Below, piece by piece: positions 1-61,600 of a DNA stretch of 61,600 bases. The notes beneath the pieces are model-generated. The model searched no databases. It had not been told where the DNA came from and worked only from the letters and a program-made list of their open reading frames with translations. Origin of the DNA: Escherichia phage PTXU04; sequence record NC_048193.1. One strand, given 5' to 3'. The position numbers and the translations under genes are program-made. How positions within the stretch are numbered: position 1 is the first letter of the stretch; every line of letters starts with the position of its first letter.

Positions 1-245
1 GTGGCCTCTTCTCTTAAAGAGCGCCAGAAATTTTCTTCAAACGTTTACCTTAATCAAACGCTCAAAGAGTTACCTTACTCCTTCAGTTGCTCAAAGTTTA
101 ACCAATTCCCGTAGCGCTACACGAAATCTGAGAAAGCGGCAAGGTAAGACACCTGGCCTTTTTACGCAGATGCGCGGTATTTGTGTGACGCAGGTCACAG
201 TGTTAAGCTATGCAGGTGATCACAAACACATAAAGGAATGACGTC

Positions 246-992
246 ATGACACCAGAAACCCGCGCGGGGTTTATCCTGGAGTACATCGAAGGCGACCTGA
301 CCGATCAGTTGCTGGCGGCAAAGTACGGCCTCGATGACTACCAGTTTAAAACCGCTGTACATATCGGAACCGGGAACATCATCAAGCCGGAACCTCTAAC
401 CCGTGGATTAAAGCGCGGTATGCGTAACAGTATGGCGGTGACTCATCTCGCTACCAAAACACTTGACGCTGAAGAGATGGCATTGAGTCCCCTTCAGTCG
501 GCTGAGATTATCGAACCGAAGGCGCGCGACCTGGCGCTATTCCTCAATAACGCGGAGCTATCTTTCGCTAATAACGTGCTCAGGGGAATGAACGCCACCG
601 CAGCAGCCGCCGCCAGCTTTGAGATCTTCAATAAACAACTGGCTGATAAGAAGGCCGCCGAATTATTGCGGTCATCTCACGTTGCCGACTACCTGGCGAG
701 CATGAAGGGTAAAAGCCTGTTTGCCCCGGTGCGGAACAAAGCATACCTTGAGGCCGTACTATGGCAGGTCATCGACCGTGGCCTACAACTGAGGCAGGAA
801 GTCGACACGCTTACAGGGTTACCAGTTGAAGGCCAATGTAAGTACGATCCGAAGTCGGTCATTGCTGCAAGTGCGTTACTGTCACGCCTCAAAGGCTGGG
901 ATAACGTGGAGCAGGGACAAGGTGAAGCCGAAACACAACGCGATCGCTTACGTCGACTGCAAGCAAACTTTAAACAGAATGGGGGCGAGTAA
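246..992 (+). CDS. hypothetical protein, possible terminase small subunit
   Basis: 248-aa ORF with AAAGGAA RBS-like sequence upstream; stop abuts the start of the large terminase at 992. Function inferred from position only; no motif recognised. Confidence 0.45.
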   Translation: MTPETRAGFILEYIEGDLTDQLLAAKYGLDDYQFKTAVHIGTGNIIKPEPLTRGLKRGMRNSMAVTHLATKTLDAEEMALSPLQSAEIIEPKARDLALFLNNAELSFANNVLRGMNATAAAAASFEIFNKQLADKKAAELLRSSHVADYLASMKGKSLFAPVRNKAYLEAVLWQVIDRGLQLRQEVDTLTGLPVEGQCKYDPKSVIAASALLSRLKGWDNVEQGQGEAETQRDRLRRLQANFKQNGGE

Positions 993-2623
993 TGTCTAAA
1001 CGTGACGTGTGGGAGTTTACCAACACCGACGAAGATGTGTGGATGTTGGTCGACTACTTAGAGAAGAAGGCAAATAGCGTTAACTTCACCTTTGAGGATG
1101 ACTCGGAGATGGATGCCTTTTTCCTCAAGTGTCGTAACGAGTTCCAATTCTTCGCTGAGCGGTGCCTTGTTATTCGTGGTAAGGACAACACGATCGCCCC
1201 CATCCGGCTTAACAAAGCTCAGCAATACATGAATGCAATCGCAGCCTGGCAGATGCACCACACCGGAAAGGTGCGGATTGTGGTCGTTAAAGGTCGCCAG
1301 CAGGGGATGAGTACCACGGTCCAGGCCAGAGCATACTGGAAGACGATTCACACCGAGGCTTATCACTCGTTAATTATGGCGCATCAGGCTAAGTCATCAT
1401 CAGCGTTGTTCGACATGACCAAGCGTTACCATCAGCATTGCCCTCCAGACTTGCAGCCTGTTAAGGGTCACGATAACGGCATGATGCTCAGCTTTCCTGA
1501 GTTAGATAGCAAGTACGCCGTGGCAACCGCTGGATCTACATCTGCCGGACGTGGCCTTACAGCTTCCTTCTTCCACGGGTCGGAGGTCGGCTTCTTTGAT
1601 GATGGTGCTGAGATTGCTTCCGGTATCATGCAGGCCATCCCTAATGCCGACGGTACCGAGGTCTATTTAGAGTCAACCGCCAACGGTGCTTCGGGCTATT
1701 TCTACACCCAATGGATGCTGGCAGCGCCTGCGGTCAATGATAGCCTGACGGATGCCGATAGCTCTGGTTTTATCCGTGTATTCGTGCCGTGGTTCTGGCA
1801 AGACGAGTACCGCAGTCCGGCTCCTGATTCCTTCGTGTACAGCGATGAAGAAAGCAAGTATGCCCGACTCTATGGACTGGACCGCGATCAGATGTTCTGG
1901 CGTCGTAAGCAAATCAAGTTGCTTGATGGCGACTCCCGACGCTTCGACCGTGACTATCCGGCAACCGCTGAGTTAGCTTTCCAGGCTACAGGCGACAACC
2001 TGCTTATTACTGGTGACATGGTGGCCTCTGCGTTGTACTGGGCGAAATCCGGTAAGCTCGATCCTGTCGGTGCTACTGTAATGGGCGTAGACGTTGCGGC
2101 AATGGGTGATGACTCGACGGCATTCGTGGTGCGTCGTGGTCGTGTGGTCCTGCATTGTGAGAAGCTGAGCAAGGCCAGCAACGGCGAGATTGCCAACCGT
2201 CTTCATGTACTGCGGGAACTGTACGGCGTCAACCATACGTTCATTGATGGGACTGGCGGCTACGGTACTGGCGTTCATGATCTTCTGGCTGCCCGTGGTG
2301 CTGCACATAATGTTACGCTGGTCCACTTCTCCGAGAAGGCGACGGAAGACCACAAGTACGCCAATAAACGTGCTGAAATGTGGGTTCGTATTCGTGACTG
2401 GATGCGTAACGCTGCCTCACTTCCTCAGGGTCATGACTGGGGCCGCGACCTCTGCGCGCCTACCTACCGCTTTGATGGTGACCGCCTGCGCCTTGAGAAG
2501 AAGGACGAAATTAAGAAGCGTATCGGTCGTTCGCCTGATATTGGTGACGCGCTGGCCCTTACATTCGCCTTCCCGGTTATCGAGGGTGGCTACAACGACA
2601 GCTATGAACCGGATGTCGCTTAA
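992..2623 (+). CDS. terminase large subunit
   Basis: 543 aa; N-terminal ATPase with VVVKGRQQGMSTT Walker-A-like motif typical of phage large terminases; C-terminal nuclease-like region (FIDGTGGYG). Confidence 0.85.
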   Translation: MSKRDVWEFTNTDEDVWMLVDYLEKKANSVNFTFEDDSEMDAFFLKCRNEFQFFAERCLVIRGKDNTIAPIRLNKAQQYMNAIAAWQMHHTGKVRIVVVKGRQQGMSTTVQARAYWKTIHTEAYHSLIMAHQAKSSSALFDMTKRYHQHCPPDLQPVKGHDNGMMLSFPELDSKYAVATAGSTSAGRGLTASFFHGSEVGFFDDGAEIASGIMQAIPNADGTEVYLESTANGASGYFYTQWMLAAPAVNDSLTDADSSGFIRVFVPWFWQDEYRSPAPDSFVYSDEESKYARLYGLDRDQMFWRRKQIKLLDGDSRRFDRDYPATAELAFQATGDNLLITGDMVASALYWAKSGKLDPVGATVMGVDVAAMGDDSTAFVVRRGRVVLHCEKLSKASNGEIANRLHVLRELYGVNHTFIDGTGGYGTGVHDLLAARGAAHNVTLVHFSEKATEDHKYANKRAEMWVRIRDWMRNAASLPQGHDWGRDLCAPTYRFDGDRLRLEKKDEIKKRIGRSPDIGDALALTFAFPVIEGGYNDSYEPDVA

Positions 2624-2682
2624 GATATACTCATCACACGGGGCGCATGGAGTGCCCCACTTCGCCCAGGGAGGGCCAGCTA

Positions 2683-3519
2683 ATGACCGTTACCGTCAAG
2701 CTCATCACCGAGCAAACCACTAACAAACTCGTCGACTCTGTAAACGCGGCTCAGGCTATGGGCTGGTTCCCGGTGTGCGGCGTGGTCTGCTTCAACGCTC
2801 GCTACACTCAGCTAATGACACTGGATACCGACGCTACCGAGGTTCCCGCCTGTAACTATTTTATCGTGGACGCTGCCGACAGCGTATCGTTCACCCAGCG
2901 CGTCAATCAATTACTCGACATTAATCCGGGCGCTGTGTGCCTTTCACCCGTGCAGTATTCACATGCTCGTTACATTCAGGCTTACGGCGATAACGTTGAT
3001 GACAACCGTCCGGTAAGTGCTGTGTTTCGTGCATCCTTCACTACTACAGGTCTTGCGCTGAATCAGTACGTTACCACCGACAACACCCCGCAGGTTGTGG
3101 TGTTCAATGCTCAGGCATTACCTAACGCCGCTCTAGGTACGCTCGACAATGCCACAGGTATATTCACAGCGGCGCGACGCATTGTCGGTACTCTGGCTAT
3201 AACCTGTCAGGTGCGTCGAACTACTGGTGGCGCTGCCGCTGTAACGTGGGGTTTTCAGGTGGAGACATCACCGGACGGCGTAACGTGGACACCTACAGCC
3301 GGGAGCGCACGTTATATCAACCTTCGCGGTGCAGGTGATAACAACGTTTTGCAGGTCATCGGGCTGACATCAGCAGTTGACATCCCGTCCGGCACCCGCC
3401 TCCGTATTACTCAGATGACCGATACATCATCGGCAAACGTTGGTCTGGCAGCACTCCCGGCTATGTTGGGTGGCGCTACGGCTGCGGGTCTGGTGTTCTC
3501 GTTAATTACCACGCTGTGA
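2683..3519 (+). CDS. hypothetical protein
   Basis: ORF-track frame 2647-3519; start moved to in-frame ATG at 2683 preceded by GGAGGG RBS. Followed by GGGGC-TTCG-GCCCC hairpin at 3527-3540. Confidence 0.5.
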   Translation: MTVTVKLITEQTTNKLVDSVNAAQAMGWFPVCGVVCFNARYTQLMTLDTDATEVPACNYFIVDAADSVSFTQRVNQLLDINPGAVCLSPVQYSHARYIQAYGDNVDDNRPVSAVFRASFTTTGLALNQYVTTDNTPQVVVFNAQALPNAALGTLDNATGIFTAARRIVGTLAITCQVRRTTGGAAAVTWGFQVETSPDGVTWTPTAGSARYINLRGAGDNNVLQVIGLTSAVDIPSGTRLRITQMTDTSSANVGLAALPAMLGGATAAGLVFSLITTL

Positions 3520-3560
3520 TACCATAGGGGCTTCGGCCCCTTATTCACGGAGTACATGAC

Positions 3561-5009
3561 ATGGAATTAACAGTTGCGGGTGGCTACTTCATTCCCGGCA
3601 AGACGCCGCAAATTATCAATAAGGTTAATGAGTTAATCGCTCTCGGCTACGTTCCCTACGGTACCCCGACGTATAACGAGGCCAGCGGTTGGGTAAGTCA
3701 GCTAATGGTGCTGGGCTACGGCGGCAGCGCTACTGACTACACTCTCACGACTGGTTATCTCGATAAGACTCCCTACTTCCCTAAGAAGCCGCCAGTTAAC
3801 GGTAATTGGGTGTTGCTCGGCTCACTACTGGCGCGCTCCAATAATTTCTACGTGCACGCATGGCTTGACGGCGTAGCCGCTGGCCCACTCATCAATATCG
3901 ACACGGGCACCACTGGCACGCTACCAATCAGCCGGGGCGGTACCGGGGCAACTACGGAACTGGACGCACGCAACAATCTGGAGTTAGGCGCAGAGGATGA
4001 CGTGACGTTTAACAGCGTTACCAGTCGCAAGCGCAACACCGGAACGTCAGCGTTCATCGCTCAGGGCGTTGATGGCTACACTCCAGCATCCAGCTTTACA
4101 ACGCAGATGTACGACACCGCAGGTACCACGTTGCTCGGTCAGGGCGAGTTCCGCGCCAACAATAACGGTACGCTGCAAATCATCAACCGCGATCCTGTAG
4201 GTTCAACGTCATACTTCTGGACCTTCGGACGCGACGGGACTACTGAGTTTCCGGGACAAACAATTATTCCCGCAACTCCGGGTAAACCTTGCATCCTCAG
4301 GTCGGGTGCTCCGGTTCTCCAGTTTGAGGAAACCGATACTGGCAAGGTTTACACGATGGTTGCCGATGGTAGCGGTCTGCGTATCAATGCTAACAACACA
4401 AGCGGTCCGATCGTATGGGGTTATAGCGGAACAACATCTCGTCTACAATTACCTGGTATCGAGGGTAACATTCAGATGTATAGCGGCACCACAACCAGCC
4501 TCGGTGTAATCACTACTGGCGGCGGTACCACAGCGGTGGGTACTCGCAACCAGTTTGAGGTGACCACTTCGGCGGGGTTCTATCTGGTGCGACGTAACAC
4601 TCAGAACACCACCGGACAATATATTATCAACTTCCCTACGAGTGCAGGAACCCTGGCCCTCGCAGGTACGTCAGGTATCAATTTCAAACATGACATTACT
4701 GACGCCGATTTACTGGAAGCTGTGAACCGCATCGACGCGCTACGCATGGTCAACTTTGTCTACAACGACGACGAGCAAAACCGCCAGCGCTTCGGGATTA
4801 TCGCGGAAGAGGCGGAAACTATAGCTCCGCAGTACATTAAACATCGTGAAGAAATGTATGAATGCGACATTGACGAGAACGGATCATCCATCAACCAGAA
4901 GTTCCGCGACCGTCCGTTTGTTGACGTTAACCCCATCGTCATGGATTTACTGGGCTACGTTAAGCACTTGTCGGCACGCGTGGCTGAACTGGAAGAGAAA
5001 TTAAAGTGA
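3561..5009 (+). CDS. tail fiber/spike protein with C-terminal intramolecular chaperone (peptidase S74-like) domain
   Basis: 482 aa; Gly/Thr-rich beta region; C-terminus (FGIIAEEAETIAPQYI ... LLGYVKHLSARVAELEEKLK) resembles the self-cleaving chaperone domain of phage fibers/endosialidases. GGAG RBS 9 nt upstream. Confidence 0.6.
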   Translation: MELTVAGGYFIPGKTPQIINKVNELIALGYVPYGTPTYNEASGWVSQLMVLGYGGSATDYTLTTGYLDKTPYFPKKPPVNGNWVLLGSLLARSNNFYVHAWLDGVAAGPLINIDTGTTGTLPISRGGTGATTELDARNNLELGAEDDVTFNSVTSRKRNTGTSAFIAQGVDGYTPASSFTTQMYDTAGTTLLGQGEFRANNNGTLQIINRDPVGSTSYFWTFGRDGTTEFPGQTIIPATPGKPCILRSGAPVLQFEETDTGKVYTMVADGSGLRINANNTSGPIVWGYSGTTSRLQLPGIEGNIQMYSGTTTSLGVITTGGGTTAVGTRNQFEVTTSAGFYLVRRNTQNTTGQYIINFPTSAGTLALAGTSGINFKHDITDADLLEAVNRIDALRMVNFVYNDDEQNRQRFGIIAEEAETIAPQYIKHREEMYECDIDENGSSINQKFRDRPFVDVNPIVMDLLGYVKHLSARVAELEEKLK

Positions 5010-5041
5010 TGTTATCATGCACTGATTAACGGAGGTGTACT

Positions 5042-5230
5042 ATGGCAGGACGTCAAGTTTCATACACTACCCGCAGCTTCACTGAAATCGTGAATCGCCT
5101 GGACCCGAAGCGACTGTCTACCCCGGAAGCGGTATACGTGTTCGACAACGGAAAGGTGAAGAGCGAGCAGCCGACGCTACCGGGTCACGACTATCGTTGG
5201 ACTAAGGACATTGAGAATGACAACAGTTAA
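5042..5230 (+). CDS. hypothetical protein
   Basis: 62-aa ORF with strong GGAGGTG RBS. Confidence 0.45.
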   Translation: MAGRQVSYTTRSFTEIVNRLDPKRLSTPEAVYVFDNGKVKSEQPTLPGHDYRWTKDIENDNS

Positions 5231-5585
5231 CCATGCAGTGATTTACACGCGCGGTACAGGTAGTGACGCTATCGAGATTGCAAACTACGAACTGGCCTCC
5301 ATCATCGGCGAGTGTCTGCACAACGCATACCCCGGCTACCTGTGGCGTGTAAACGCTGAGATTGAAGGTGGTATCGTTAACATCCTGTGTGGCGACGTGT
5401 CCTACGAGTCCGGCGCTACGTTGATGATCGCTGACCTGGAAGAACCTGTCGCGGCCAAGCGTCACGTACTGAAGGCTGGTGGTGAAATTCTGGAACGCGC
5501 CAGACTGCACCGTGGACGTATGCGCGAGCATGAACTGGTGGAAGCCAAGCGCGACATTCGTGGTAACATCATTGGTTTAAACTGA
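5211..5585 (+). CDS. hypothetical protein
   Basis: 124-aa ORF overlapping the previous stop; AAGGA RBS. Confidence 0.45.
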   Translation: MRMTTVNHAVIYTRGTGSDAIEIANYELASIIGECLHNAYPGYLWRVNAEIEGGIVNILCGDVSYESGATLMIADLEEPVAAKRHVLKAGGEILERARLHRGRMREHELVEAKRDIRGNIIGLN

Positions 5586-5595
5586 GGATTAAGAG

Positions 5596-7977
5596 ATGCC
5601 GAACGCACAAAAGGGGATTAGTGAGTCCCTCGTTGGTCGCGCGCCGGACACCCAGTCGCCTTACGGCGGCGGTGGTGCTCGCGGGATTACGCAGGTAAAC
5701 GACGATCCGTACCGCGCTAACCAGATTATTCCGGGCGCTGAACTGGACATCAACCAGGCATCCTTCGGTGAGATGGACTCATTCTCCCAGTTCGAGAAGG
5801 AAGGCGATACGCTGCAAGCCGAGGAACAGACCTACGACCAACCGGACGACTCCGGCGTTGCTGGCATGTCTGAAACTGAGTGGGTAGACCTCGGTCGCCG
5901 TTGCTATGACACGGGCCGCACCTTCTACCGTCAGGGCTACCAGACGCAGCACATCAACGACACCTATCTGTTTAAAGGTCGCCACGAACCGGGCAGCAAG
6001 TATTACAGCGAAGCGTTCCGCAACCGCTCGAAAGTTTTCCGCCCGTTAACCCGCATGGCCTCCCGTAGCTGGGAAGCGGACATTGCAACCGCTCTGTTCC
6101 TGAACGATGACTACATGCACATCTCGCCACGCAACGTAACCGATCAGGATGCGGATAAAGCGGCGGCAGTGCTGAAGGAAATTGTAAACCTTCGTCTGGA
6201 TAAAATCTGGTACCCGATTTGTATCGGTGCGGCGCAGGACTCATTCATCAATGGGCCAGCAATCGCTAAGGTTTTCTGGTGGCGTGAAACTACCGTTACC
6301 AAAACTGACATTCCGGTGCTGGATGAGATGGGTAATCTGGTCGGTCTGGAAACTACCGAGAACGAAATCGTCGTTCACGATGAGCCGTACATCGACCTGA
6401 TCCTGCCGGAAAACTTTATCTTTGACCCGACCGCAAAAGCGAACGATGTCATCGGTACTGGCAAGTATTTCATCCACAGAAAAATGATGTCTGTTGATGA
6501 CGTCATGGTACGGATGGAACGCGGCGAGTGGAACATGCTGTCACCTGGCGAAATCCTGACGTGTCGCTGGGCGATGGAAGACGACGCCACGCAGCAGGCA
6601 AAACGCGGTGAAGGTAAGCCGGACCCAATCAACAACGACAACGCTGATACCCGTTACGAATCCGTGATGGTTAACGAAGTGTTCGTCCGCCGTGACGGTA
6701 TCTGGTACACCTACCACATGATGGGTACCCAGTTCTTACTGGAAATGCCTGTGGAACTGAAGAACCGCTATCACCACGGTCGCCTGCCGTTCGTTTACGG
6801 TACCTGCATGATTGAGTCTCACAACAACGTGCCGGACTCAAAAGCCCACCTGGGTAGCGAGTTGCAGAAGGCAGTGAACGAAATCAGTAACCAGCGCGTG
6901 GACAACGTTAAGCTCGTACTGAACAAGCGTTATCTGGCGCGTCGCGGTGCATCTATCGACCTGGCCGCTCTGACACGCTCCACTCCGGGCGGCGTAATTT
7001 TCACCAGCGACCCGGCTGGCGACCTGATCCCGCAGGAAGTGAACGACGTCACCAGTAGCAGCTATGAGGAAACTCAGCGCCTGACTATGGAGATGAACGA
7101 AGCGCAGGGTACCTTCAGCGGCCAGGCTGTAGCCAACAACCGCGAGATGAACGAAACCGTCGGTGGTATGAAGTTGCTGAGCAACGCCGCTACCAAAGTG
7201 AACGACTTCGACATCCGTACCTTCGTTTTCACCTTCGTGCGCCCGGTGCTGGAACTGTTCATGCTCACCGTTCAGTATTATGAGAACGACGAGACGATCA
7301 TGCACATCGCCGTCGACAACTCGGCCTACTTCCCGCGCCTCAACGTGGAAGACCTGACCGACGATCTCATGACTAAACAGCTTGAGATGAAAGTCGATAC
7401 AGGTATTGGTGCAACTGATCCGGTACAGCGCGTAAACACCTTGATGTACGGTGTGACGACGGTAATGCAGTTACCCGGCATGGCTGACAACATGGATAGT
7501 AAAGCCGTCGGCAGCGCTATCTTCTCAACGCTCGGTCAGGGTGACGGTAGTAAATTCTTCCCGAATCTGGCGAAGAACTTCCAGGAGCCGCCTCCGTCAG
7601 AACCACCAGTTGATCCGCTGGTACAGGCTGCACAGGAAGAAGCGAAAGGTCGAGTGCAGGAAGCGCAGATTAAAGCTGAACTGGAACTCCAGAAGCAAGC
7701 CAACCAACTGGCCGCCGACCGCGAACTGAAGTTGATTCAGATGGCGCTCGACGCAGAACTGGAAGGTAAGCGCGGTCAGCTTGATATGTTGCTGTCTATG
7801 CTGGATAATGAAACCCGGCTACGGATTGCCGAAGCACAGGACAAGACCAAGCGTCAGACCACCGCACTCCAGCACGGAAGCTCATTGCAGCAGACGGCGA
7901 TGCAGCAGGCCCAGCAAATCGGCCAGCAGGTAACGCCTACTCAGCAGGAAGTTATCAATGAGTCAAACGTCAAGTAA
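5596..7977 (+). CDS. portal protein
   Basis: 793-aa protein between terminase and scaffold/capsid genes; size, position and coiled-coil C-terminus fit a podovirus-type portal. Positional call. Confidence 0.65.
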   Translation: MPNAQKGISESLVGRAPDTQSPYGGGGARGITQVNDDPYRANQIIPGAELDINQASFGEMDSFSQFEKEGDTLQAEEQTYDQPDDSGVAGMSETEWVDLGRRCYDTGRTFYRQGYQTQHINDTYLFKGRHEPGSKYYSEAFRNRSKVFRPLTRMASRSWEADIATALFLNDDYMHISPRNVTDQDADKAAAVLKEIVNLRLDKIWYPICIGAAQDSFINGPAIAKVFWWRETTVTKTDIPVLDEMGNLVGLETTENEIVVHDEPYIDLILPENFIFDPTAKANDVIGTGKYFIHRKMMSVDDVMVRMERGEWNMLSPGEILTCRWAMEDDATQQAKRGEGKPDPINNDNADTRYESVMVNEVFVRRDGIWYTYHMMGTQFLLEMPVELKNRYHHGRLPFVYGTCMIESHNNVPDSKAHLGSELQKAVNEISNQRVDNVKLVLNKRYLARRGASIDLAALTRSTPGGVIFTSDPAGDLIPQEVNDVTSSSYEETQRLTMEMNEAQGTFSGQAVANNREMNETVGGMKLLSNAATKVNDFDIRTFVFTFVRPVLELFMLTVQYYENDETIMHIAVDNSAYFPRLNVEDLTDDLMTKQLEMKVDTGIGATDPVQRVNTLMYGVTTVMQLPGMADNMDSKAVGSAIFSTLGQGDGSKFFPNLAKNFQEPPPSEPPVDPLVQAAQEEAKGRVQEAQIKAELELQKQANQLAADRELKLIQMALDAELEGKRGQLDMLLSMLDNETRLRIAEAQDKTKRQTTALQHGSSLQQTAMQQAQQIGQQVTPTQQEVINESNVK

Positions 7978-8356
7978 ATCACCTACGAGCGCGCATGTAG
8001 TATATGCGCGCAACATTAATCACATTGATATGCGGCAAGATGATTTGATGTCGGATACCTTGCCCGTCAATTATCTTTACAGTAAGATAAACATCGGTGA
8101 GGATGCCGCTCACTTTTTTACCGAAACGTTGCTGGGCGCGGATTTCGATGTGCGCCTTCGCGAGCAGTTCACCGCAGGCTTTGAGAAGTTGCTCACGGCT
8201 AACCCGGCGAACACTAGCGAAATTGTAGAGGCACAGATTGCCTGCCTGACCGTCATCAAAATTTACGAAACGATTGGCGCTCAGATTGAAGAAAAGGAAA
8301 GCAGCAAGCAGCAGTTAAACCAACAGCAGTTAGATGAAGACGGAGAAACAGCATGA
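7958..8356 (+). CDS. hypothetical protein
   Basis: 132-aa acidic ORF between portal and scaffold; translationally coupled on both sides. Confidence 0.45.
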   Translation: MSQTSSKSPTSAHVVYARNINHIDMRQDDLMSDTLPVNYLYSKINIGEDAAHFFTETLLGADFDVRLREQFTAGFEKLLTANPANTSEIVEAQIACLTVIKIYETIGAQIEEKESSKQQLNQQQLDEDGETA

Positions 8357-9633
8357 CTATCCAACAGGACGCCATGACCCGTAAAGCAACCGAAGTATCA
8401 AAGCAACAGGTCATTGAAGAGAACAACGCAGCAGCCGTGGCCGCTGGATTCACCCAGCAGGAAATCGAAGGTGCCAGCGATCATCTGGATGCCGTCGAGC
8501 AGACCGCCGAGGCCAAGAAAAGTATCTCTGACCGGGTGCGCGAAAACCAAGCCGCTCAGGCAAAAGATTCCGAAGACTTCCTCGCCAGCATCGCCGAACG
8601 TCGCCGCCAGCATTTAGCTGAAGGTGCAGATGAAGGTTTCGACCTTTACGGTCTTGACAACGATGAAGAAAGTCAGGACAATCAGGTACAGGAAGAAGAA
8701 ACTGAGGTAGAGCAGGACGCTCAGGTGCAGCAGGAAGCCGCGCCGCAAGTGGATAACAATGCCCCTCGCTTCTTCACCGACGCCAACGGTAACCAGAAAG
8801 TTGAACTTCTGGTAAATGGCAAAGTTCAAGTAGTCGATGCTTCACGCGTTATCGCGGCAGCCCAAAAGCTGGAAGCAGGTGACGAGCGGTTGCGCCAGGC
8901 CGCAGAAGAACGCCAGCGTTTAGAACGCGAACGTGCTGAACTTGAACAATTACGACTGGCCTCGCAACAGACTCAACAGCCATCCAGTACGGACGCTGAC
9001 CCTGATCTGAAAGCGAAATTGCGACAAGGTTTTGAACGCCTTTATAACGAAGGCGACGATAGCGCACTGGACGAGCTAGTAGATACCCTGGCAAAAGGAC
9101 GCCAACAGGCCATCCCACAGGTTGATACCACTCAGGTTGTTCAGCAAGTAATCGTAGAGCAAAACCGTAAAGCATGGGATCACTCCCTGCAAGTTGACGC
9201 ACAGACTTACGAGTCTGATCCGCAATATGCAGATGTGGTCGGTAACCCGGCACTCAGTGCTAAAGCAGCGCAGTATGCTCAGCAACTGGTACGTGAAAGT
9301 AATGCTCGCGATAACAACATCCGTCCTCTGGACATCATGGTGCGCGCGGCAAACATGGCACGTAACGAAGCTCGTGAACTGGCAGCAGCTTTAGGTTATA
9401 CTGGTCAACAGGTTACCACAACGCAGCAGGTTAACTCGCGCGCAGCAGCAGTTGAAGCTCGTAAGAGTCAGGTAGGTCAAACCGTGCTGGGTAGCGGTGC
9501 GCAACGTGAAAGCGAAGCGCCGAAAAAAGCAGCAGTACCGGATGGTGGCCGCAGCCCGTCTTCAATGGACGCTAAGTTGGCAGCCTTCTCAGGTCTGACG
9601 CAGGGCAGAACCGCCCCAGCAATTAAACGTTAA
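8353..9633 (+). CDS. scaffolding protein (putative)
   Basis: 426 aa, highly acidic and coiled-coil rich (EE/QQ/RQR runs), directly upstream of the capsid gene. Confidence 0.55.
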   Translation: MTIQQDAMTRKATEVSKQQVIEENNAAAVAAGFTQQEIEGASDHLDAVEQTAEAKKSISDRVRENQAAQAKDSEDFLASIAERRRQHLAEGADEGFDLYGLDNDEESQDNQVQEEETEVEQDAQVQQEAAPQVDNNAPRFFTDANGNQKVELLVNGKVQVVDASRVIAAAQKLEAGDERLRQAAEERQRLERERAELEQLRLASQQTQQPSSTDADPDLKAKLRQGFERLYNEGDDSALDELVDTLAKGRQQAIPQVDTTQVVQQVIVEQNRKAWDHSLQVDAQTYESDPQYADVVGNPALSAKAAQYAQQLVRESNARDNNIRPLDIMVRAANMARNEARELAAALGYTGQQVTTTQQVNSRAAAVEARKSQVGQTVLGSGAQRESEAPKKAAVPDGGRSPSSMDAKLAAFSGLTQGRTAPAIKR

Positions 9634-9655
9634 TCGTTGAAAGGAGAGTAACACT

Positions 9656-10627
9656 ATGGCAGGTCAATTGTGGGGCGTTGAGCGTCTCGGCGGGTTCATG
9701 TACTCAGACCAACTGAGTCAGTATCTGCGTAAAGAAGTACAGCCGATGATGCGTTTCCGCCAGTTCTGCTCGGCGAAAGAAGCATTTACCTACGGTCGCG
9801 GTGATATTTTCCATTGGGACATCTTCACCAACGTACGTACCCAGGGCGGTCGTCTGAAAGAAGGTCAGGCTCTGCCAGAAACCAACTTCGAAATCCGCCA
9901 GGGTTCCTTGCAGATCGACGAGTTCGGTAACTCTGTACCGTACACCAAAAAACTGGACAACTTGTCCAAAGTTCCGGTTGAGAACATTATCCAGTCCGCT
10001 CTGAAAGACGACTGTGCTAAGACCCTCGACTACGAAGCGTACAGCCAGTTCAACCAGACTCGTCTGGTAGCTTCCCCGGTTAGCGGCACCTCCGCTACTC
10101 AGGTGAACATCGAAGCCGTGGCCGCCGCTGGTGACCATACTGCGACTGTGAACGACGCTGCACTGTCTCTGGACCACGTTAAAGCTATCATCGACGAGAT
10201 GAAAGAGCGTAACATTCCGGGCTACGACGGTGATGACTACTTCGCTCTGGCGCGTCCGACGACTTTCCGTCCGATTCGTAACGAGATCGAAGAACTGTCT
10301 AAGTACGTTGAAAGCGGCTGGCGTAACATTCGCCTGGGCGAAATCGGCAAATACGAAGGTTGCCGCTTTGTTGAGCAGACTAACATCCCGTCTAAGGGCT
10401 GGACCAATGGTAAGTCTGACGAAGCGTTCTTCTTCGGTGGCGATACCGTAACTGAAGCAGTTACCGATCCTGAACAGATTCGTGGTAAACTGCCTACCGA
10501 CTACGGTCGTTCCAAAGGTGTTGCGTGGTACTACATGGGTGGCTTCGGTATCGTTCACAACCAGTCTCAGGCTGACGATCCGCAGGCACTTCAGAACCGC
10601 ATCATCCGTTGGGACTCAGCGTCCTAA
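9656..10627 (+). CDS. major capsid protein (putative)
   Basis: 323 aa; strong AAAGGAGAG RBS; follows scaffold; followed at 10636-10651 by a GGGGGC-TTCG-GCCCCC hairpin, typical of highly expressed capsid genes. Confidence 0.6.
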   Translation: MAGQLWGVERLGGFMYSDQLSQYLRKEVQPMMRFRQFCSAKEAFTYGRGDIFHWDIFTNVRTQGGRLKEGQALPETNFEIRQGSLQIDEFGNSVPYTKKLDNLSKVPVENIIQSALKDDCAKTLDYEAYSQFNQTRLVASPVSGTSATQVNIEAVAAAGDHTATVNDAALSLDHVKAIIDEMKERNIPGYDGDDYFALARPTTFRPIRNEIEELSKYVESGWRNIRLGEIGKYEGCRFVEQTNIPSKGWTNGKSDEAFFFGGDTVTEAVTDPEQIRGKLPTDYGRSKGVAWYYMGGFGIVHNQSQADDPQALQNRIIRWDSAS

Positions 10628-10670
10628 GTTTAATCGGGGGCTTCGGCCCCCAAATTGAAGGAGAAGTAAC

Positions 10671-10871
10671 ATGGCTCAGAACAAAGCGTACGGTATGCCG
10701 ATCAACGATAGCGCGACTGGCGTACATGCAAAAGACACTGGCGACGCTAAGTGCGGTCTGTCCAGTCTGGAAAAGTTCAAACCGGAAGAATACCCGGTAA
10801 CTGAACAGGCTCGCTTCTCTGCGGGTCAACGTAACGAAGACGTCGGTGGCGGCTTCAAACTCGTACAGTAA
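10671..10871 (+). CDS. hypothetical small protein
   Basis: 66-aa ORF with GAAGGAGAAG RBS immediately after the capsid hairpin. Confidence 0.4.
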   Translation: MAQNKAYGMPINDSATGVHAKDTGDAKCGLSSLEKFKPEEYPVTEQARFSAGQRNEDVGGGFKLVQ

Positions 10872-10885
10872 TGGAGGCTCGCTAA

Positions 10886-11296
10886 ATGTACTCTTACGAT
10901 AAATCTTTGCTGGCAAGTTACACGCTGGGTACGGCTGGCGCTGTAACGTTTGGAACAACTCCGGCTACCACTCTACCTGTATCGGCCATTGCTGAACTGT
11001 CTCATGACGCCAGCCGCGTGGTTGAAGGTGCGGTAGTTCTCGGTATCTCCGCGATCTACACTTCCGGCACAGGTACTATCTCTGTCGGTGACGGTACCAC
11101 GGCTGACCGTTACGGTGTGTTCACTGTTGACAGCACGTCTACACCGGGTGGCCCGTTGAAGGGTAAACTGGTGCTGACTGAAGAAGGTTATCACATGGGC
11201 GTTTCCAACGACGTCAACACCCCGCAGGTGTTCGTGCTGACCTACTCCGGTGATGCCGTACTGGCTGCCGCTCAAGTCACCGTTGGCCGCTACTAA
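10886..11296 (+). CDS. hypothetical virion protein (beta-rich, Gly/Thr-rich)
   Basis: 136 aa; GGAGG RBS; followed by a strong rho-independent terminator (11315-11340). Confidence 0.45.
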   Translation: MYSYDKSLLASYTLGTAGAVTFGTTPATTLPVSAIAELSHDASRVVEGAVVLGISAIYTSGTGTISVGDGTTADRYGVFTVDSTSTPGGPLKGKLVLTEEGYHMGVSNDVNTPQVFVLTYSGDAVLAAAQVTVGRY

Positions 11297-11376
11297 TTAG
11301 CCGCCTTCCCGATTGGGGTCGCCTTGTGCGGCCCCTTTTTATTATGTATCATTGGAAGACCTATCTGGAGGAAGTG

Positions 11377-11685
11377 ATTATGAAACCATCATACAATCAG
11401 GACGATTCAATTTCGTGGGGCCAGCGTACAGAGTTTGACGTTGACGCCATGAACAGCCAAATGGATTACGGTCGCATGGGTGATTATTTACCACCTTCAG
11501 ACGGTACTCGCGGCGCTGAAGATGACCATCCAAATATTGAGAACTTCAATATTCGTGACGGTTATTTGCAGCATAAAGGTCTGGAATCGTTCCGTCCGCA
11601 CGACGACTGCGGTACGACGGTCAAACCGATGTACGATCAGCAGGCTGTGTACAAAGGCTATGGAGAAAAGAAACGTGGCTATTAA
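11377..11685 (+). CDS. hypothetical protein
   Basis: ORF-track frame 11326-11685; start moved to ATG 11377 with GGAGGAAG RBS. Confidence 0.4.
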   Translation: MMKPSYNQDDSISWGQRTEFDVDAMNSQMDYGRMGDYLPPSDGTRGAEDDHPNIENFNIRDGYLQHKGLESFRPHDDCGTTVKPMYDQQAVYKGYGEKKRGY

Positions 11686-11956
11686 ACTCGATAAAACCAA
11701 ACCGTATGGTGTCATTCGTGGTCAACAGACTGGCGCAGTGAAACTGGCCTTCTATCAGAACGGTCACTACTTCGACCCGAAAGGTGAATATGTTGATCTG
11801 AATCCTACTCCTGTGAAGGAACCGGAAGCGCCAGTAATCCCTGTGAAGGAACCGGAACCGGAAGTGCCAGTGGTAGTTGAAGAACCCGTGGCTGCCGTGA
11901 AACCGAAAGCGAAAGCAAAAGTGCAACTGCCTCCGGGCCTGCCAACTAAGGAGTAA
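11660..11956 (+). CDS. hypothetical Pro/Glu-rich protein
   Basis: Frame of ORF 11480-11956; likely start at ATG 11660 or GTG 11675; C-terminal PEAPVIPVKEPEPEVPVVVEEP linker. Overlaps the upstream gene end. Confidence 0.35.
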   Translation: MEKRNVAIKLDKTKPYGVIRGQQTGAVKLAFYQNGHYFDPKGEYVDLNPTPVKEPEAPVIPVKEPEPEVPVVVEEPVAAVKPKAKAKVQLPPGLPTKE

Positions 11957-11959
11957 GAT

Positions 11960-12622
11960 ATGTCGAATACCCTGTTAGGAATGTCTCAACGAGTTGCCCG
12001 TGACGCAGGGTATTCCGGCAATATCCAGTCGGTAGCTGTGGTGTCCGGCGACGCTGCGCGCATTGTGCAGTATGTGAAGGACGCCACCACTTATATTGAA
12101 AACCTGTGGGGTGACTGGCGCTTCCTGTGGGGCGGTATGCTTGAAGGTACCGTCGATACCGGGGAAACTCATATCGTGCCACCACTCGGTCATTATCGCT
12201 GGGATCAGGCTCGTCTCATGTTTGACAACCACCTGGTCTACCCGGAACTATTTCACAACTTCAGCCCGTACAGCACCATGCTGGAACAGGGATACCCGAC
12301 TCAGTTTGTCATCATGCCGGACTCGTCTATCCAGATGTACCCGCGCCCTGACAAGCAATTCAACTTTCAATTTTCCTGGTACCGTGAGTCCGTAGAGTTG
12401 GTCAACGACTCCGACACTCCGCTGGTACCCGCGCGCTTCTGCAACACAATCGTGGCCTATGCGCTGTGGCTGTATGCAATGTACGACGACGCGGCGGAAC
12501 TGGCAGCCAAGTCTCAGGCCGAATACGACAAATACCTGCGCCTGCTTGAAGCTGACCAACGTCCTGACGGTTTCCCAACCAACCAGTCGTCCGGTAACTT
12601 CTTCTCTATTTCAGCGAGCTAA
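11960..12622 (+). CDS. virion structural protein (tail tube A-like by position)
   Basis: 220 aa; strong AAGGAG RBS; sits directly before a 756-aa protein, the arrangement of podovirus tail tubular proteins A/B. Positional inference. Confidence 0.45.
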   Translation: MSNTLLGMSQRVARDAGYSGNIQSVAVVSGDAARIVQYVKDATTYIENLWGDWRFLWGGMLEGTVDTGETHIVPPLGHYRWDQARLMFDNHLVYPELFHNFSPYSTMLEQGYPTQFVIMPDSSIQMYPRPDKQFNFQFSWYRESVELVNDSDTPLVPARFCNTIVAYALWLYAMYDDAAELAAKSQAEYDKYLRLLEADQRPDGFPTNQSSGNFFSISAS

Positions 12623-12625
12623 ATC

Positions 12626-14896
12626 ATGGCTAATTATGATCGCTTTGCATTGCAAGGTGGCCTCGACACGGCCACTCCTTATCTCAGCCGCCAGCCCGGT
12701 ACGCTGACTGCCGCCACAAACTTCTCCCCTGAGACGGATGGCGGCTATGCGCTTGAGGCTGGTTACGAACGTTTCGACGGTCAGCCAGCACCGAGCGAGA
12801 CTGTGGTGTACAGCCTCAACATGACGGACGATGTTACAGGTCTGCTACCGGGTGACGTTATCACAGGATCAACGTCCGGCGCGGTAGCAACTGTCGGCGC
12901 GGTTTTCGGTAAAGAAATCTGGTGTGATGTCACTAATGGTGTCACATTCATGCCGGGTGAGAATATCGGCGCTAACGTTATCGAGTACCTCTCAACGGAA
13001 GCTATTGACCAACGCAGCTACAGTCCGACAGCTACACGCACTACGATTCTGTTGATGTCACCGCTGGCGGCTAACACACTGGAAGTCGGCGATGCGTTAC
13101 TGGGCTTATCCTCAGCCGCTACAGTGGAAGTGAACATCATCAAAGTTACCAACGCTGACATGTGGGTATACGTGTCCACGCTGGCTGGCGCGGTGCAGAT
13201 TGGCGAGACGATGGTGAAGGGTGATGGTACCGAGTACAAGGTTAACGGTGAGTACGAAGTGGAACCTATGCTGGCCTCCCCGGATACTCCCGCAGGTGTC
13301 TTCTTTTACCTGAGCGAATTACGTCGCGCTAAGATTGGTGTGGTGCCGGGTATCAACAGTGTGCGCGGTGTATGGGATCTGGAAGGTGTCGTGTACTCGT
13401 TCCGTGACGCTGACGCCGACAGCACCAAAATGTACCGCAGTACGGTGACAGGCTGGCAGGAAGTCGACCTGGGCTTTACGATGGGATGGGATACGCGCCC
13501 GTCTACAACCACTGACGATGAACTCGGTCCGGGTGATTCAATCCGTGGTGTGACGTCCGGCGCTACGGCAACCGTCGGCTGGGTAGGTTACATCGCTCAG
13601 GATCACTCGTCAGGCTACCTGACGTTCACCAACGTGACCGGAACGTTCCAGGCGGGTGAAGTAATTCGCAACGACACGTACAGCGTCGACATTGGTGAAG
13701 TGACTGCGGCGGCCACGGCTAACGTACTCCCGGCTAACGGTCTGTACCGTTTCACCAACCACAACTTCTTCGGCGGTCTGAACACCTTCGCAATGTACGG
13801 CGTGAACGGTGTCGGTAACGGTTTCGTATACAACGAGACGAACGGCTTCTCATTCATCCCGACGCAGGCAGATACGGATACACCGTTCGACGTGGTTGAA
13901 TACAAAGACCACTTATTCTATGCGTTCCCGAAAGGTAGCCTGCAACACAGCGTGCTGGGTAGTCCGATGGACTGGAGCGGTGGCCTCGGCGCACTGGCGG
14001 TCGGCGTAGGTTCGGAAATCTCTTCACTGATTCCGGCACCAAAATCGCTTATTATTTGTACAGAGAAAGACATCCAAAGTCTTGAGGGGAGCAGCATCGA
14101 TGACTGGCAAAAAGAGGTTATTACTCAGCATACTGGTATCTCTAAATTTACTGGGGTGTACCAGTCTCAATCACTCGTACTCGCCCAGGCAGGTATCATT
14201 AGTATCGACCGGACTGACCAATTTGGTAACTTTAGCGACGGTACTATCAGCGACATCATCCGAGACACCATCGTACCTAACTATTCTCGCTGCACTTGCG
14301 CAATGGCAAGGAAGAGTCGAGGGCAGTACAGACTACATTTCGAGGGAGACGTCAACATTGCCCTTTCCACTAACCAGGGGAATGTGATCGGCTTCTCGAT
14401 GTTTGACTACGGCGGTCTGACGGTGCGTACGGCGGTCAACCCGTACGGTCGTATCTTCTTCATTTCGGACACCGGATACGTCTATCAGGATTCCGTAGGG
14501 GCCAGTAACGATGGTGGTGAACGGTCATCTGTATTCCGCACATCCTTCGCCAACCAGGGTGACCCGGATACTCGCAAGCGGTACCGCCGTATGGACATGA
14601 GTATCCGTGCTCAATCTTACCTTAACGCGCGTGTCGTTTTCTCGTACAATAAAGGCGCATCCACGCCGCAGGCATCGGTCGAATCTGGCCTGTTAGTGTC
14701 CGGCGGCGGACGCTGGGATTTGTCGCTGTGGGGGCAAGTCTACTGGGATGCCACGGAAAACCCGACAATCTCGTCTGACATTGACGGTTTAGGTTTTGAC
14801 ATCAGCACCATGCTGTACATCCGGTCACGAATCCATCCGCAGTTTACCGCAGAGGATTTATCATTCGAATGGTCACCACGTAGAAAGGTACGATAA
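12626..14896 (+). CDS. virion structural protein (tail tube B-like by position)
   Basis: 756-aa beta-rich protein between the 220-aa protein and the fibers. Confidence 0.45.
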   Translation: MANYDRFALQGGLDTATPYLSRQPGTLTAATNFSPETDGGYALEAGYERFDGQPAPSETVVYSLNMTDDVTGLLPGDVITGSTSGAVATVGAVFGKEIWCDVTNGVTFMPGENIGANVIEYLSTEAIDQRSYSPTATRTTILLMSPLAANTLEVGDALLGLSSAATVEVNIIKVTNADMWVYVSTLAGAVQIGETMVKGDGTEYKVNGEYEVEPMLASPDTPAGVFFYLSELRRAKIGVVPGINSVRGVWDLEGVVYSFRDADADSTKMYRSTVTGWQEVDLGFTMGWDTRPSTTTDDELGPGDSIRGVTSGATATVGWVGYIAQDHSSGYLTFTNVTGTFQAGEVIRNDTYSVDIGEVTAAATANVLPANGLYRFTNHNFFGGLNTFAMYGVNGVGNGFVYNETNGFSFIPTQADTDTPFDVVEYKDHLFYAFPKGSLQHSVLGSPMDWSGGLGALAVGVGSEISSLIPAPKSLIICTEKDIQSLEGSSIDDWQKEVITQHTGISKFTGVYQSQSLVLAQAGIISIDRTDQFGNFSDGTISDIIRDTIVPNYSRCTCAMARKSRGQYRLHFEGDVNIALSTNQGNVIGFSMFDYGGLTVRTAVNPYGRIFFISDTGYVYQDSVGASNDGGERSSVFRTSFANQGDPDTRKRYRRMDMSIRAQSYLNARVVFSYNKGASTPQASVESGLLVSGGGRWDLSLWGQVYWDATENPTISSDIDGLGFDISTMLYIRSRIHPQFTAEDLSFEWSPRRKVR

Positions 14897-16521
14897 TGGC
14901 TAACACTTATTTCAACTACATGGACCCGGTAGAACCGGGCGACCGTCTGGAGTCGAACAAATACAACGGTGACTTCTCCGCGATCGCCCGTGCTTTCGAC
15001 ATTCTACCGTCGCCAGATGCGCTGGCCTCCAACACCGGAAACTATGCCCGGTCACAGGGTACATCCACGGCGTACACAGTAACCCTCCCGCGCTTCGATG
15101 GTAGCTTCGGTTACATCACGGGTATGCAGGTGTTGCTCAACATTCACGTCAACAACACCGGGGCGGCCACGCTCAACATTAACGGACTCGGCCCTAAGCC
15201 ACTCGTCAACCTGACTACCGCGCTCGGCCCACTGGTGGCTAATGATCTGCGTGCAGGTACCATCTATTCCATCCGTTATGATGGTACCCGTTTCCAGGTA
15301 GTCAACACTGTTTCCGGTGCCGTAAACGCATCGCAGACCGCAGCTACCCAGGCAACTACTGCCGCCACAAACGCTGGTACGTCCGCCACAAACGCAGCAG
15401 CCAGCGCCAGCGCCGCAGCGACAAGCGCGAGTAACGCAGCAGCCAGTGCCAGTACCGCATCTTCAGGTGTTACCGCCGCTGCAAACTCTGCCAGCGCCGC
15501 ATCAACATCTGCAACCAACGCCGCAAACTCTGCGTCTGCGGCAAACACATCTGCGGGTAACGCCGCCAGCAGCGCCACGGCAGCATCCGGCAGCGCCACG
15601 GCAGCGGCAAACTCTGCCACGGCAGCATCCGGCAGCGCCAGTACCGCTAACACTCGCGCTACGGCAGCGGCAGCAAGTGCTACGGCAGCAGCAAACTCCG
15701 CAACTCAGGCAGCGGCCAGTGCTCAGACTGCACTCAATGCTATCGGCGACGCGTCGTTCAAAGCGGCGGTGATGGGTGTCCTGTTGACCAGTTCGCTGGA
15801 CGTGGGTACCGTCAAGTTCTATGCGCTGAACATTGACCCTAATGTCAAATATCCCGGTACCACCTGGGTACGACTGCCCGTGTCCCAAAGCATCCGCACA
15901 TCCCTGGCCGACGCAAGTGACGTCATGACCACGGTAGGTGCTGACACTGTGACACTGGTAACAGCCAACATCCCGTCACACAGTCACACGGGTACAGCGA
16001 CGATTGCCAGTACGGATTTGGGTAACAAGACGTCAACCAGCTTTGACTACGGTACCAAAACATCCAGCACCAAAGACTACGGTAACCTTACGTCATCCAG
16101 CTTTGACTACGGTAACCTTACGTCATCCAGCTACGATTACGGCAATGCCACATCAAGCGCCGCAGGTAGTCACAGTCATACAGTACCCGCTATTATCGGT
16201 ACCGGTACTACACCATCGCTCAAATCAGCAGCAAACGACTCATCGTCTGCGGGTAACGTCGCCACATCCAGCGTTGGTAACCACACGCATACGTTCGACC
16301 TACCGTCACACAACCACACTGTTGGTATCGGCTCACATACACACACCGTGTCGTTGGGTACACACAGTCACACTGTAGCGGTGGGAAGCCACAGTCACAC
16401 CGTAGCGGTGGGAAGTCACAACCATACAGTGACAGCCAGCATCGGTAACACGGGTACTGGTCAGGCTTTCAGCATCGTGGCAAACTCTACTATCCTTGTC
16501 GGCTGGAGACGTACCGCATGA
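14896..16521 (+). CDS. tail fiber-like protein 1 (Ala/Ser-repeat shaft, His-X-His-X repeat tip)
   Basis: 541 aa; N-terminus MANTYFNYMDPVEPG similar to the next gene; long AANSASAA-type repeats; C-terminal SHSHTV/GSHSHTVAVGSHSHTVAVGSHNHTV repeats. Confidence 0.6.
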   Translation: MANTYFNYMDPVEPGDRLESNKYNGDFSAIARAFDILPSPDALASNTGNYARSQGTSTAYTVTLPRFDGSFGYITGMQVLLNIHVNNTGAATLNINGLGPKPLVNLTTALGPLVANDLRAGTIYSIRYDGTRFQVVNTVSGAVNASQTAATQATTAATNAGTSATNAAASASAAATSASNAAASASTASSGVTAAANSASAASTSATNAANSASAANTSAGNAASSATAASGSATAAANSATAASGSASTANTRATAAAASATAAANSATQAAASAQTALNAIGDASFKAAVMGVLLTSSLDVGTVKFYALNIDPNVKYPGTTWVRLPVSQSIRTSLADASDVMTTVGADTVTLVTANIPSHSHTGTATIASTDLGNKTSTSFDYGTKTSSTKDYGNLTSSSFDYGNLTSSSYDYGNATSSAAGSHSHTVPAIIGTGTTPSLKSAANDSSSAGNVATSSVGNHTHTFDLPSHNHTVGIGSHTHTVSLGTHSHTVAVGSHSHTVAVGSHNHTVTASIGNTGTGQAFSIVANSTILVGWRRTA

Positions 16522-18134
16522 GTAACCAATATTACAACTTTATCAATCCGGCTGAAGCGGGTACGATTGTCGACCCGTTCGACTACAACCGTGAGATGGA
16601 AAAGATCACCGAGGCTTTCTCGGTGGTCCCGCCTGCTTCCCAGTTAACTTCCGGTACCCTGAACTACTCAACGGATACGGGTACCGGGAATGATCACATC
16701 GCCACGCTGGATGACTTTGATACCGACTATGTTGCCGGGAGTAACGTTGCGCTCCGAATCAATGACGCGTCTACCGGACCGTCTACCCTGAGTGTAAACG
16801 GGCTGGCCGCTAAAGACGTCACGCTGTCTGTGTTCGGCGCTGTGGCGGCAGGTGACCTGTTTGCTGAAGGTGTCTATACCTTCGTATTCAACGGTGAGCG
16901 TTTCCAGATTCTGGAGATGGGCGCACGCTATTACACTACCGCCTTCGAACAGCTTTCAATCGCCCAGGCTAAAGCTGCACTCGCGGCGGCCAGTGAAGCT
17001 GCGGCACTGAGTGAGCGTAACGCAGCAGCAGCGTCGGCGGCAAACGCCCTCACGTCAGCAAACGCTATTACCGCGTCCAAAGATGCAGCAGCAGGTAGCG
17101 CTACGTCTGCGGCAAACTCTGCGTCGGCAGCAGCAGGTAGCGCTACGTCTGCGGCAAACTCTGCGTCGGCAGCCAACACCTCTGCGGTCAACTCCGCGTC
17201 AAGCGCAACGGCGGCGGCAAACTCCGCAACGGCGGCGGCAAACTCCGCGACGGCTTCCGACGCCAGCGCAACGGCGGCGGCAAACTCCGCAACAGCAGCA
17301 GCAGGTAGCGCGGCGGACGCAGCAACTTACGCACAGGAAGCTATCGACATCGTTAACGCGCCGAACTTTCTCGACCGCGTGCAGGCGGCTATTCTTGAAC
17401 TGGAACTGTTCCCCGGCTGTACCGAGTTCTTTGACGCTGACATCGATCCTAACGTTAAGTATCCGGGTACCACATGGGTACGCTTACCAGCGTCGACATC
17501 ATTACGTATGTCCAACGCCACGGGCAGTGACGTTAACGGAACGACAGGCGCTGACAGTGTGACACTTTCGACAAACAACCTGGCCTCGCACAACCATTCA
17601 GTGACAATGGGTACCGTGAGCAGCACCGACCTGGGTACCGACACTCTGGCATCTGTTGACCTGGGTACCGACACTCTGGCTAACACTACCATCGCAGCGA
17701 AGACCACATCCAGCTTCGACTATGGTACCAAAACGGCATCAGGTTACGATCCCGGTGCGATTTCCACCAGTGGTGCTGGCGGCCACAGTCACACGTTTAC
17801 GGCGTATACCGCAGACGGATCGGGAGTGAGAATACGCTCAGCAGCGAACGACTCGACGTCTGCGGGTAACGTCACCACATCAAGTGCTGGTAACCACACG
17901 CACACTGTAGCTTTAGGTGCGCACACGCACACTGTAGCTTTAGGTGCGCACACTCACACCTTCCCGGTCGGCAGTCACACGCACACTGTAGCTTTGGGAG
18001 CGCACAGCCACACAGTGGCTTACGGCAGTCACGGACATAGTGCCACATTGTCGTTAAGCAACACTGGTTCCGGTACGTCCTTTGGCGTGGTAGAATCGTC
18101 TCTAATCTTAGTTGCATGGTACAGGAGCGCATAA
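16518..18134 (+). CDS. tail fiber-like protein 2 (paralog of 14896-16521)
   Basis: 538 aa; N-terminus MSNQYYNFINPAEAG; Ala/Ser repeats including a perfect 42-bp tandem DNA repeat; C-terminal LGAHTHTVALGAHTHTVALGAHTHTF repeats. Confidence 0.6.
   Translation: MSNQYYNFINPAEAGTIVDPFDYNREMEKITEAFSVVPPASQLTSGTLNYSTDTGTGNDHIATLDDFDTDYVAGSNVALRINDASTGPSTLSVNGLAAKDVTLSVFGAVAAGDLFAEGVYTFVFNGERFQILEMGARYYTTAFEQLSIAQAKAALAAASEAAALSERNAAAASAANALTSANAITASKDAAAGSATSAANSASAAAGSATSAANSASAANTSAVNSASSATAAANSATAAANSATASDASATAAANSATAAAGSAADAATYAQEAIDIVNAPNFLDRVQAAILELELFPGCTEFFDADIDPNVKYPGTTWVRLPASTSLRMSNATGSDVNGTTGADSVTLSTNNLASHNHSVTMGTVSSTDLGTDTLASVDLGTDTLANTTIAAKTTSSFDYGTKTASGYDPGAISTSGAGGHSHTFTAYTADGSGVRIRSAANDSTSAGNVTTSSAGNHTHTVALGAHTHTVALGAHTHTFPVGSHTHTVALGAHSHTVAYGSHGHSATLSLSNTGSGTSFGVVESSLILVAWYRSA
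17089..17172. repeat. perfect 42-bp tandem duplication inside fiber gene 2
   Basis: cagcaggtagcgctacgtctgcggcaaactctgcgtcggcag occurs twice back to back (17089-17130, 17131-17172). Confidence 0.7.
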
Positions 18135-19267
18135 TGTCAGGATTAACTAACCCGGCACAGTCGGATAGCACCACTACTAACCAGCCGGATCAGGTGCTCG
18201 CTACGAGCACCCCTTCGTCCACGTCCGGTGCGCTGGGTGCGAGCAACATTCAGAACGACGCGTCACAGCAGTCGAATGTGGCCTCGTCAATGGCGCAGGC
18301 GGCACAGGCTCAGCAGCAGCAGCAACAGCCGCAGCAGCAGCAGGCGGTACCCGTTGCGTCACAGCCAGCACCGCAGCAGGTGACCAATGGTGCCGTAGCA
18401 AACAACAATAACGCCAACGCCGCCAACAACTACCAGACTGTGGACCAGGCGTACAGCCAGTTGACCGCACAGAATAGCCCGATGATGCAGCAGGCAGCGG
18501 CTACGGCCCAGCGTCAGGCAGCACGTCGCGGTATGGGTAACTCGTCTATGGCTGTCGGCATGGGTCAGGCGGCCACGGATGCGGCTGCACAAAACATGGC
18601 GTCACAGATGGCTACCCAGTCGCAAGGTCAAGCGCAGTACAATCGCAGCCAGACGGAAGCTGAACGCGCCAAGCAGGTACAAGAAGGTCAGACGGATCGT
18701 CAATTGACAGAAGCCGAACGTGCCGCCCTGGTGCAAGAAGGGCAAGGACAACAGCAAATCACCAACCAGGCGTCACAGTTCGCACAGTCTTTAGAAGAAC
18801 AGATTCGTTCCGGTAAGGTCAGCGAGCAGCAAGCCCAGCAGCAGATCAACAACCAGGCGTCACAGTTCAGCCAAAGCCTGGCCGAGCAAATCCGCTCCGG
18901 TAAAGTGACGGAAGCGCAGGCTGCCGAGCAGATTAAGAATCAGGCGTCGCAGTTTAAAGATTCCCTGAAGCAACAACAGTTTGAGTTCAACGCCAACCTC
19001 GGTCTGGAGAACGCCAAGCTGAAGCAGGACGCCGCACAGTTCGCAACGTCTATTCAGGCTAACGCCCGTGGCAGCTATACGGACTCGGTGAACAACCTGT
19101 TAAACAACAGTTCGGTGAACATCAACAATATTTCTTCCAACCCGGATTTGACCACGGACCAGAAGAACAAGCTGATCTCGCAGGAACTGAGCAACCGTAA
19201 CAATGACCTGAAGTATTTGCAGTCACTTTATGGTAACGTTACATCCTGGTCCGACAAACTGAAATAA
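18116..19267 (+). CDS. Gln-rich repeat protein (possible internal virion protein)
   Basis: 383 aa; QQQQQQPQQQQ run; three tandem peptide repeats NQASQF-QSL-EQIRSGKV. Confidence 0.5.
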   Translation: MVQERIMSGLTNPAQSDSTTTNQPDQVLATSTPSSTSGALGASNIQNDASQQSNVASSMAQAAQAQQQQQQPQQQQAVPVASQPAPQQVTNGAVANNNNANAANNYQTVDQAYSQLTAQNSPMMQQAAATAQRQAARRGMGNSSMAVGMGQAATDAAAQNMASQMATQSQGQAQYNRSQTEAERAKQVQEGQTDRQLTEAERAALVQEGQGQQQITNQASQFAQSLEEQIRSGKVSEQQAQQQINNQASQFSQSLAEQIRSGKVTEAQAAEQIKNQASQFKDSLKQQQFEFNANLGLENAKLKQDAAQFATSIQANARGSYTDSVNNLLNNSSVNINNISSNPDLTTDQKNKLISQELSNRNNDLKYLQSLYGNVTSWSDKLK

Positions 19268-19276
19268 GGGGCGGCT

Positions 19277-19579
19277 ATGAGTTTCTTCGGTAGTTTTCTC
19301 GATACGGCGTCCAGCGCTTTCAACTGGCTGAGCAACAACAAGGCGGCACTGGATTTAATCTCCGGTGCTGCAAAAGGTTACGGTGCTTACATGCAGTACA
19401 AGCAGGGTAACCAGCAAATGAAATTGATGCAGAAGCAGCAGGAGAACGAGCAGCGTCGCTGGAATGATACGCACGGTGTCATCGACAGTTACGACAACTC
19501 TATCCCTCCGGGGCAGCAGGCTAACTCTGCGTTACTGTCAGGCAGCATGGCCGACGCAATGAAGCAAGGAGTTAAATAA
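19277..19579 (+). CDS. hypothetical protein
   Basis: 100-aa ORF; translationally coupled to flanking genes. Confidence 0.45.
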   Translation: MSFFGSFLDTASSAFNWLSNNKAALDLISGAAKGYGAYMQYKQGNQQMKLMQKQQENEQRRWNDTHGVIDSYDNSIPPGQQANSALLSGSMADAMKQGVK

Positions 19580-20535
19580 TGGCACAGGCACAAGGCGGTA
19601 CCGCAGGTAGCTCATCAACCCGTGGCAACGGCAGCTTATCGGCTGGCGCATCTTCGCGTGGCGGCGGCTTAGGCGGTGGCCTCGGTGGTAGCAACGGCGG
19701 CAGCAATAACGCGGGTAACAGCAAAGGTAACGCTGCGTCGAGCAATGCGGCCAGTGGGGCTTCAGCAGGCGCAGCAGCGGCAGGCGCAACGGCGGCAGCG
19801 GCAGGTGACTCTAAGCAGACTGGCGGCAGCCTCATGGGCGGTCTGAAGTCGGCGGTGGATAGCGCACGTTCTTCACGCACCGCAGCAGCCGCACCGTCAA
19901 CCAGCGCACCACAAGGTACTTTGTCGGCGTCCGACGTTGCAGGCATTGACAGCGAAAGCCATTCAGCCGCTGCGAACCTGGCAGCACGCGATCAAGGTTT
20001 CCGTGACACAGCTAACGCTAAGACCACCGCAGCAACAATGGGCGGCCTCGGTATGGCTGGTAGTCTCGTAGGCAATCTTGCCAGTAAACTGACAGCAGCG
20101 GCAGCACCGACTGAAGGTAGCGACCTGAGCGCTAACCACAACGTTGGTAAGGCGTGGGCTAACAGCGTCGGTCCCAGCAAAACTGTGAGCATGGCTGCAA
20201 GCCTGGCTGGCGGTATTCTCGGCGGTCCTATCGGTTCCGCACTGGCTGGCTTCGCGCTGGGTATTGCTAACGATCAGGCGGCCAAAGCAGCTAACCCGCA
20301 AGCGATGGCCGCTACACCACAGCAGATTGCCAACCGCGCTACGTTCGGTCAGCAGGCGGGTACCAGCAGTTCCGATCAGTACGATGCGACTGGTGCTAGT
20401 TCCGGTACCAACAATAGCAGCAACATGATGTCATCCATGAGCGCCGCCGCTCAACCGGGCGCTGGCTTCCAGGCGGCTGACGATTTCAGCGAGCAGCGTA
20501 AAGTGGACAACCTCAACTTAGGGAGCATCATCTAA
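19579..20535 (+). CDS. Gly/Ala/Ser-rich low-complexity protein
   Basis: 318 aa; GGGLGGGLGGSNGGSNNAGN and poly-Ala tracts. Confidence 0.45.
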   Translation: MAQAQGGTAGSSSTRGNGSLSAGASSRGGGLGGGLGGSNGGSNNAGNSKGNAASSNAASGASAGAAAAGATAAAAGDSKQTGGSLMGGLKSAVDSARSSRTAAAAPSTSAPQGTLSASDVAGIDSESHSAAANLAARDQGFRDTANAKTTAATMGGLGMAGSLVGNLASKLTAAAAPTEGSDLSANHNVGKAWANSVGPSKTVSMAASLAGGILGGPIGSALAGFALGIANDQAAKAANPQAMAATPQQIANRATFGQQAGTSSSDQYDATGASSGTNNSSNMMSSMSAAAQPGAGFQAADDFSEQRKVDNLNLGSII

Positions 20536-21092
20536 TGGGCGTTAGTCAGGAATATATCGATCAGCAGAAATACTACGCTGACGCAGTACAGGCATACAAA
20601 GCCAACGGTATGAGCCACAACGCAGCCTGGAAAAAGGCGGAAGCTGACTGGGCCGCAGGTGAACGTAACGTTGCCCGGAACGCGGATACCACAGGTTACA
20701 AGCCTCAGAACGCTGATACCAAAGCGTCACAGGGTGTTGTCCCGGCGTCACAGCGTAACGAAGATGGTACCCCCATCAACACGGCAAGCTCCGGTAGTAA
20801 CAGTAGTGGCAACTCTACTGAAGCCGTGCGCTACCGTGGTTCAACATCACAGACTCGCGTGGGTACCGATACCCGTGTGCGTGGTGGTACCGAAGCATCC
20901 AAAGCTGGTCAGGGTATGGGTAACACCGATCAGGGTATGGCTGCGGCAATGAAGAGTGCCACAGGCAAACAATTCGCTGACTCCAGTGACGTTCAACCCG
21001 TGGCCTCCAAGCAGAACGCATGGCAGGGAAACCGGACTCCGGTTAATCTGGCTTCCGTACAGCAACGTGTGTTAAAGTCTATCGGTCAATAA
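20535..21092 (+). CDS. hypothetical protein
   Basis: 185 aa; coupled start (ATG overlaps upstream stop). Confidence 0.45.
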   Translation: MGVSQEYIDQQKYYADAVQAYKANGMSHNAAWKKAEADWAAGERNVARNADTTGYKPQNADTKASQGVVPASQRNEDGTPINTASSGSNSSGNSTEAVRYRGSTSQTRVGTDTRVRGGTEASKAGQGMGNTDQGMAAAMKSATGKQFADSSDVQPVASKQNAWQGNRTPVNLASVQQRVLKSIGQ

Positions 21093-21107
21093 ATTAAGGG
21101 GCGAATT

Positions 21108-21794
21108 ATGTCAATGATGGATGCAATGAGTATGGGCGGCCAGCCTCCGCAGCAGGAAACGCAGGCACCACAGACTCAACCAATGGACCAGAAGACGTTG
21201 CGTATGGGCGGCGATGACCCTGCGGAAATGGAGAAGCTCTATAACAAAGTTATGGCGCTGATCTCTTCCGAGATTTGGGAAGGTCAGGGTGCCGACCAGG
21301 TGTCTGCACAGTTGATGGAAGATGACTCTGAGCCAGCCGAGGTTGTCGGCAAGTTCACTGGCTTCTATCTTATGATGGCTACTGCCGCTGCCAGAACTAA
21401 CGGTGGTTCATTCCCGCCTGTGGTTATCGTGGGTGCTGCCGCAGAGACGTCGAGTCAGCTTACTGATCTGGCGCTTATGCTGAAACTGATCTCCCCGGAA
21501 GAAGCGGACGATACCGCAGACGCTGGCGCACTGATTGGTCTGGAAGTTCTCATCGCCCAGGGCGGTAACCAGATGGCACCTGAAGAGAAACAGGAATACG
21601 CCGACATCGTTAAGGCTGTCATCAACGCATCGCCGAACGCTCAGGAAATCGCTGAGGAAGGTGCCGAGGATGCCATCGAAGAAGTTGAAGAAATGGGCGC
21701 ACCGGACGACAGCGCTGAAGAGATGGAAGCACAGACCGATGTTGATATGGCAGAGAAACCGCAGGGCATGGCCGCTGCAATGGGAGGCGCGTAA
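21108..21794 (+). CDS. acidic hypothetical protein
   Basis: 228 aa; Asp/Glu-rich C-terminus; GGGGCGAA RBS-like upstream. Confidence 0.45.
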   Translation: MSMMDAMSMGGQPPQQETQAPQTQPMDQKTLRMGGDDPAEMEKLYNKVMALISSEIWEGQGADQVSAQLMEDDSEPAEVVGKFTGFYLMMATAAARTNGGSFPPVVIVGAAAETSSQLTDLALMLKLISPEEADDTADAGALIGLEVLIAQGGNQMAPEEKQEYADIVKAVINASPNAQEIAEEGAEDAIEEVEEMGAPDDSAEEMEAQTDVDMAEKPQGMAAAMGGA

Positions 21795-22648
21795 TGAGTA
21801 TCGGTGAAGCACTGGCGGCAATGTTTGCAGGTGCAGCAGGTGAAGCGGCAGGTAACCGCGCGACTGAAATTCGTGACGAAGAAAAAGCTCGTCTGGCAGA
21901 AGCACGCGAACTGAAAATGATGGCGCTCCAGCAGAAGTACCAGACGTCCGAGCGTGAGGCCAGTCAGGCTTACGGTACGTCCGAGCGTAAGGATACTCAG
22001 GCTTACAACTCTGCCGAGAAGCAGAAAGACCGTGACTTCCAGTCTTCCGAGCGTCAGGCATCGCAGGCATTCCAGGCTGGCGAGAATGCTAAGTCACGCG
22101 CGGCTCAGGCTGGTAGCGATGGTGTTGGTCCGAACGGTAAGCGTCTGCAAGGTACACCGCAGATGGAGAAAGACGAAGACGGCAACATGACGGGTCGTAT
22201 GATCTTTACCTATCGTGACGGTACCGTACAGGTTAAAGCCATTGACGATCTGCCGGGTGGCGACGCTGACACCAAATCCAGCAAAGCACAGCGTGAGTCC
22301 GACGCCGCAGCATATGCTAAGAAGCGTGTCAGTGAGCAAGCTGGCCTCCTGTCATCCGATAAGGAAGACTTCAAAGATTATGGTGGTAGTCGCACCAAAG
22401 CTGAAGAAGCCTACAAGCAGGAGTATCTCAACAAGAACAAAGGTGGCGGCAGCAATGAAGAGTTACCGGGCAGCGGTCCTAAGTTCCAGGAGGGCGCAGA
22501 TCTGGCGACTAAGGAAGCTGAGAAAGGATACACCGCTAACCAGCAAGCCATGATCGCTCGCGTTAAGGAGAAGTACCCTGACGCATCCGATGACCAAATC
22601 GCGGCGGCCATTCGTGCTAATCCGCAATATGCACCAATGTTCAAATAA
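21794..22648 (+). CDS. repeat-containing hypothetical protein
   Basis: 284 aa; four SER-x-x-SQAY-type peptide repeats. Confidence 0.45.
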   Translation: MSIGEALAAMFAGAAGEAAGNRATEIRDEEKARLAEARELKMMALQQKYQTSEREASQAYGTSERKDTQAYNSAEKQKDRDFQSSERQASQAFQAGENAKSRAAQAGSDGVGPNGKRLQGTPQMEKDEDGNMTGRMIFTYRDGTVQVKAIDDLPGGDADTKSSKAQRESDAAAYAKKRVSEQAGLLSSDKEDFKDYGGSRTKAEEAYKQEYLNKNKGGGSNEELPGSGPKFQEGADLATKEAEKGYTANQQAMIARVKEKYPDASDDQIAAAIRANPQYAPMFK

Positions 22649-22689
22649 ATGTGCTATGCTTCCCCTATCAACAAGGGGGAGCATTTCTA

Positions 22690-25600
22690 ATGGCTAGTAA
22701 CATCGACCTTTCTGGACTGGACTTATCCCAGCCAAATCAACAACCTGCAACGAAGAAGTCTGAAAAGACTGCACCTGCTATTGACCTGTCGACGGTTAAC
22801 TTTGACCTGAGCGACGTAGACTTTTCCGGTATTGGAAATGAGAAGGCTGTCACAGAACCAGCAAAAGAAGATAGCTGGGGCGACGTAATTTACAAATCTC
22901 TCGCCGCGATGCCTGAGCGTATGCAACGTTCATGGCAGGGTATCAAACAAGGCGTGGCCGTTAAAGGTCAAGACCTGACTGACGGGGTGCTGGCTGAACG
23001 CCTGCGTAACGATCCGTCATATGCTGCCGAACTGGGGATTGACCCGGCTACCTTTACCGCTGCCGAAGGCGACACGTATGCGACCAAACTGCAAAAGAAT
23101 AAAGCTCTCTACGCCGCTATTGATAAAGCGAAGGCCGCAGAACTGAATAAGGATGCCGACTTTGTTGCCGCGCGTGATGAAGGTCTTCGCCTGTCAAACG
23201 AGATTGCCAAAACTGCACCGAAGACTGGTGACGAGTGGTCAGCTAAAAACCTGGTATCCACAATCCTCACTGGCGCGCAGGACATGTCTCCGGCAATCCT
23301 GACGTCCATCCTGTTGAAGCGTCCGGTCGCTGGCCTCGCTGAGATGACTGGTCAGGCGTACGGTTCCTACTATCAGGACTCAATCGACAAAGGTCTGTCT
23401 CCGGCAGAAGCCGATAACCGCGCTACCATGTTCGCCGCACTGGAACCAATCACTGAAGCGGTACCGCTGGGCCTCATCATGAAGAAGGGTGCGACTAGCC
23501 TGACTGACCTCGGTAAGTCTGCAATGGCTGAAGGTATCCAGGAGTCCGCTACCCAGGCTATCCAGAACGGTTACGACATTGGTGTGCTTGACGAAGATAT
23601 GACGGTAGGCCAGTTCCTGAATGACGTGGCGTTCTCCGGTGTAACTGGTGCTGGCGTAGGTGGCGTGCTGCATGGCGCGGTGCAAGCTCCCGGCATGGTC
23701 AAAGACTGGAAGGATAACCGCTCTGTTAACAACGCTATCGGTGACGCTGCGGCTGAGTCCGGTCAGGCGGTAGAAGGCGTGGACCCGAACGAGTACGACG
23801 CTGTGCGTGCTGAGATGGGCGGCGGTGACGTGCTGGACCAGATGGTTGAACAGGCATCTCCTGCAATCACTGAAGCTCGCAAGTCTGCCTACATGGAAGC
23901 GCGCGCCCAGGGTATGTCTCCGGCTGAAGCGATGGCCGCATCCCGTGAAGTCGGTGAAGTCGACGCTATGGATCAGATGGTCAGCGAACTGTTCGACTCC
24001 CCGGACTCCATCTACTATGCGAACAAGGCAAGCGCCACTAACGCACCGCAGTCTGTAGCACAGATGGTACAGCAGCAGGTAGCGCAGGGTGACATTGGTC
24101 CGCTTCCGGGCGAGACTAAAGGTCTGCCGTCTCCGGGGCAAACTTCCACCATCGCTATGCCCGGTCCAGTTGCGCAGGTTAAAGAGGCCACTGGCTACAA
24201 TCCACGCGGTGCGGCTGAAGAGTCTCCGGTACTGGCAGCAGTCCAGCAGAAACTGGAAGCGCCAGCACTGCCGCCGCAGGTTACTGAAGCTGTGGTACCG
24301 CCAGCACTGCCGCCTAAAGCTGAAGTGACTCCGCCTGCGTTACCGCAGATTGACGTAGCCGCTGCACTGGAACCTACCGTTCCTGCCGCTGAGCCAGCCG
24401 CTGCCGAGGTTAAACCGAAGCCAGCACTGTTTGCCCGTACCAAAAAGAAAGCCGCGCCAGAAGTCGATACAGAAGCACTGGCCGCCGAAGAAGCACGTCA
24501 GGCAGAACTGAAGGCGAAAGGTGACGAGGCTGTAGCCAAATACGTTGAGCGTGAATCCGTGCGTCCGGCGTTACCGGGTAAGAAGCCGCCAGCTATTCAG
24601 GTCACCAACAAGATCCTGAAGGAAGCCAACGAGCGTGGCGTTGACGTCGGCAATAAAGTGAACTGGAACGGCAAGGAGTATTCCGTCGATAAATTCCAGG
24701 GCCGTGCTGTACGTCTGGTTGATGAGAACGGCAACGGTCACATTGTTGATGCCCGTGAAATCAACGTGCCGTCTGTGGTACCGGAAGGTATGAAGCGTGT
24801 ATCCCAGGAAACCAAAGACGCCCGTGAGCGTTACGACCTGGCCCCTGTAGAGTTCGAAGATGAGCGCAACCTGGGTGAGATGGTTACCGATGCACAGCAG
24901 GCGACCGACGATGTACTGGCGCAGTCTGCCGAAGTTCAGCGTGACCTGGGTGAGATGATCGCTGAGAAGGAGAAGGACAACGCCGCAATTGAAGGTGAGT
25001 CCACTCGCGTTACCGACGTTGAAGGTCGTGTTGGTTTTGAACCAGTGGAAGGTACCGACCTGGACGGGAAGTATGCGAAAGACTCCCACGGTGAAGTCCG
25101 CAAGATTACTGGCGTGCAAGGTCGTCGCTTCGTGCTGGACAATGGCGACATCATGATTCGTCGCATTGGTGACACCAACGTGATGGATGCTCCACCTAAA
25201 GGCGCACGTAAAGCGATGTCGATGGAGGAACGTATTGTAGCTAACACGCTGCAAGGTATGCTGCATTCACTGAACGATACCAAGCGTCCGCTAAACAAAC
25301 TGCGCGAAAACATGTCTCACGCTAGTAATCAGGTTGATGAACAGTACCGCCATCTGTACGCGCCACTGAAGGGTAAGACTCGCGCGGCCATGCGCAAGGA
25401 ACTGGAAGACCGTATGTCCAGTATCGCTGAGCAGTCACCTAAAGGTCTGAGCAAAGAAAGTCAGGCGACGGCTGACCGCCTGCGTGAGAAGTCTTCCGCA
25501 CGCGCTGAGTCTTTCGAGAAGTCACTGGAAGATTTCACGCGTGGTATGAAACCGCTGGTACGTCGCAACTACATTCGCGCCCTGGAGAAGATGCAACCGG

Positions 25601-28600
25601 ACGGCATTACCCTGAAGGAAACCATCGACCGTGCGTATGCCCGTGGCGATAAAGTTGACTCCCGTGACATGTCGGCACCAGCCAGACATTACGTGGCCTA
25701 CAAAGAAGCTCGCGTACCGAAGAAGACTGACAAGCCGGACGTTACCCCGAACGTCGACTATCACACGCTGGTAGGTAAAACTTTCGAGGAAGACGGCGAG
25801 ACGTTCACCGTCAAGTCTATTCACGACACGTACCTGGCTACCGAAGACTCACAAGGTCGTCGTGAGATTTTCGGCAAGGATTACGCTAAGCGTAAGATCG
25901 ACAAGCAGTCCGGCGCGGCCAGCGTTAAGCCTGCGACCGAGAAGAAAGGGATGTCACCTGAAGATGTGGCTGTGGTTGCTACCGACTTCCTGAAGAAGTT
26001 CAAAGGTGCGCAGGCAATCAACATGTCCGTCATGCAGCGTCAGGAAGACATGGGTATCGACCTGCCGGAAGGTAGCGTACTGCTCGGCTTCTACGATGCT
26101 GGCAACGTGAGCGCCAAGCTGATCTCTGAAAACCTGACCAGCAAGGAAGAAGTGGAAGCGCTGTTGCGTCACGAAATCATCGTGCACTACGGCCTGCGCG
26201 CTCGCCTGTCTAAACCGGAATACGACGCTGAGATGGATAAAATCCTGGCCGCTGATAAGTCCCCGGCGCTGGCGAAGTATTTCAAAACTGTACGCGAGCA
26301 ATACAGCGACCTGTATGACATGAACTCACCTGACGCACAACGCATGATGGCTGAAGAAGTCCTGGCGCTGGCGGCAGAAAACCCGGCTATCCTGGAGAAG
26401 TCCAACGTCATTACCCGCGTGATTGAAGCTCTGCGTCAGTTGATGATTAAAGCCAAACTGATTGACGGTCGCGCCAGCATGGAGTCAGTACGCCAGCTTA
26501 TTCAGGCCAATGCTCAGTACCTGCGTGACAACACTGTCAACCGTGACGACGTGCGTAAGTCTCTGCCGCCGATGCAATACAGCGCGCCGAAGAACTTTGC
26601 CGCCAGCCTGAAAAAGAAAAATGACATCGAGTCTGCGGAAGTGGACGAAGACATCAAGCAGGGTATGCGTGACACCATGTACCGCGATGACCGCTCTCTG
26701 TTCCAGCGCATCAAAGACATCATGAAAGACAACGGTCTGACGATGGAAGGCTTGTATCAGAAAGGCGTGGATGACCTGTACACCATCGCCAAATATGAGA
26801 AGGCTGGCAACAATGGTGAACTGCGTCAGGGTAAAGAGTCAGCGTACAAGATGGCAATGCTGGCGAAGAACGTGAACAGCACCGTGGCCGTCGCAATGAA
26901 CCACGGCGCTCCGGTATACAAAGACGGCGGCATCAGCCTGAACAAGAACACCAAAGGCTTCACCGAAATCTTCAAGCCAGTGCTGGAGATGAAAGGTAAC
27001 ATGCTGCCAGTGTGGGAATACTGGGCGGGTGCTGTGCGTGCTAAGCGCTTGATGGAAGAAGGCCGCGAAAACCTGTATACCGAGAAGCAGATTAAAGACA
27101 TCATCGACTATGTTAACCGTCGCCCGGAAATGCGTAAGGTGTTCAACCAGGCACACAAAGACTGGCGTGAGTTCAACAAAGCTATCCTCGACTTCGGTGA
27201 GCAAACTGGCATCGTGGATCCTGAGCAGCGTAAACTGTTCGAGTCCGATGACTACGTTCCGTTCTACCGTGTGGATGAGGAAGTGGACCGTGTGACAGCA
27301 CCGTCTGGAAAACGTGGCCTCGCTGATCAGTCTTCCGGTATCCGCCGTCTGAAAGGTGGCGCTGGTAAGATGGACATTCTGGAGAACATGGCGCGTAACG
27401 TTAACCACATGATCACCTCCGGCTACAAGAACGCGGCCATGCAGAAGGTGCGTGACATCACCATCAACGCAGCGCTGGAAGAAGTACCGCATAACTTCAA
27501 GCCAGTCGGCATCAGCAACGAGCAGATGAAACGTGCGCTGACCAACCTGGGTCTGAAGGTTGAAGGTATGACCGCTGAGCAGATGGCGCAATACTCCAAC
27601 CTGTTCACCGCAGTAGCACCGCAGGGCGCTAACATTATCTCCGTGCGTGAAGGTGGTAAGCCGAAGTATTACGAAGTGACGGATCCTCAGTTGTTGGAAG
27701 CTATCGCAGGTGTTGGCCCGGAAGCCGTTGATACCCTCATCAACATTCTCGGCTGGCCTAAGCGTGTGTTCACCGCAGCCGTGACGTCAACGCCTAACTT
27801 CGTTATGACCAACTTCGTACGTGACGTGATGGGTAACTATGTGCAGATGGCTAAAGCAACTGGCCGCAACGAGACGTCAACGATTGTCAAAGATGTACTG
27901 ACATTCCGTCCGTTCTTTAAAGCGTTCCAGGGTGCGATGCGTTCTATCCGTAACGATAACATGACTGTCGATTACCATGTGGCTGGCGGCATGATGGGTG
28001 GTTATGACAACTCACGTCCAGAGTCGGTTGCCAAAAACCTGCGCAAGCTGGAGAAAGGCGGCACCATCATTAACTCACCGAAGAAGCTGTGGGAAATGTA
28101 CAGCAAGTTGCTGACCGCATCTGAACAGGCCACGCGCATGGGTGTGTACGAAGATGTCCTGAAGCACACTGGGGATCCGGTGGAAGCGGCATACCAGTCT
28201 AACGATGTGCTGAACTTCAGCCGCCGTGGTAGCAGTCGTTTGACCAAAGCGGTCATGGCGATCACCCCGTTCCTGAATGCCCGTGTACAGGGTCTGGACC
28301 GTATGGTGCGCGGTGGTAAAGAGAACCCGAAAGCCTTCATGCTAAAAGGTGCTCTGCTTGTTGGTGCAACGATGGCCCTTATGGCAATCAACGCAGACGA
28401 CGAACGTTACTGGGCGCTGCCGGAACACGAACGTGATTCCTTCTGGATCATCTTCGCTGGCGACACTCGCTACCGTATCCCGAAACCGTTCGAACTGGGA
28501 GCACTGTTCGGCACTATCCCTGAGCGTGCATTCGAAGCGCTGTACCGTGATGACCGTATGTTCGGTGCACGCATGGGCTTCATGCTGGGTAACACCTTCG

Positions 28601-29283
28601 CGATGGACTGGCCTCAATTCTTCAAGCCAATCTACGAAGACCAGACCAACATGAACAGCTTTACTCAGCGTCCGGTTGTACCGCAGTCACTGCAACGTCT
28701 GGAAGCTAACCAGCAGTACAGCACCACGACGCCGGAATGGATTAAGGATGTGAGTAAGGCGTTACCTGAAGCTGCCCCGGAATGGATGCGTAGTCCGCTG
28801 CGTCTCCAGCATATGATTGAAGGTTACACCGGAACAGTCGGTCAGTACATCATCGGCGTAACGGACGTGGCCTACCGCAAAGGAACGGGTACCGAAAAAG
28901 TTGCCCCGGCTAAAAAGGATTTTGATTACCCGGTGGTAAAAACTTTCGTACGTGGCGGTGTGTCCGGCGACAAATACACCGACCGTCTGTACCAGATGAG
29001 CGAGAAGGCTGGTCAAACGTACGGTACCCTGAAGGCGTACAAAGACCAGAAGAACATGCAGGCGTATCGGGAGTTCAAGACCGAGAAGGCCAGCGTGTTG
29101 TCTGCCCGTAAGTCAATTGAGAAAGGCGTTGCCCGGATGCAGAAGTACAACCGCCAGACGAAAGAGATTTACGCGAACGACAGTATGTCACCTGAAGCGA
29201 AGCGTGCGGAACTGGACGCCTTACAGGTTAAGAAGAACGAACTGGCGAAAGAATTGAGTGACAAATATTGGATGTTGTTTTAA
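22690..29283 (+). CDS. giant virion-associated protein (~2200 aa; putative internal/ejection protein)
   Basis: ORF-track frame 22651-29283; start moved to ATG 22690 with AAGGGGGAG RBS. No P-loop or polymerase motif recognised; last gene of the structural block; followed by hairpin plus T8 (29324-29354). Confidence 0.55.
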   Translation: MASNIDLSGLDLSQPNQQPATKKSEKTAPAIDLSTVNFDLSDVDFSGIGNEKAVTEPAKEDSWGDVIYKSLAAMPERMQRSWQGIKQGVAVKGQDLTDGVLAERLRNDPSYAAELGIDPATFTAAEGDTYATKLQKNKALYAAIDKAKAAELNKDADFVAARDEGLRLSNEIAKTAPKTGDEWSAKNLVSTILTGAQDMSPAILTSILLKRPVAGLAEMTGQAYGSYYQDSIDKGLSPAEADNRATMFAALEPITEAVPLGLIMKKGATSLTDLGKSAMAEGIQESATQAIQNGYDIGVLDEDMTVGQFLNDVAFSGVTGAGVGGVLHGAVQAPGMVKDWKDNRSVNNAIGDAAAESGQAVEGVDPNEYDAVRAEMGGGDVLDQMVEQASPAITEARKSAYMEARAQGMSPAEAMAASREVGEVDAMDQMVSELFDSPDSIYYANKASATNAPQSVAQMVQQQVAQGDIGPLPGETKGLPSPGQTSTIAMPGPVAQVKEATGYNPRGAAEESPVLAAVQQKLEAPALPPQVTEAVVPPALPPKAEVTPPALPQIDVAAALEPTVPAAEPAAAEVKPKPALFARTKKKAAPEVDTEALAAEEARQAELKAKGDEAVAKYVERESVRPALPGKKPPAIQVTNKILKEANERGVDVGNKVNWNGKEYSVDKFQGRAVRLVDENGNGHIVDAREINVPSVVPEGMKRVSQETKDARERYDLAPVEFEDERNLGEMVTDAQQATDDVLAQSAEVQRDLGEMIAEKEKDNAAIEGESTRVTDVEGRVGFEPVEGTDLDGKYAKDSHGEVRKITGVQGRRFVLDNGDIMIRRIGDTNVMDAPPKGARKAMSMEERIVANTLQGMLHSLNDTKRPLNKLRENMSHASNQVDEQYRHLYAPLKGKTRAAMRKELEDRMSSIAEQSPKGLSKESQATADRLREKSSARAESFEKSLEDFTRGMKPLVRRNYIRALEKMQPDGITLKETIDRAYARGDKVDSRDMSAPARHYVAYKEARVPKKTDKPDVTPNVDYHTLVGKTFEEDGETFTVKSIHDTYLATEDSQGRREIFGKDYAKRKIDKQSGAASVKPATEKKGMSPEDVAVVATDFLKKFKGAQAINMSVMQRQEDMGIDLPEGSVLLGFYDAGNVSAKLISENLTSKEEVEALLRHEIIVHYGLRARLSKPEYDAEMDKILAADKSPALAKYFKTVREQYSDLYDMNSPDAQRMMAEEVLALAAENPAILEKSNVITRVIEALRQLMIKAKLIDGRASMESVRQLIQANAQYLRDNTVNRDDVRKSLPPMQYSAPKNFAASLKKKNDIESAEVDEDIKQGMRDTMYRDDRSLFQRIKDIMKDNGLTMEGLYQKGVDDLYTIAKYEKAGNNGELRQGKESAYKMAMLAKNVNSTVAVAMNHGAPVYKDGGISLNKNTKGFTEIFKPVLEMKGNMLPVWEYWAGAVRAKRLMEEGRENLYTEKQIKDIIDYVNRRPEMRKVFNQAHKDWREFNKAILDFGEQTGIVDPEQRKLFESDDYVPFYRVDEEVDRVTAPSGKRGLADQSSGIRRLKGGAGKMDILENMARNVNHMITSGYKNAAMQKVRDITINAALEEVPHNFKPVGISNEQMKRALTNLGLKVEGMTAEQMAQYSNLFTAVAPQGANIISVREGGKPKYYEVTDPQLLEAIAGVGPEAVDTLINILGWPKRVFTAAVTSTPNFVMTNFVRDVMGNYVQMAKATGRNETSTIVKDVLTFRPFFKAFQGAMRSIRNDNMTVDYHVAGGMMGGYDNSRPESVAKNLRKLEKGGTIINSPKKLWEMYSKLLTASEQATRMGVYEDVLKHTGDPVEAAYQSNDVLNFSRRGSSRLTKAVMAITPFLNARVQGLDRMVRGGKENPKAFMLKGALLVGATMALMAINADDERYWALPEHERDSFWIIFAGDTRYRIPKPFELGALFGTIPERAFEALYRDDRMFGARMGFMLGNTFAMDWPQFFKPIYEDQTNMNSFTQRPVVPQSLQRLEANQQYSTTTPEWIKDVSKALPEAAPEWMRSPLRLQHMIEGYTGTVGQYIIGVTDVAYRKGTGTEKVAPAKKDFDYPVVKTFVRGGVSGDKYTDRLYQMSEKAGQTYGTLKAYKDQKNMQAYREFKTEKASVLSARKSIEKGVARMQKYNRQTKEIYANDSMSPEAKRAELDALQVKKNELAKELSDKYWMLF

Positions 29284-29323
29284 TATTTAGATCTCGATGA
29301 CATTCCCTGTAAATTGATAGCGC

Positions 29324-29354
29324 GCCCTTTCCACTTTGGTTAGGGCTTTTTTTT
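29324..29354 (+). terminator. putative rho-independent terminator after the giant gene
   Basis: Imperfect stem (GCCCT ... AGGGC) followed by a run of eight T. Confidence 0.4.
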
Positions 29355-29399
29355 GTGCTATGCTTTTGGTGGGAGTTCTAAGGGCATGGAGCATTTCAT

Positions 29400-29774
29400 A
29401 TGGACATGGGATATTACAACATGAACAAGCAAATCAGAGTGGAAATGCTTGTCGGCATGGTGACATTAACGTGGTCAATCGTGGCGGCAGTATTCAAACA
29501 GCCAGTCATTATTGATGAGTTAACTGGTATCATGCCTGGCGCATGGTGGGTATTCTCAGGCATTGTAATTGGTGGCGCTCAGATCTATATCTCCCGCAAC
29601 CCTGAGCGATGGATGGGAACATTCAGCCACTGGTGTGTAGCGTTCTTCAGTTGTATCTTCTGGTGTTATCTCGGCATGGCCGCACAAGCCGCCGCAGTCG
29701 GAGTAGTTCCCATCCTGATTTTCTGGTCTACCGCTGGCGTCACTTTATGGGAGTTGGCACATGTTCGAACTTAG
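29400..29774 (+). CDS. membrane protein (about 4 predicted TM segments)
   Basis: 124 aa; hydrophobic stretches LVGMVTLTWSIVAAVF, WWVFSGIVIGGAQIYI, WCVAFFSCIFWCYLGMAA, VGVVPILIFWSTAGVTLW; GGAG RBS. Confidence 0.45.
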   Translation: MDMGYYNMNKQIRVEMLVGMVTLTWSIVAAVFKQPVIIDELTGIMPGAWWVFSGIVIGGAQIYISRNPERWMGTFSHWCVAFFSCIFWCYLGMAAQAAAVGVVPILIFWSTAGVTLWELAHVRT

Positions 29775-29994
29775 TTCAATCCCGGTGGACGCTCCGTTAC
29801 CTTTCATTGCGATCGCAGTGTTATTCAACCTGGTACGCCATGCGTTGAATCTTCACCACGAACGTAAGAAGGAGGCAGCGGAAGAGGCCACGAACGAAAG
29901 GATTGTTGTGTTGTCGTCGAAGCTGGCGAAGGCGGAACAGACTATCGAGCACTTGAGGGAAGAGGTGGAACGATTGAAAAACAAAGGGGCTTAA
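29761..29994 (+). CDS. small TM plus coiled-coil protein (spanin-like or antiholin-like?)
   Basis: 77 aa; N-terminal TM (PFIAIAVLFNLV) then charged coiled coil; GGGAG RBS; stop lies in the loop of the bidirectional terminator. Confidence 0.4.
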   Translation: MFELSSIPVDAPLPFIAIAVLFNLVRHALNLHHERKKEAAEEATNERIVVLSSKLAKAEQTIEHLREEVERLKNKGA

Positions 29995-30005
29995 CGCCCC
30001 TTTTT
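29986..30005. terminator. bidirectional rho-independent terminator at the convergence of late (+) and early (-) blocks
   Basis: AAA GGGGC TTAAC GCCCC TTTTT; the stop codons of 29761-29994 (+) and 29991-30191 (-) both sit in the loop. Confidence 0.6.
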
Positions 30006-30191
30006 GATACTCGCTGCAATCTTCAGTTCGACAGGTACGCGATTGAGATCGCGGTGAATGCCTACATCCGGTGGTGCGGAAATACGTAGACCGACGTTAC
30101 CATTCTCAGAGTTCTCTACCGTCACGACAATATCGTTACCGATGTAGACGCTCTGACCTTCACGTCTGGTAATACGGAGTCCCTTAGCCAT
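29991..30191 (-). CDS. CsrA-like RNA-binding protein (carbon storage regulator homolog)
   Basis: ORF-track frame 29991-30257 trimmed to ATG 30191 (GGAG RBS 6 nt upstream). Product MAKGLRITRREGQSVYIGNDIVVTVENSENGNVGLRISAPPDVGIHRDLNRV aligns with E. coli CsrA ([21 protein letters not shown] ... VRIGVNAPKEVSVHREE), including the beta1 TRR and beta5 HR(D/E) RNA-binding residues. Confidence 0.6.
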   Translation of the reverse strand: MAKGLRITRREGQSVYIGNDIVVTVENSENGNVGLRISAPPDVGIHRDLNRVPVELKIAASIKKGR

Positions 30192-30417
30192 TCTTCTCCG
30201 CCTTAGCTTTCTTAGCTTTGATGACGCGACTGATCGCCACCAGTAAAGTAATGACACCAGACACGACCGGGAGATATTCTTCCGGTACCACAGCCTGGAA
30301 TAAATGCGGGGCAGTCTGCCACACTACTAATGCTGCATCAGGTACCGTGGTCAACACGGTAGTAACGGCGATACCGATAGTGATACCAGCGTCATGCAGC
30401 GCTTTGGATTTGTCCAT
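30184..30417 (-). CDS. holin (putative, two TM segments)
   Basis: 77 aa; two hydrophobic helices and a lysine-rich C-terminus (KAKKAKAEKNG); strong AAGGAG RBS; immediately downstream of the endolysin. Confidence 0.6.
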   Translation of the reverse strand: MDKSKALHDAGITIGIAVTTVLTTVPDAALVVWQTAPHLFQAVVPEEYLPVVSGVITLLVAISRVIKAKKAKAEKNG

Positions 30418-30473
30418 CTGTGAAGCTCCTTATATTGGCGTCCTTGCCAGGATTGACGACCTCGACTGGCCGC

Positions 30474-31004
30474 TTAGATGTTCACGCGGTTGGCGACCCA
30501 TCCATAAATGAATGAGCGATTTTTGGCGTTACTTTCGGTAAGCTCAATATACCGCACACACTGTAGGCTGTTAAGCATTTTCAATAATACTTTCGTACCA
30601 GCGCTACCACGCAACCGCAGGAAATCGTCCAGGGCATTAATCGTACGTTTACCGACCTTACCATCCACTACTAGGCCAGCGCCTGACGCGGCGTTGAGCG
30701 CACGCTGGAGGAATTTACCAGCCACCGCCGGACCCATGTTCACGCCAGTGTCTACCACTTCAGCACCGATTGCTGAGTCGAGTTCCGCCACCACGTAGAA
30801 TCCGGTGTTCACTACATAATCGTTGTAGTAAATCTCATACGCTGTAGATTGCGGCAAATCTTTCATGTGACCTTTGTACCCGGCGTTGCGAGCAACCTTC
30901 TCGGTAATTCCGTATTTGGTGGCACCGCCCGGATCATTCGGATGGTCCACGTATCCACCTTCGACCCGGATAATCTCTTCAATGATTTCGCGTACTGTAC
31001 TCAT
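30474..31004 (-). CDS. endolysin (GH108-like lysozyme with PG_binding_3-like domain)
   Basis: 176 aa; N-terminal VEGGYVDHPNDPGGATKYGIT matches the GH108 catalytic signature; AAAGGAG RBS. Confidence 0.8.
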   Translation of the reverse strand: MSTVREIIEEIIRVEGGYVDHPNDPGGATKYGITEKVARNAGYKGHMKDLPQSTAYEIYYNDYVVNTGFYVVAELDSAIGAEVVDTGVNMGPAVAGKFLQRALNAASGAGLVVDGKVGKRTINALDDFLRLRGSAGTKVLLKMLNSLQCVRYIELTESNAKNRSFIYGWVANRVNI

Positions 31005-31855
31005 AGCTTCGCTCCTTTCTCAGTTACGTATGGCTCGCAAACTTCAGCGAGGATGTCAAGATAACGACTGGCCTTGTCGTACTGCAACAGGATGTCGCCG
31101 CAGTCATCAAGCTCCTTGTCCTTGTCGTAAGGTACCACCATGTCGGTGTACCGGGTACACGCGAAGTAACCTTCGTCACCAGCGTACGAGAAGTTGGCCG
31201 CCTGCACATTCGGGAAGTCCTTCAGCGTGGAAAACACCTTGTCGTTACCTGACAGGTTGTCCATTTTGCGGAAGGTTGCCGTAGCTTTGAAAGCACCGTA
31301 CAGGTCCAGGCTGTCGCCCAGTTCCAGAGGATGCTCATCTTCCCTGTCGATGTTCAGCGTAGCTCGTACCATTTGACAAAACGCCGTAGGCTGGAGATAA
31401 CTTTCGATCGGCAGGCTGTTAAACGCCTGGCGTAAGAGTTGCGTAACCTTTTCAACCACACGGGGAGAAGCGCCCACAAAAAGAGCATCTCGATCTGGAT
31501 CATACGCCACCCAGCCGTAGTCGTTAGAAGGAAGTACATTCTCCCACATTTCTGCTTTAACTTGCTCATAGATAGCGTTGGCCTCATCACGGTTGAAGGT
31601 TTTATCTTTGGTGCGGCGAGCGAACTCAGCACGCAACCACTTGTCCGGTACCTTGCGTTTCTGGTACTGGAATTGCAGGAAGGTGATACCGTTGTGTACC
31701 CAGGTCATCTCATCCTGCATAGGGTTAGCCGCGATGAGGCCAATGCTTTCTTCGTTCCCGGCAGTGCACGGTTTGAAGTACGCATCCTCATTCGGCTTCG
31801 ACAGGTCGAGTTCCTTCTCGACCGTGAACGCGGTGACTTTAAATTTTGCCGTCAT
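31001..31855 (-). CDS. hypothetical protein
   Basis: 284-aa ORF; 4-nt overlap with the endolysin start. Confidence 0.5.
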   Translation of the reverse strand: MTAKFKVTAFTVEKELDLSKPNEDAYFKPCTAGNEESIGLIAANPMQDEMTWVHNGITFLQFQYQKRKVPDKWLRAEFARRTKDKTFNRDEANAIYEQVKAEMWENVLPSNDYGWVAYDPDRDALFVGASPRVVEKVTQLLRQAFNSLPIESYLQPTAFCQMVRATLNIDREDEHPLELGDSLDLYGAFKATATFRKMDNLSGNDKVFSTLKDFPNVQAANFSYAGDEGYFACTRYTDMVVPYDKDKELDDCGDILLQYDKASRYLDILAEVCEPYVTEKGAKL

Positions 31856-32363
31856 GTTCTTCCCACCAGATTAATTTTTCCAGGCAGTCTTTCGCCTTGT
31901 TCAAATCCTTAATGCGGTCAGCCTTGTCGCCTTTCTTGCGCAGGTATTTGACCACGCTGAACTCCAGACTGTTCAGGTTGTTCGCCATTGCATATTCGAA
32001 AGGCTGGATACCTTCCTTATAGTGCTGACCGCCCACCTGGTTGTCCCACGGATTGACAGGCGTGTCTTTCAGCGGTACATGTTCGACCGCAGGATCAGCT
32101 TTGAATACAGCCGGACTAGCTTTCGCATAAGTACCCTTCGGGCAGAACACCACCGAATGTGGTCCACCACACTGCGAACATTCTTTAGCCGTGGTGATCG
32201 TGTGGTAATGTCGGTTAGAAAGGTTGGGTGACGTAACGTGCGGCGCGTTGGGTGTATACGTGTGTTCATACACACCACTGACCGCAGGCTTCCACGGACA
32301 TTCGTCAGCTTTGTGAAATGTACCGCAACCAGCACACCAACTTGTTAAAGTTTGATTAGCCAT
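31839..32363 (-). CDS. DUF3310-like protein with N-terminal Cys-rich zinc-ribbon
   Basis: C-terminal QVGGQHYKEGIQPFEYAMANNLNSLEFSVVKYLRKKGDKADRIKDLNKAKDCLEKLI matches the phage DUF3310 pattern; N-terminal CxxC ... CxxC pairs. Confidence 0.55.
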   Translation of the reverse strand: MANQTLTSWCAGCGTFHKADECPWKPAVSGVYEHTYTPNAPHVTSPNLSNRHYHTITTAKECSQCGGPHSVVFCPKGTYAKASPAVFKADPAVEHVPLKDTPVNPWDNQVGGQHYKEGIQPFEYAMANNLNSLEFSVVKYLRKKGDKADRIKDLNKAKDCLEKLIWWEEHDGKI

Positions 32364-32827
32364 CAGAATTTCTTCCCATGTGCTTCAGCGCGAGCGCCGG
32401 GTTGATGATCGGCACGCTTACGGTTGTAAGCAACCTTCTCAATGATGGCCCCGATCACATCCAGGTTTTCGCTTTCGGCGATGTCGAGGATGCGGATGAT
32501 TGCGTCGGCCAGTTCCACTTCCAGCATGGAGCGGTGAGGCAGGTGGTCATCCATCAGGTTCTTACGGGCACCTTCCATCGCTTCAGAGATCTCACTGTGC
32601 ACCAGGCACAACAGAGTACCCATCTCACGCGGCTTATCCCACCAACCCATCTGACGATTCTGACGGTGGATGCGACGTTGCAGGATAGCGAACGGGATAC
32701 TGCGGTACAGTTCGGTGCTGGTTGATTCGCTACTTTCAACACCCATAATTGCCGGAATAGATTTACCGTTTGCAGGCTCACCATGTTTGCCAACTGTCAT
32801 ATTGCTGATCAGTTTTTCTTCATTCAT
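32363..32827 (-). CDS. mazG: MazG-like nucleotide pyrophosphohydrolase
   Basis: ORF-track frame 32363-32920 trimmed to ATG 32827 (AAGGGGAA RBS); LVHSEISEAMEGARK ... EVELADAIIRILDIAE matches MazG/NTP-PPase motifs. Confidence 0.6.
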   Translation of the reverse strand: MNEEKLISNMTVGKHGEPANGKSIPAIMGVESSESTSTELYRSIPFAILQRRIHRQNRQMGWWDKPREMGTLLCLVHSEISEAMEGARKNLMDDHLPHRSMLEVELADAIIRILDIAESENLDVIGAIIEKVAYNRKRADHQPGARAEAHGKKF

Positions 32828-32954
32828 CTTTTTCATTCCCCTTTTTACGACCAACTTTCCCACTACACACAGGGCATTTCTCGCCCCACCGTTTAGCACT
32901 GTAATGACCGTGCTCGTCACACTTCCGTAAATCGTTAAGCCATAAGATAGCCAT
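32820..32954 (-). CDS. small zinc-ribbon protein (tentative)
   Basis: 44-aa internal-start version of ORF 32820-33065 (MAILWLNDLRKCDEHGHYSAKRWGEKCPVCSGKV...); AGGAAA RBS; overlaps the MazG start by 8 nt. Confidence 0.3.
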   Translation of the reverse strand: MAILWLNDLRKCDEHGHYSAKRWGEKCPVCSGKVGRKKGNEKDE

Positions 32955-32975
32955 TTGTATTTTCCTAACTGGTTT

Positions 32976-33019
32976 ACTTGACGGGGCTAATGTACCCCGC
33001 CAGTAATTCACCGTCAAGT
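32976..33019 (-). terminator. nested inverted-repeat hairpin at the 3' end of the polymerase gene
   Basis: Outer arms ACTTGACGG (32976-32984) and CCGTCAAGT (33011-33019) enclose an inner CGGGG-loop-CCCCG hairpin. Terminator or regulatory element; function not established. Confidence 0.35.
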
Positions 33020-35179
33020 CTTTTTGTCGACAATTAATAATTTGCACGCTTCGAACACGTACCACAGATAGTTAACCTTGCTCCAGTCGAACTTGCTGAA
33101 GTCGCTACAGTCGGCCACGGTCTGACCGGAACACATGTTGGCCTCGGTTACCAGACCCCACTGACTTTTATTCTTCGTGTGGATGCGCTCGTCGTGCGGT
33201 ACCCCGGCAGCGTCCAGCTTGAGGAACGGTGTCGCCGGATCAGCCAGCAGTTCAGCAATAACACTGTCGTAATACTGGTCAGTGATTTTGTTCTTACGCT
33301 TCCACGTTCCGGGCGTACCCTTCGGTGCCGTGCGCTTAACCAGGCTGCCGCCGGACTGCGTGACGTAATACCGGATAGTGTTGGACAACTTCTCTTCGTG
33401 GCCGTCCGGGTAAACCAGATGCAACGACGAGTCACGGTTGACCTTGCCACGGATCATGAAGTCGAACTCGTCACGGTGGTTGATGATGAACGACGTCATG
33501 TCAGCACCGTGGACCATGCGCGCTTCAACCGCCTTCTGCACCACCAGGGCCGAGTGATCTTTATGCCACTCACGTTTGTATTCGTATGCACCTTTACGCT
33601 TGTAGCGGCTGTCTGGCTTCTCAGGATTGTAGTAACCTTCGCTGTACTCAGCGATGTACGAGTTCACGTCACGGATAAAGAAGCGGTCATAGCGGTTCTC
33701 TTCCAGTTCCAGTTTGGTAACCTGCTCCCACCACACGCGCAGATCGTTGGCGTGCTCCAGGTACTGGTCCGGGCAATGGAAGGTGATACCGTCAGTGTTA
33801 CACTGAATCATCTGTAACCCCGGCACCTTCAGTAATTGCTCAACCAGCATACACAGAGAAAGCTGCCCGTTGATTGTGATCTTCATGGTGTACATCGGGT
33901 CATAGAACACGCTGTATTCGTTGTTGCTGTTACCGTACGTACCGTTGAGGGCCAGCTTATACGCGCCACCCATCATTGTCTTTTTACCTACGCGGTTACG
34001 TTCGTTGAACAAGAACTCCGATACGTCACAGTAAACTTCCGACAGGTGCGCCGGGAAGATGCGGTTCTTGATTGACAGGTTCGGATAGTAACTTGCCACG
34101 TCCAGGTCGACGATGGTAAAGCCGTTACCGGTACGCACAATCTGGCGGTGTAGTGATGCGTGCAATCCCCCGGTACCGAAGTCATAGTTGAAACCGTCGA
34201 TGCGACAGTGCAAACTGACCGCTACAAACTTTGCCCCGGTCAGGTCGACATCAGCCGGGAGGTGCGCCAGGCGGCGCGGCTTCTTAACACCCTTCAGCCA
34301 GACCTTCACACGCTTCGGGTCCATCCACTTAACCATCTCAGGTGTACACCGGATGTCGGAGAACACACCCTTAGTTTCCTTGATTGTCTGCGCCATCAGA
34401 TAGTTTTGCACCATCTGGAATGCCGGATGTTCCAGACGGATGTAAGGTAGGATGCACTCGGCCAGTACGATTTGTGAGCGCGGAGTCTGGCGCGGTACAC
34501 GCTTGCCACCGAGTTTGCCGTAGCACTGTACCCCGGCTTTCTCCAGGGCGTGAATCAATACCTCACTGCCGATCTTCGTATCGTTCAGGTTCATGAAGTC
34601 CGACCCGTATTTCTCGGATAGTTCTTCACGGAACGCAATCATGTCATAGGACTTGATATAGAAGTCAGTGGTGGCATCAACGTCATGATCGTTGTACACC
34701 CACAGAATATCTTTTTGTTCGTTGGTGAGATGGGTACCGACCGGGAACGGCAGGTCTTCCACCTGCTTCATGCGCATGGCAATCTCAAGCGACTTCAGGC
34801 TGGTTGCCTTCGCCTTGTTGTCATAGTGGTGAATCTTCAGCAGGTCAATCTGCTTGACGAGGCGAGCGTCGGCCCACATCGGATAGGTGTTATCACCTTT
34901 GATGCGGGACATGGCCTTATTGTAGATACCCGCGACTGAACACCAGGGATTCTCATAGATCCACTGGACCACTTCCCAGTCGAACCACAGGTTGTTGAAT
35001 CCCACCATACGCTGATCGTTATTCCGCAGGTAGTTCAGGAAGTAGAACATCTTCTCCCGGTCATCGCGGCGGTCAGAGATTTCGTAGCGATAACGGTTAC
35101 CTGTCGCAACGTGACGAGCACTGAAGGTAAACGTATTCGGGTACGTCTCTATGTCGTAGGTGTAATCGCGAGCATCCAT
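33014..35179 (-). CDS. DNA polymerase, family B-like, with 3'-5' exonuclease domain
   Basis: 721 aa; YDIETY (Exo I), FNNLWFDWEVV (Exo II), DVASYYPNL (motif A, DxxSLYPS-like), KLALNGTYGNS (motif B), QCNTDGITF (motif C, DTD). Confidence 0.7.
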   Translation of the reverse strand: MDARDYTYDIETYPNTFTFSARHVATGNRYRYEISDRRDDREKMFYFLNYLRNNDQRMVGFNNLWFDWEVVQWIYENPWCSVAGIYNKAMSRIKGDNTYPMWADARLVKQIDLLKIHHYDNKAKATSLKSLEIAMRMKQVEDLPFPVGTHLTNEQKDILWVYNDHDVDATTDFYIKSYDMIAFREELSEKYGSDFMNLNDTKIGSEVLIHALEKAGVQCYGKLGGKRVPRQTPRSQIVLAECILPYIRLEHPAFQMVQNYLMAQTIKETKGVFSDIRCTPEMVKWMDPKRVKVWLKGVKKPRRLAHLPADVDLTGAKFVAVSLHCRIDGFNYDFGTGGLHASLHRQIVRTGNGFTIVDLDVASYYPNLSIKNRIFPAHLSEVYCDVSEFLFNERNRVGKKTMMGGAYKLALNGTYGNSNNEYSVFYDPMYTMKITINGQLSLCMLVEQLLKVPGLQMIQCNTDGITFHCPDQYLEHANDLRVWWEQVTKLELEENRYDRFFIRDVNSYIAEYSEGYYNPEKPDSRYKRKGAYEYKREWHKDHSALVVQKAVEARMVHGADMTSFIINHRDEFDFMIRGKVNRDSSLHLVYPDGHEEKLSNTIRYYVTQSGGSLVKRTAPKGTPGTWKRKNKITDQYYDSVIAELLADPATPFLKLDAAGVPHDERIHTKNKSQWGLVTEANMCSGQTVADCSDFSKFDWSKVNYLWYVFEACKLLIVDKKT

Positions 35180-35188
35180 TTTAAGTCC

Positions 35189-35854
35189 TTACAGTTTCGG
35201 CAATGGTGGTAAACCTGGTGCACCCGGCAGCTTCGGTGGTAATGACGGCGCGCCCGGTAGCGGTGGCAACGATGGTGTCGCCAGTGACGGTGCGGCAGTC
35301 TTCAGGATCTTCACGTTCGGACTGTCAACGTCATGCCCCAGCAGCTTCTTAGCTTTGTAGAAGAGTTCTTCCAGCATCATCAGACCTTTGTCCGGGCTAT
35401 CGGTCATCGTCGGGATACTGCGTTCTTGCTCAGCCACAAAACGGTTGGCCGCGTTGAGTGTCGAACCATCAAAGTTGTGACCCTTCAGCATCAGTTGCTT
35501 CTTATCGTTCGTCACCGCGTACAGATAAGCGTAGTGGCTGACGTGTGACTCGTAGTGATTCTGCCAGATAGTAGCGTTGCACTGGTGCTGAGTCTGGCGA
35601 CCGACGATGCGGGAGGCCATCATATTGGCACCAATCAATTCGGCCCCGGAGTTTACCAGCGTCTGCACGTTGGAGTAAATGAACTTTTTGAAAACGTCAT
35701 CACCGTAGTGGTCTGTAACTTTCTCCCAGTCCTGCAACACGTAATCGTAGCGGTGTTTCTCTTCACCGAAGATTGAGATGGACGCGGCGATAATGGGGGA
35801 ACCTAATGCAGAGTTGGCGGGGATGAGGTGTATTGCAGCGATTCGTTGTGCCAT
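35189..35854 (-). CDS. hypothetical protein with Pro-rich C-terminal tail
   Basis: ORF-track frame 35189-35869; alternative ATG at 35854; C-terminal PSLATPSLPPLPGAPSLPPKLPGAPGLPPLPKL. Confidence 0.45.
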   Translation of the reverse strand: MAQRIAAIHLIPANSALGSPIIAASISIFGEEKHRYDYVLQDWEKVTDHYGDDVFKKFIYSNVQTLVNSGAELIGANMMASRIVGRQTQHQCNATIWQNHYESHVSHYAYLYAVTNDKKQLMLKGHNFDGSTLNAANRFVAEQERSIPTMTDSPDKGLMMLEELFYKAKKLLGHDVDSPNVKILKTAAPSLATPSLPPLPGAPSLPPKLPGAPGLPPLPKL

Positions 35855-35896
35855 GATTTCGGATTCCATAAAACGCCATCCGTGGCGTGGGGATTG

Positions 35897-36208
35897 TTAC
35901 AGGCTGTTAAGCAGGTACGTCAGCTTGTCGCCCATTTCGTTCAACTTGACCGACAGATCGCGCGCTTGACGGTTCAGACTGACGAGACTTGTACCATCAG
36001 CTACAGGTTCTCCGACTGTCCCAGCCGTTGTCGGATTGTTGCCGAAGATACGACCGTACACAGCATCAAGCAGAGATTCGATACGGTCCTGACTCATAGA
36101 GATGTTATTCAGATGATCCTGAAGTTCATCGGTCAAGGTCTGCTTGACTTTAGCTTGATCGTTGTATTGTGATTCTAAAGCAGCTTTCAATTCTTTCTCG
36201 TTGTACAT
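35897..36208 (-). CDS. hypothetical coiled-coil protein
   Basis: ORF-track frame 35897-36448 trimmed to ATG 36208 (AGAGGAAAA RBS); the longer N-terminal extension runs through the upstream gene's repeat region in another frame. Confidence 0.4.
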   Translation of the reverse strand: MYNEKELKAALESQYNDQAKVKQTLTDELQDHLNNISMSQDRIESLLDAVYGRIFGNNPTTAGTVGEPVADGTSLVSLNRQARDLSVKLNEMGDKLTYLLNSL

Positions 36209-36229
36209 GGTGTTTTCCTCTTCAGTGTT

Positions 36230-36245
36230 GGCCCCTTGCGGGGCC
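36230..36245 (-). terminator. GC hairpin between genes (GGCCCC-GCAA-GGGGCC on the - strand transcript)
   Basis: Perfect 6-bp stem with GNRA-type loop between the stop of 36255-37331 and the RBS of 35897-36208. Confidence 0.4.
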
Positions 36246-36254
36246 GTGGGTTGG

Positions 36255-37331
36255 TTATGCGTTGTAAGGGTGTCCGCCAGGTGCAGCAGGTGCAGCCGGA
36301 GGTGCCATTGGTGCAGCAGGTGCAGCCGGAGGTGCCATCGGTGCAGCAGGTGCAGCGGCTGCCGCAGGTTGCATCTTACCGTTAGCGACCAGTGCTTCTT
36401 CGGTCCAGCCGCTGGCGATGTACTGATCGTAAGTGTAATCAGTCGCAATCATGCGGCTCTGCGGCGTCGGTGCTACAGGCGCAACAGGAGGTACAGCAGG
36501 AGCGGCGGCAGGTGCAGGAGCAGCAGGAGGTAGACCAGCGCCCGGAACAGCCGGAGCAGCGGGAGTTGCCGGAGGCATACCAGCGCCGGGTAAACCAGGC
36601 ATACCAGCCGGAGGCATACCAGCGCCAGGTAAACCAGGCATACCAGGTTGTGCACCCATCGCCGGAGTAGCGCCGCCAACAGGCATTGTGCTCATACCAG
36701 TCAGTGCTGCGGCAGGTGCCTGATTCAGAATGCTGGTGTAGTCAGGACCGCTCACGATCGGCGTACCGTAACCCACACGCTGAATCATGTGGAAGTTAAT
36801 GTAGATGCCGGACTGCGGTGGCGCTGAGTCGTTGCACTTGATAGAGCACAGTACGCGAACATAGTGGCCGCACGGGAAAGTGTGAGCGCCTTTAAGCTGT
36901 TGCACTTTCTTACCGTCAGGACCGATGGTGTCGTTGTACGGAGACGGTACCGCAGACTGATCAACGTCGAACACCTGTGGCTGGAAGCCGTTCTTGAATT
37001 TGATAACCCAGCAACCTTTCCAGCCAGGTTTAGCTACGTTCTGCGGAGCGTCGCCATCTTCCATCTTCCAGTGGAAACCTACCCACTGAGTCGCCTGATA
37101 TGACGCAGCGTATTTGTGAGTAGCCGCTACCTGTTGCATCAGTGCGTACAGTTCATCGAAGCGAGTGGCCGCTGGCTGGTCTTTCGGGAAGGCCACCGCG
37201 CAGAAATATTCCTCACGACCGTTCTTCAGTTCAACACCCTGGAAACCAGTGGTGTTAGCGCGGAACGGGTCGCCTGATACCAGGATGCCAGTACCAGTCA
37301 GGAATTGATCAGCAGAGTTTTGAATAGCCAT
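36255..37331 (-). CDS. hypothetical protein with Pro/Ala/Met-rich repeat C-terminus (possible ssDNA-binding protein by position)
   Basis: 358 aa; globular N-terminal domain then PGMPGLPGAGMPPAGMPGLPGAGMPP and AAPAAPMAPPAAPAAPMAPPAAPAAP repeats encoded by 30-36 bp tandem DNA repeats; sits directly after the PD-(D/E)XK nuclease. Function is positional inference. Confidence 0.45.
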   Translation of the reverse strand: MAIQNSADQFLTGTGILVSGDPFRANTTGFQGVELKNGREEYFCAVAFPKDQPAATRFDELYALMQQVAATHKYAASYQATQWVGFHWKMEDGDAPQNVAKPGWKGCWVIKFKNGFQPQVFDVDQSAVPSPYNDTIGPDGKKVQQLKGAHTFPCGHYVRVLCSIKCNDSAPPQSGIYINFHMIQRVGYGTPIVSGPDYTSILNQAPAAALTGMSTMPVGGATPAMGAQPGMPGLPGAGMPPAGMPGLPGAGMPPATPAAPAVPGAGLPPAAPAPAAAPAVPPVAPVAPTPQSRMIATDYTYDQYIASGWTEEALVANGKMQPAAAAAPAAPMAPPAAPAAPMAPPAAPAAPGGHPYNA

Positions 37332-37334
37332 TAA

Positions 37335-38510
37335 TTACTTCTCCAGTTTTGTAATAGGTTGATTCAACGCAATCATCATTGGGCTTTGTTCCGGGGTACC
37401 AGCTTCTTCGATACCACGTAGCGCCAACGTTTCAGTTTTCGGTTCGCTCAGCATCTTAGCCACGGCGTCACCGTACGTCTTCCTTATTTCTGACAGCGCC
37501 CCAATCTTACGCGGTGCTATCTTGTCCATGTCTGGTTCCATCCCGGTCACCAGCTTAATTGCTTTGGCCGCTTCCTCGACCGTCAAACTTTTCTTAGGCG
37601 CTTCCCTGGATTTTACTTTGACCATTTTCAGGTCTTTCATCACCGTGCCCTGACGCGCTAACTGTAATCCCCACTGGTACGCCCCGTCAATAAAATTCTT
37701 CACCAATTTTGATTGTTTGATGATTTTCTGAACTTCTTCCGAGGATAACAGGTTCGGATTAAACTTCACTGGCTCAGCCATGCTCATGACATACTCAGCA
37801 TTGGCGCGGCACCGACCGATAGCTTCACACCAGATACAGTGTGGACCAGCGGTCGCTAACTGGATTTCGTTGCTGTGATTAGCGGCCTGATATTCTGCCG
37901 CCACACCTGCAAATAACTCCAGTTCAGCACGCGTATACGTGGCTGTACGTATTGCTCCGGTTGCGCCGAGGCAACGTGGCTGGATGATTTCAAAGCGCAC
38001 TTCCTCCACGTTCGGGTAACGAAGAACAATGTCGAGCGCATAGCACATTAACTGACGGTTATCGTTGGCCGATACAAACGTGCGACCGAACTTCAGGTCT
38101 GCCACGATAGCCCAGTTGTTGGCAATAGCAATCGCGTGTAAATCTCGCGTGCCGAAGAAGCCCGGATGGATGTGCGTCAGGTCGACGCGATACTCGCTCT
38201 TAATATCAACAGCGACACCCAAAGCGTTACACATGTCCACTAACTGCTTGACGCGGCCAGTGTACACGTTGCAAAACTCTGCCATCTCTTCCGTGCACTC
38301 TATCCCTGTGCGGTCATAGACTTGTCCAACGAATTGACGAACATCGTAATGACCGCACTTGATTGCTTCTTCTGAAAAGTGGTGAGCCGTAGTACCTTCC
38401 TGGGCCTGGTACCCGGATTCTTCTTCCGGGCAGTTGCGGCGCATCTGGAGATAGGCTTTACAGTTCGACCACAATTCGGCACTCGATGGTCCGGTTATAA
38501 AGTGTTCCAT
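37335..38510 (-). CDS. PD-(D/E)XK nuclease with C-terminal Cys cluster (Cas4/RecB-like, DUF2800-like)
   Basis: 391 aa; GTRDLH and ADLKFG (D ... D-x-K) motifs; N-terminal Cys plus C-terminal CIWCEAIGRC cluster typical of Cas4/RecB-family phage exonucleases. Confidence 0.6.
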   Translation of the reverse strand: MEHFITGPSSAELWSNCKAYLQMRRNCPEEESGYQAQEGTTAHHFSEEAIKCGHYDVRQFVGQVYDRTGIECTEEMAEFCNVYTGRVKQLVDMCNALGVAVDIKSEYRVDLTHIHPGFFGTRDLHAIAIANNWAIVADLKFGRTFVSANDNRQLMCYALDIVLRYPNVEEVRFEIIQPRCLGATGAIRTATYTRAELELFAGVAAEYQAANHSNEIQLATAGPHCIWCEAIGRCRANAEYVMSMAEPVKFNPNLLSSEEVQKIIKQSKLVKNFIDGAYQWGLQLARQGTVMKDLKMVKVKSREAPKKSLTVEEAAKAIKLVTGMEPDMDKIAPRKIGALSEIRKTYGDAVAKMLSEPKTETLALRGIEEAGTPEQSPMMIALNQPITKLEK

Positions 38511-38522
38511 CGAGTGGTCCCC

Positions 38523-39257
38523 TTAGATAACTGACTGGCTGCGCAGGAAGTCATCGTTGGTGGCGTACTGCCAGAAGGTAAACTTGTAGCCAGACTGGAT
38601 GTCTTTCGCAGTCTTACCACCAGTGATACCGAACAGGCCGTACAGTTTTTCCAGTGCATCAGCACCATGCTTGTGGGCCAGCGCCGCAGCGGTCTGTTCC
38701 ATCGCTTCGTCGGTAGCACCGGACTCATCAGCGATTGCCGGGAAGTCGATCGCAACAGGTACCTGCGGTGCCAGCGGCGGCAGACCTACGCCAGCCAGCG
38801 GCGGTAAACCAGGCTGCGGTGCGACAGGTGCCTGCGGTGCAACGGCAGGTGCTTCAACTTCTTCAGCAGTGGCAACTTCACCACGCAGTTCCGCTTCAAC
38901 CTGCGGTACCAGCACTTCACGATCAACACCGCGCAGATATTTCCAGGTGCCGTCAGCATTGAAGGTCTTAGCCGCAGAGTGGATACGGGAGTCCCACGGT
39001 AGACCGTTCTTATCCAGCGTGGTAGCATCCGTTTCCTGACCGATTGACTGCGCTACTTCTTCAGCAACTTCGTCAGCAGCATCAGCGAAGGACTGTTGGT
39101 TACCAGCGGTACCGACCGGAGTCAGACCTTTCGCTACAGCGCCACCGAATACTGACTTCAGATCAGCTTCCAACAATTCGTAAACGCTGCCAGGCATGTT
39201 GTTAGCGCGAATCAGTTCAACGATCAGGTTGTATTTTTGTTCGATAGTAAAAGCCAT
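38523..39257 (-). CDS. hypothetical protein with Pro/Ala-rich linker
   Basis: 244 aa; GGAG RBS; internal PAVAPQAPVAPQPGLPPLAGVGLPPLAPQVPVA linker. Confidence 0.5.
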   Translation of the reverse strand: MAFTIEQKYNLIVELIRANNMPGSVYELLEADLKSVFGGAVAKGLTPVGTAGNQQSFADAADEVAEEVAQSIGQETDATTLDKNGLPWDSRIHSAAKTFNADGTWKYLRGVDREVLVPQVEAELRGEVATAEEVEAPAVAPQAPVAPQPGLPPLAGVGLPPLAPQVPVAIDFPAIADESGATDEAMEQTAAALAHKHGADALEKLYGLFGITGGKTAKDIQSGYKFTFWQYATNDDFLRSQSVI

Positions 39258-39310
39258 GTTGTATTACTCCAGGTTGATTAAAGTTTTGTTGTGTCGTGTT
39301 GACGGAATGA

Positions 39311-39340
39311 ATCATACACTCAACCAAAAACCGATTGCAA
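39311..39340 (-). promoter_or_regulatory. putative sigma70-like promoter for 38523-39257
   Basis: On the - strand: -35 TTGCAA (39340-39335), 18-nt spacer, -10 TATGAT (39316-39311). Confidence 0.35.
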
Positions 39341-39363
39341 TACTTTTTTAAAAATTTTATTAT
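39335..39363 (+). promoter_or_regulatory. putative sigma70-like promoter for the + strand helicase/primase island
   Basis: -35 TTGCAA (39335-39340), 17-nt AT-rich spacer, -10 TATTAT (39358-39363). The palindromic -35 hexamer is shared with the divergent - strand promoter. Confidence 0.4.
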
Positions 39364-39398
39364 CCTCTTCGTCAACACACATATAAGAGAACATCGAG

Positions 39399-41267
39399 AT
39401 GGCAAAACGTACCGCACGCCCCTATCAGGCGAAGGTTATCAATGAGTATTTCACCTGCTTGCACGCAGGCTACAAGGCACCTGTCATCATAATGAGTACG
39501 GGCGCAGGTAAAACTTTTTGCTTCACCAGCATAGTTGAACAGATGGTTGCCGCTGGTCACATGTGTATCGTCTTCTGTCACCGTTCAGAACTGGTGCGTC
39601 AAATCTCAATGAGTCTGGCAACACAGGAGTTGCATCACGACTTTATATGCAGCGACAAGACTCGCGCCATCTGCGGTAACGTGCAGCAGGCAGAGTTCGG
39701 TCGCACCTATTATCGCCCCGGCGCACCTATAATCGTGGCCTCTGTACAGACCGTCAACGCCAGACTTAAAGAAAGTCCGAAGTCTACCCCTCAGCGTAAA
39801 GCTATGCGCGAGGCCACGCTTCAGTTATTAATGCGCTGCACCTTTGGTGTATTTGATGAGTCGCACCACCTGACGCGCGACAATACCTTCGGTCGCCCTC
39901 TACAATATATGAATCCTCAAGCACGCTATTTGCTGGTAACGGCAACACCGGAACGTGCCGACGGTAAAGGTATGGGCGCGGTATCAATGCAGGGTAGTGG
40001 CATCGTCGACGTTGTGATCAAAGGGCCGGAAATGCGCTGGCTGATTGACCAGGGTAACTTGTGCGACTATAAAATTTATGAGCCACCTACGGAACAGGCT
40101 GACTTTACTAAGGTGCGCGTGACTGCCAGCGGGGACTACAACCAGCAGGACCAGGCGCGTGAGATGGACAAGGCTAAAATCACTGGCGATGTAGTGCGCC
40201 ACTACCAGGAACTCATCAATGGAAAACTCACAATTGTATTTTGCTGTGACATCTCCCACGCTCAGTCTGTGGCCAACGCTTACCAGCGCGCAGGGATACC
40301 AGCCGCCGTACTCCACGGAGGCGATGATGAATCTACACGTTTCAAGACCCTCCAGGCTTTCGAGCGCCGTGAAATACTTGTGCTCGTTACCGTTGATCTT
40401 GTCTCAGAAGGGTTCGACTTACCTGCAATTGAGGCAGCACAATTTCTGCGACGCACAATGTCTTTATCCTGGTTCATGCAAGCGTTCGGTCGTGTCCTGC
40501 GCCCGTCGCCCGGTAAAGATTATGCGATTATACTCGATCATGTGGGAAACTGGCGGGAGCATGGCCTTCCCGATAAGCCCCGCGTCTGGTCAATGGCAGA
40601 CCGAAAAGGCGGCAAGTCTTCGAGCAGCGATGATGACACAGTTCCGGTTACCCGTTGTCGTGTCCCTGTCGACAAGTCCGGCAGGTTCACACCTGAGCAA
40701 TGCGCCGTCATGTCAGCCGACGAGCAACTCAACAACGGAATCAGACCATGTGGATACATCTACGAAATCACCGAGCCACGCTGCCCCGATTGTGGGTGTC
40801 GACAGCCACTGGCCCCGCGAGGTGAACCCGTCATGGTTAAAGGTCAATTAGTAGAAGTGTCTGCGGAAGAACTGGCGAAGATGCGAGCGGGTGACGATTC
40901 CATCAGCGACCAGGCTGCGGTATGGCGTCAGGAGATTCAGGAAGATTTACTCAAACTGAAGATGTCACCGGAAGAATACGTAGCCCGGATGCACGTACCC
41001 GCCGTTGCTCATACTACGCAGATCAATAACCATCGCCGCTGGCGTGCAATGCAGGCCACACTCAAGCCATTGATGGATGAATGGATGGAGTACCACCAGA
41101 AAGGTGACGTGCACAAGGAAGCCGCACAACAGCTTTTCTTAAACCGCTTCGGCATCAACGTCTACTATGCGCAGGTGCTGAAACCTAAAGAGTGTTTTGA
41201 ACTGATTGAGAAAATCAAAGCACACCTCGAAGAGATTCATGCCAAAGGAGGCTTGACCTATGCGTAA
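39399..41267 (+). CDS. superfamily 2 (DEAD/DEAH-type) helicase
   Basis: 622 aa; motif I MSTGAGKTF, motif II FDESHH, motif VI QAFGRVLR; C-terminal CPDCGC zinc-finger-like element. Confidence 0.75.
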   Translation: MAKRTARPYQAKVINEYFTCLHAGYKAPVIIMSTGAGKTFCFTSIVEQMVAAGHMCIVFCHRSELVRQISMSLATQELHHDFICSDKTRAICGNVQQAEFGRTYYRPGAPIIVASVQTVNARLKESPKSTPQRKAMREATLQLLMRCTFGVFDESHHLTRDNTFGRPLQYMNPQARYLLVTATPERADGKGMGAVSMQGSGIVDVVIKGPEMRWLIDQGNLCDYKIYEPPTEQADFTKVRVTASGDYNQQDQAREMDKAKITGDVVRHYQELINGKLTIVFCCDISHAQSVANAYQRAGIPAAVLHGGDDESTRFKTLQAFERREILVLVTVDLVSEGFDLPAIEAAQFLRRTMSLSWFMQAFGRVLRPSPGKDYAIILDHVGNWREHGLPDKPRVWSMADRKGGKSSSSDDDTVPVTRCRVPVDKSGRFTPEQCAVMSADEQLNNGIRPCGYIYEITEPRCPDCGCRQPLAPRGEPVMVKGQLVEVSAEELAKMRAGDDSISDQAAVWRQEIQEDLLKLKMSPEEYVARMHVPAVAHTTQINNHRRWRAMQATLKPLMDEWMEYHQKGDVHKEAAQQLFLNRFGINVYYAQVLKPKECFELIEKIKAHLEEIHAKGGLTYA

Positions 41268-41395
41268 ACTTTGGGAGTGGATATTTGTTACCACCGTCAT
41301 CGTGTGTTTCGTGATTGATTTACTTTACGGCTTATAAAATTCTTTTCAAAGTATTTTAAATACTGTATGCTCGGTTTCTCACTGGAGGAATTACC

Positions 41396-41806
41396 ATGTC
41401 ACAAGCAGAGAAAAAGCTATTCGACCACAGCGCGATGAAGATGCAGCGCGAGTACAAAGGATTGTTGTATCGCAACAACTCCGGCGCATTGCCAGACCGC
41501 AACGGTACGCTCGTTCGCTTTGGACTCGGTAATGACTCCAAGCAACTCAACGAAGTATGGAAGTCACCCGACTCCATCGGCGGCACGCCAATCACCATTA
41601 CGCCTGATATGGTAGGTCGCACGTTTCTTGTGTTAACCGGATTCGAATTTAAGAAACCAGGCTGGCACATGACACCGGGAGACAAACGAGCGAAAGCCCA
41701 GCACGCCTGCATCCTCGACTGGCGACAGGCAGGTGGTATCGCAGGTTTCGTAACCGACGTTACCCACATCGACTACTACATTCAGGAATTTAAAAATGGC
41801 AAGTAA
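41396..41806 (+). CDS. VRR-NUC-like nuclease (tentative)
   Basis: 136 aa; KSPDSIGGTPITITPD and GFEFKK resemble the PD ... E-x-K core of VRR-NUC domains; GGAGG RBS. Confidence 0.4.
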   Translation: MSQAEKKLFDHSAMKMQREYKGLLYRNNSGALPDRNGTLVRFGLGNDSKQLNEVWKSPDSIGGTPITITPDMVGRTFLVLTGFEFKKPGWHMTPGDKRAKAQHACILDWRQAGGIAGFVTDVTHIDYYIQEFKNGK

Positions 41807-41990
41807 TAAAGAGTTACACCCGAACAATCAGAAGCTGGCCGAACTTATCGAAGAATTTGGCTTTGAAAAAGTGATGGCCGCTACCGGATACAAGATCAGC
41901 ACGTTGGCGGTATACATGAAAGGCCATTGCGGTGTTATCCCTGACGCGCGCCTGAACATTGCTATCACGGTACTGAACTCTAATAAATAA
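41796..41990 (+). CDS. hypothetical protein
   Basis: 64-aa ORF overlapping the upstream stop. Confidence 0.4.
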   Translation: MASNKELHPNNQKLAELIEEFGFEKVMAATGYKISTLAVYMKGHCGVIPDARLNIAITVLNSNK

Positions 41991-41999
41991 GGTTATCTC

Positions 42000-44420
42000 A
42001 TGACCTATAAGCCTGAACAGGCGCAGTTGTTTTATGCCGCGCTAACTGGAATGCAAAACCCGCCGCTCGTCTGGCAGTGGTTCTGTGACTATGACAAAGA
42101 AAGACGCGACCTGGCTGGCTGGGAATACGCGTACATGAATCCGGCAAAGCTGGCGGACCTTCAGGCTCGCGGTTGCGGCGTGTTCACATCTGTCAACGGT
42201 TCGACTACAGGCGGTCGTGGTAAGAATGACATCGACATCTTCCGTGCAGTGTTCATGGATAGTGACGGTGCTCCGTTCCCGGATCAGTGGCCTGTTCCGC
42301 CACACGCTATCGTCAAGCGCGACGACACGCATTATCACGCCTACTGGTTTATCGACGGTGACTGCTCCGCTATGGAGTGGATGATCGCACAGAAGCAGAT
42401 CGCTCTGCACTTCGGTAGCGACGAGTCAATGGTAAACCCTGACCGCGTTATGCGTGTACCGGGATTCCTCCACCAGAAGTCTCTGGACAACCGCGTTCTC
42501 TACGAACTGGCGGAACTCCACGCTGACATGCCACGCTACAAACTGCGCGACGTTATCTCACGCTTCACGTTAACCGACGAGAAGATGATGAAGATGGGCG
42601 AATGGGTGCGCCAGCGCAGCGCTCAGTACGTGGGCGGCATGGATGACTTCGACGACAACGAGCACAACTGTAAACAGTTTATCACCTATCTGAAGAACCG
42701 CGCCGAGCAATCCATCAGCGGCCAGGGTGGTAACCATGTGCTGTTTAAGACTGCCGCCGCCGGACGTGACTACCAACTGTCACCGCAGAAAACCTACGAG
42801 TTAATGCTGGACTACTGGGACGCCAACAACGAACCGCCGTGGGGCGATGAGATGTGGCCGACCGTCCAGAACGTTTACAAGTACAGCCAGAATGGTGTCG
42901 GTGCGCGCTCGTTCGCTGCACGTCTCACTGAGCAGGCCGCTATGCTGCCAGGTATGTCACTGACTCCGGTTGAGCAGGCTATCTATATGCCGGAAGCGCC
43001 AGTCGTTGACGAGAAACAACAGATGGCTGAGTCGGTAGCACGCCTGGCCGCCGCTATTGAGTCCGGCGATGACAGCATGATGCAACCTGACGACATGGTT
43101 TACAGTTCCAACCATACGCGTAACGCCATGCTGTTCATGTGGCTGCATTGCCGCAAGGGTGAGTACCTTGTGGATGACGGTATCATGTACCAGTTCAACG
43201 GTAAAATTTACGAAGCACAAGCACCGGACTTTCTGAAGGTTAAGCTGGCTACCGAGATGCAACTCAGCTTCCCGTCTGAGTCAACCATCAACGGTACCGC
43301 CAACCTCATCAAGCTGTTGCTGGCACGCTCTGCTCCGTCCAAATGGCCTGAGTGGAAAGGTGATCCCGACAAGGATACGTCCGGTTTGATTTGCTTCAAC
43401 AACGGCATCCTGGATATTAACGAGAATCTCTGGTATGAGCACACGCACTTACTGCGTATTCGTACCATTCTCCCGTTTGATTATGACTATAAGGCCACTT
43501 GCCCTACGTGGGAAAACTTCCTGCGTGAAGTGTGGGGTAACAGTAAATACGAACCGCTGATTGAACAGTTACAGATGTGGTTTGGCTATATGCTTATGGA
43601 TGATACCAGTCAACAGAAGATGCTCATCATGTCCGGTACCGGGGGCGCTGGTAAGTCGACCATCATGCGTACGCTTAACAAAATGGTAGGCGATTACAAC
43701 TGCGCGTTCCCTAACCTGAACGGTTTAACTAAAGATTCGCAACTGGCCGCTTTATTCGATAAACCTGTGGCAATCCTGAACGACGTATCTGATCCGTCTC
43801 CATCCAACGCTACCGCAGTAGTTGAACGTATTAAAGGTATCGTGGGTCAGGATAAATTAACGATTGACCGCAAATACCTGACGTCGATTGAGGTCAGTTT
43901 CCGGTGCCGTCTGAACGTTACCTGCAACGCCTTCCCGCGTTTGTCGGAATCATCGAACGCTATGCTGCGTCGTGGTCTGTTCTTCACAACCAAGCGTTCG
44001 TTTGTCGGCAAGGAAGACATGACACTGGAACCTCGTATCGACAAAGAGATGACTGGTATCATCAACTGGGCGATCGCAGGTATCAAAAAGTTACAGAAGA
44101 TTGGCAAGCTGGAAAACCACCCTTGCATGAATGACGATATTGAAATCTTCCGCATGTTGACATCGCCGCTTGAAACGTTCGTACAGGATGCACTGGTATA
44201 CCGCGAGGATGCTTACATTACCATCCCTGATCTGTGCAAACGTTACAAAGCGTGGTGCACACTGAACGAAGGATCGCGCATGTTCAGCAACCAGTCACTG
44301 ATAAGTAAGATCGGTGTATTCCCCGGCTTGAGTCTGGCGAAACGTGGCCGCGACTATGTACTGGAAGGTGCTTACCTCCGACCGGACGATGAACCAGACA
44401 ACGGAGTGATTTACGAATGA
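42000..44420 (+). CDS. DNA primase (prim-pol-like N-terminus plus P-loop NTPase C-terminus)
   Basis: 806 aa; N-terminal DIDIFRAVFMDSDGAPF ... HYHAYWF resembles bifunctional primase-polymerase; Walker A MSGTGGAGKST in the C-terminal half, as in phage/plasmid P4-type primases. Confidence 0.7.
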   Translation: MTYKPEQAQLFYAALTGMQNPPLVWQWFCDYDKERRDLAGWEYAYMNPAKLADLQARGCGVFTSVNGSTTGGRGKNDIDIFRAVFMDSDGAPFPDQWPVPPHAIVKRDDTHYHAYWFIDGDCSAMEWMIAQKQIALHFGSDESMVNPDRVMRVPGFLHQKSLDNRVLYELAELHADMPRYKLRDVISRFTLTDEKMMKMGEWVRQRSAQYVGGMDDFDDNEHNCKQFITYLKNRAEQSISGQGGNHVLFKTAAAGRDYQLSPQKTYELMLDYWDANNEPPWGDEMWPTVQNVYKYSQNGVGARSFAARLTEQAAMLPGMSLTPVEQAIYMPEAPVVDEKQQMAESVARLAAAIESGDDSMMQPDDMVYSSNHTRNAMLFMWLHCRKGEYLVDDGIMYQFNGKIYEAQAPDFLKVKLATEMQLSFPSESTINGTANLIKLLLARSAPSKWPEWKGDPDKDTSGLICFNNGILDINENLWYEHTHLLRIRTILPFDYDYKATCPTWENFLREVWGNSKYEPLIEQLQMWFGYMLMDDTSQQKMLIMSGTGGAGKSTIMRTLNKMVGDYNCAFPNLNGLTKDSQLAALFDKPVAILNDVSDPSPSNATAVVERIKGIVGQDKLTIDRKYLTSIEVSFRCRLNVTCNAFPRLSESSNAMLRRGLFFTTKRSFVGKEDMTLEPRIDKEMTGIINWAIAGIKKLQKIGKLENHPCMNDDIEIFRMLTSPLETFVQDALVYREDAYITIPDLCKRYKAWCTLNEGSRMFSNQSLISKIGVFPGLSLAKRGRDYVLEGAYLRPDDEPDNGVIYE

Positions 44421-44911
44421 AACCTTTCTACGCAAGCAAGACACCAAAGGAGTTACGCGATTGCTGGGGTACGCCCCAGTGGTTGATTGACCGCCTGTCG
44501 CTGGAGTTTGATTTCGCAATCGACGCGGCGGCAGATGAGCACAACAGAAAGTTCCCCCTGTATTTCAAGCAGGGATTAGGCTTTAACTGGGCGGACTTCT
44601 GCCCGGAAGGTAAATGGGTATGGAACAACCCTCCGTTCTCCTTAGTGGACCCGTGGGTGGATCAGTGGATACAGTGCAGCGAATCGGACCGTGGTGTGGT
44701 GTCAATCGTCAACGCACAGACTGCCGCTCGCTGGTTTCACAAGGCGCTGGAGGCTTGCTCGGAGGCCAGGTTTAGCATCGGGCGTGTGGCCTTCATTCAT
44801 CCCGTTACCGGAAAGCGTGTAGCCGGAAACAACCTGGGGCAAGTGCTGTTCGTGTTTGAACCGGGCAAGCTGGGCGAAAAAAGAATTGGCACTTTCAAAG
44901 GAACCAAGTAG
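44417..44911 (+). CDS. DNA N6-adenine methyltransferase (phage Dam-like)
   Basis: 164 aa; WGTPQWLIDRL ... FDFAIDAAA ... NPPFS motifs characteristic of the phage N6A-methyltransferase family. Confidence 0.8.
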   Translation: MKPFYASKTPKELRDCWGTPQWLIDRLSLEFDFAIDAAADEHNRKFPLYFKQGLGFNWADFCPEGKWVWNNPPFSLVDPWVDQWIQCSESDRGVVSIVNAQTAARWFHKALEACSEARFSIGRVAFIHPVTGKRVAGNNLGQVLFVFEPGKLGEKRIGTFKGTK

Positions 44912-44938
44912 AATGGATTACTTGACAAAGGAGGATGT

Positions 44939-45127
44939 ATGAAAATCACACCACTGAAGGAATGGATTGAAGGTCACCGCTCGTTAACGGCTGCGGCTGA
45001 AGTGCTCGACGTTCCAAAACAAAACCTGTCGTTTGCTTTGAACAAAGTGAAGGGCGCTACGTTTGTGCTGGAGGAAGACGACGGGACACTGCGGTTGTTA
45101 CGTGAGGTTGCAAAAAGGGGCGCATAA
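44939..45127 (+). CDS. hypothetical protein
   Basis: 62-aa ORF with AAGGAGG RBS; stop in the loop of the terminator at 45118-45142. Confidence 0.4.
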   Translation: MKITPLKEWIEGHRSLTAAAEVLDVPKQNLSFALNKVKGATFVLEEDDGTLRLLREVAKRGA

Positions 45128-45142
45128 GCGCCCTTAGTTTTT
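45118..45142. terminator. rho-independent terminator at the convergent junction
   Basis: GGGCGC-ATAA-GCGCCC stem-loop followed by TTAGTTTTT; the stop codons of 44939-45127 (+) and 45141-45323 (-) flank or overlap it. Confidence 0.5.
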
Positions 45143-45323
45143 ACATTAATATCAGCAGTTGCACACATCCTATAATCAGACCTACCAGGAAAATAGTCGC
45201 ACCCGCATAAAATAAAATCGTTGCATTATCGGTATCACTCACCACAGCTTTGAAAGACTTTACTATCCCCGATAAAGCCATCGCGATGATCGCTATCAAC
45301 ATTAAACCCGCAGCATAAAACAT
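45141..45323 (-). CDS. small membrane protein
   Basis: 60 aa; two hydrophobic helices (LMLIAIIAMALSGIV, ILFYAGATIFLVGLIIGCV). Confidence 0.4.
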   Translation of the reverse strand: MFYAAGLMLIAIIAMALSGIVKSFKAVVSDTDNATILFYAGATIFLVGLIIGCVQLLILM

Positions 45324-45332
45324 AATTACCTC

Positions 45333-45584
45333 TCAGTGAAATGTCAGTTTGAGTTGTTCAAAGATTACCGGATCATCAAGCTGAATCTCCAGTTCTTCAT
45401 CATGCACCTGATACTCTTCGACATCACTCGCCGCCAGCACCAGTTGCACACCGTCAACCACACCCAGTACAGCAAACACTCCCTGACTGCGGTCACTGTT
45501 TACGATACTGAGCATGTCGCTCAGCACGTCTCCCAGCCCGTTTGGGTTAACGCAAAGGTCGATATGTTTAGGTTCATTTGACAT
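45333..45584 (-). CDS. hypothetical acidic protein
   Basis: ORF-track frame 45333-45647 trimmed to ATG 45584 (AGGAGG RBS). Confidence 0.4.
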   Translation of the reverse strand: MSNEPKHIDLCVNPNGLGDVLSDMLSIVNSDRSQGVFAVLGVVDGVQLVLAASDVEEYQVHDEELEIQLDDPVIFEQLKLTFH

Positions 45585-45888
45585 GGCGGCTGGCCTCCTG
45601 TGCGTCAATGATTGCTTCGTTTGTGGCGACAATGAGATCCACCACATGCTTTGCGAGTACGGTCAGATTCCCGTGTCGCGCTTGATTCACCACGTTGATC
45701 GCGGTGTTGGTGTCCGTCATCATTTCCACGCCGTCAATCAGGTCGACAATGAATTTGTGGCGGTCGTACTCCCGGTTAAAGCTGGCTATGTCCGGGTGGT
45801 TATCAAGATGAAAGCAGCAGTGATAACCCTTTGGTAAATTGGCAACACGATCACCTACTCGCGGCCCGTCGATTAAAAGGATGGTCAT
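45574..45888 (-). CDS. hypothetical protein
   Basis: 104-aa ORF, translationally coupled to neighbours. Confidence 0.4.
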   Translation of the reverse strand: MTILLIDGPRVGDRVANLPKGYHCCFHLDNHPDIASFNREYDRHKFIVDLIDGVEMMTDTNTAINVVNQARHGNLTVLAKHVVDLIVATNEAIIDAQEASRHVK

Positions 45889-46136
45889 ATAAAGCTCGCC
45901 TTAATTAGCGCGGCCTCCCGGTGGCCTCTGTGAATGGTAACGACTCCAGCCGTTTCAAGTTTCTTCACCGCCTTGCGCACATGCTCTTTGTCGTAGCCGG
46001 TATAGGAGGCCAGTTCATCGAACGTTACAGGTGCGTCAGCCGATGCTATACAGCATAGCAGGTAACGACCGAACACGTTAACCTTGTGTTGCGCCATCTG
46101 GTAGTCTTCGCCCGGTGTGAATACCTTAATTGCCAC
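45885..46136 (-). CDS. winged-helix DNA-binding protein (putative transcriptional regulator)
   Basis: 83 aa; FDELASYTGYDKEHVRKAVKKLETAGVVTI resembles a MarR/winged-HTH recognition helix. Confidence 0.4.
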   Translation of the reverse strand: MAIKVFTPGEDYQMAQHKVNVFGRYLLCCIASADAPVTFDELASYTGYDKEHVRKAVKKLETAGVVTIHRGHREAALIKASFI

Positions 46137-46746
46137 GGTAGTAAGCCTCCACTGCGCTGGTTATCAAACTGATTTTGTCGTCATTAAAATCATCGGCATC
46201 ATACGCAGCTTTGACCGTGGCGATCACGTCGTTGGCTTTGTTAAGTTTAGATTCCAGGTCAACAACTCTGTCACCGAGACGGTTGGATTCTTTAATCATT
46301 TCTATAGCCTGACTGAACACGCCAGCAGTTGCTAACCCTTTGTCGGCATCCGTCGCCACGCGCAGACCTTCAACCCACTTGCGGAAATACTTCAGGGATT
46401 CGTCGTCCTGTTTAGCGTCGTTTTCCAGGTCTTCTACTCTACGACACAGACGGGTGTTACGCTCACCGCTGTTTCTCAACTCATCACGCAGAGTGGTTTC
46501 AGTCTGTTTGGCTTTCTCCAGTGCGCGCTCATAGTCATACACTTGTTGATTTAATGACTTCAGGTTTTGCTTTAAGATCTCCACTTGCTTAAGAGCATCA
46601 TTATACGCGTCGTTGCTCGGATAAATTACAGGTGCCGGGGCGTCAGCGTTACGCAGCTTGTTAGCCAGCGACTTGACGTTATTCATCGTCATACCTTCGG
46701 CGATCAGGACCAGTGCTTCATTAAAAGTAAGGGTGATAGTTTTCAT
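46126..46746 (-). CDS. coiled-coil hypothetical protein
   Basis: 206 aa; extended heptad-like charged regions. Confidence 0.45.
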   Translation of the reverse strand: MKTITLTFNEALVLIAEGMTMNNVKSLANKLRNADAPAPVIYPSNDAYNDALKQVEILKQNLKSLNQQVYDYERALEKAKQTETTLRDELRNSGERNTRLCRRVEDLENDAKQDDESLKYFRKWVEGLRVATDADKGLATAGVFSQAIEMIKESNRLGDRVVDLESKLNKANDVIATVKAAYDADDFNDDKISLITSAVEAYYRGN

Positions 46747-47009
46747 TTAACGCGCTCCACTTCGTAGGCAAATGCTGAGTAGGTGTTGGCCGCCAGCAGT
46801 CCGGCGGTCGGGGATACAGGTAATTTGAGTTTCTTCAATGCCAGGCGCACGACCATTACGCGCAACCAGATCACGGCTTGCTCCTTATCAGGTGTGGTTT
46901 GAGTGATACGACGGTGATTGTCATCGACAACGTAGTAGCCAGCGGCTTCACGTTTGATGTGGTAGGTTGCTTCTGCTTCACGCAGGATATTGATTTGGAA
47001 TCTGAACAT
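46743..47009 (-). CDS. hypothetical protein
   Basis: 88-aa ORF downstream of a predicted promoter at 47045-47073. Confidence 0.45.
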   Translation of the reverse strand: MFRFQINILREAEATYHIKREAAGYYVVDDNHRRITQTTPDKEQAVIWLRVMVVRLALKKLKLPVSPTAGLLAANTYSAFAYEVERVK

Positions 47010-47044
47010 GACTATTTACCCCATTGCTCGTTAGCGATAGGGTA

Positions 47045-47073
47045 AATATAGGTTAGTTAAATCTGACTGTCAA
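47045..47073 (-). promoter_or_regulatory. putative sigma70-like early promoter
   Basis: On the - strand: -35 TTGACA (47073-47068), 17-nt spacer, -10 TATATT (47050-47045); about 35 nt upstream of ATG 47009. Confidence 0.45.
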
Positions 47074-47078
47074 TAGAT

Positions 47079-47774
47079 TTATTCGTAGGCTTCTAACGCG
47101 AGTCTACAAATATGTGATCTAACGCAATCATTTTTGTGGAAGAGAATACCCTGAACGTCATCAGAGTCCTGGAACCGTGCTAACGCATCGCTGAGTCCGT
47201 CCGGCACGCCCTTCGGTAAGTCGCACTGAGTGATGTCACCGTTAACGACCACGATGCAGTTGTCACCGATACGCGTCAGGAAGAGTTTCATCTGCTTAGG
47301 TGTGACGTTCTGCGCTTCGTCGAGGATGATAAACGCATTGTCAAAGCTGCGACCCCGCATGTAGGCGAACGGTGCAATCTCAATCTTGCCGTGCTCCATG
47401 CAGTATTTGAAATGCGTCTCGCCCAGGCGTTTAATCAGCGTGTCCTTAACCGGACGGAAGTACGGATCAAACTTCTCTGCCAGACCTCCCGGCAGGAAGC
47501 CCATGTCTTCGTCAGCATTGAGTACGGGACGTGTGACAACGATGCGTTCGACAATCTTATCGGTGAGATACTCCGCAGCTTTGCAGGCTGCAATAAACGT
47601 TTTACCGCACCCAGCCTCGCCGCTCGCAAATATAAGTGACTTAGTTCGGATGGCCTCAAGATAGGATTCCTGATTTACGGTGCGCGGTTCAATCGGCGAT
47701 TTGTCTGCGCGGGTGACGGGGGAAGGGTTGGTGTTGAACTCTACAACTTCAGCGGTGTTGCGTTTCTTACTCAT
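47079..47774 (-). CDS. phoH: PhoH-like ATPase
   Basis: ORF-track frame 47079-47816 trimmed to ATG 47774 (GAGGTG RBS); Walker A GEAGCGKTF, Walker B ILDEAQN. Confidence 0.75.
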   Translation of the reverse strand: MSKKRNTAEVVEFNTNPSPVTRADKSPIEPRTVNQESYLEAIRTKSLIFASGEAGCGKTFIAACKAAEYLTDKIVERIVVTRPVLNADEDMGFLPGGLAEKFDPYFRPVKDTLIKRLGETHFKYCMEHGKIEIAPFAYMRGRSFDNAFIILDEAQNVTPKQMKLFLTRIGDNCIVVVNGDITQCDLPKGVPDGLSDALARFQDSDDVQGILFHKNDCVRSHICRLALEAYE

Positions 47775-47793
47775 AGAGCACCTCGTTTGAGAG

Positions 47794-47811
47794 GGGCGCG
47801 GAATTGCGCCC
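47794..47811 (-). terminator. GC hairpin between genes
   Basis: GGGCGC-GGAATT-GCGCCC stem-loop between the stop of 47820-48020 and the PhoH RBS. Confidence 0.35.
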
Positions 47812-47819
47812 ATCATTTA

Positions 47820-48020
47820 CTACATCCAGCCAGCAATCGCCCCCGGCAACCAGGTGAAAATGCCCACGATGCGTATGACAGTTTCAGCAGTGGAGTCGGA
47901 CGCGTTACCACCTCCAATATACGCCAGGCAGTGTACCAGGTTCAAGAACCAGCCGATCCAGCCGCCGATGAACACTATCCAAAGACCTAACACTGCCAAA
48001 AGACCAAAGTATTTACCCAT
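47820..48020 (-). CDS. small membrane protein
   Basis: ORF-track frame 47820-48107 trimmed to ATG 48020 (GGGGGAG RBS); two TM helices. Confidence 0.4.
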   Translation of the reverse strand: MGKYFGLLAVLGLWIVFIGGWIGWFLNLVHCLAYIGGGNASDSTAETVIRIVGIFTWLPGAIAGWM

Positions 48021-48501
48021 TTTTACGACTCCCCCGTGGCCGCGTAACGTGACGCGTGATGTTGTGCTGTTTGCACAGTTTATAAATGCGTGATGAAAAC
48101 ACCCCAATTACAGCAGCGTAATCGCTGGCGGTCATGGTTAGCATCGCTTTACGCAGATGATTGATGTCTACCTTCACGCCCTTCTCAGGACTTTTCCAGC
48201 CGTACTTCTTGCGCACCGTATCAAGCTGGCGCGGTAGGATCCCCAGCAGTTTGGCAGCTTCGACACGCGACTTACGCTCGACGATCATTTTGTTCATCGG
48301 CGTGTTTGCTACTGGTACCCGGTACCGCTCGATAGGTTGCCAGTTCTGCCAGACTACCCGATGTTTGTAACGATGGTTGACACGCTGGACCGCCCGATAT
48401 TTTCCTTTGTGCGTCACGACGCAGTAAGGTTTGTTGAGCACCGCAGACATACGTTCAGCCTGCTTGATGGCCTCGTCCAGTGTGTCACAGGTGATTGCCA
48501 T
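48013..48501 (-). CDS. putative DNA-binding protein
   Basis: 162 aa; basic, with HTH-like segment RVEAAKLLGILPRQLDTVRKKYGW. Confidence 0.4.
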   Translation of the reverse strand: MAITCDTLDEAIKQAERMSAVLNKPYCVVTHKGKYRAVQRVNHRYKHRVVWQNWQPIERYRVPVANTPMNKMIVERKSRVEAAKLLGILPRQLDTVRKKYGWKSPEKGVKVDINHLRKAMLTMTASDYAAVIGVFSSRIYKLCKQHNITRHVTRPRGSRKNG

Positions 48502-48692
48502 TAGCGACGAGCCTTACCACGGCTACGGCCAGGGAGTGCACGAACTTCTAAAGGAATGATGCGAACACCTTTACGGGTATAGCGCTTCGTGTACGATACG
48601 ATCTCGGTGCGCTGCGGTGGTGCCAGGTCACGCAGAGCAGCGGCGAAAGGTGTAGAGAAAGCGTTACCGAACAGCATTTTAAATAAGCTCAT
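48501..48692 (-). CDS. hypothetical basic protein
   Basis: 63-aa ORF with AGGAAA RBS, downstream of the promoter at 48728-48756. Confidence 0.4.
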   Translation of the reverse strand: MSLFKMLFGNAFSTPFAAALRDLAPPQRTEIVSYTKRYTRKGVRIIPLEVRALPGRSRGKARR

Positions 48693-48727
48693 TTTGATTT
48701 TCCTATTGTCGCGTTTGTAGAATAATG

Positions 48728-48756
48728 AATTTAGTATAGTCGTCCCTGACTGTCAA
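48728..48756 (-). promoter_or_regulatory. putative sigma70-like early promoter
   Basis: On the - strand: -35 TTGACA (48756-48751), 17-nt spacer containing CAGGGACG, -10 TAAATT (48733-48728). Confidence 0.35.
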
Positions 48757-48760
48757 GTAA

Positions 48761-49390
48761 TTAATCCGCGCTAATGAATGAATCTACATCCGGCGGCCAC
48801 ACGTCTTGCGATTGCGGCGGTAACGCGGGTTTGTTATTGAGTTTGGCGTAAGCCTTACACACCCACTCAACCTGGTACCGGGCATCATGCAGCGCGTTAT
48901 GATACTGGATATGTGCCGGACGCGTGCGGGGCATCTGCATACCTGCAAGCATCATGATTGTGCGCATGTCGTAGATATTCCAGTATTTCCACGGGTATTG
49001 ATGTCCATACGTGCTGATCACAGGGTTGGTTTGACGTAGCCACCATTCAAGCTGGGCGATGTCCATCACCGATCCGTTACCCCAAATGCCGGAGTTGCCC
49101 AGGTTGTATTTATAGAACCACTCACGCAGGCTACGCGCCACGTTGCGCGGGTCGCTGGTACCGTTGTACGCTTCAGCCCTGGCCGCTTCGTCCTGACTTT
49201 CCCACCACTTCAGGGTAGAAAGGCTGGGCGTGCCGTATTTCTGCGCCAGGTTGCGGTCCATGCGCTCGTAAAACTCTGCCACAATCTCACCGCTGGTAAT
49301 GTCAAACGCTACCAGGCCGATGGTAAGGATTGGACCGTTTGGCTCAACGCTGAGGTTCTCAACGTCTGCCATTACGTGAATATTACTCAC
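48761..49390 (-). CDS. 3'-5' exonuclease (DnaQ-like, DEDDh)
   Basis: 209 aa; ADVENL (Exo I D-x-E) and YHNALHDARYQ (Exo III H-x4-D) motifs. Confidence 0.55.
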   Translation of the reverse strand: MSNIHVMADVENLSVEPNGPILTIGLVAFDITSGEIVAEFYERMDRNLAQKYGTPSLSTLKWWESQDEAARAEAYNGTSDPRNVARSLREWFYKYNLGNSGIWGNGSVMDIAQLEWWLRQTNPVISTYGHQYPWKYWNIYDMRTIMMLAGMQMPRTRPAHIQYHNALHDARYQVEWVCKAYAKLNNKPALPPQSQDVWPPDVDSFISAD

Positions 49391-49626
49391 GGTTTAATCT
49401 CCTTCAGTGAGTCGCGCCATTCACCCGGTGGCAACTCAAGTTGGGGGCAGTCGGTGTCAAAGCACGTACCGATACCGCTTAACAGACCGTCTTCAGGCCA
49501 CCAGATAAAATTACGCAGCTTAGGTTCGCCGACGAACGCGTAAACAGTCCCGTCACTGTCAGCCGCCAGGTGTGTAGCGTTATCCGGTACATCGACATCG
49601 TGACCGTAATAATTTACTGTTTTCAT
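49387..49626 (-). CDS. hypothetical protein
   Basis: 79-aa ORF, 4-nt overlaps with flanking genes. Confidence 0.4.
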   Translation of the reverse strand: MKTVNYYGHDVDVPDNATHLAADSDGTVYAFVGEPKLRNFIWWPEDGLLSGIGTCFDTDCPQLELPPGEWRDSLKEIKP

Positions 49627-50156
49627 TTATTACTCTCCCCATCCAGTACAGCAGCACACAGGCTATCAACCTGCACCACGATCACCCGGTCCGAAAGCGC
49701 TTCGAATGCTGCGCAAACTTTAGGGTCATCCTCAAAGCACGTAAATTTCTCAGTGCCGTAGGTCTTCAGCAGGCGGAGCAGGGCATCAGCTTTGAACTCT
49801 TCCGCGCTGCGGTGGTCATCCATCGGTCGCATCTGCAACTTAATGAGCGTGCGGCTCAACTCCAGATCATTATGCAGGCGGTCCATCGTCGGCAGGTAGG
49901 CAGACTTACCGCGCCCGGTGAGGAATCGCACATCTTCGCCACTGGCTAACAGTTGTTTGATAATAGCCAACATGTTAGGGATCGGCTTATCACCACGGCA
50001 CGCACCATTAAACTGCGCCCAGGCTTCGGTGCTGTTGCGGTTGTCGCCAGTTGGCATCAGGTGCGCGCGGTGGCGATTGTCGTACAGGGTACCGTCTAAA
50101 TCACAGATGTAGATCATTTCAATATCATCTCCAGGACTTTGTAGAAAAAGTAACAC
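49623..50156 (-). CDS. HAD-superfamily phosphatase-like protein
   Basis: 177 aa; N-terminal ICDLDGTLYD (DxDGT motif of HAD phosphatases/nucleotidases). Confidence 0.5.
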   Translation of the reverse strand: MLLFLQSPGDDIEMIYICDLDGTLYDNRHRAHLMPTGDNRNSTEAWAQFNGACRGDKPIPNMLAIIKQLLASGEDVRFLTGRGKSAYLPTMDRLHNDLELSRTLIKLQMRPMDDHRSAEEFKADALLRLLKTYGTEKFTCFEDDPKVCAAFEALSDRVIVVQVDSLCAAVLDGESNK

Positions 50157-50172
50157 AGCACGATAAGAAATA

Positions 50173-50514
50173 TTAACGCGATGATTTGTTCCATAACTTT
50201 AAAGTCTCCGTAAAAATATACTCGGCCAGGTAGGTTAGTGCTTCATGGTTGTCATGGTCAACCCTGATCCCTACGTGATTTAAAACATCCCATGCTGAGT
50301 GTATAGCTTCGTGCATCACCAGTGACGGTGAAGGCTCCCTGATATACACCACACATGGCCCTATGTGCTCAACGGTAGCGAAGGCGTTTGTTAATGCGTA
50401 ATCATCGCCCTTGCGGTCCGGGAAGTCCTTCAGGTATTTTTCAAGACTGAAGTAGACCCGGAGTTTTCCGGGGTAGATTTTGAATTTGATGATGCCGTCT
50501 GCCATAGTACCCAC
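50173..50514 (-). CDS. small HExxH-motif protein (possible zinc metallopeptidase-like)
   Basis: 113 aa; HEAIHSAW contains a HExxH zinc-binding signature. Confidence 0.4.
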   Translation of the reverse strand: MGTMADGIIKFKIYPGKLRVYFSLEKYLKDFPDRKGDDYALTNAFATVEHIGPCVVYIREPSPSLVMHEAIHSAWDVLNHVGIRVDHDNHEALTYLAEYIFTETLKLWNKSSR

Positions 50515-50699
50515 TCGTTTCGCTCATCGCCCGGTACCAGCCAGCCTTCTTTCACCAGTTGGTCGCACGTTTCATCAAGACTGGCGGGAACAACCTTCGC
50601 CCCCGTCAGCGCCCAGCGGTGGCCGCCTACTTGCTGCGGGTAGTGGTACAGCTTCGCACCCGCTTTAAGCTCGACCGTCAGCACATAGCCGCGCATCAT
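50430..50699 (-). CDS. hypothetical protein (overlaps 50173-50514 in another frame)
   Basis: 89-aa ORF filling the gap to the next gene; the ~75-85 nt overlap lowers confidence. Confidence 0.3.
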   Translation of the reverse strand: MMRGYVLTVELKAGAKLYHYPQQVGGHRWALTGAKVVPASLDETCDQLVKEGWLVPGDERNEWVLWQTASSNSKSTPENSGSTSVLKNT

Positions 50700-50980
50700 G
50701 ACTTGCTTAACTCCAGACCGTCCAGAGTGAAGTCAAGGATTGCCGTCGGGTCATCCTTGCGGATCAGCTGCGCCATAATGCGTACAGCACGATCGCAGGT
50801 GTTTGGTGTGACCAGTGGCATCCCACCGCCGGAGATAATGCACGCCGGAATCTTATCGGCTTCCGTCACAATATACGTTGTGGTGAAACTGTATTTGTGA
50901 GTTTTAATGTTAGCGTGTGCTACGTTCATGCCTACAGCCATTGCCGCGTATGCAGCCACAATCATAATAATGTATTTCAT
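50696..50980 (-). CDS. secreted/periplasmic protein with signal peptide
   Basis: 94 aa; N-terminal MKYIIMIVAAYAAMAVGMNVAHA looks like a Sec signal peptide with AHA cleavage site. Confidence 0.45.
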   Translation of the reverse strand: MKYIIMIVAAYAAMAVGMNVAHANIKTHKYSFTTTYIVTEADKIPACIISGGGMPLVTPNTCDRAVRIMAQLIRKDDPTAILDFTLDGLELSKS

Positions 50981-51312
50981 TTTAAAGTCCTCAATGATAG
51001 GAAAAGTTTTTCGCGGCGCGACTCAAACGCCCGGCGACAGTCGTCGATTGCGGCTTGTGCTGTAAGGTACGCATTACTTTCGTACTCACGTTCATCGTTA
51101 GCGCGAGCAACGCATACCCATGTACCGTTACGATAACGCTTCAGTAAATGCGAATCGCGTTTGTATTGACATGCACCCATATTGTCAAAGCTGATCAGTT
51201 CCCAGCCTTCCGGTGCGATACTCAGTGCTTCGTTTACGTTCACTCGATTAACCCTCTGTGTTGTTGGTGAACTAAATATAATTGATGGCTTCCATGCCGT
51301 CAAGTAAATCAT
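50977..51312 (-). CDS. hypothetical protein (start uncertain)
   Basis: 111-aa ORF; a predicted promoter (51275-51303) lies inside its first codons, so an alternative GTG start at 51243 (AGAGGG RBS) is plausible. Confidence 0.4.
   Translation of the reverse strand: MIYLTAWKPSIIFSSPTTQRVNRVNVNEALSIAPEGWELISFDNMGACQYKRDSHLLKRYRNGTWVCVARANDEREYESNAYLTAQAAIDDCRRAFESRREKLFLSLRTLK
51275..51303 (-). promoter_or_regulatory. putative sigma70-like early promoter
   Basis: On the - strand: -35 TTGACG (51303-51298), 17-nt spacer, -10 TATATT (51280-51275). Confidence 0.4.
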
Positions 51313-51525
51313 TTACCAACTAGCAAAACATTTATCGGTCGGTTGGCGGATCATCCATTCACCATAAATAAACTTAATCGTTAGAAACGTGTCGTTGCGG
51401 TTACCTTTAATCGCCTTAACTTTTAGCGCCCGTCTAAGGTTCCGCCAGCGCGGCTCCCATACCAGATCGCCAGGGTTAAGTTTGCCGTAGGTAGTCAGGC
51501 GGAAGTGTGGTTTATTTGTTGCCAT
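51313..51525 (-). CDS. hypothetical protein
   Basis: ORF-track frame 51313-51573; likely start at ATG 51525 to limit overlap with the upstream gene. Confidence 0.35.
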   Translation of the reverse strand: MATNKPHFRLTTYGKLNPGDLVWEPRWRNLRRALKVKAIKGNRNDTFLTIKFIYGEWMIRQPTDKCFASW

Positions 51526-52165
51526 CGGATGGTACCCCACACAGCGCGTTAAGCGTGGACACATCAAGCGCAATCTCGGTTGACTGCGGTTTCTCGGTCG
51601 CCGGGATTAATTCAGCCGCTTCCGGCCAGGCTTTCAACAGCGCAGCAACATTGCGGAACGGCTTAAGCTGGGCTTTCAGTGTGGAGTGAAGGTTCTCGTA
51701 GTCCTTGCGCAGCGCCTTAGCGTCGGCATCGATCGCCATAAGCTCATCGCGTGCGGATTCATACGGGTAGACCAGACCTTCACCAACAGGCCAGGCGGGT
51801 ACGATGCAATGCTCGACGTCAGCGCCGCTGTCAGCGAACAATGACCGCGCCTCATCATAACGGTTGCCGTAGTGCAGACCGTCAATGCGTAAGTTGTGAC
51901 TGTGACCGCACACGTTGACGTAAAAGTAATCGCTCGTTACCTGAGCGTGAACAGTGCCGAACGCTTTTAAGTCGTCATTGATATGATCAGCGTCACGTTT
52001 GAGCGCCAAGATTTCCTCAATGCTCAGACCGGATTGCTTCAGGAAGTAGTCACGGATACGCACAGCCACCGCAGAGCGACGGGCGCAGATGGCCTTGTCG
52101 CGTTCGACGATACCGGATTTGTGCTCGGCGTTGCGTAAGATAGCGTCTATAATTGATTGTTTCAT
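51512..52165 (-). CDS. hypothetical protein
   Basis: 217-aa ORF; no confident motif (a CGHSHN segment is not enough to call a phosphoesterase). Confidence 0.45.
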   Translation of the reverse strand: MKQSIIDAILRNAEHKSGIVERDKAICARRSAVAVRIRDYFLKQSGLSIEEILALKRDADHINDDLKAFGTVHAQVTSDYFYVNVCGHSHNLRIDGLHYGNRYDEARSLFADSGADVEHCIVPAWPVGEGLVYPYESARDELMAIDADAKALRKDYENLHSTLKAQLKPFRNVAALLKAWPEAAELIPATEKPQSTEIALDVSTLNALCGVPSDGNK

Positions 52166-52863
52166 TATTTGTTAGCCTCATATACTGCACGGGCAAAGCC
52201 GCGCGGGGTTAGTGATCGGATGGTTTTAGTCTTCGCAGACTTGCCGCCTAACTTGTGGTACTGTTTGCTGTACCCTGGCGGGATGGGTATTGGCAATTTA
52301 ACAGGATACCGGAAGCCGTTACCCGTCCAAAGGTTTGTAGTCTTCGGATACATGTCGCGCGCTTCGATGTACTCAGGGAAGAACGGATTAATATCATCTT
52401 CCGGCAGGTACCCGGCAAACTCCCACGGCTGGAAAGTATAATCAGGCTTTTGCCATAGCGTTGATAATACTCCGCGCGGGTTCTCCACCATGTACGGCAC
52501 GTTAAACCAGCACCCTAAACCCTCGGCAATGCGTGCGGTCTTCGTGGCCTCAATCTGAAAATCAGGATTCTTCTCACGCTTGCGCGGGAATGCTGGCGCA
52601 CCGGATACCGCTAAATCCGTGCACGGTGGGAACGCAAATATTAAATCCGGTGTTCCCCACTCACCCGCGATCGCCTTCAGAGTCCACAGGCTATCAATCC
52701 AGGCGTTTACGTAGTGAATGTTTGGATGCTCCACTCGGCACCCGAATTTAGTGTAAGGCCCGTGGTCGCCCTCGTCCGCGTTGAAACAGTAGACTGTGTG
52801 ACCAGCCTCCGCCCACGGCTGACCCATCAGGCCGGACCCGTCGAACAGGGACCAGATGATCAT
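52165..52863 (-). CDS. DNA cytosine-C5 methyltransferase-like protein (compact)
   Basis: 232 aa; motif I-like LFDGSG, motif IV-like FPPCTDLAVSG (Pro-Cys), motif VI-like YMVENPRG (ENV-like). Unusually short for a C5-MTase; no obvious target-recognition domain. Confidence 0.45.
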   Translation of the reverse strand: MIIWSLFDGSGLMGQPWAEAGHTVYCFNADEGDHGPYTKFGCRVEHPNIHYVNAWIDSLWTLKAIAGEWGTPDLIFAFPPCTDLAVSGAPAFPRKREKNPDFQIEATKTARIAEGLGCWFNVPYMVENPRGVLSTLWQKPDYTFQPWEFAGYLPEDDINPFFPEYIEARDMYPKTTNLWTGNGFRYPVKLPIPIPPGYSKQYHKLGGKSAKTKTIRSLTPRGFARAVYEANK

Positions 52864-53096
52864 TGCATTTTCTCCAGACCTTTACGCGCACAGTCAACCA
52901 TGCAGCGTATGACGCCTTCAGGATCGTTGACATGCTCCAACATCATTTTACTGACAACGCGCGATATACCATACGTTTGACCTAACACGTCATCATAACC
53001 ACGCCAAACAAACATAATGCGGTCACCATCGCTTGAGATTTCACAGCGAAAACCGTCGATGTATACCAGTTCCAGCAGTTTCATAAAGTCGATCAT
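52860..53096 (-). CDS. hypothetical protein
   Basis: 78-aa ORF, coupled to neighbours. Confidence 0.4.
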   Translation of the reverse strand: MIDFMKLLELVYIDGFRCEISSDGDRIMFVWRGYDDVLGQTYGISRVVSKMMLEHVNDPEGVIRCMVDCARKGLEKMQ

Positions 53097-53278
53097 TGTC
53101 TTTTCTCCAGCCGCTCCAGTCGGTCGAACAGTTCATCAATCGCATCGTTACGTGTATCGCCACGCACGGTCTGAGGTCTACCGCAACCAGATAAACAATA
53201 CACTTCCTCTTTCAGTATTTCGCGTGCGGTAGGTTGCACTACTGGCGCGCCGCAGTGCTCGCAATAAGCCCATGCCAT
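53093..53278 (-). CDS. zinc-ribbon protein
   Basis: 61 aa; CEHCGAP ... CLSGCGRP (CxxC-x17-CxxxC). Confidence 0.4.
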   Translation of the reverse strand: MAWAYCEHCGAPVVQPTAREILKEEVYCLSGCGRPQTVRGDTRNDAIDELFDRLERLEKRQ

Positions 53279-53279
53279 G

Positions 53280-53507
53280 TTATTTCCCCCACCATTTCTT
53301 TTTATCGTTAAGCCAGGCTTGCGCCGCTTCCAGGCTGTCTAAGTTACCAGACCATTTGCCGTTATATTGTGCGTAATAAATACCGCGCAGCTTGTGAATC
53401 TCGTTACCGTTACGATCACGATAGTAGGCGGTGTCCATGTCAGCGATGAAGTAAAACAGTTTGAAGCCGCCCGGTGTTAACGCTAAAGCCTGCTCGATGG
53501 TCATCAT
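53280..53507 (-). CDS. hypothetical protein
   Basis: 75-aa ORF. Confidence 0.4.
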   Translation of the reverse strand: MMTIEQALALTPGGFKLFYFIADMDTAYYRDRNGNEIHKLRGIYYAQYNGKWSGNLDSLEAAQAWLNDKKKWWGK

Positions 53508-53698
53508 GATATTAATTCACCTATCGTTACGTTGAGCGCCGCAGCTAACTCGGTTAGAGTTTTCAGGCGCGGGTTGTTTGCTTTCAGTACCATGAACAGA
53601 GCGCCACGTTTCCAGCCTGCGCGCCGTTCCACCTCACTAAGACTTATGGCCTCCCGCTCGGCCAGGTATTGCACACGGGCTTTTAAATTAATCGCCAT
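53504..53698 (-). CDS. HTH (XRE/Cro-like) DNA-binding protein
   Basis: ORF-track frame 53504-53758; ATG 53698 chosen because the longer form would translate through the hairpin at 53704-53718. LSEVERRAGWKRGALFMVLKANNPRLKTLTELAAALNVTIGELI is HTH-like. No clear SD. Confidence 0.4.
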   Translation of the reverse strand: MAINLKARVQYLAEREAISLSEVERRAGWKRGALFMVLKANNPRLKTLTELAAALNVTIGELIS

Positions 53699-53703
53699 AG
53701 TTT

Positions 53704-53718
53704 GGGGGCCGAAGCCCC
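53704..53718 (-). terminator. GGGGC-UUCG-GCCCC tetraloop hairpin (- strand transcript)
   Basis: Same hairpin sequence as the + strand copies at 3527-3540 and 10636-10651; lies between the lipoprotein gene stop and the HTH gene start. Confidence 0.4.
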
Positions 53719-53726
53719 ACCCTTTA

Positions 53727-53912
53727 TTACTTTTCGCCACCCTTAGCCGCAGCATCACGGGAAGCCTGAGCGTTCTCGGCGCGTTGCTGCGCGTTAGGTG
53801 AATCCGACTCAGCGCGCCCGGTTTGACCGGATACGTTTGGATTGTACCCGACGTTGGCAGAGCAACCAGCCAGCAGAGTAGCCAGAACGATAGCGATGAT
53901 AGATTTAGACAT
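53727..53912 (-). CDS. small lipoprotein (signal peptide with lipobox LLAGC)
   Basis: ORF-track frame 53727-54050 trimmed to ATG 53912 (AGGAG RBS 8 nt upstream); MSKSIIAIVLATLLAGCSANVG is a canonical lipoprotein signal; 61 aa. Confidence 0.5.
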   Translation of the reverse strand: MSKSIIAIVLATLLAGCSANVGYNPNVSGQTGRAESDSPNAQQRAENAQASRDAAAKGGEK

Positions 53913-54090
53913 GTTTGAAGCTCCTATTGTTTGTGATGGAAAGGAGGCCGCCACCACGTCGACCATAAAATTTGTTAACGCCAGAGTTCTACCGGAAGAC
54001 CGAACACGAACCGGAGAACCGCCCACACTGCAACCATTGACATCACCCACAACGCCAGGGAGAAGGCAAGACCTGTGATTATGCTTTGCA

Positions 54091-54225
54091 TTACAACCGC
54101 CTTAATTGTGTGATAATGTCGTTAAAGGTGGCGTAGTCGCACGTCATAACCCACAGCGCTGACAGTATGAAAATGGCGATTGACAGTTTAAGTGCCGCGC
54201 TTGCGAATACATTAAAACCAGCCAT
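54091..54225 (-). CDS. small hydrophobic protein (tentative, below ORF-track cutoff)
   Basis: Hand-translated 44-aa ORF MAGFNVFASAALKLSIAIFILSALWVMTCDYATFNDIITQLRRL with one predicted TM helix; start overlaps the end of 54212-54571. Confidence 0.25.
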   Translation of the reverse strand: MAGFNVFASAALKLSIAIFILSALWVMTCDYATFNDIITQLRRL

Positions 54226-54571
54226 AGATCCCCCCGCAGTGTTTCATTGCGTCGTACAGGTTAGAAAATGCCATACCTTGTGTAAGGCCGTTCATGGTGT
54301 ACCATTTACCGTTACGCTCGTCCAGCTTGATAGCCCGGTTTAACGCATTGTGATAAAGGGCGTTCCCACCGTACACGCGGACCATGTAAACTTCCCCGTT
54401 GCGTGCGGTCACTGACACGGTGATCAGATGACCTTCCTCGGTACCCACCAGGGTAGCACCGTCACAAAAGTAAATGTTATCGCCCTGGTGCTCGCTGCGC
54501 TCCAGCGGAAAGTCTGTAATGTGCGCGACGGCGGCAATAATTCTCGGTAAGTTACTCACAGGAAACCCCAC
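54212..54571 (-). CDS. hypothetical protein
   Basis: 119-aa ORF. Confidence 0.45.
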   Translation of the reverse strand: MGFPVSNLPRIIAAVAHITDFPLERSEHQGDNIYFCDGATLVGTEEGHLITVSVTARNGEVYMVRVYGGNALYHNALNRAIKLDERNGKWYTMNGLTQGMAFSNLYDAMKHCGGIYGWF

Positions 54572-54721
54572 ATTTCACAAATATATTTCACGGTTGCCGA
54601 TATTGCGATCAGCGTCATGCAAGCACTTAACACAGCCACAAAATGATCTTTCACAGGAACCCCCACAACGTTAACGACAGATAACCCAGCGTTACATAGA
54701 AACCGATTGTTAATGTAGTGC

Positions 54722-55000
54722 TCACTGGCTGGCCTCCTTCACCATCCGGGCAGCCTCGCGCATTATCTTAGCGCGGTTGGCTACCGTGGACTTGATGCCG
54801 TGCTGAGCTAACAGGCGGCGCGTCGTGGTAAACTGGTGCGGCGGGAAGATAGCCGCAAAAAAGTTATCGTCGTAACGCTCCAGTCGGTCGAGGTCCACCA
54901 GGTCAGCTACTGCGTGACGCATAGCCTTTGATACAAAGATTGACCAGTCGGTACCCTCCGGTGCTTTGCGTGCTAAGGTATTCATGACACCATCTCCCAT
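54722..55000 (-). CDS. hypothetical protein
   Basis: 92-aa ORF. Confidence 0.45.
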   Translation of the reverse strand: MGDGVMNTLARKAPEGTDWSIFVSKAMRHAVADLVDLDRLERYDDNFFAAIFPPHQFTTTRRLLAQHGIKSTVANRAKIMREAARMVKEASQ

Positions 55001-55242
55001 GCGTGATGAACAATCTTACCCATTGCCTCATCAAAGCTATTACATTGCACACTATCGAGATTGCGGAACCGTACTAGGTTATCGCGGTAAGCAACAGCCA
55101 TCAGGTGAGCGCCATAATACAATTCAATCTCAATAGAGTGACCTTTGTTAGCCTTTATCACCCAGCCGAGCGGCAACACGTTAGCGCGCCCGGTGTTTTC
55201 TGCATAGGCCAGCGCTTCGGCTGGCGTTGGGTATTTGTTCAT
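54982..55242 (-). CDS. hypothetical protein
   Basis: 86-aa ORF. Confidence 0.45.
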   Translation of the reverse strand: MNKYPTPAEALAYAENTGRANVLPLGWVIKANKGHSIEIELYYGAHLMAVAYRDNLVRFRNLDSVQCNSFDEAMGKIVHHAWEMVS

Positions 55243-55244
55243 GA

Positions 55245-55559
55245 TCAGAATCTCACGTTCAGAATAACGATTACCGGTTTATTCCCCAGGCTGTAGGAGT
55301 CACCGAACAACAGCGCGCCCATGAAGTCACCGCGTGACAGGTTGGAGGCGCTCACGGTGCACACCTGGCCGTTATGCAGCACGGTATCACCTGGCTTGAT
55401 GGCGCTAATGTGCTTGCCGAATAACTGCGCGTCTTTGTAAACGCGGATGTTATATTCAGGCGCTACCGTCTTTTTCAGAGAAGCGATCACCGCCTCGCTA
55501 TCCAGCATGTTGATGTTTTCTGCCGCCATCAGTGCCGCAATATTTTCCAATGCTTTCAT
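55245..55559 (-). CDS. hypothetical protein
   Basis: 104-aa ORF; leader on the - strand is TTAACAGGAGATAAACAA-ATG with a hairpin (55577-55606) just upstream. Confidence 0.45.
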   Translation of the reverse strand: MKALENIAALMAAENINMLDSEAVIASLKKTVAPEYNIRVYKDAQLFGKHISAIKPGDTVLHNGQVCTVSASNLSRGDFMGALLFGDSYSLGNKPVIVILNVRF

Positions 55560-55625
55560 TTGTTTATCTCCTGTTAAGGGGTGTTAGTGGTTTTAATAAG
55601 GCACCCCGCAAGATGCCTGATAAAA

Positions 55626-55865
55626 CTACTGGATGATATAGGCGAATCCGGTACCGTCTGGAGTTTCACCGCTGGCAATGATTTTCCACTCAATATCAGT
55701 GCGCGCTTTCAGGTCTGCAATCAGAGCGTTGGCCGCTTCGGTGTGCGCTTCTTTAATCTCAGAGCAAGGGTAAGCGATAGTTACTTTACCGTTCCAGCAT
55801 TTAGCAACGATGCGAGCGCCACGGGAATTAGTAGGAGCCAGGAATTTAGTGATGATAGTTTGCAT
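55626..55865 (-). CDS. hypothetical protein
   Basis: 79-aa ORF; conserved leader AAAGAGAGAGAAACAAA-ATG; predicted promoter at 55918-55946. Confidence 0.45.
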   Translation of the reverse strand: MQTIITKFLAPTNSRGARIVAKCWNGKVTIAYPCSEIKEAHTEAANALIADLKARTDIEWKIIASGETPDGTGFAYIIQ

Positions 55866-55917
55866 TTTGTTTCTCTCTCTTTTTGAGGTGGGAAGCGGTA
55901 TTGCCTCCCAGTGATTT

Positions 55918-55946
55918 AAAGATACTACTAATCAGATTTAGCGTCA
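55918..55946 (-). promoter_or_regulatory. putative sigma70-like early promoter (weaker -10)
   Basis: On the - strand: -35 TTGACG (55946-55941), 17-nt spacer, -10 TATTTT (55923-55918). Confidence 0.3.
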
Positions 55947-55971
55947 AGTAATTATTTCACGAATTTTTAAA

Positions 55972-56298
55972 TTACTTTAGCGCCGCCACCAGCTTGATAT
56001 AGTCGATGGCATCCTCAAGCGTCCTGACATGTACCGGGGGACGGTCCCGCAGATGCACAATCACGTAGTTGGTGTACAGAATGCAGCGCGCGAACTCGTC
56101 GCCGTCAGGGTAACGCACAGACACAACCGGACCCACTTCCGATACTATGTAACCCTCGATGGCTGGCAGGCGCGCAGGGCGTACTACGGGCTTTAACTGG
56201 TCTATCGCATCCTGAAGCCAGGCGGTGACCTCTGCGGCTGACTTGCCGTTTTCCAGGGCGTGCAGGGCGTTGATAATATTAGCGCGTGCATTATTCAT
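55972..56298 (-). CDS. hypothetical protein
   Basis: 108-aa ORF. Confidence 0.45.
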   Translation of the reverse strand: MNNARANIINALHALENGKSAAEVTAWLQDAIDQLKPVVRPARLPAIEGYIVSEVGPVVSVRYPDGDEFARCILYTNYVIVHLRDRPPVHVRTLEDAIDYIKLVAALK

Positions 56299-56708
56299 TT
56301 GTTCAGACCTCCGTTAACAATAAAATTGAATGCGTCGTTAAAGTTATTAAAGCGGTGGCGCGGTACTGTACCAGCATCGCACACCACATATTTAAAACCG
56401 ACCTTAACGATCTGGCCTACCCGCTTGTCGTCATGTACACGGGCAACGCGCCAGGTATGCACGCCTACCTGCTCCGACTTATAGCGGATTTTGAATTTAA
56501 GGTACGCCGCCAGCACCTTGTCGGCCCACTTCTGGCGCTCCTCTTTTGGAACAAACGACGAGCAGCGATCCGCCAGCTTGAAGGTATTAACGGTTAACCC
56601 CCAGTCGTTATGACAAGAAAGGTACACCGAGAACGGCGTGAATTGCAGGCGCACGTTGCGATACTTAAAACTCTGTTTTACTGCATGGTTAACGGTTACT
56701 TTACGCAT
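56295..56708 (-). CDS. hypothetical protein
   Basis: 137-aa ORF; shares an FKLAD motif with the next gene upstream. Confidence 0.45.
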   Translation of the reverse strand: MRKVTVNHAVKQSFKYRNVRLQFTPFSVYLSCHNDWGLTVNTFKLADRCSSFVPKEERQKWADKVLAAYLKFKIRYKSEQVGVHTWRVARVHDDKRVGQIVKVGFKYVVCDAGTVPRHRFNNFNDAFNFIVNGGLNK

Positions 56709-57105
56709 AATTAGTGCCTTTGATTGAGCAGGTTAGAAAAAGATCCATAACGTCATTCGTCCACTGTTCCCGGTCGCCTTCCTGATCGGCCAGTTTGAAC
56801 ATCTCCACATTGGGCGCTATCAGGTAGACCCCGGTTGTCGTGAATGACAGGCGCACGCTTGAGTAATTGAGGCATTCATTGACAGCGTGGCGCATGTCAT
56901 CGGCGCACGTTCTGGTACTCCACATAAATTTTAAAGTGCTATCAGGACGGTGGACACGCACAGCCATCTCACCGTCTGCCGTCTGCACAATACCGTAATG
57001 CCTTCCGGTTGACTGGTAGCGCACCCTTGCCGCTTTGATAGCCGCCGGGATAGACGTATATCGCCGATAACCTGGCGCGCCCTTAAGCTGGTTGGGATGC
57101 GGCAT
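56701..57105 (-). CDS. hypothetical protein
   Basis: 134-aa ORF. Confidence 0.45.
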   Translation of the reverse strand: MPHPNQLKGAPGYRRYTSIPAAIKAARVRYQSTGRHYGIVQTADGEMAVRVHRPDSTLKFMWSTRTCADDMRHAVNECLNYSSVRLSFTTTGVYLIAPNVEMFKLADQEGDREQWTNDVMDLFLTCSIKGTNYA

Positions 57106-57421
57106 CGGCTGATCCCCAGGCGCGATCTATCAGTCCTTGCAGCGCTCCCAGTTGTGTAGCGTGGTACCCTGCATCGCCCGGATCGCGGTCAACGTAGGCC
57201 CAGGCGTGGCCCTCAGTAGTCCGGCGCACCTTGCCGAACGCTACGTTGCTGGCATCAATGAGGGTATAGGTTACGGTATGTTTACCCTCGCGCACCATGC
57301 GCCAGCCTTTAGGAATGTGTAACTGTTGCCCGTAATACTCAAAGATTGAATAGTTGCCGTCGTCGTCAATCTGTGCGAGCAGGTCTACCAGGGCGGCGCG
57401 GATCTCTGCAATAGTTTTCAT
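57083..57421 (-). CDS. hypothetical protein (PKGW motif)
   Basis: 112-aa ORF; shares MKT start and a PKGW segment with the adjacent 119-aa ORF. Confidence 0.45.
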   Translation of the reverse strand: MKTIAEIRAALVDLLAQIDDDGNYSIFEYYGQQLHIPKGWRMVREGKHTVTYTLIDASNVAFGKVRRTTEGHAWAYVDRDPGDAGYHATQLGALQGLIDRAWGSADAASQPA

Positions 57422-57777
57422 TTGTTGGCCTCACGGTTAAGCCATTCGATGGCCTCTTTTTGAGTTTTCACAGTGGTTTTATATTTACCGTCCCACCAGA
57501 TCACATGATTGCCTTCAATATTCCGGTATACATAGGCACGTCTGACTCCGCGCTGGTCGCTCAGAATAATGATGTTGTTGCTGTCGTGGTTGATGGCGAT
57601 ACCCCAGCCTTTAGGCAGGTTTACCGGTACGCCCAGGAAATGCGGTTGTTCCTCCTTTGGTTGCAGGCTGGCAATCAGCACGTCTAAAGCCTCGATTAAC
57701 TCATAAGCCGGGGCCGTCTTCGGGATAATGCAGGCATAATCATCCCGCAGGTTCTGGTAGTAGCTTAAAGTTTTCAT
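57418..57777 (-). CDS. hypothetical protein (PKGW motif)
   Basis: 119-aa ORF. Confidence 0.45.
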   Translation of the reverse strand: MKTLSYYQNLRDDYACIIPKTAPAYELIEALDVLIASLQPKEEQPHFLGVPVNLPKGWGIAINHDSNNIIILSDQRGVRRAYVYRNIEGNHVIWWDGKYKTTVKTQKEAIEWLNREANK

Positions 57778-58028
57778 TTGGTTAATCCCTCGATTGCCTC
57801 ACGGGCGTGGCGCTTTGCGTCGCCGTAAGCGTTGGGCGAATACTGCGACGTTTCATGACCAGCAAACCACGCGTTAACTAATAGCTCTTTGATTAGCTCA
57901 CTGTTGAGCAGGTCAAACGCGCCGTTAGTGTAAGGATGCGTGTAAGGATTGGCCTTGTTGCGCTGCGTCGGGTCGCTATCCTTATCAGTCATGTGGGCGT
58001 TGTTGATCCACTTCTCGAACTCTGTCAT
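57774..58028 (-). CDS. hypothetical protein
   Basis: 84-aa ORF; its ATG overlaps the TGA of the small ORF 58025-58201 (ATGA). Confidence 0.45.
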   Translation of the reverse strand: MTEFEKWINNAHMTDKDSDPTQRNKANPYTHPYTNGAFDLLNSELIKELLVNAWFAGHETSQYSPNAYGDAKRHAREAIEGLTK

Positions 58029-58201
58029 TTGAATTTACCCTCCAGTATTTTAGCGATGACCGCATCAATCCACATGTCACGCTGCGACGGCTCATAGGTG
58101 TGGCTGAGCACCTGGCCGATAGTAGCACCTGGGGCAAACGTGGTAATTAATATCACTGTATGCCCGATAAACTTTAATTTGATGTTACTGATTGTTTGCA
58201 T
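58025..58201 (-). CDS. small ORF, possible degenerate fourth copy of the tandem paralog family (tentative)
   Basis: Hand-translated 58-aa ORF (MQTISNIKLKFIGHTVILITTFAPGATIGQVLSHTYEPSQRDMWIDAVIAKILEGKFK) starting at the same conserved ATG (inside the KDHA codons) that starts each paralog; ends in ATGA overlap with the next gene. Confidence 0.3.
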   Translation of the reverse strand: MQTISNIKLKFIGHTVILITTFAPGATIGQVLSHTYEPSQRDMWIDAVIAKILEGKFK

Positions 58202-58475
58202 GGTCTTTTACCCACTTGATGCGCTCATGGTTAAGGTGCATGGTCGCGCCGTCAAACTCTATTTCGAATCGGTATTCACCGCCGAACGGGTAGATCGGAT
58301 CGAGTCCAGCCTCTTCCAGTTGCTTCTTAATATGCCAGCGCGGCAGGCAATACGGCGCTTGCGTGACTGACATACATAATCCAACGTGACGATAGAACGG
58401 CTGGCCTTCCGGCGCGCCTTTATCCAGCCAGGCGGCATAGTCGTTATAGAATTGCTGTAATAATTTATTTTGCAT
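58185..58475 (-). CDS. tandem paralog C (about 95-aa family, unknown function)
   Basis: MQNKLLQQFYNDYAAWLDKGAP ... AGLDPIYPFGG ... RIKWVKDHA; similar along its length to the two genes upstream. Confidence 0.55.
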   Translation of the reverse strand: MQNKLLQQFYNDYAAWLDKGAPEGQPFYRHVGLCMSVTQAPYCLPRWHIKKQLEEAGLDPIYPFGGEYRFEIEFDGATMHLNHERIKWVKDHANNQ

Positions 58476-58752
58476 GGTCTTTCACCCATTGAACGCGTAA
58501 AGGGTTGAGGTGCATAGCCCGATTCTCTAAATCTATATCGAACTGAGGCACGCCGCCGAACGGGTATAATGAATCGAGTCCGGCCTCCGCAAACTGTTTT
58601 TTAATTTCGTTAAGAGGTACGCGGTACGGTCGTTTCATTGCTTGCGAGCATAAACCCTCGCCGCGCGTAAATTGCTTATCGTCTTCCGGCGCGCCAGCAT
58701 CAAGCCAGGCCGCGTAGTCGTTATAGAATTGCTGTAAGTTTTTATTGTGCAT
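58465..58752 (-). CDS. tandem paralog B (about 95-aa family, unknown function)
   Basis: MHNKNLQQFYNDYAAWLDAGAP ... AGLDSLYPFGG ... RVQWVKDHAK; start ATG lies inside the WVKDHA codons of paralog A (11-nt overlap). Confidence 0.55.
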   Translation of the reverse strand: MHNKNLQQFYNDYAAWLDAGAPEDDKQFTRGEGLCSQAMKRPYRVPLNEIKKQFAEAGLDSLYPFGGVPQFDIDLENRAMHLNPLRVQWVKDHAK

Positions 58753-59029
58753 GGTCTTTTACCCACTTGATGCGTAAAGGGTTGATGTGATGGTCGCTAT
58801 TGAATGACTTAGTAAGATAATCCGCCTCACCGTCATTGAAAGGATACTGAAAATCAAGACCAGCCGCCTCGAACTGGCGACCCATCTCGATATAAGCGTC
58901 ACGGTCGCCGCCGAACTTCCCCAGGTTATGACATAACCCAGCGTCTCGATAAAACGGTTGTTTGTGTGGCGCGCCAGCGTCAAGCCACGCGGCGTATGCG
59001 TTATAGAATGCCTGTAATAATTTATTCAT
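58742..59029 (-). CDS. tandem paralog A (about 95-aa family, unknown function)
   Basis: MNKLLQAFYNAYAAWLDAGAP ... AGLDFQYPFNDG ... RIKWVKDHAQ. Confidence 0.55.
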   Translation of the reverse strand: MNKLLQAFYNAYAAWLDAGAPHKQPFYRDAGLCHNLGKFGGDRDAYIEMGRQFEAAGLDFQYPFNDGEADYLTKSFNSDHHINPLRIKWVKDHAQ

Positions 59030-59164
59030 TTCAATAAGTCCTCGATTGCTAAGTGGATGCCTACCAGCCGCGCCCGGTCACGCTGGGCTTTAATGCGGCT
59101 CACTACAGTGGCGAGGGACTCCCCGCCGTACAGGGTGATTTTAAACAGGGTGGTCACCCGGCTG

Positions 59165-59461
59165 TTATATTTTGCGCAAAGCACGTAAGGCTTCATTGTA
59201 GTATTCCGTCATTTCAATTTTCATGTGGTGGCTTACGCAATCCTCGTTGGCCCATACTAGCCAGTCGCTCGGCAATGCGCAGGCAATGAACTCCTGCCAG
59301 TAGTCATAATCGCGCTGGCTGAGCGTACCCATTGCCGCTATTTTGTTGCGCACATCGAAACCAGCGTTAAAGATTTGCTGACAGATAGCGGCCAGGGTGG
59401 GGCGCAGTGCCAGTTTGCGGAAGTAGCGCGCGTCTTCAGCGTCGATAATTTGATTGGTCAT
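59165..59461 (-). CDS. hypothetical protein
   Basis: 98-aa ORF; leader TTAACAGGAGATGCAATC-ATG with hairpin 59484-59499 upstream. Confidence 0.45.
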   Translation of the reverse strand: MTNQIIDAEDARYFRKLALRPTLAAICQQIFNAGFDVRNKIAAMGTLSQRDYDYWQEFIACALPSDWLVWANEDCVSHHMKIEMTEYYNEALRALRKI

Positions 59462-59483
59462 GATTGCATCTCCTGTTAAGGGT

Positions 59484-59499
59484 GGGGCACGATGGCCCC
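59484..59499 (-). terminator. GC hairpin (GGGGC-loop-GCCCC) in hairpin/leader cassette
   Basis: Between the stop of 59509-60306 and the RBS of 59165-61; flanking CCTGTTAAGGGTGGGGC sequence recurs at 60322-60348 and 55569-55583. Confidence 0.4.
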
Positions 59500-59508
59500 G
59501 GTGGTTGA

Positions 59509-60306
59509 TTATAAGCCGTTAATGCGGTTGGCGTAGCTCACAGCGTTGTATTCGTCGTCGAACTCGTACAGGTGCTTACCGTCGAGCATTACGAAGTGAC
59601 GACCTTTGTCAGTGCTGTACACGGCGCGCCCGTTGGTGATAGTGGTGTAAGCGTTGATGTCTGCCTCTGTTACCTCCAGCGCGCCCATGTTGATGAGGTT
59701 GCGGATACCGATCTGAATGTCGACCCACTCGCGCGACTCGTTAACCCAGCGATAAACGAAACCTGACTTGCTCACCTTGTATACGGAGTCAGCCACGAAG
59801 TAGCGCGGTGTTTCTTTATTGATGAAGTCGGTCAGTTGCTGTTGCTTACGCTCAAACTCTTTGCGGTTAAACGCTACAGTCAGGTCCAGTTCTTCACCAG
59901 CATATAAATGCTGCGGCGCTTTCGCCAGGTCACACAGGTCATTGTGATTGGTGATGCGTGCGTCGTGACCGTCTACGATACGCTGCGCCATACCTGCCAG
60001 CAGGTTAGCGGTGCGCTCGCGGTCCATTTTAAACGCTTCATCATGAGCGGCGGCAATGGAGTTACCGGAAAACTCGCGGTTGTCCTTGCCGTCCCAGCCC
60101 ATGCGGGAATCGCGGGAATTAAGCTCAATGATGGCCGCCTCCAGGCGCTCAATCAGCTTAGCGCGACGTGTCGGGGTGGAGAAAGACAACCCGGTGTTAG
60201 CTTCGAAGTTAATGCGGTTCCACTCAGCACAGATAGCGCCGATAGTAGTTGTGTTGTCGCGAATCATACGTTCGGCAGTCTGGATCAGGAAAGTGATATT
60301 AGTCAT
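59509..60306 (-). CDS. hypothetical protein
   Basis: 265-aa ORF; conserved leader CAAAGAGCGAGAAACAAAA-ATG. Confidence 0.5.
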   Translation of the reverse strand: MTNITFLIQTAERMIRDNTTTIGAICAEWNRINFEANTGLSFSTPTRRAKLIERLEAAIIELNSRDSRMGWDGKDNREFSGNSIAAAHDEAFKMDRERTANLLAGMAQRIVDGHDARITNHNDLCDLAKAPQHLYAGEELDLTVAFNRKEFERKQQQLTDFINKETPRYFVADSVYKVSKSGFVYRWVNESREWVDIQIGIRNLINMGALEVTEADINAYTTITNGRAVYSTDKGRHFVMLDGKHLYEFDDEYNAVSYANRINGL

Positions 60307-60333
60307 TTTTGTTTCTCGCTCTTTGTTGAGGGT

Positions 60334-60348
60334 GGGGCCGATGGCCCC
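60334..60348 (-). terminator. GC hairpin (GGGGCC-loop-GGCCCC) in hairpin/leader cassette
   Basis: Between the stop of 60358-60540 and the leader of 59509-60306. Confidence 0.4.
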
Positions 60349-60357
60349 GTCACGTTA

Positions 60358-60540
60358 TTAATAGAAAGATACGTAGGTCGCAATCCCTTTGGCGTCATCG
60401 TTAGGCAGCGCCTTGATCGCCAGGTCGTAACCTGCTTCGACTTTAGCCTTAGCGCTGGCCTCGTTGTAACCCCACATAGTCAGAATGGTCACAACGTTTT
60501 CCTTATTTACTACTTTGAGCGCTTTAGTGATACGTGCCAT
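60358..60540 (-). CDS. hypothetical small protein
   Basis: 60-aa ORF; conserved leader GAAAGAGAGAAACAAA-ATG; predicted promoter at 60579-60607. Confidence 0.4.
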   Translation of the reverse strand: MARITKALKVVNKENVVTILTMWGYNEASAKAKVEAGYDLAIKALPNDDAKGIATYVSFY

Positions 60541-60578
60541 TTTGTTTCTCTCTTTCGTTAATTGGGTGGTGCAAGCTA

Positions 60579-60607
60579 ACTATAAGTAGTGGCGTCCCTG
60601 CCGTCAA
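60579..60607 (-). promoter_or_regulatory. putative sigma70-like early promoter
   Basis: On the - strand: -35 TTGACG (60607-60602), 17-nt spacer containing CAGGGACG, -10 TATAGT (60584-60579). Confidence 0.45.
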
Positions 60608-60635
60608 GTGTTTTATTTATGATTTTGTGATGCAC

Positions 60636-61352
60636 TTAACACTTTTTGCGTGTTTCCTTACGGCGGCGGCAGTAGTCGAGGTAAGCCGCTCTTAATGGTG
60701 CGGCGATATGTGGCAGGATGTCGTGATGACCTCCAGCACGTTGCACACCCATTACCATTTCGTTTAATAACCACTGTGCAAACTCCGGTCTTTCCATTAC
60801 ATCCCGACCAGTAAGGAGGCGATCGCCACCAGGCATCAAATGTTTCGCGTCAGTGTAACGAACCGACCATTGACCGCCGTCCGGTCGAGCGGCCAGGGCT
60901 GGGATTTGCTGATAGTAATGCTCACAGCCTTTAGCTGGCGCATGGTTGACCCACATGATTAAAGAGTCATCAGAATGATAAGCCTTCGCACGGTTACGCC
61001 GGAACGCATCACGCTTTACCGCTGCACAATGTGTACACCCGGCGTTAAGCGTATACTTGATTGTATTGCTGCACACCTTACACGGTCGCCCGGTGTATGT
61101 GCTCTCGCCTTTATGTACAGCGATCTCCCTGGCTAATTTAGCTTTCTGGTATTCCCTGCTCACATTCTTATCCCTTGCACACTGCACACACCCACGGCTG
61201 GAAACGTAGCGCTCGCGCTCCCCACAATGGCGGCAAGGATTCTTCGCGAGGAATACGGCAGCCTTGCGCGTCGGAAGTTGTGCCCCGTCCACGGCGTCAT
61301 CTACCAGGTCGGCCCCGTAGTGGTTCATGATGTCGTCAATGTTGATGGTCAT
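60636..61352 (-). CDS. Cys-rich (multiple CxxC) putative zinc-binding protein; first gene of the - strand early block
   Basis: 238 aa; CRHCGERE ... CVQCARD ... CKVCSNT ... CTHCAAV pairs; ACAGGAAAC RBS region; promoter-like TATAAT upstream. Confidence 0.5.
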   Translation of the reverse strand: MTINIDDIMNHYGADLVDDAVDGAQLPTRKAAVFLAKNPCRHCGERERYVSSRGCVQCARDKNVSREYQKAKLAREIAVHKGESTYTGRPCKVCSNTIKYTLNAGCTHCAAVKRDAFRRNRAKAYHSDDSLIMWVNHAPAKGCEHYYQQIPALAARPDGGQWSVRYTDAKHLMPGGDRLLTGRDVMERPEFAQWLLNEMVMGVQRAGGHHDILPHIAAPLRAAYLDYCRRRKETRKKC

Positions 61353-61385
61353 TCTTAGTTTCCTGTGGTTGTTGATAGAATTTTA

Positions 61386-61414
61386 ATTATACCTTTATCA
61401 CGATGATTAAGTAA
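61386..61414 (-). promoter_or_regulatory. putative early promoter for the first - strand gene
   Basis: On the - strand: perfect -10 TATAAT (61391-61386) about 34 nt upstream of ATG 61352; weak -35 (TTACTT, 61414-61409). Confidence 0.35.
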
Positions 61415-61415
61415 A

Positions 61416-61574
61416 ACATTACTAACTACCGAAAACCTACATAATCACTGATTAAGGCAGGTTTACATTTTCTTAAGAGATAACTTAATCTCACCTAGCG
61501 TGAAAATAAAAACTAGACTTAACCAATGGTTTTGTAGGTTTCCCGTAGTTAGTAATGTATTACTTAATCACTGA
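61416..61574. repeat. 26-bp imperfect inverted repeat (24/26) with associated 10-bp direct repeat
   Basis: Arm 1 ACATTACTAACTACCGAAAACCTACA (61416-61441); arm 2 is its reverse complement with 2 mismatches (61533-61558); each arm is followed by TAATCACTGA (61442-61451, 61565-61574); arms are 91 bp apart. Confidence 0.6.
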
Positions 61575-61600
61575 CATTTACTACAAGAAAGCGCCAACCC

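Follow-up and report, generated by a model that had tools for sequence, protein, structure and literature searches.

Small envelope-directed genes of Escherichia phage PTXU04 include a swappable lipoprotein cassette, a candidate for superinfection exclusion

Among the early exclusion proteins of phage T4, Imm is found in the inner membrane and Sp (spackle), which has a cleavable signal peptide, in the periplasm. The same pattern of compartments is predicted for gp47 and gp54 together with gp62 of PTXU04 (Xuquatrovirus), an E. coli phage with little prior study. There is also precedent in the outer membrane, where small lipoproteins of virulent phages that face the periplasm block FhuA (PMC9586334) and LptDE (PMC12685063), the latter kind, of the Rtp45 type, binding its target partly via beta-strand addition (PMC12685063).

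The window analysed here is the entire PTXU04 genome of 61,600 bp, and its coordinates match NC_048193. The original prediction named five small ORFs for envelope proteins, namely a 61-aa lipoprotein, a protein with a Sec signal peptide and three tiny membrane proteins, and all five exist on the minus strand with exact coordinates; four were already annotated (gp47, gp54, gp62 and gp71). The three membrane proteins hold, but two further tiny membrane ORFs that adjoin, gp72 and 54556-54666, had been missed. The localisations proposed from signal peptides and lipoprotein motifs stand after rule-based sequence checks and conservation analysis.

45141-45323, minus strand: gp47 (PTXU04_00047), 60 aa, two hydrophobic spans
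47820-48020, minus strand: gp54 (PTXU04_00054), 66 aa, two spans, conserved loop HCL(A/S)YIGGG
50696-50980, minus strand: gp62 (PTXU04_00062), 94-aa exported protein
53727-53912, minus strand: gp71 (PTXU04_00071), 61-aa prolipoprotein
53975-54091, minus strand: gp72 (PTXU04_00072), 38-aa single-pass membrane peptide
54091-54225, minus strand: 44-aa single-pass membrane ORF, unannotated in PTXU04, equal to Bas95_0076
54556-54666, minus strand: 36-aa membrane ORF with a GTG start

The genes are real accessory genes of the phage and, according to one screen, dispensable in the laboratory. The codon-level pN/pS is 0.08-0.3 in most comparisons with alignable relatives, and values of 0.45-0.84 are confined to a handful of alignments that are short or gapped (gp47, the 36-aa TM ORF and one gp72 comparison). 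In the genome-wide CRISPRi-ART knock-down, gp47, gp54, gp62, gp71 and gp72 all scored "Not Fit" (PMC11879866), which is weak evidence for dispensability since the holin and the DNA polymerase received the same score (PMC11879866). We infer an early timing of the leftward block from the leftward operon, the promoter strand (the best five sigma-70-like promoter matches are all on the minus strand, as are the small envelope genes) and the left-end position of gp62 homologues in other phages.

The lipoprotein, named "phage lipoprotein" in the supplements of PMC11879866, has the following parts.

53865-53912, minus strand: signal peptide MSKSIIAIVLATLLAG, cleaved before CS
53862-53864, minus strand: codon of the predicted lipidated Cys17, lipobox LLAG/C
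53802-53852, minus strand: invariant unstructured motif VGYNPNVSGQTGRAESD (family alignment; AF2)
Residues 40-58: C-terminal helix (AF2)

The signal combines a K in its n-region with a hydrophobic core of 10 residues and the canonical lipobox L-A-G-C followed by Ser at +2, and a Shine-Dalgarno site, TAGGAG, lies 7 nt upstream of the gene. By the established Lol/Lsp rules gp71 would be lipidated and, because of the Ser at +2, its predicted location is the outer membrane. Its pN/pS against relatives is 0.08-0.09, and no other lipobox ORF of the genome is under selection; a second one (14100-14387), out of frame inside gp16, shows no selection in its own frame. In the AF2 model (pLDDT 61) residues 16-39 are disordered and 40-58 helical. 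The family alignment shows an invariant N-terminal mature segment and a variable C-terminal helix, and even the distant member P0013, 45% identical, shares GYxxNxSGQTGRAES. An invariant segment that is modelled as disordered fits the expectation for a linear binding motif.

Compared with the T5 Llp/Cor family of FhuA blockers (phrog_1119), gp71 is likewise a prolipoprotein of some 60 aa that carries a canonical lipobox and comes from a virulent coliphage; it is predicted to sit in the outer-membrane leaflet that faces the periplasm, and is apparently dispensable for laboratory growth. The sequences are however dissimilar, gp71 lacks the intramolecular disulfide and is by AF2 largely unstructured rather than folded, and its gene adjoins an HTH gene and not a receptor-binding-protein gene. 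With Rtp45/Bas18_0026 of the LptDE-targeting small siphophages it shares the form of a periplasmic outer-membrane lipoprotein of about 6 kDa, and beta-strand addition would suit its invariant unstructured segment; virion type and genomic context differ. gp71 showed no homology to any known exclusion protein, Llp/Cor and Rtp45 included.

What is new here is that the small envelope genes act as swappable cassettes, among them the gp71 gene.

53698-53972, minus strand: replaceable cassette, made up of a 62-nt leader, gp71 and the GGGGCTTCGGCCCC hairpin
53705-53718: GGGGCTTCGGCCCC hairpin of the cassette
53504-53698, minus strand: gp70, 64-aa HTH protein (XRE-like; phrog_8 transcriptional regulator)

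The cassette is bordered by the stop codon of gp72 and the start codon of gp70, the conserved neighbour downstream, whose real start is probably ATG 53698 rather than the annotated GTG 53755; its homologues in L004, L005, L012, L015, L018, L019 and L020 start at the equivalent Met. Nucleotide homology between PTXU04 and Bas95, L005 and L015 ends at about 53973-53979 and restarts at 53677-53697, and in the gap these three carry an unrelated 57-aa lipoprotein ORF at the position of gp71. Among related phages at least four unrelated envelope-targeted products, of which three are lipoproteins, occupy this slot just 5' of the HTH gene.

Slot occupant 1: 61-aa lipoprotein
Slot occupant 2: 57-aa lipoprotein whose lipobox, ALIGC, is invariant
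Slot occupant 3: 32-aa TM peptide
Slot occupant 4: lipoprotein of about 200 aa with a Trypsin_2 domain, in distant relatives

The gp47 gene and the core of gp62 are also exchanged between near-identical flanks. The gp47 gene is the final one of the leftward block, right before the bidirectional terminator at 45116-45135; in its place Pondi and Bas95 have a different 64-aa two-span ORF between flanks that are 94-100% identical, and the PTXU04 type is retained in L004 and L005. Allele combinations are discordant across the swapped loci, which indicates that the accessory cassettes recombine independently. Conflict or accessory genes would be expected to show such polymorphism between close relatives.

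In gp62, it is the mature part that is exchanged.

50912-50980, minus strand: gp62 signal peptide MKYIIMIVAAYAAMAVGMNVAHA, cleavage AHA/N
50762-50908, minus strand: gp62 hypervariable island

The Sec signal peptide, foreseen in the original prediction, is borne out by a classical n/h/c layout with Ala at -3 and -1, and its DNA is 94-99% identical in relatives in which the mature core is unalignable. The mature domain (AF2 pLDDT about 80) is beta3-alpha-beta2 with two Cys, C47 and C62, that are invariant in the family alignment, and gp62 would be a soluble, disulfide-bonded protein of the periplasm. LIMEzero ORF11 is a true homologue (hhalign 95.6%, E 1.2e-8; Foldseek TM 0.6-0.8), of an exported family near the left end of Autographivirales genomes, with which gp62 shares two conserved Cys and a C-terminal L-x-[FLV]-T-[LI]-[DN]-G at about 20% identity; the signal peptide there ends VHA/A. 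In several T7-like genomes of about 42 kb the homologues are encoded 3.4-5.7 kb from the left end, and that of LIMEzero is upstream of the early-region terminator. As the members of this family are all uncharacterised, the link gives context and not mechanism: an exported protein of the early region, widespread in enterobacterial podophages.

Of the remaining membrane ORFs, gp54 matches phrog_6006 (unknown function; E 2.4e-8) and is 64-83% identical in Pondi and Bas95, with pN/pS 0.23-0.25. The hydrophobic span of gp72 covers residues 4-26, and its identity in the same two phages is 84-92% (pN/pS 0.16-0.32, and 0.84 in one gapped alignment). The 44-aa ORF has 86% amino acid identity in Pondi, Bas95 and L004 (pN/pS 0.20-0.25) and an SD-like site, GGGGGG; it overlaps both the stop of gp73 and the start of gp72 (TAATG) and is translationally coupled.

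Superinfection exclusion, which the original prediction put forward along with receptor masking, is the reading that fits best, although it fits without proof, and we would give it a probability of about 0.4. Small accessory proteins would reach each of the three compartments of the infected cell's envelope, with gp47, gp54, gp72 and the 44-aa ORF as one- or two-span peptides of the inner membrane. Most likely, gp71 would act from the periplasm and bind a protein of the host envelope through a segment of 20 residues, CSANVGYNPNVSGQTGRAESD, that is invariant and intrinsically unstructured, and the infected cell and its debris would become refractory to more phage adsorption or DNA entry, as with T5 Llp and FhuA or Rtp45 and LptDE. 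The other small proteins may each modify the envelope independently, as members of the same accessory class driven by conflict. The function suggested for gp71 remains one drawn by analogy, and the proteins are candidates to join a kind already known. The type A lipoprotein occurs together with full-length gp17/gp18 fibres in PTXU04 and Pondi, and type B with truncated gp17/gp18 in Bas95, a co-variation seen in two clades only and confounded by phylogeny. The lipoproteins of PTXU04 and Pondi are 97% identical, yet the gp4 fibre tip, the receptor-binding part, differs. For Bas95 the O-antigen is an essential receptor, a glycan beyond the masking reach of a periplasmic lipoprotein; if PTXU04 likewise recognises LPS only, gp71 has nothing to mask.

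That requirement of Bas95, under which a periplasmic lipoprotein would have little to mask, speaks for another explanation, a tentative one that still deserves weight: the proteins may tune the physiology of the host envelope for the benefit of the phage, apart from exclusion. They could inhibit a periplasmic or membrane-bound defence or an abortive-infection sensor, damp envelope stress responses, block the release of vesicles or decoys, alter division or transport, or control lysis timing. Dispensability, cassette turnover and orphan sequences fit this too, gp62 has its homologues among left-end genes of T7-like phages, and the trypsin-like peptidase domain of the slot lipoprotein in distant relatives suggests enzymatic action on a periplasmic target and not simple capping of a receptor. 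Against it, a search of PADLOC and anti-defence families gave no match for these proteins, no specific target can be named, and for small outer-membrane lipoproteins of virulent coliphages exclusion is the role that is documented best.

It is improbable that gp71 instead serves lysis as an outer-membrane disruptor in a phage with no recognisable spanin, either alone, as a permeabiliser resembling colicin release lipoproteins, or as the o-spanin of a pair whose other member (gp27, gp72 or the 44-aa ORF) would be distant or unconventional. As the original prediction had it, none of the envelope genes adjoins the lysis genes.

29400-31004: lysis neighbourhood, gp26-gp30, with no lipoprotein and no i-spanin
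Within it, plus strand: gp26, 124 aa, 3-4 TM
Within it, plus strand: gp27, 77 aa, TM and coiled coil
Within it, minus strand: gp28, CsrA-like
30184-31004, minus strand: gp29 holin (phrog_1356) and gp30 endolysin

Like the o-spanins of the lambda Rz/Rz1 type, gp71, the one real lipoprotein of PTXU04, is a small outer-membrane lipoprotein of a phage with a Gram-negative host, and the two small TM ORFs that precede it give a superficial likeness to a "separated" spanin pair; no spanin is annotated or detectable around the holin and endolysin. The spanin reading nevertheless fails on architecture, because there is no i-spanin with a periplasmic coiled coil and the holin and endolysin are 23 kb away, compared with at most about 700 bp in 528 known two-component systems. 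The i-spanin that would make gp71 an o-spanin partner was sought across the whole genome and none was found. Only gp27 combines an N-terminal TM with a coiled coil, and its joint periplasmic length with gp71, about 92 aa, would exceed the 62 aa of the shortest known spanin pair; but the N-flank of gp27 is acidic and four positive charges follow its TM, so that it is predicted to be N-out/C-in with a cytoplasmic coiled coil. The tails of gp72 and the 44-aa ORF are just 13-17 residues, and the 45 mature residues of gp71 include only 2 Pro, with no Pro-rich region and no periplasmic Cys. The slot occupant varies among close relatives, being a TM peptide and not a lipoprotein in L018, and the small TM ORFs are absent from L012, so the parts are not co-conserved as a complex would need. 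A weak Pfam match of gp71 to Lysis_col (E 0.11) vanishes once the signal peptide is removed (hhalign 0.5%, shuffle p 0.04-0.34), tblastn for such a link gave no match among 72,556 plasmids, and no homology to colicin lysis proteins or Lpp withstood testing. Spanins are in any case missing from 91 of 677 phages.

That some of gp72, 54091-54225 and 54556-54666 are chance hydrophobic frames and not expressed proteins is very unlikely, even if they span just 36-44 codons, two are omitted from the PTXU04 annotation and the lipobox ORF inside gp16 illustrates that persuasive signals can be accidental, for the 44-aa ORF and gp72 remain open in 3-4 diverged relatives under the low pN/pS given above, with overlapping stops and starts and SD-like sites, a TM-like window is expected in only about 2% of random 60-mers of PTXU04 amino acid composition, and the idea is effectively excluded for gp71, gp62, gp54 and gp47. 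The least secure ORF of the set is 54556-54666, with its GTG start, no clear SD and a pN/pS of 0.59 on three differences to the one relative available for comparison; it lies in an insertion of about 78 nt with the direct repeat GTGGGGKTTCCTGTGA on both sides, and is found only in PTXU04 and L005.

PTXU04 is the type phage of the genus Xuquatrovirus, a podovirus of about 60 kb whose biology has been described as largely enigmatic (PMC11990801) and whose published genome size, 61,600 bp (Korf et al. 2019, PMC6563267), equals the length of the window, its complete genome. Its nearest database relatives are Pondi (88% identity over 90% of the region) and HelliStehle, or Bas95 (56% covered). The original prediction placed a lipoprotein, a protein with a Sec signal peptide and several tiny membrane proteins in one block, and we found all five open reading frames where it had located them, on the minus strand; CDS positions in the supplement of Adler et al. 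2025 (PMC11879866) match the ORFs found by us. Two further small membrane ORFs, absent from that prediction, stand last in the list of candidates:

53727-53912, minus strand: gp71, annotated gene
50696-50980, minus strand: gp62, annotated gene
45141-45323, minus strand: gp47, annotated gene
47820-48020, minus strand: gp54, annotated gene
54091-54225, minus strand: 44-aa ORF, unannotated in PTXU04 and annotated in Bas95
53975-54091, minus strand: gp72, 38 aa with one transmembrane (TM) segment
54556-54666, minus strand: 36-aa TM ORF (tm36)

The candidate genes are real and under constraint, and their features go beyond chance. Shine-Dalgarno-like sites are present at the six main ORFs, and among random 60-mers with the composition of PTXU04 about 2% contain a TM-like window. 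Codon-level pN/pS against the relatives lies between 0.08 and 0.3 in most comparisons and is lowest for gp71 (0.08-0.09); values of 0.45-0.84 come only from a few short or gapped alignments (gp47, tm36 and one gp72 comparison). The 44-aa ORF, which overlaps the gp73 stop and the gp72 start, is 86% identical in Pondi, Bas95 and one metagenomic relative. The membrane ORFs have no match in PADLOC, Pfam or NCBIfam, and in PHROGs only gp54 finds a profile, phrog_6006, a family without known function (E 2.4e-8, profile positions 6-58 of 58).

The 36-aa ORF lies within an insertion of about 78 nt between 16-nt direct repeats, GTGGGGKTTCCTGTGA; the repeat is a duplicate of the gp73 translation start, and the insertion creates the membrane ORF. 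It is found in PTXU04 and the metagenomic relative L005, and is missing in Pondi, Bas95, L004 and L015. At 5929-6063 of L005 a deletion fuses the 44-aa ORF and gp72, joining MAGF… of the former to the body of the latter, which implies that the first small TM peptide is dispensable or that the two are partly redundant.

The lipobox claimed for gp71 is there. Read as MSKSIIAIVLATLLAG/CS (a slash marks predicted cleavage), the N-terminus has a positive n-region, a hydrophobic core, the lipobox L-A-G-C and a Ser at +2, and gp71 thus has the signal peptide and lipobox, [LVI][ASTVI][GAS]C, of an Lsp/Lgt substrate. All six members of the gp71 family reach 19.3 bits with Pfam LPAM_1, whose cut-off is 20, and the lipobox Cys is invariant. 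The +2 residue is Ala in P0013, a distant member, and Thr or Ala in an unrelated 57-aa lipoprotein of related phages (type B, gp71 being type A), and is never Asp; from the Lol-avoidance rule we infer that gp71 would be sorted to the outer membrane. The protein is already labelled “phage lipoprotein” in a published supplement (PMC11879866). A lipobox scan over six frames of the whole genome returned, besides gp71, one further candidate at 14100-14387 (plus strand). This ORF of 95 codons lies within the structural gene gp16 (12626-14896), in the +1 frame; it has a perfect lipoprotein signal, MTGKKRLLLSILVSLNLLG/C, with a GAGGGGAG site upstream, and mimics an embedded o-spanin. It is probably spurious, because it shows no selection in its own frame (6 of 9 differences from Pondi are non-synonymous there, and 1 of 9 in the gp16 frame) and has no counterpart in Bas95. 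gp71 is the sole credible lipoprotein of PTXU04.

The first 21 mature residues of the gp71 family, CSANVGYNPNVSGQTGRAESD, are almost invariant, the C-terminal 24 vary, and the core GYxxNxSGQTGRAES is retained in the distant member. In the AlphaFold model the invariant part is unstructured and is followed by one helix, residues 40-58 (pLDDT 61, pTM 0.26). Strong conservation in a stretch that appears disordered, and that would be anchored to the periplasmic side of the outer membrane, would be expected if a linear motif there folded upon binding a partner. The family is small: homologues were found in Pondi only among 50,697 phage records, and there were none in 72,556 plasmids (tblastn, E <= 10), 5,426 E. 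coli genomes or IMG/VR. A search of 5.8 billion proteins gave five close relatives or clusters, all of 61 aa, to which a profile search of 1.84 billion representatives added one 64-aa lipoprotein with 45% identity; two more profile matches were spurious repeat proteins.

No established family takes gp71 in. There was no match at E <= 0.01 in PHROGs, including phrog_1119, which holds the Cor/Llp exclusion proteins, and none at E <= 10 among all PDB chain sequences, a set in which the deposited complexes of FhuA with Llp and of LptDE with Rtp45 should be present. Llp and Cor have a conserved intramolecular disulfide (PMC9586334), whereas mature gp71 has no Cys except the lipidated one, and their gene adjoins that of the receptor-binding protein, whereas gp71 lies between gp72 and the HTH gene gp70 and the fibres are encoded at 3.5-18.1 kb (gp4, gp17 and gp18). 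Without homology, disulfide or a receptor-binding-protein gene alongside, membership of Llp/Cor is ruled out. A likeness to colicin-release (BRP) proteins, prompted by a Pfam Lysis_col match at E 0.11 and a C-x-A-N…V-x-G-x-T pattern seen by eye, was rejected as well: gp71 scores 12.8 bits against a cut-off of 27 for PF02402, and the mature family compared with plasmid-derived colicin-release proteins gives an hhalign probability of 0.5% and a shuffle-test p of 0.04-0.34. The same applies to the Lpp/OprI alanine-zipper match (NF040598; E 2e-5, 25 bits against a cut-off of 43), which is lost once the signal peptide is removed; the C-terminal residue varies in the family (K, W, Q, R, N), so the Lys for peptidoglycan attachment is not conserved. 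Both matches depend on the signal peptide, and the mature sequences have no match in NCBIfam.

The position just upstream of gp70, held by gp71 in PTXU04, is a variable slot. Nucleotide homology between PTXU04 and Bas95, L005 and L015 reaches to about the gp72 stop codon (53973-53979) and sets in again at the gp70 start or just within the gene (53677-53697). In place of the 275 nt between, made up of a leader, gp71 and a C(UUCG)G hairpin, those three have a 159-nt segment encoding the type B protein (Bas95_0074 in Bas95), with an invariant ALIGC lipobox and an h-region of variable length. In L018, a metagenomic relative of 59 kb, the slot is taken by a TM peptide of 32 aa. Two distant metagenomic relatives (L019, 1581-2195; L020, 114-728) have a lipoprotein of about 200 aa just upstream of the HTH gene, with a Trypsin_2 domain (trypsin-like serine peptidase, 36 bits, above the Pfam cut-off), and in the distant L012 the HTH gene again directly follows a type A lipoprotein. 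A phage-encoded periplasmic lipoprotein protease is unusual. Searches with the HTH gene as bait found nothing in IMG/VR and three loci in a single metagenome scan. The slot is not the only exchanged piece. Pondi and Bas95 have another two-span ORF exactly where PTXU04 has gp47, between flanks of 94-100% identity. In gp62 the signal-peptide DNA is 94-99% identical from one relative to another, yet the 49 codons in the middle of the gene cannot be aligned. Allele combinations at the three loci are discordant among phages. The variable slot offers a natural experiment on allele specificity.

The annotated GTG start of gp70 (53504-53755, minus strand) at 53755 overlaps gp71 and is probably wrong; since all homologues begin at the corresponding Met, the start is probably the ATG at 53698, giving a 64-aa HTH protein. 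Between that ATG and the double stop TAATAA of gp71 lies the hairpin GGGGC-UUCG-GCCCC (53705-53718), which has no T-run and may be an element of RNA stability or translational control.

As to function, we favour superinfection exclusion, with a probability of about 40%; the invariant motif of gp71 would be what attaches to a protein of the host envelope. In the compartments they occupy, gp62 (periplasmic) and the small inner-membrane proteins correspond to T4 Sp and Imm, although there is no homology here. Exclusion is the best-documented role of such lipoproteins in virulent coliphages: Llp of T5 acts by distorting the receptor FhuA from the periplasmic side (PMC9586334), and the exclusion lipoprotein Rtp45 acts on LptDE, binding partly by beta-strand addition (PMC12685063). 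By this analogy the original prediction, which had read the small envelope proteins as typical superinfection-exclusion or receptor-masking factors, appears reasonable. Against it, gp71 has no homology to known exclusion proteins and is not next to a receptor-binding-protein gene, and the lipoproteins of PTXU04 and Pondi are near-identical although the tip of their gp4 fibre differs. Bas95, moreover, depends on the O-antigen (PMC11990801), which a periplasmic lipoprotein could not mask. The fibres gp17 and gp18 point mildly the other way, with two clades only, as PTXU04 and Pondi have full-length proteins and type A, and Bas95 truncated ones and type B. The co-variation of lipoprotein and fibre, suggestive for gp17/gp18 and contradictory for gp4, covers too few clades to serve as evidence.

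The genes gp17 and gp18 (14896-18134, plus strand) encode paralogous tail-fibre proteins of about 540 aa, about 51-54% identical over the aligned C-terminal 260 residues or so in PTXU04-versus-Pondi cross-hits, and PTXU04 therefore has three fibre genes with gp4. PTXU04 and Pondi diverge in the middle of both proteins (about residues 142-279), and the Bas95 versions of about 217 aa keep only the N-terminal 140 residues. The C-terminal half (residues 226-481) of the gp4 fibre (3561-5009, plus strand) resembles T5-like L-shaped tail fibres (BF23, DT57C LtfA), and in some of the matching records this part is labelled a chaperone of endosialidase, which suggests recognition of a glycan, LPS or O-antigen.

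Should gp71 and the other occupants of the slot prove to be exclusion factors, they would represent new lipoprotein families sharing no sequence with Llp/Cor or Rtp45, and would point to the terminal receptor or entry route of PTXU04-like phages. A joint reading goes further, and we think it unlikely: the slot would be a dedicated, recombination-prone envelope effector slot of Xuquatrovirus-like phages that exchanges unrelated lipoproteins (61 aa, 57 aa and the peptidase of about 200 aa), each tuned to a different outer-membrane or periplasmic target, and gp71 would be a new class of exclusion lipoprotein that uses a short disordered linear motif and not a folded domain. It is quite possible, on the other hand, that gp71 serves some other manipulation of the envelope, or one directed against host defence. 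The pattern seen here, in which small envelope-protein cassettes recombine independently of one another, is typical of accessory genes involved in conflict and not of core lysis machinery; gp71 has no match in PADLOC. Small envelope-targeted accessory genes are common in phages, and our findings are unsurprising in kind. What is new is that the genes are real and constrained, that spanin, colicin-release, Lpp and Llp assignments are excluded, that the envelope slot beside a conserved HTH gene is variable, and that gp62 has a family.

A role of gp71 in lysis has little probability. The lysis genes and the membrane proteins beside them are:

within 30184-31004: gp29, holin, phrog_1356
within 30184-31004: gp30, endolysin, GH108-type
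29400-29994: gp26 and gp27, membrane proteins

All candidates are 14-24 kb from the holin and endolysin, none being adjacent to the lysis genes, as had been claimed, and a genome-wide check found no separate i-spanin with which gp71 could be paired as an o-spanin. When every start codon in six frames was scanned for an N-terminal TM segment with a soluble tail, the only real genes returned were gp27, gp62 and gp71. gp27 (77 aa) has a TM segment and then a coiled coil, with an acidic N-flank and R, R, K, K in the C-flank, so by the positive-inside rule the coiled coil is predicted to be cytoplasmic (N-out/C-in), the opposite of an i-spanin; it is 24 kb from gp71 and has a weak PspB likeness. 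Its neighbour gp26 has 124 aa and 3-4 TM segments. The tails of gp72 and the 44-aa ORF, upstream of gp71, are only 13-17 residues long. All 528 two-component spanin pairs surveyed by Kongari et al. (PMC6139136) are embedded, overlapped or separated, with a largest reported gap of about 700 bp, and 91 of the 677 phages in that survey have no spanin of any kind. gp71 has no i-spanin gene alongside and is neither in nor beside the lysis cassette (53727-53912 against 30184-31004), it has no periplasmic Cys and only two Pro, and the putative spanin parts are not co-conserved, the L018 peptide in its place being no lipoprotein and L012 having the lipoprotein without the upstream TM ORFs. The spanin reading of gp71 thus fails on its own defining features, and the original prediction survives the refuting check set for it. 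A unimolecular spanin of the T1 gp11 type was also rejected, as the C-terminus is hydrophilic (…AAAKGGEK) and has no TM domain. What speaks for lysis is the gap that is left: the whole-genome scan of PTXU04 gave no recognisable i-spanin, o-spanin or u-spanin, which flags it as a spanin-less phage with holin and endolysin. A bolder variant of the joint reading would have the slot lipoprotein provide the outer-membrane step of lysis as well. That some of the tiny ORFs are not expressed is very improbable.

A published genome-wide CRISPRi-ART screen on BL21 scored gp47, gp54, gp62, gp71 and gp72 all as “Not Fit”, gp71 with -1.11 against a threshold of -1.1 and p 0.50 (PMC11879866). This agrees with an accessory role but supports it weakly, since “Not Fit” was also the verdict on the holin and the DNA polymerase and the screen authors acknowledge false negatives (PMC11879866); as the holin scored the same, the gp71 result does not discriminate on a lysis role. 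PTXU04 is among the few non-model coliphages with a genome-wide knock-down map, yet a function is assigned to only about a quarter of the important genes and to hardly any of the accessory ones.

The Sec signal peptide foreseen for gp62 was borne out: MKYIIMIVAAYAAMAVGMNVAHA/N has a textbook -3/-1 signal-peptidase I site, with an n-region MK, an h-region of residues 3-18, a c-region NVAHA/N and a hydrophilic mature domain next, and is invariant across the family. Two invariant Cys would fit a periplasmic disulfide. The AlphaFold model, with a pLDDT of about 80 in the mature domain, matches uncharacterised proteins of T7-like phages in BFVD (TM 0.6-0.8). ORF11 of phage LIMEzero is a true homologue (hhalign 95.6%, E 1.2e-8), with a signal peptide ending in VHA/A, two conserved Cys and the shared C-terminal motif L-x-[FLV]-T-[LI]-[DN]-G. 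gp62 is thereby linked to an uncharacterised family of exported proteins near the left end of many T7-like phage genomes. The neighbouring gp63 (50977-51243, minus strand) is an insertion in PTXU04 and Pondi only; in Bas95, L004 and L005, which do not have it, the upstream sequence runs straight into the gp62 start codon.

The candidates had been called early genes, and early expression of the block is plausible. They lie in a single leftward block of small genes, from 61352 down to 45141, which ends at a bidirectional terminator (45116-45135); the deposited sequence has no terminal repeats by which to orient genome entry. Of the sigma-70-like promoter matches in the region, the five that score best all share the strand of the candidates, and the total of such matches is not above shuffled expectation. 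Predicted sigma-70-like promoters from which gp47-gp92 would be transcribed early are placed at 61415-61386, 60607-60579, 48756-48728 and 47073-47045. Independent support comes from the gp62 homologues, which LIMEzero and several relatives encode 3.4-5.7 kb in from the left end of the genome; the LIMEzero gene is upstream of the annotated early-region terminator. At the far end of the block, 243 nt (44900-45142) containing gp46 and the bidirectional terminator are 100% identical in PTXU04, Pondi and Bas95, when genome-wide identity to PTXU04 is 84% for Pondi and 58% for Bas95 and the adjoining gp47 is wholly replaced, and this stretch looks like the boundary of a recombination hot-spot or a strongly constrained element.

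Follow-up and report, generated by a model that had tools for sequence, protein, structure and literature searches.

What does a long inverted repeat (IR) do at the very edge of a phage genome, just upstream of the first early gene? The window analyzed here is the whole 61,600-bp sequence of Escherichia phage PTXU04, the type member of Xuquatrovirus, a rare group of podoviruses whose biology has been called largely "enigmatic" in the literature. Twelve of the 17 essential genes of PTXU04 are without known function, and neither the paper describing the phage nor later studies mention a repeat, promoter, origin, or cohesive end. The earlier note on this DNA had suggested that the IR could be an operator for an early regulator, a replication origin, or part of the genome terminus. 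All three options are compatible with the analysis reported below, with one correction: the IR itself is not the terminus, and the conserved terminus motif, CGTGGCCTC, is situated outside it.

Table 1. Features of the gp92-gp1 intergenic region and its surroundings in PTXU04
Feature	Position	Strand	Remarks
Left genome end	1..8	+	With base 61600 makes CGTGGCCTC
Exact repeat copy CTTAATCA	49..56	+	Beyond the genome end
gp92, first early gene	60636..61352	-	Essential (Fit); two zinc-ribbon repeats and a conserved C-terminal domain
First early promoter P_E1, TTTACT-18-TATAAT	61386..61415	-	Predicted; precedes gp92, -35 in left arm
Head-to-head pair CTTTATCA-CGA-TGATTAAG	61393..61411		Fills P_E1 spacer between -35 and -10
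IR left arm	61404..61472		Outer box 61404-61441, hypervariable between phages; inner part 61442-61472 holds palindrome TAATCAcTGATTA
Second head-to-head pair CATAATCA-C-TGATTAAG	61440..61456		Includes first TAATCACTGA
Candidate rightward sigma70-like promoter TTTACA-18-TAATCT	61462..61491	+	Inside core
IR spacer	61473..61501		Strict 29 nt; center of AT-rich core
Core motif ATAACTTAATCTCACCTAGCGTGAAAATAAAAAC	61480..61513	+	Conserved, asymmetric
Repeat copy CTTAATCT	61484..61491	+	One mismatch; in core
IR right arm	61502..61570		Outer box 61533-61570 matches left outer box at 35/38
Repeat copy CTTAACCA	61518..61525	+	One mismatch; part of local palindrome AACCAATGGTT
Exact repeat copy CTTAATCA + CTGA	61563..61574	+	Contains second TAATCACTGA

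A long inverted repeat near the right genome end

A recount reproduced the 26-bp IR as claimed, with 24 of 26 positions matched between 61416-61441 and 61533-61558 and the arms 91 bp apart. These 26 bp are the core of a bigger IR (arms 61404-61472 and 61502-61570), in which 57 of 69 positions are complementary; matching is closer in the outer 38 nt (35/38) than in the inner 31 nt (22/31). The ungapped IR score was 39, compared with 8.4 ± 1.1 and a maximum of 14 in 500 dinucleotide shuffles, and the runner-up in the 61.6 kb scored 14, which makes this IR by far the strongest genome-wide. It is also single-copy, as its arms match no other part of the PTXU04 genome; a MITE or Correia-like mobile element was rejected on these grounds. 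The region is AT-rich, with a GC content of 30.5% against 52.8% for the genome, and the IR regions of relatives are similar (28 to 31%). Folded as a single strand, it forms one long hairpin (z = -9.1 for DNA and -11.9 for RNA, the latter with an energy of -76.7 kcal/mol). The IR is real and far stronger than chance would produce. It also breaks short-read assemblies: one metagenomic contig, L057, terminates inside an arm.

The right edge of the IR is 30 bp from the published end of the genome. According to the paper describing the phage, BAL-31 digestion indicated that PTXU04 DNA is not circularly permuted, and the contigs were linearized where most reads stopped abruptly. Physically, the genome therefore probably begins at position 1 and stops at 61600. 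The right end is probably the first to enter the cell. No terminal repeat is present between the two ends of the 61,600-bp sequence, and none has been reported. The motif CGTGGCCTC, which is formed across the two ends, is conserved at the genome end in relatives and is 10-fold over-represented in the PTXU04 genome. All of the long metagenomic contigs read through the PTXU04 end junction and none stop there; thus, at some stage the ends must be either joined or redundant. Across the end from the IR lie gp1, encoding the small terminase (246-992), and then TerL, and a terminator-like hairpin is located at 138-163. On the joined map, the IR separates the divergent early (- strand) and late (+ strand) gene blocks. 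Chi sites that might guard the end were considered and rejected, since the genome holds two in total, the number expected by chance. As a guide to the type of packaging, TerL yielded a weak match to T4 gp17 and nothing more.

A family of short repeats fills the region

The arms had been described as each followed by a direct repeat. Exact copies of TAATCACTGA are indeed found at 61442-61451 and 61565-61574; the left one directly adjoins the left 26-bp arm, whereas the right one lies 6 nt beyond the right 26-bp arm. Moreover, the paired direct repeats, although present, are not a separate unit but two members of a family of 8-bp repeats, CTTAATCA/TGATTAAG, with eight copies (0 or 1 mismatch) in the 493-bp gp92-gp1 intergenic region. 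All four exact copies of CTTAATCA in the 61.6 kb are at this locus (61404, 61449, 61563, and 49); one-mismatch copies number 57 genome-wide, with 8 inside the 493-bp gap. Because one of the exact copies is on the far side of the end, the repeat field spans the terminus. The head-to-head pair within P_E1 is in an operator-like position. The palindrome AACCAATGGTT is the mirror image of 61442-61454, with a compensatory change of a T·A pair to C·G. In L055, the closest relative, the left TAATCACTGA is not preserved.

Relatives carry 7 to 11 copies each, of their own repeat variant. To the right of the IR center, the copies are uniformly in the + orientation. The L059 type has 11 copies of CCTAATCA, five of them in tandem around the terminus-like CCCGTGGCC, and in the L059/L070 type the five tandem repeats are situated past the genome end, toward the terminase genes. 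In Bas95 and L027, there are 7 or 8 copies of CTAACTAA. Two hexamers are enriched about 8- to 11-fold over the IR regions of relatives: TAACTA, with 29 occurrences where 3.5 would be expected, and CTAACT, with 17 where 1.5 would be.

Promoters and a conserved, oriented core

The claim that the IR overlaps a promoter held up: a sigma70-like site, TTTACT-18-TATAAT, runs from 61415 to 61386 on the - strand, with its -35 element within the left arm, which covers about -35 to -100 of this putative promoter (P_E1). Nine of the 14 relatives have an equivalent promoter, spaced identically from the ATG of the early gene. Repeats overlap the -35/spacer and +1 regions of the early promoter in PTXU04, L055, L056, L059/60, Bas95, and L027, with copies at the -35/spacer junction and at +1 in L059/60, Bas95, L027, and L056. 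Elsewhere in the - strand block, gaps between genes carry strong promoters of the form cTTGAC(A/G)-17-TAnnnT, and a scan of 26 proteins detected neither an RNA polymerase nor a sigma gene; PTXU04 therefore appears to rely on the host RNA polymerase. A phiEco32-like sigma factor acting on TAATGTATA promoters was rejected, as neither a sigma nor an RNA polymerase gene is among the scanned proteins. The 2,210-residue virion protein showed an LPD38 domain only.

The center of the IR holds a core motif with the general form of a TAACTWA repeat, a -10-like TAATCT, a C-rich stretch, GCG(A/T)(A/G)(A/G), and an A/T run. In relatives the -10-like hexamer reads TAATCT, TAATAT, or TATAAT, the C-rich stretch (CACCTA or CACCC) is followed by GCGAAG and then the A/T run, and direct TAACTWA repeats flank the core. 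The core motif has the same orientation in 15 of 15 relatives that carry it, and no recombinase was detected among the scanned proteins; an invertible promoter segment was rejected accordingly. The candidate promoter inside the core would start rightward transcription near the GCG at 61498. When -35 and -10 elements are read at a fixed distance, only about half of the relatives have a plausible counterpart of this rightward promoter. Reading the core by eye for DnaA and IHF boxes revealed no TTATCCACA-like or WATCAANNNNTTR match.

Symmetry is kept in relatives, sequence is not

A search for near-identical DNA of the locus in a phage collection returned no match; scanning IMG/VR with gp1 gave none either, and with TerL it retrieved distant phages only, without the locus. 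Relatives were instead reached through structural genes and proteins, and the comparison comprised two isolates (Pondi and HelliStehle/Bas95) and 12 metagenomic loci with identical gene order. The earlier note had named conservation in related phages as a check, and a significant IR was found at the corresponding position, with the early gene on one side and gp1 on the other, in all 14 of these close or moderately close relatives, which span 60 to 99% protein identity. Their IR scores range from 17.5 to 42.5, compared with about 9 ± 1 in shuffles. Despite the shared position, the IR region does not align between these relatives. Among more distant lineages, L067 has a weak IR and L068/69 have no significant one, which indicates that the symmetry is not indispensable; L068 keeps the central core despite lacking a significant IR.

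The pattern of divergence between close pairs is informative. Bas95 and L027 are 90 to 95% identical over the early gene, the promoter, the 110- to 118-nt center, and the right flank, but differ at two patches of ~30 to 50 nt, which are exactly the two arms (~50% identical between the phages); within each phage, the arms match each other (25/28 in Bas95 and 32/33 in L027). In PTXU04 and L055, identity is ~97% from 61563 rightward and ~95% to the left of about 61398; between those flanks, the outer boxes are unrelated, yet each phage's two boxes match each other. Both pairs thus have replaced arms inside flanks that are 93 to 97% identical. L059 and L060, in turn, show scattered single-base differences and identical arms. 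These comparisons indicate that it is the matching of the arms, and not a given sequence, that is maintained. Judging from the alignments, the arms are not mutation hot spots but exist as discrete alleles, the two copies of which always agree.

Could the symmetry be maintained for pairing? Of the 129 arm mismatches, 22 would read as G·T on the + strand and 30 on the - strand, whereas 77 fit neither class; a random distribution would be 1:1:4. These near-random proportions argue against selection for pairing in RNA; the pattern is consistent with two DNA copies that are kept alike. Extrusion of a cruciform from duplex DNA is implausible, because 90 to 118 bp separate the well-matched boxes. In PTXU04, L059, and L063, repeats ~45 nt apart delimit the outer and inner blocks, which match well, and the middle is poorly matched, a structure that fits functional repeats with unimportant filler between them. 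Template switching between the arms of quasi-palindromes is a known mutational process. We infer that the arms are kept alike either by selection for symmetry, with loss of mixed cassettes, or by template switching from arm to arm.

An essential zinc-ribbon protein varies with the repeats

In a dCas13d knock-down screen, gp92 was among the 17 essential genes of PTXU04, and it is the only essential gene in the early block at 45 to 61 kb. A weak HHpred "endonuclease" label in the knock-down study is the only published hint of its function. Comparison of gp92 with Pfam, PHROGs, NCBIfam, and PDB sequences gave no homology to an initiator or DNA-binding family; its AlphaFold model has low confidence (pLDDT of 59), and Foldseek detected no fold match.

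Of the three DNA-binding candidates listed in the earlier note, gp92 (60636-61352) varies with the IR, while the two helix-turn-helix (HTH) proteins (53504-53698 and 45885-46136) do not. Although their arms differ, PTXU04 and Pondi share conserved HTH proteins. Between the same two phages, the N-terminal zinc-ribbon half of gp92 and the IR form one non-homologous block. Divergence of gp92 is mainly N-terminal in three pairs of phages with swapped boxes and is absent in L059/L060. The repeat variant and the IR architecture track the gp92 clade (two or four zinc ribbons), and the repeat type follows that clade (57% and about 40% identity) rather than the small terminase (87 to 96% identity). In L027, gp92, the IR, the terminus, and ~90 nt beyond it constitute one mosaic unit in a PTXU04-like structural background. 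Between Bas95 and L027, gp92 is ~10% different and the boxes are ~50% different. The co-variation of gp92 and the boxes, seen in four pairs, could reflect recombination breakpoints near the mosaic joint.

Other proteins that might read the arms fared less well. In phages with unrelated arms, gp1 is 94 to 96% identical and TerL 99% identical, the latter figure also applying to PTXU04 versus L027; across phages with differing arms and repeat variants, the small terminase is 87 to 96% identical. Because the arms differ completely where the terminase is 96 to 99% identical, the terminase does not read the arms. The mismatch concerns the arms, and the short repeats are still live candidates for small-terminase sites. 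The primase-helicase (42000-44420) is modular, with a conserved N-terminal primase domain and a C-terminal two-thirds that is swapped between the PTXU04 and Pondi types. However, it is ~99% identical in the PTXU04 and L055 types (the L055 assignment is putative), which have different outer boxes, and its residues 321 to 803 are nearly identical in Pondi and L065, which also have different outer boxes. Its C-terminal domain was rejected as the arm reader, given that the same protein occurs alongside different boxes.

An origin and an autoregulated promoter as a possible function

We conclude that the locus is probably a functional control region with multiple protein-binding sites, rather than a palindrome that arose by chance, a gene for an RNA, or the terminus as such. 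As to its specific function, our tentative preference is for an iteron-type origin combined with an autoregulated promoter, both of which would be read by gp92. The region contains a cluster of short repeats (eight in 493 bp) with an adjacent AT-rich region (30.5% GC), and an inverted pair of repeats occupies the P_E1 spacer upstream of the essential gp92, a protein without initiator homology.

A mechanism of this kind may be outlined as follows. The IR would be the symmetric signature of a control region bound by protein at the right genome end, in which CTTAATCA repeats in opposed orientations surround a 30%-GC core and occupy the core of P_E1. The repeats would be bound by gp92, putatively the earliest-expressed protein, with multiple zinc ribbons. 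On the head-to-head pair in the spacer of its own promoter, gp92 would exert autoregulation, and on the opposed arrays beside the AT-rich core, it might bring about DNA opening or priming. The AT-rich core would then be the replication origin, possibly aided by transcription from the core. The 30 to 40 nt between the repeats in each arm would carry no sequence information and would drift or be swapped between phages, while the arms would be kept alike by selection for symmetry or by copying from one to the other, through template switching or gene conversion. The roles of gp92 as binder and of the core as origin, like the mechanism that matches the arms, are inferred.

Alternative functions

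The same repeats could serve a purely transcriptional purpose, as an operator or an early/late switch region at which gp92 or another phage protein silences P_E1 by cooperative binding or arm looping and perhaps activates the core promoter. A dyad site overlapping promoter elements (61393-61411) is what a repressor would be expected to bind, and here the palindromic repeat pair fills the P_E1 spacer, with equivalents in relatives; repeats are at -35 and +1 in six or more relatives, and the left arm occupies about -35 to -100 of P_E1. The location of the locus where early and late blocks diverge on the joined map, the candidate rightward core promoter, and the terminator-like hairpin at 138-163 all suit a switch, and an essential switch factor would account for the Fit phenotype of gp92. 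An operator explains the promoter overlap as well as an origin does, but it explains the number and spread of the sites and the AT-rich core less well: 8 to 11 sites over 400 to 500 bp, continuing across the genome end, exceed what an operator needs, and the conserved AT-rich core motif is left unexplained. In addition, helical phasing is absent from the arm-to-arm distances (about 129 to 164 bp), a regulon is not visible because the boxes are confined to this one locus, and the HTH proteins of the phage do not vary with the boxes. We consider a purely transcriptional role somewhat unlikely. An accessory packaging or end-processing site, which we regard as unlikely, can be imagined in two versions. 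In one, the repeats are small-terminase binding sites flanking the cut; in the other, the IR snaps back into a hairpin on single-stranded DNA by the end, with gp92 perhaps acting as a structure-specific nuclease. A hairpin was reportedly proposed by Chung, Nardone, and Hinkle in 1990 for the duplication of the T7 terminal repeat. The IR is ~30 bp from the published PTXU04 end and about 28 to 32 bp from a conserved GTGG(C/G) motif in Pondi, Bas95, L027, L063, and L065, although in other relatives the terminus-like motif is anywhere from ~10 to 80 bp away. Repeats that flank the end, beside the small-terminase gene, and the five tandem copies around the terminus-like motif in the L059/L070 type fit such a role, as do the long metagenomic contigs, all of which cross the junction. 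Structure conserved without sequence would suit a hairpin, and gp92 is essential and weakly labeled as an endonuclease. Against this stand the unrelated arms of phages whose terminase subunits are 94 to 99% identical, so that the specificity expected of a cos or pac site, with arms matched to the small terminase, was not found for the arms. A terminal repeat is neither present nor reported, gp92 would be transcribed from the earliest sigma70 promoter and not with the late genes, the 90- to 118-bp center makes a duplex cruciform implausible, and the pairing of the arms is interrupted by long unmatched blocks.

Two further explanations dispense with a double-stranded binding site. The region might encode a structured RNA, such as an RNase III hairpin in the early leader or a small RNA, or might act as a single-strand initiation signal or hairpin promoter. 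Its very stable single-strand fold, as RNA or as DNA, invites this reading, and the left arm is probably within the 5' leader in L026, Pondi, and L063. In most relatives, however, the promoter is downstream of the IR, which would then not be transcribed as a unit, and only 30 bp separate the IR from the DNA end. The 129 mismatches show no excess of G·U, and no Rfam family reached its threshold at the locus; a lone microRNA-precursor model scored below it (42.9 versus 110 bits), and a tRNA search found none. No virion or other RNA polymerase gene was seen among the scanned proteins. Promoters of the N4 type are hairpins with a 5- to 7-bp stem and a 3-nt loop that are read by a virion RNA polymerase; a promoter of this type was rejected here, given the 69-nt arms and the lack of an RNA polymerase gene among the scanned proteins. 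We consider an RNA or single-strand signal highly unlikely. Finally, the IR might be a functionless quasi-palindrome, or the remnant of a MITE-like insertion, made symmetric by template switching and tolerated in a noncoding gap. Box sequences that are unconstrained between phages, random-looking mismatches, and two distant lineages without a significant IR are what such a relic would leave. A relic would hardly be expected to occupy the same position in 14 of 14 relatives at 60 to 99% protein identity, to come with a conserved oriented core motif and repeat family, to overlap a promoter, or to be single-copy in the genome, and we judge this explanation to be the most improbable of those considered.

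Resemblance to known control regions

Iteron-type origins with an adjacent autoregulated initiator gene are known from the pSC101 repA/ori, P1, and F replicons, and from the lambda O/ori region. PTXU04 is like them in having several short repeats beside an AT-rich stretch, an inverted repeat pair in the promoter of an adjacent essential gene (gp92), repeats that are absent elsewhere in the genome, and a repeat type that is inherited with the adjacent gene as one mosaic module. It differs from them in that gp92 has zinc ribbons and no detectable homology to winged-helix Rep or O proteins, in that its repeats are 8 bp long rather than about 19 to 22 bp and are embedded in long matched arms, and in that no DnaA or IHF boxes were found by eye in the core. 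In archaeal oriC, inverted ORB elements surround an unwinding element beside cdc6, and herpes simplex virus oriS and oriL are AT-centered palindromes between divergent genes. Both recall the PTXU04 arrangement of asymmetric inverted boxes around an AT-rich center, in a divergent promoter region beside the gene of a candidate binder; however, the proteins are unrelated, the scale and the organisms differ, and the PTXU04 boxes are hypervariable.

Among regulatory regions, the p4/p6 early-late switch of phi29 and the loop-forming operators of gal (OE/OI) and lac offer parallels: inverted sites between divergent early and late blocks that overlap the early promoter, and two groups of sites 130 to 160 bp apart. 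The PTXU04 sites, in contrast, are far more numerous, show no helical phasing, and cross the genome end, and the regulator is a candidate only. Packaging sites with flanking repeats include lambda cosQ-cosN-cosB, the hexamers of P1 pac, and SPP1 pacL/pacR, and an inverted repeat has reportedly been proposed to form a hairpin at the T7 concatemer junction. Like the sites of lambda, P1, and SPP1, the PTXU04 region has repeats on both sides of the cut, beside the small-terminase gene; like T7, PTXU04 is a podovirus with fixed ends and has an IR a few tens of base pairs inside the right end. Unlike in all of these, the arms in the PTXU04 group vary freely despite near-identical terminase, terminal redundancy is not known, and the candidate nuclease gene is early. 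The likeness to iteron, lambda, archaeal, and herpesvirus origins is a resemblance that suggests a possible way of working, not membership of a family.

Implications for Xuquatrovirus

Elements of this kind, with dyad-symmetric arrays of repeats at a promoter or origin, are familiar. The combination seen here, of hypervariable self-matching boxes, a conserved oriented core, and a co-inherited essential orphan zinc-ribbon protein, appears to be new. It is doubtful, although conceivable, that gp92 represents a new site-specific DNA-binding factor with two to four tandem zinc ribbons, which would act as an initiator or as a master early/late switch and would form, with the dyad-symmetric repeat field at the leading end of the genome, a co-inherited specificity module in which arm-to-arm copying conserves symmetry and not sequence.

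The E. coli podoviruses of the PTXU04 group are rare and almost unannotated, and the literature describes no origin, promoter, packaging site, or regulator for them. The locus is the clearest cis-acting element in the genome and neighbors gp92, which alone in the early block is essential; the locus thus gives an experimental route from an orphan essential protein to a DNA target. The arms, self-matching but swapped between phages, are a natural experiment that sets a sequence read by a protein against symmetry for its own sake. The IR also marks the genome end and the first promoter, which makes it useful for engineering these phages. If the gp92 module is real, it would provide the first handle on the start of replication or on the transcription switch in Xuquatrovirus.

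Joined or redundant ends and repeats at the terminus

The end-to-start junction of PTXU04 was read through by every long metagenomic contig from relatives (L055, L056, L059-L061, L070, and L071), and these contigs break at other places; therefore, in the DNA that was sequenced, the ends are either joined or redundant. One short contig, L057, stops within the right arm of the inverted repeat (IR) near the right genome end, and thus the IR is able to break assemblies.

The junction itself is spanned by a motif, CGTGGCCTC, which occurs 7 times in PTXU04, compared with 0.6 expected, and 6 times in 48 kb of the isolated relative Pondi. A junction-crossing 14-mer, CAACCCGTGGCCTC, was found again at 20994. 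Comparison of the CGTGGCCTC copies revealed no common context and no evident role. In L070, L071, and L059/L060, five tandem copies of ~26 bp, (C)AAACCTAATCAA(C/A)CG..., surround the terminus-like CCCGTGGCC; the PTXU04 counterpart is one copy, ACCTTAATCAAACG, at positions 46-59. The array looks like a binding array adjoining the cut site.

Features mapped in PTXU04 and, for the tandem array, in its relatives
Feature	Position	Strand	Remark
Promoter regions, cTTGAC(A/G)-17-TAnnnT	47010-47078, 48693-48760, 55866-55971, 60541-60635	-	
Divergent promoter pair	39258-39398	Both	Between two replication-gene blocks
CGTGGCCTC copies	61600+1-8, 20999, 27313, 29884(-), 39734, 39810(-), 52543		PTXU04
CRP-type site, perfect TGTGA-N6-TCACA	184-199		Directly upstream of small-terminase gene
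Terminator-like hairpin, GGCAAGGT-AAGAC-ACCTGGCC, then TTTTT	138-163	+	
Tandem array of ~26-bp units	L070 300-470; L071 620-790; L059/L060 intergenic		Relatives

Mosaicism

We compared positions 1-100 and 60600-61600 with L027 (ERZ808028 contig, 59,493 bp). L027 shares 99% identity with PTXU04 in the terminase subunit TerL and 94% in the small terminase gp1, while its gp92 (first early gene), IR, terminus, and first ~90 nt resemble those of Bas95, an isolated relative, with a breakpoint at position ~90. Judged by these identities, L027 is a mosaic genome. Within the primase-helicase (42000-44420), the PTXU04 and Pondi types share ~98% identity in residues 1-320, the RepB-type primase, and just 23-70% in residues 321-806 (D5_N, helicase, and C-terminal end); by sequence, this gene is a two-part mosaic.

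The gp92 family

Comparison of gp92 (60636-61352) with homologues in L001, L002, L027, and L055-L065 revealed 2 to 4 zinc-ribbon repeats in tandem, G-R/K-P-C-x2-C-G-x4-R-Y-x-S-x2-G-C-x2-C, and after them a C-terminal domain that is conserved, with the motifs YHS...MWVN...RYTDAKHL...TGRDV.ERP. Searches of Pfam, NCBIfam, and PDB matched no family, despite which gp92 is essential in PTXU04.

Control signals upstream of gp1 and in the early block

The CRP-type site, the sole perfect one in the PTXU04 genome, is kept upstream of the small-terminase gene in all relatives, L026 having three copies, and may be a late-operon control site. The terminator-like hairpin, which would halt rightward transcripts crossing the genome end before gp1, lies within a block (~85-245) strongly conserved among relatives, with stem conservation doubtful in L027 and L055. 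One PTXU04 gene (45885-46136) codes for a small winged-helix protein of the Crp/MarR-like type.

Strong sigma70-type promoters of a shared form were found in the early block of minus-strand genes. This set and the divergent pair provide a first promoter map of PTXU04.
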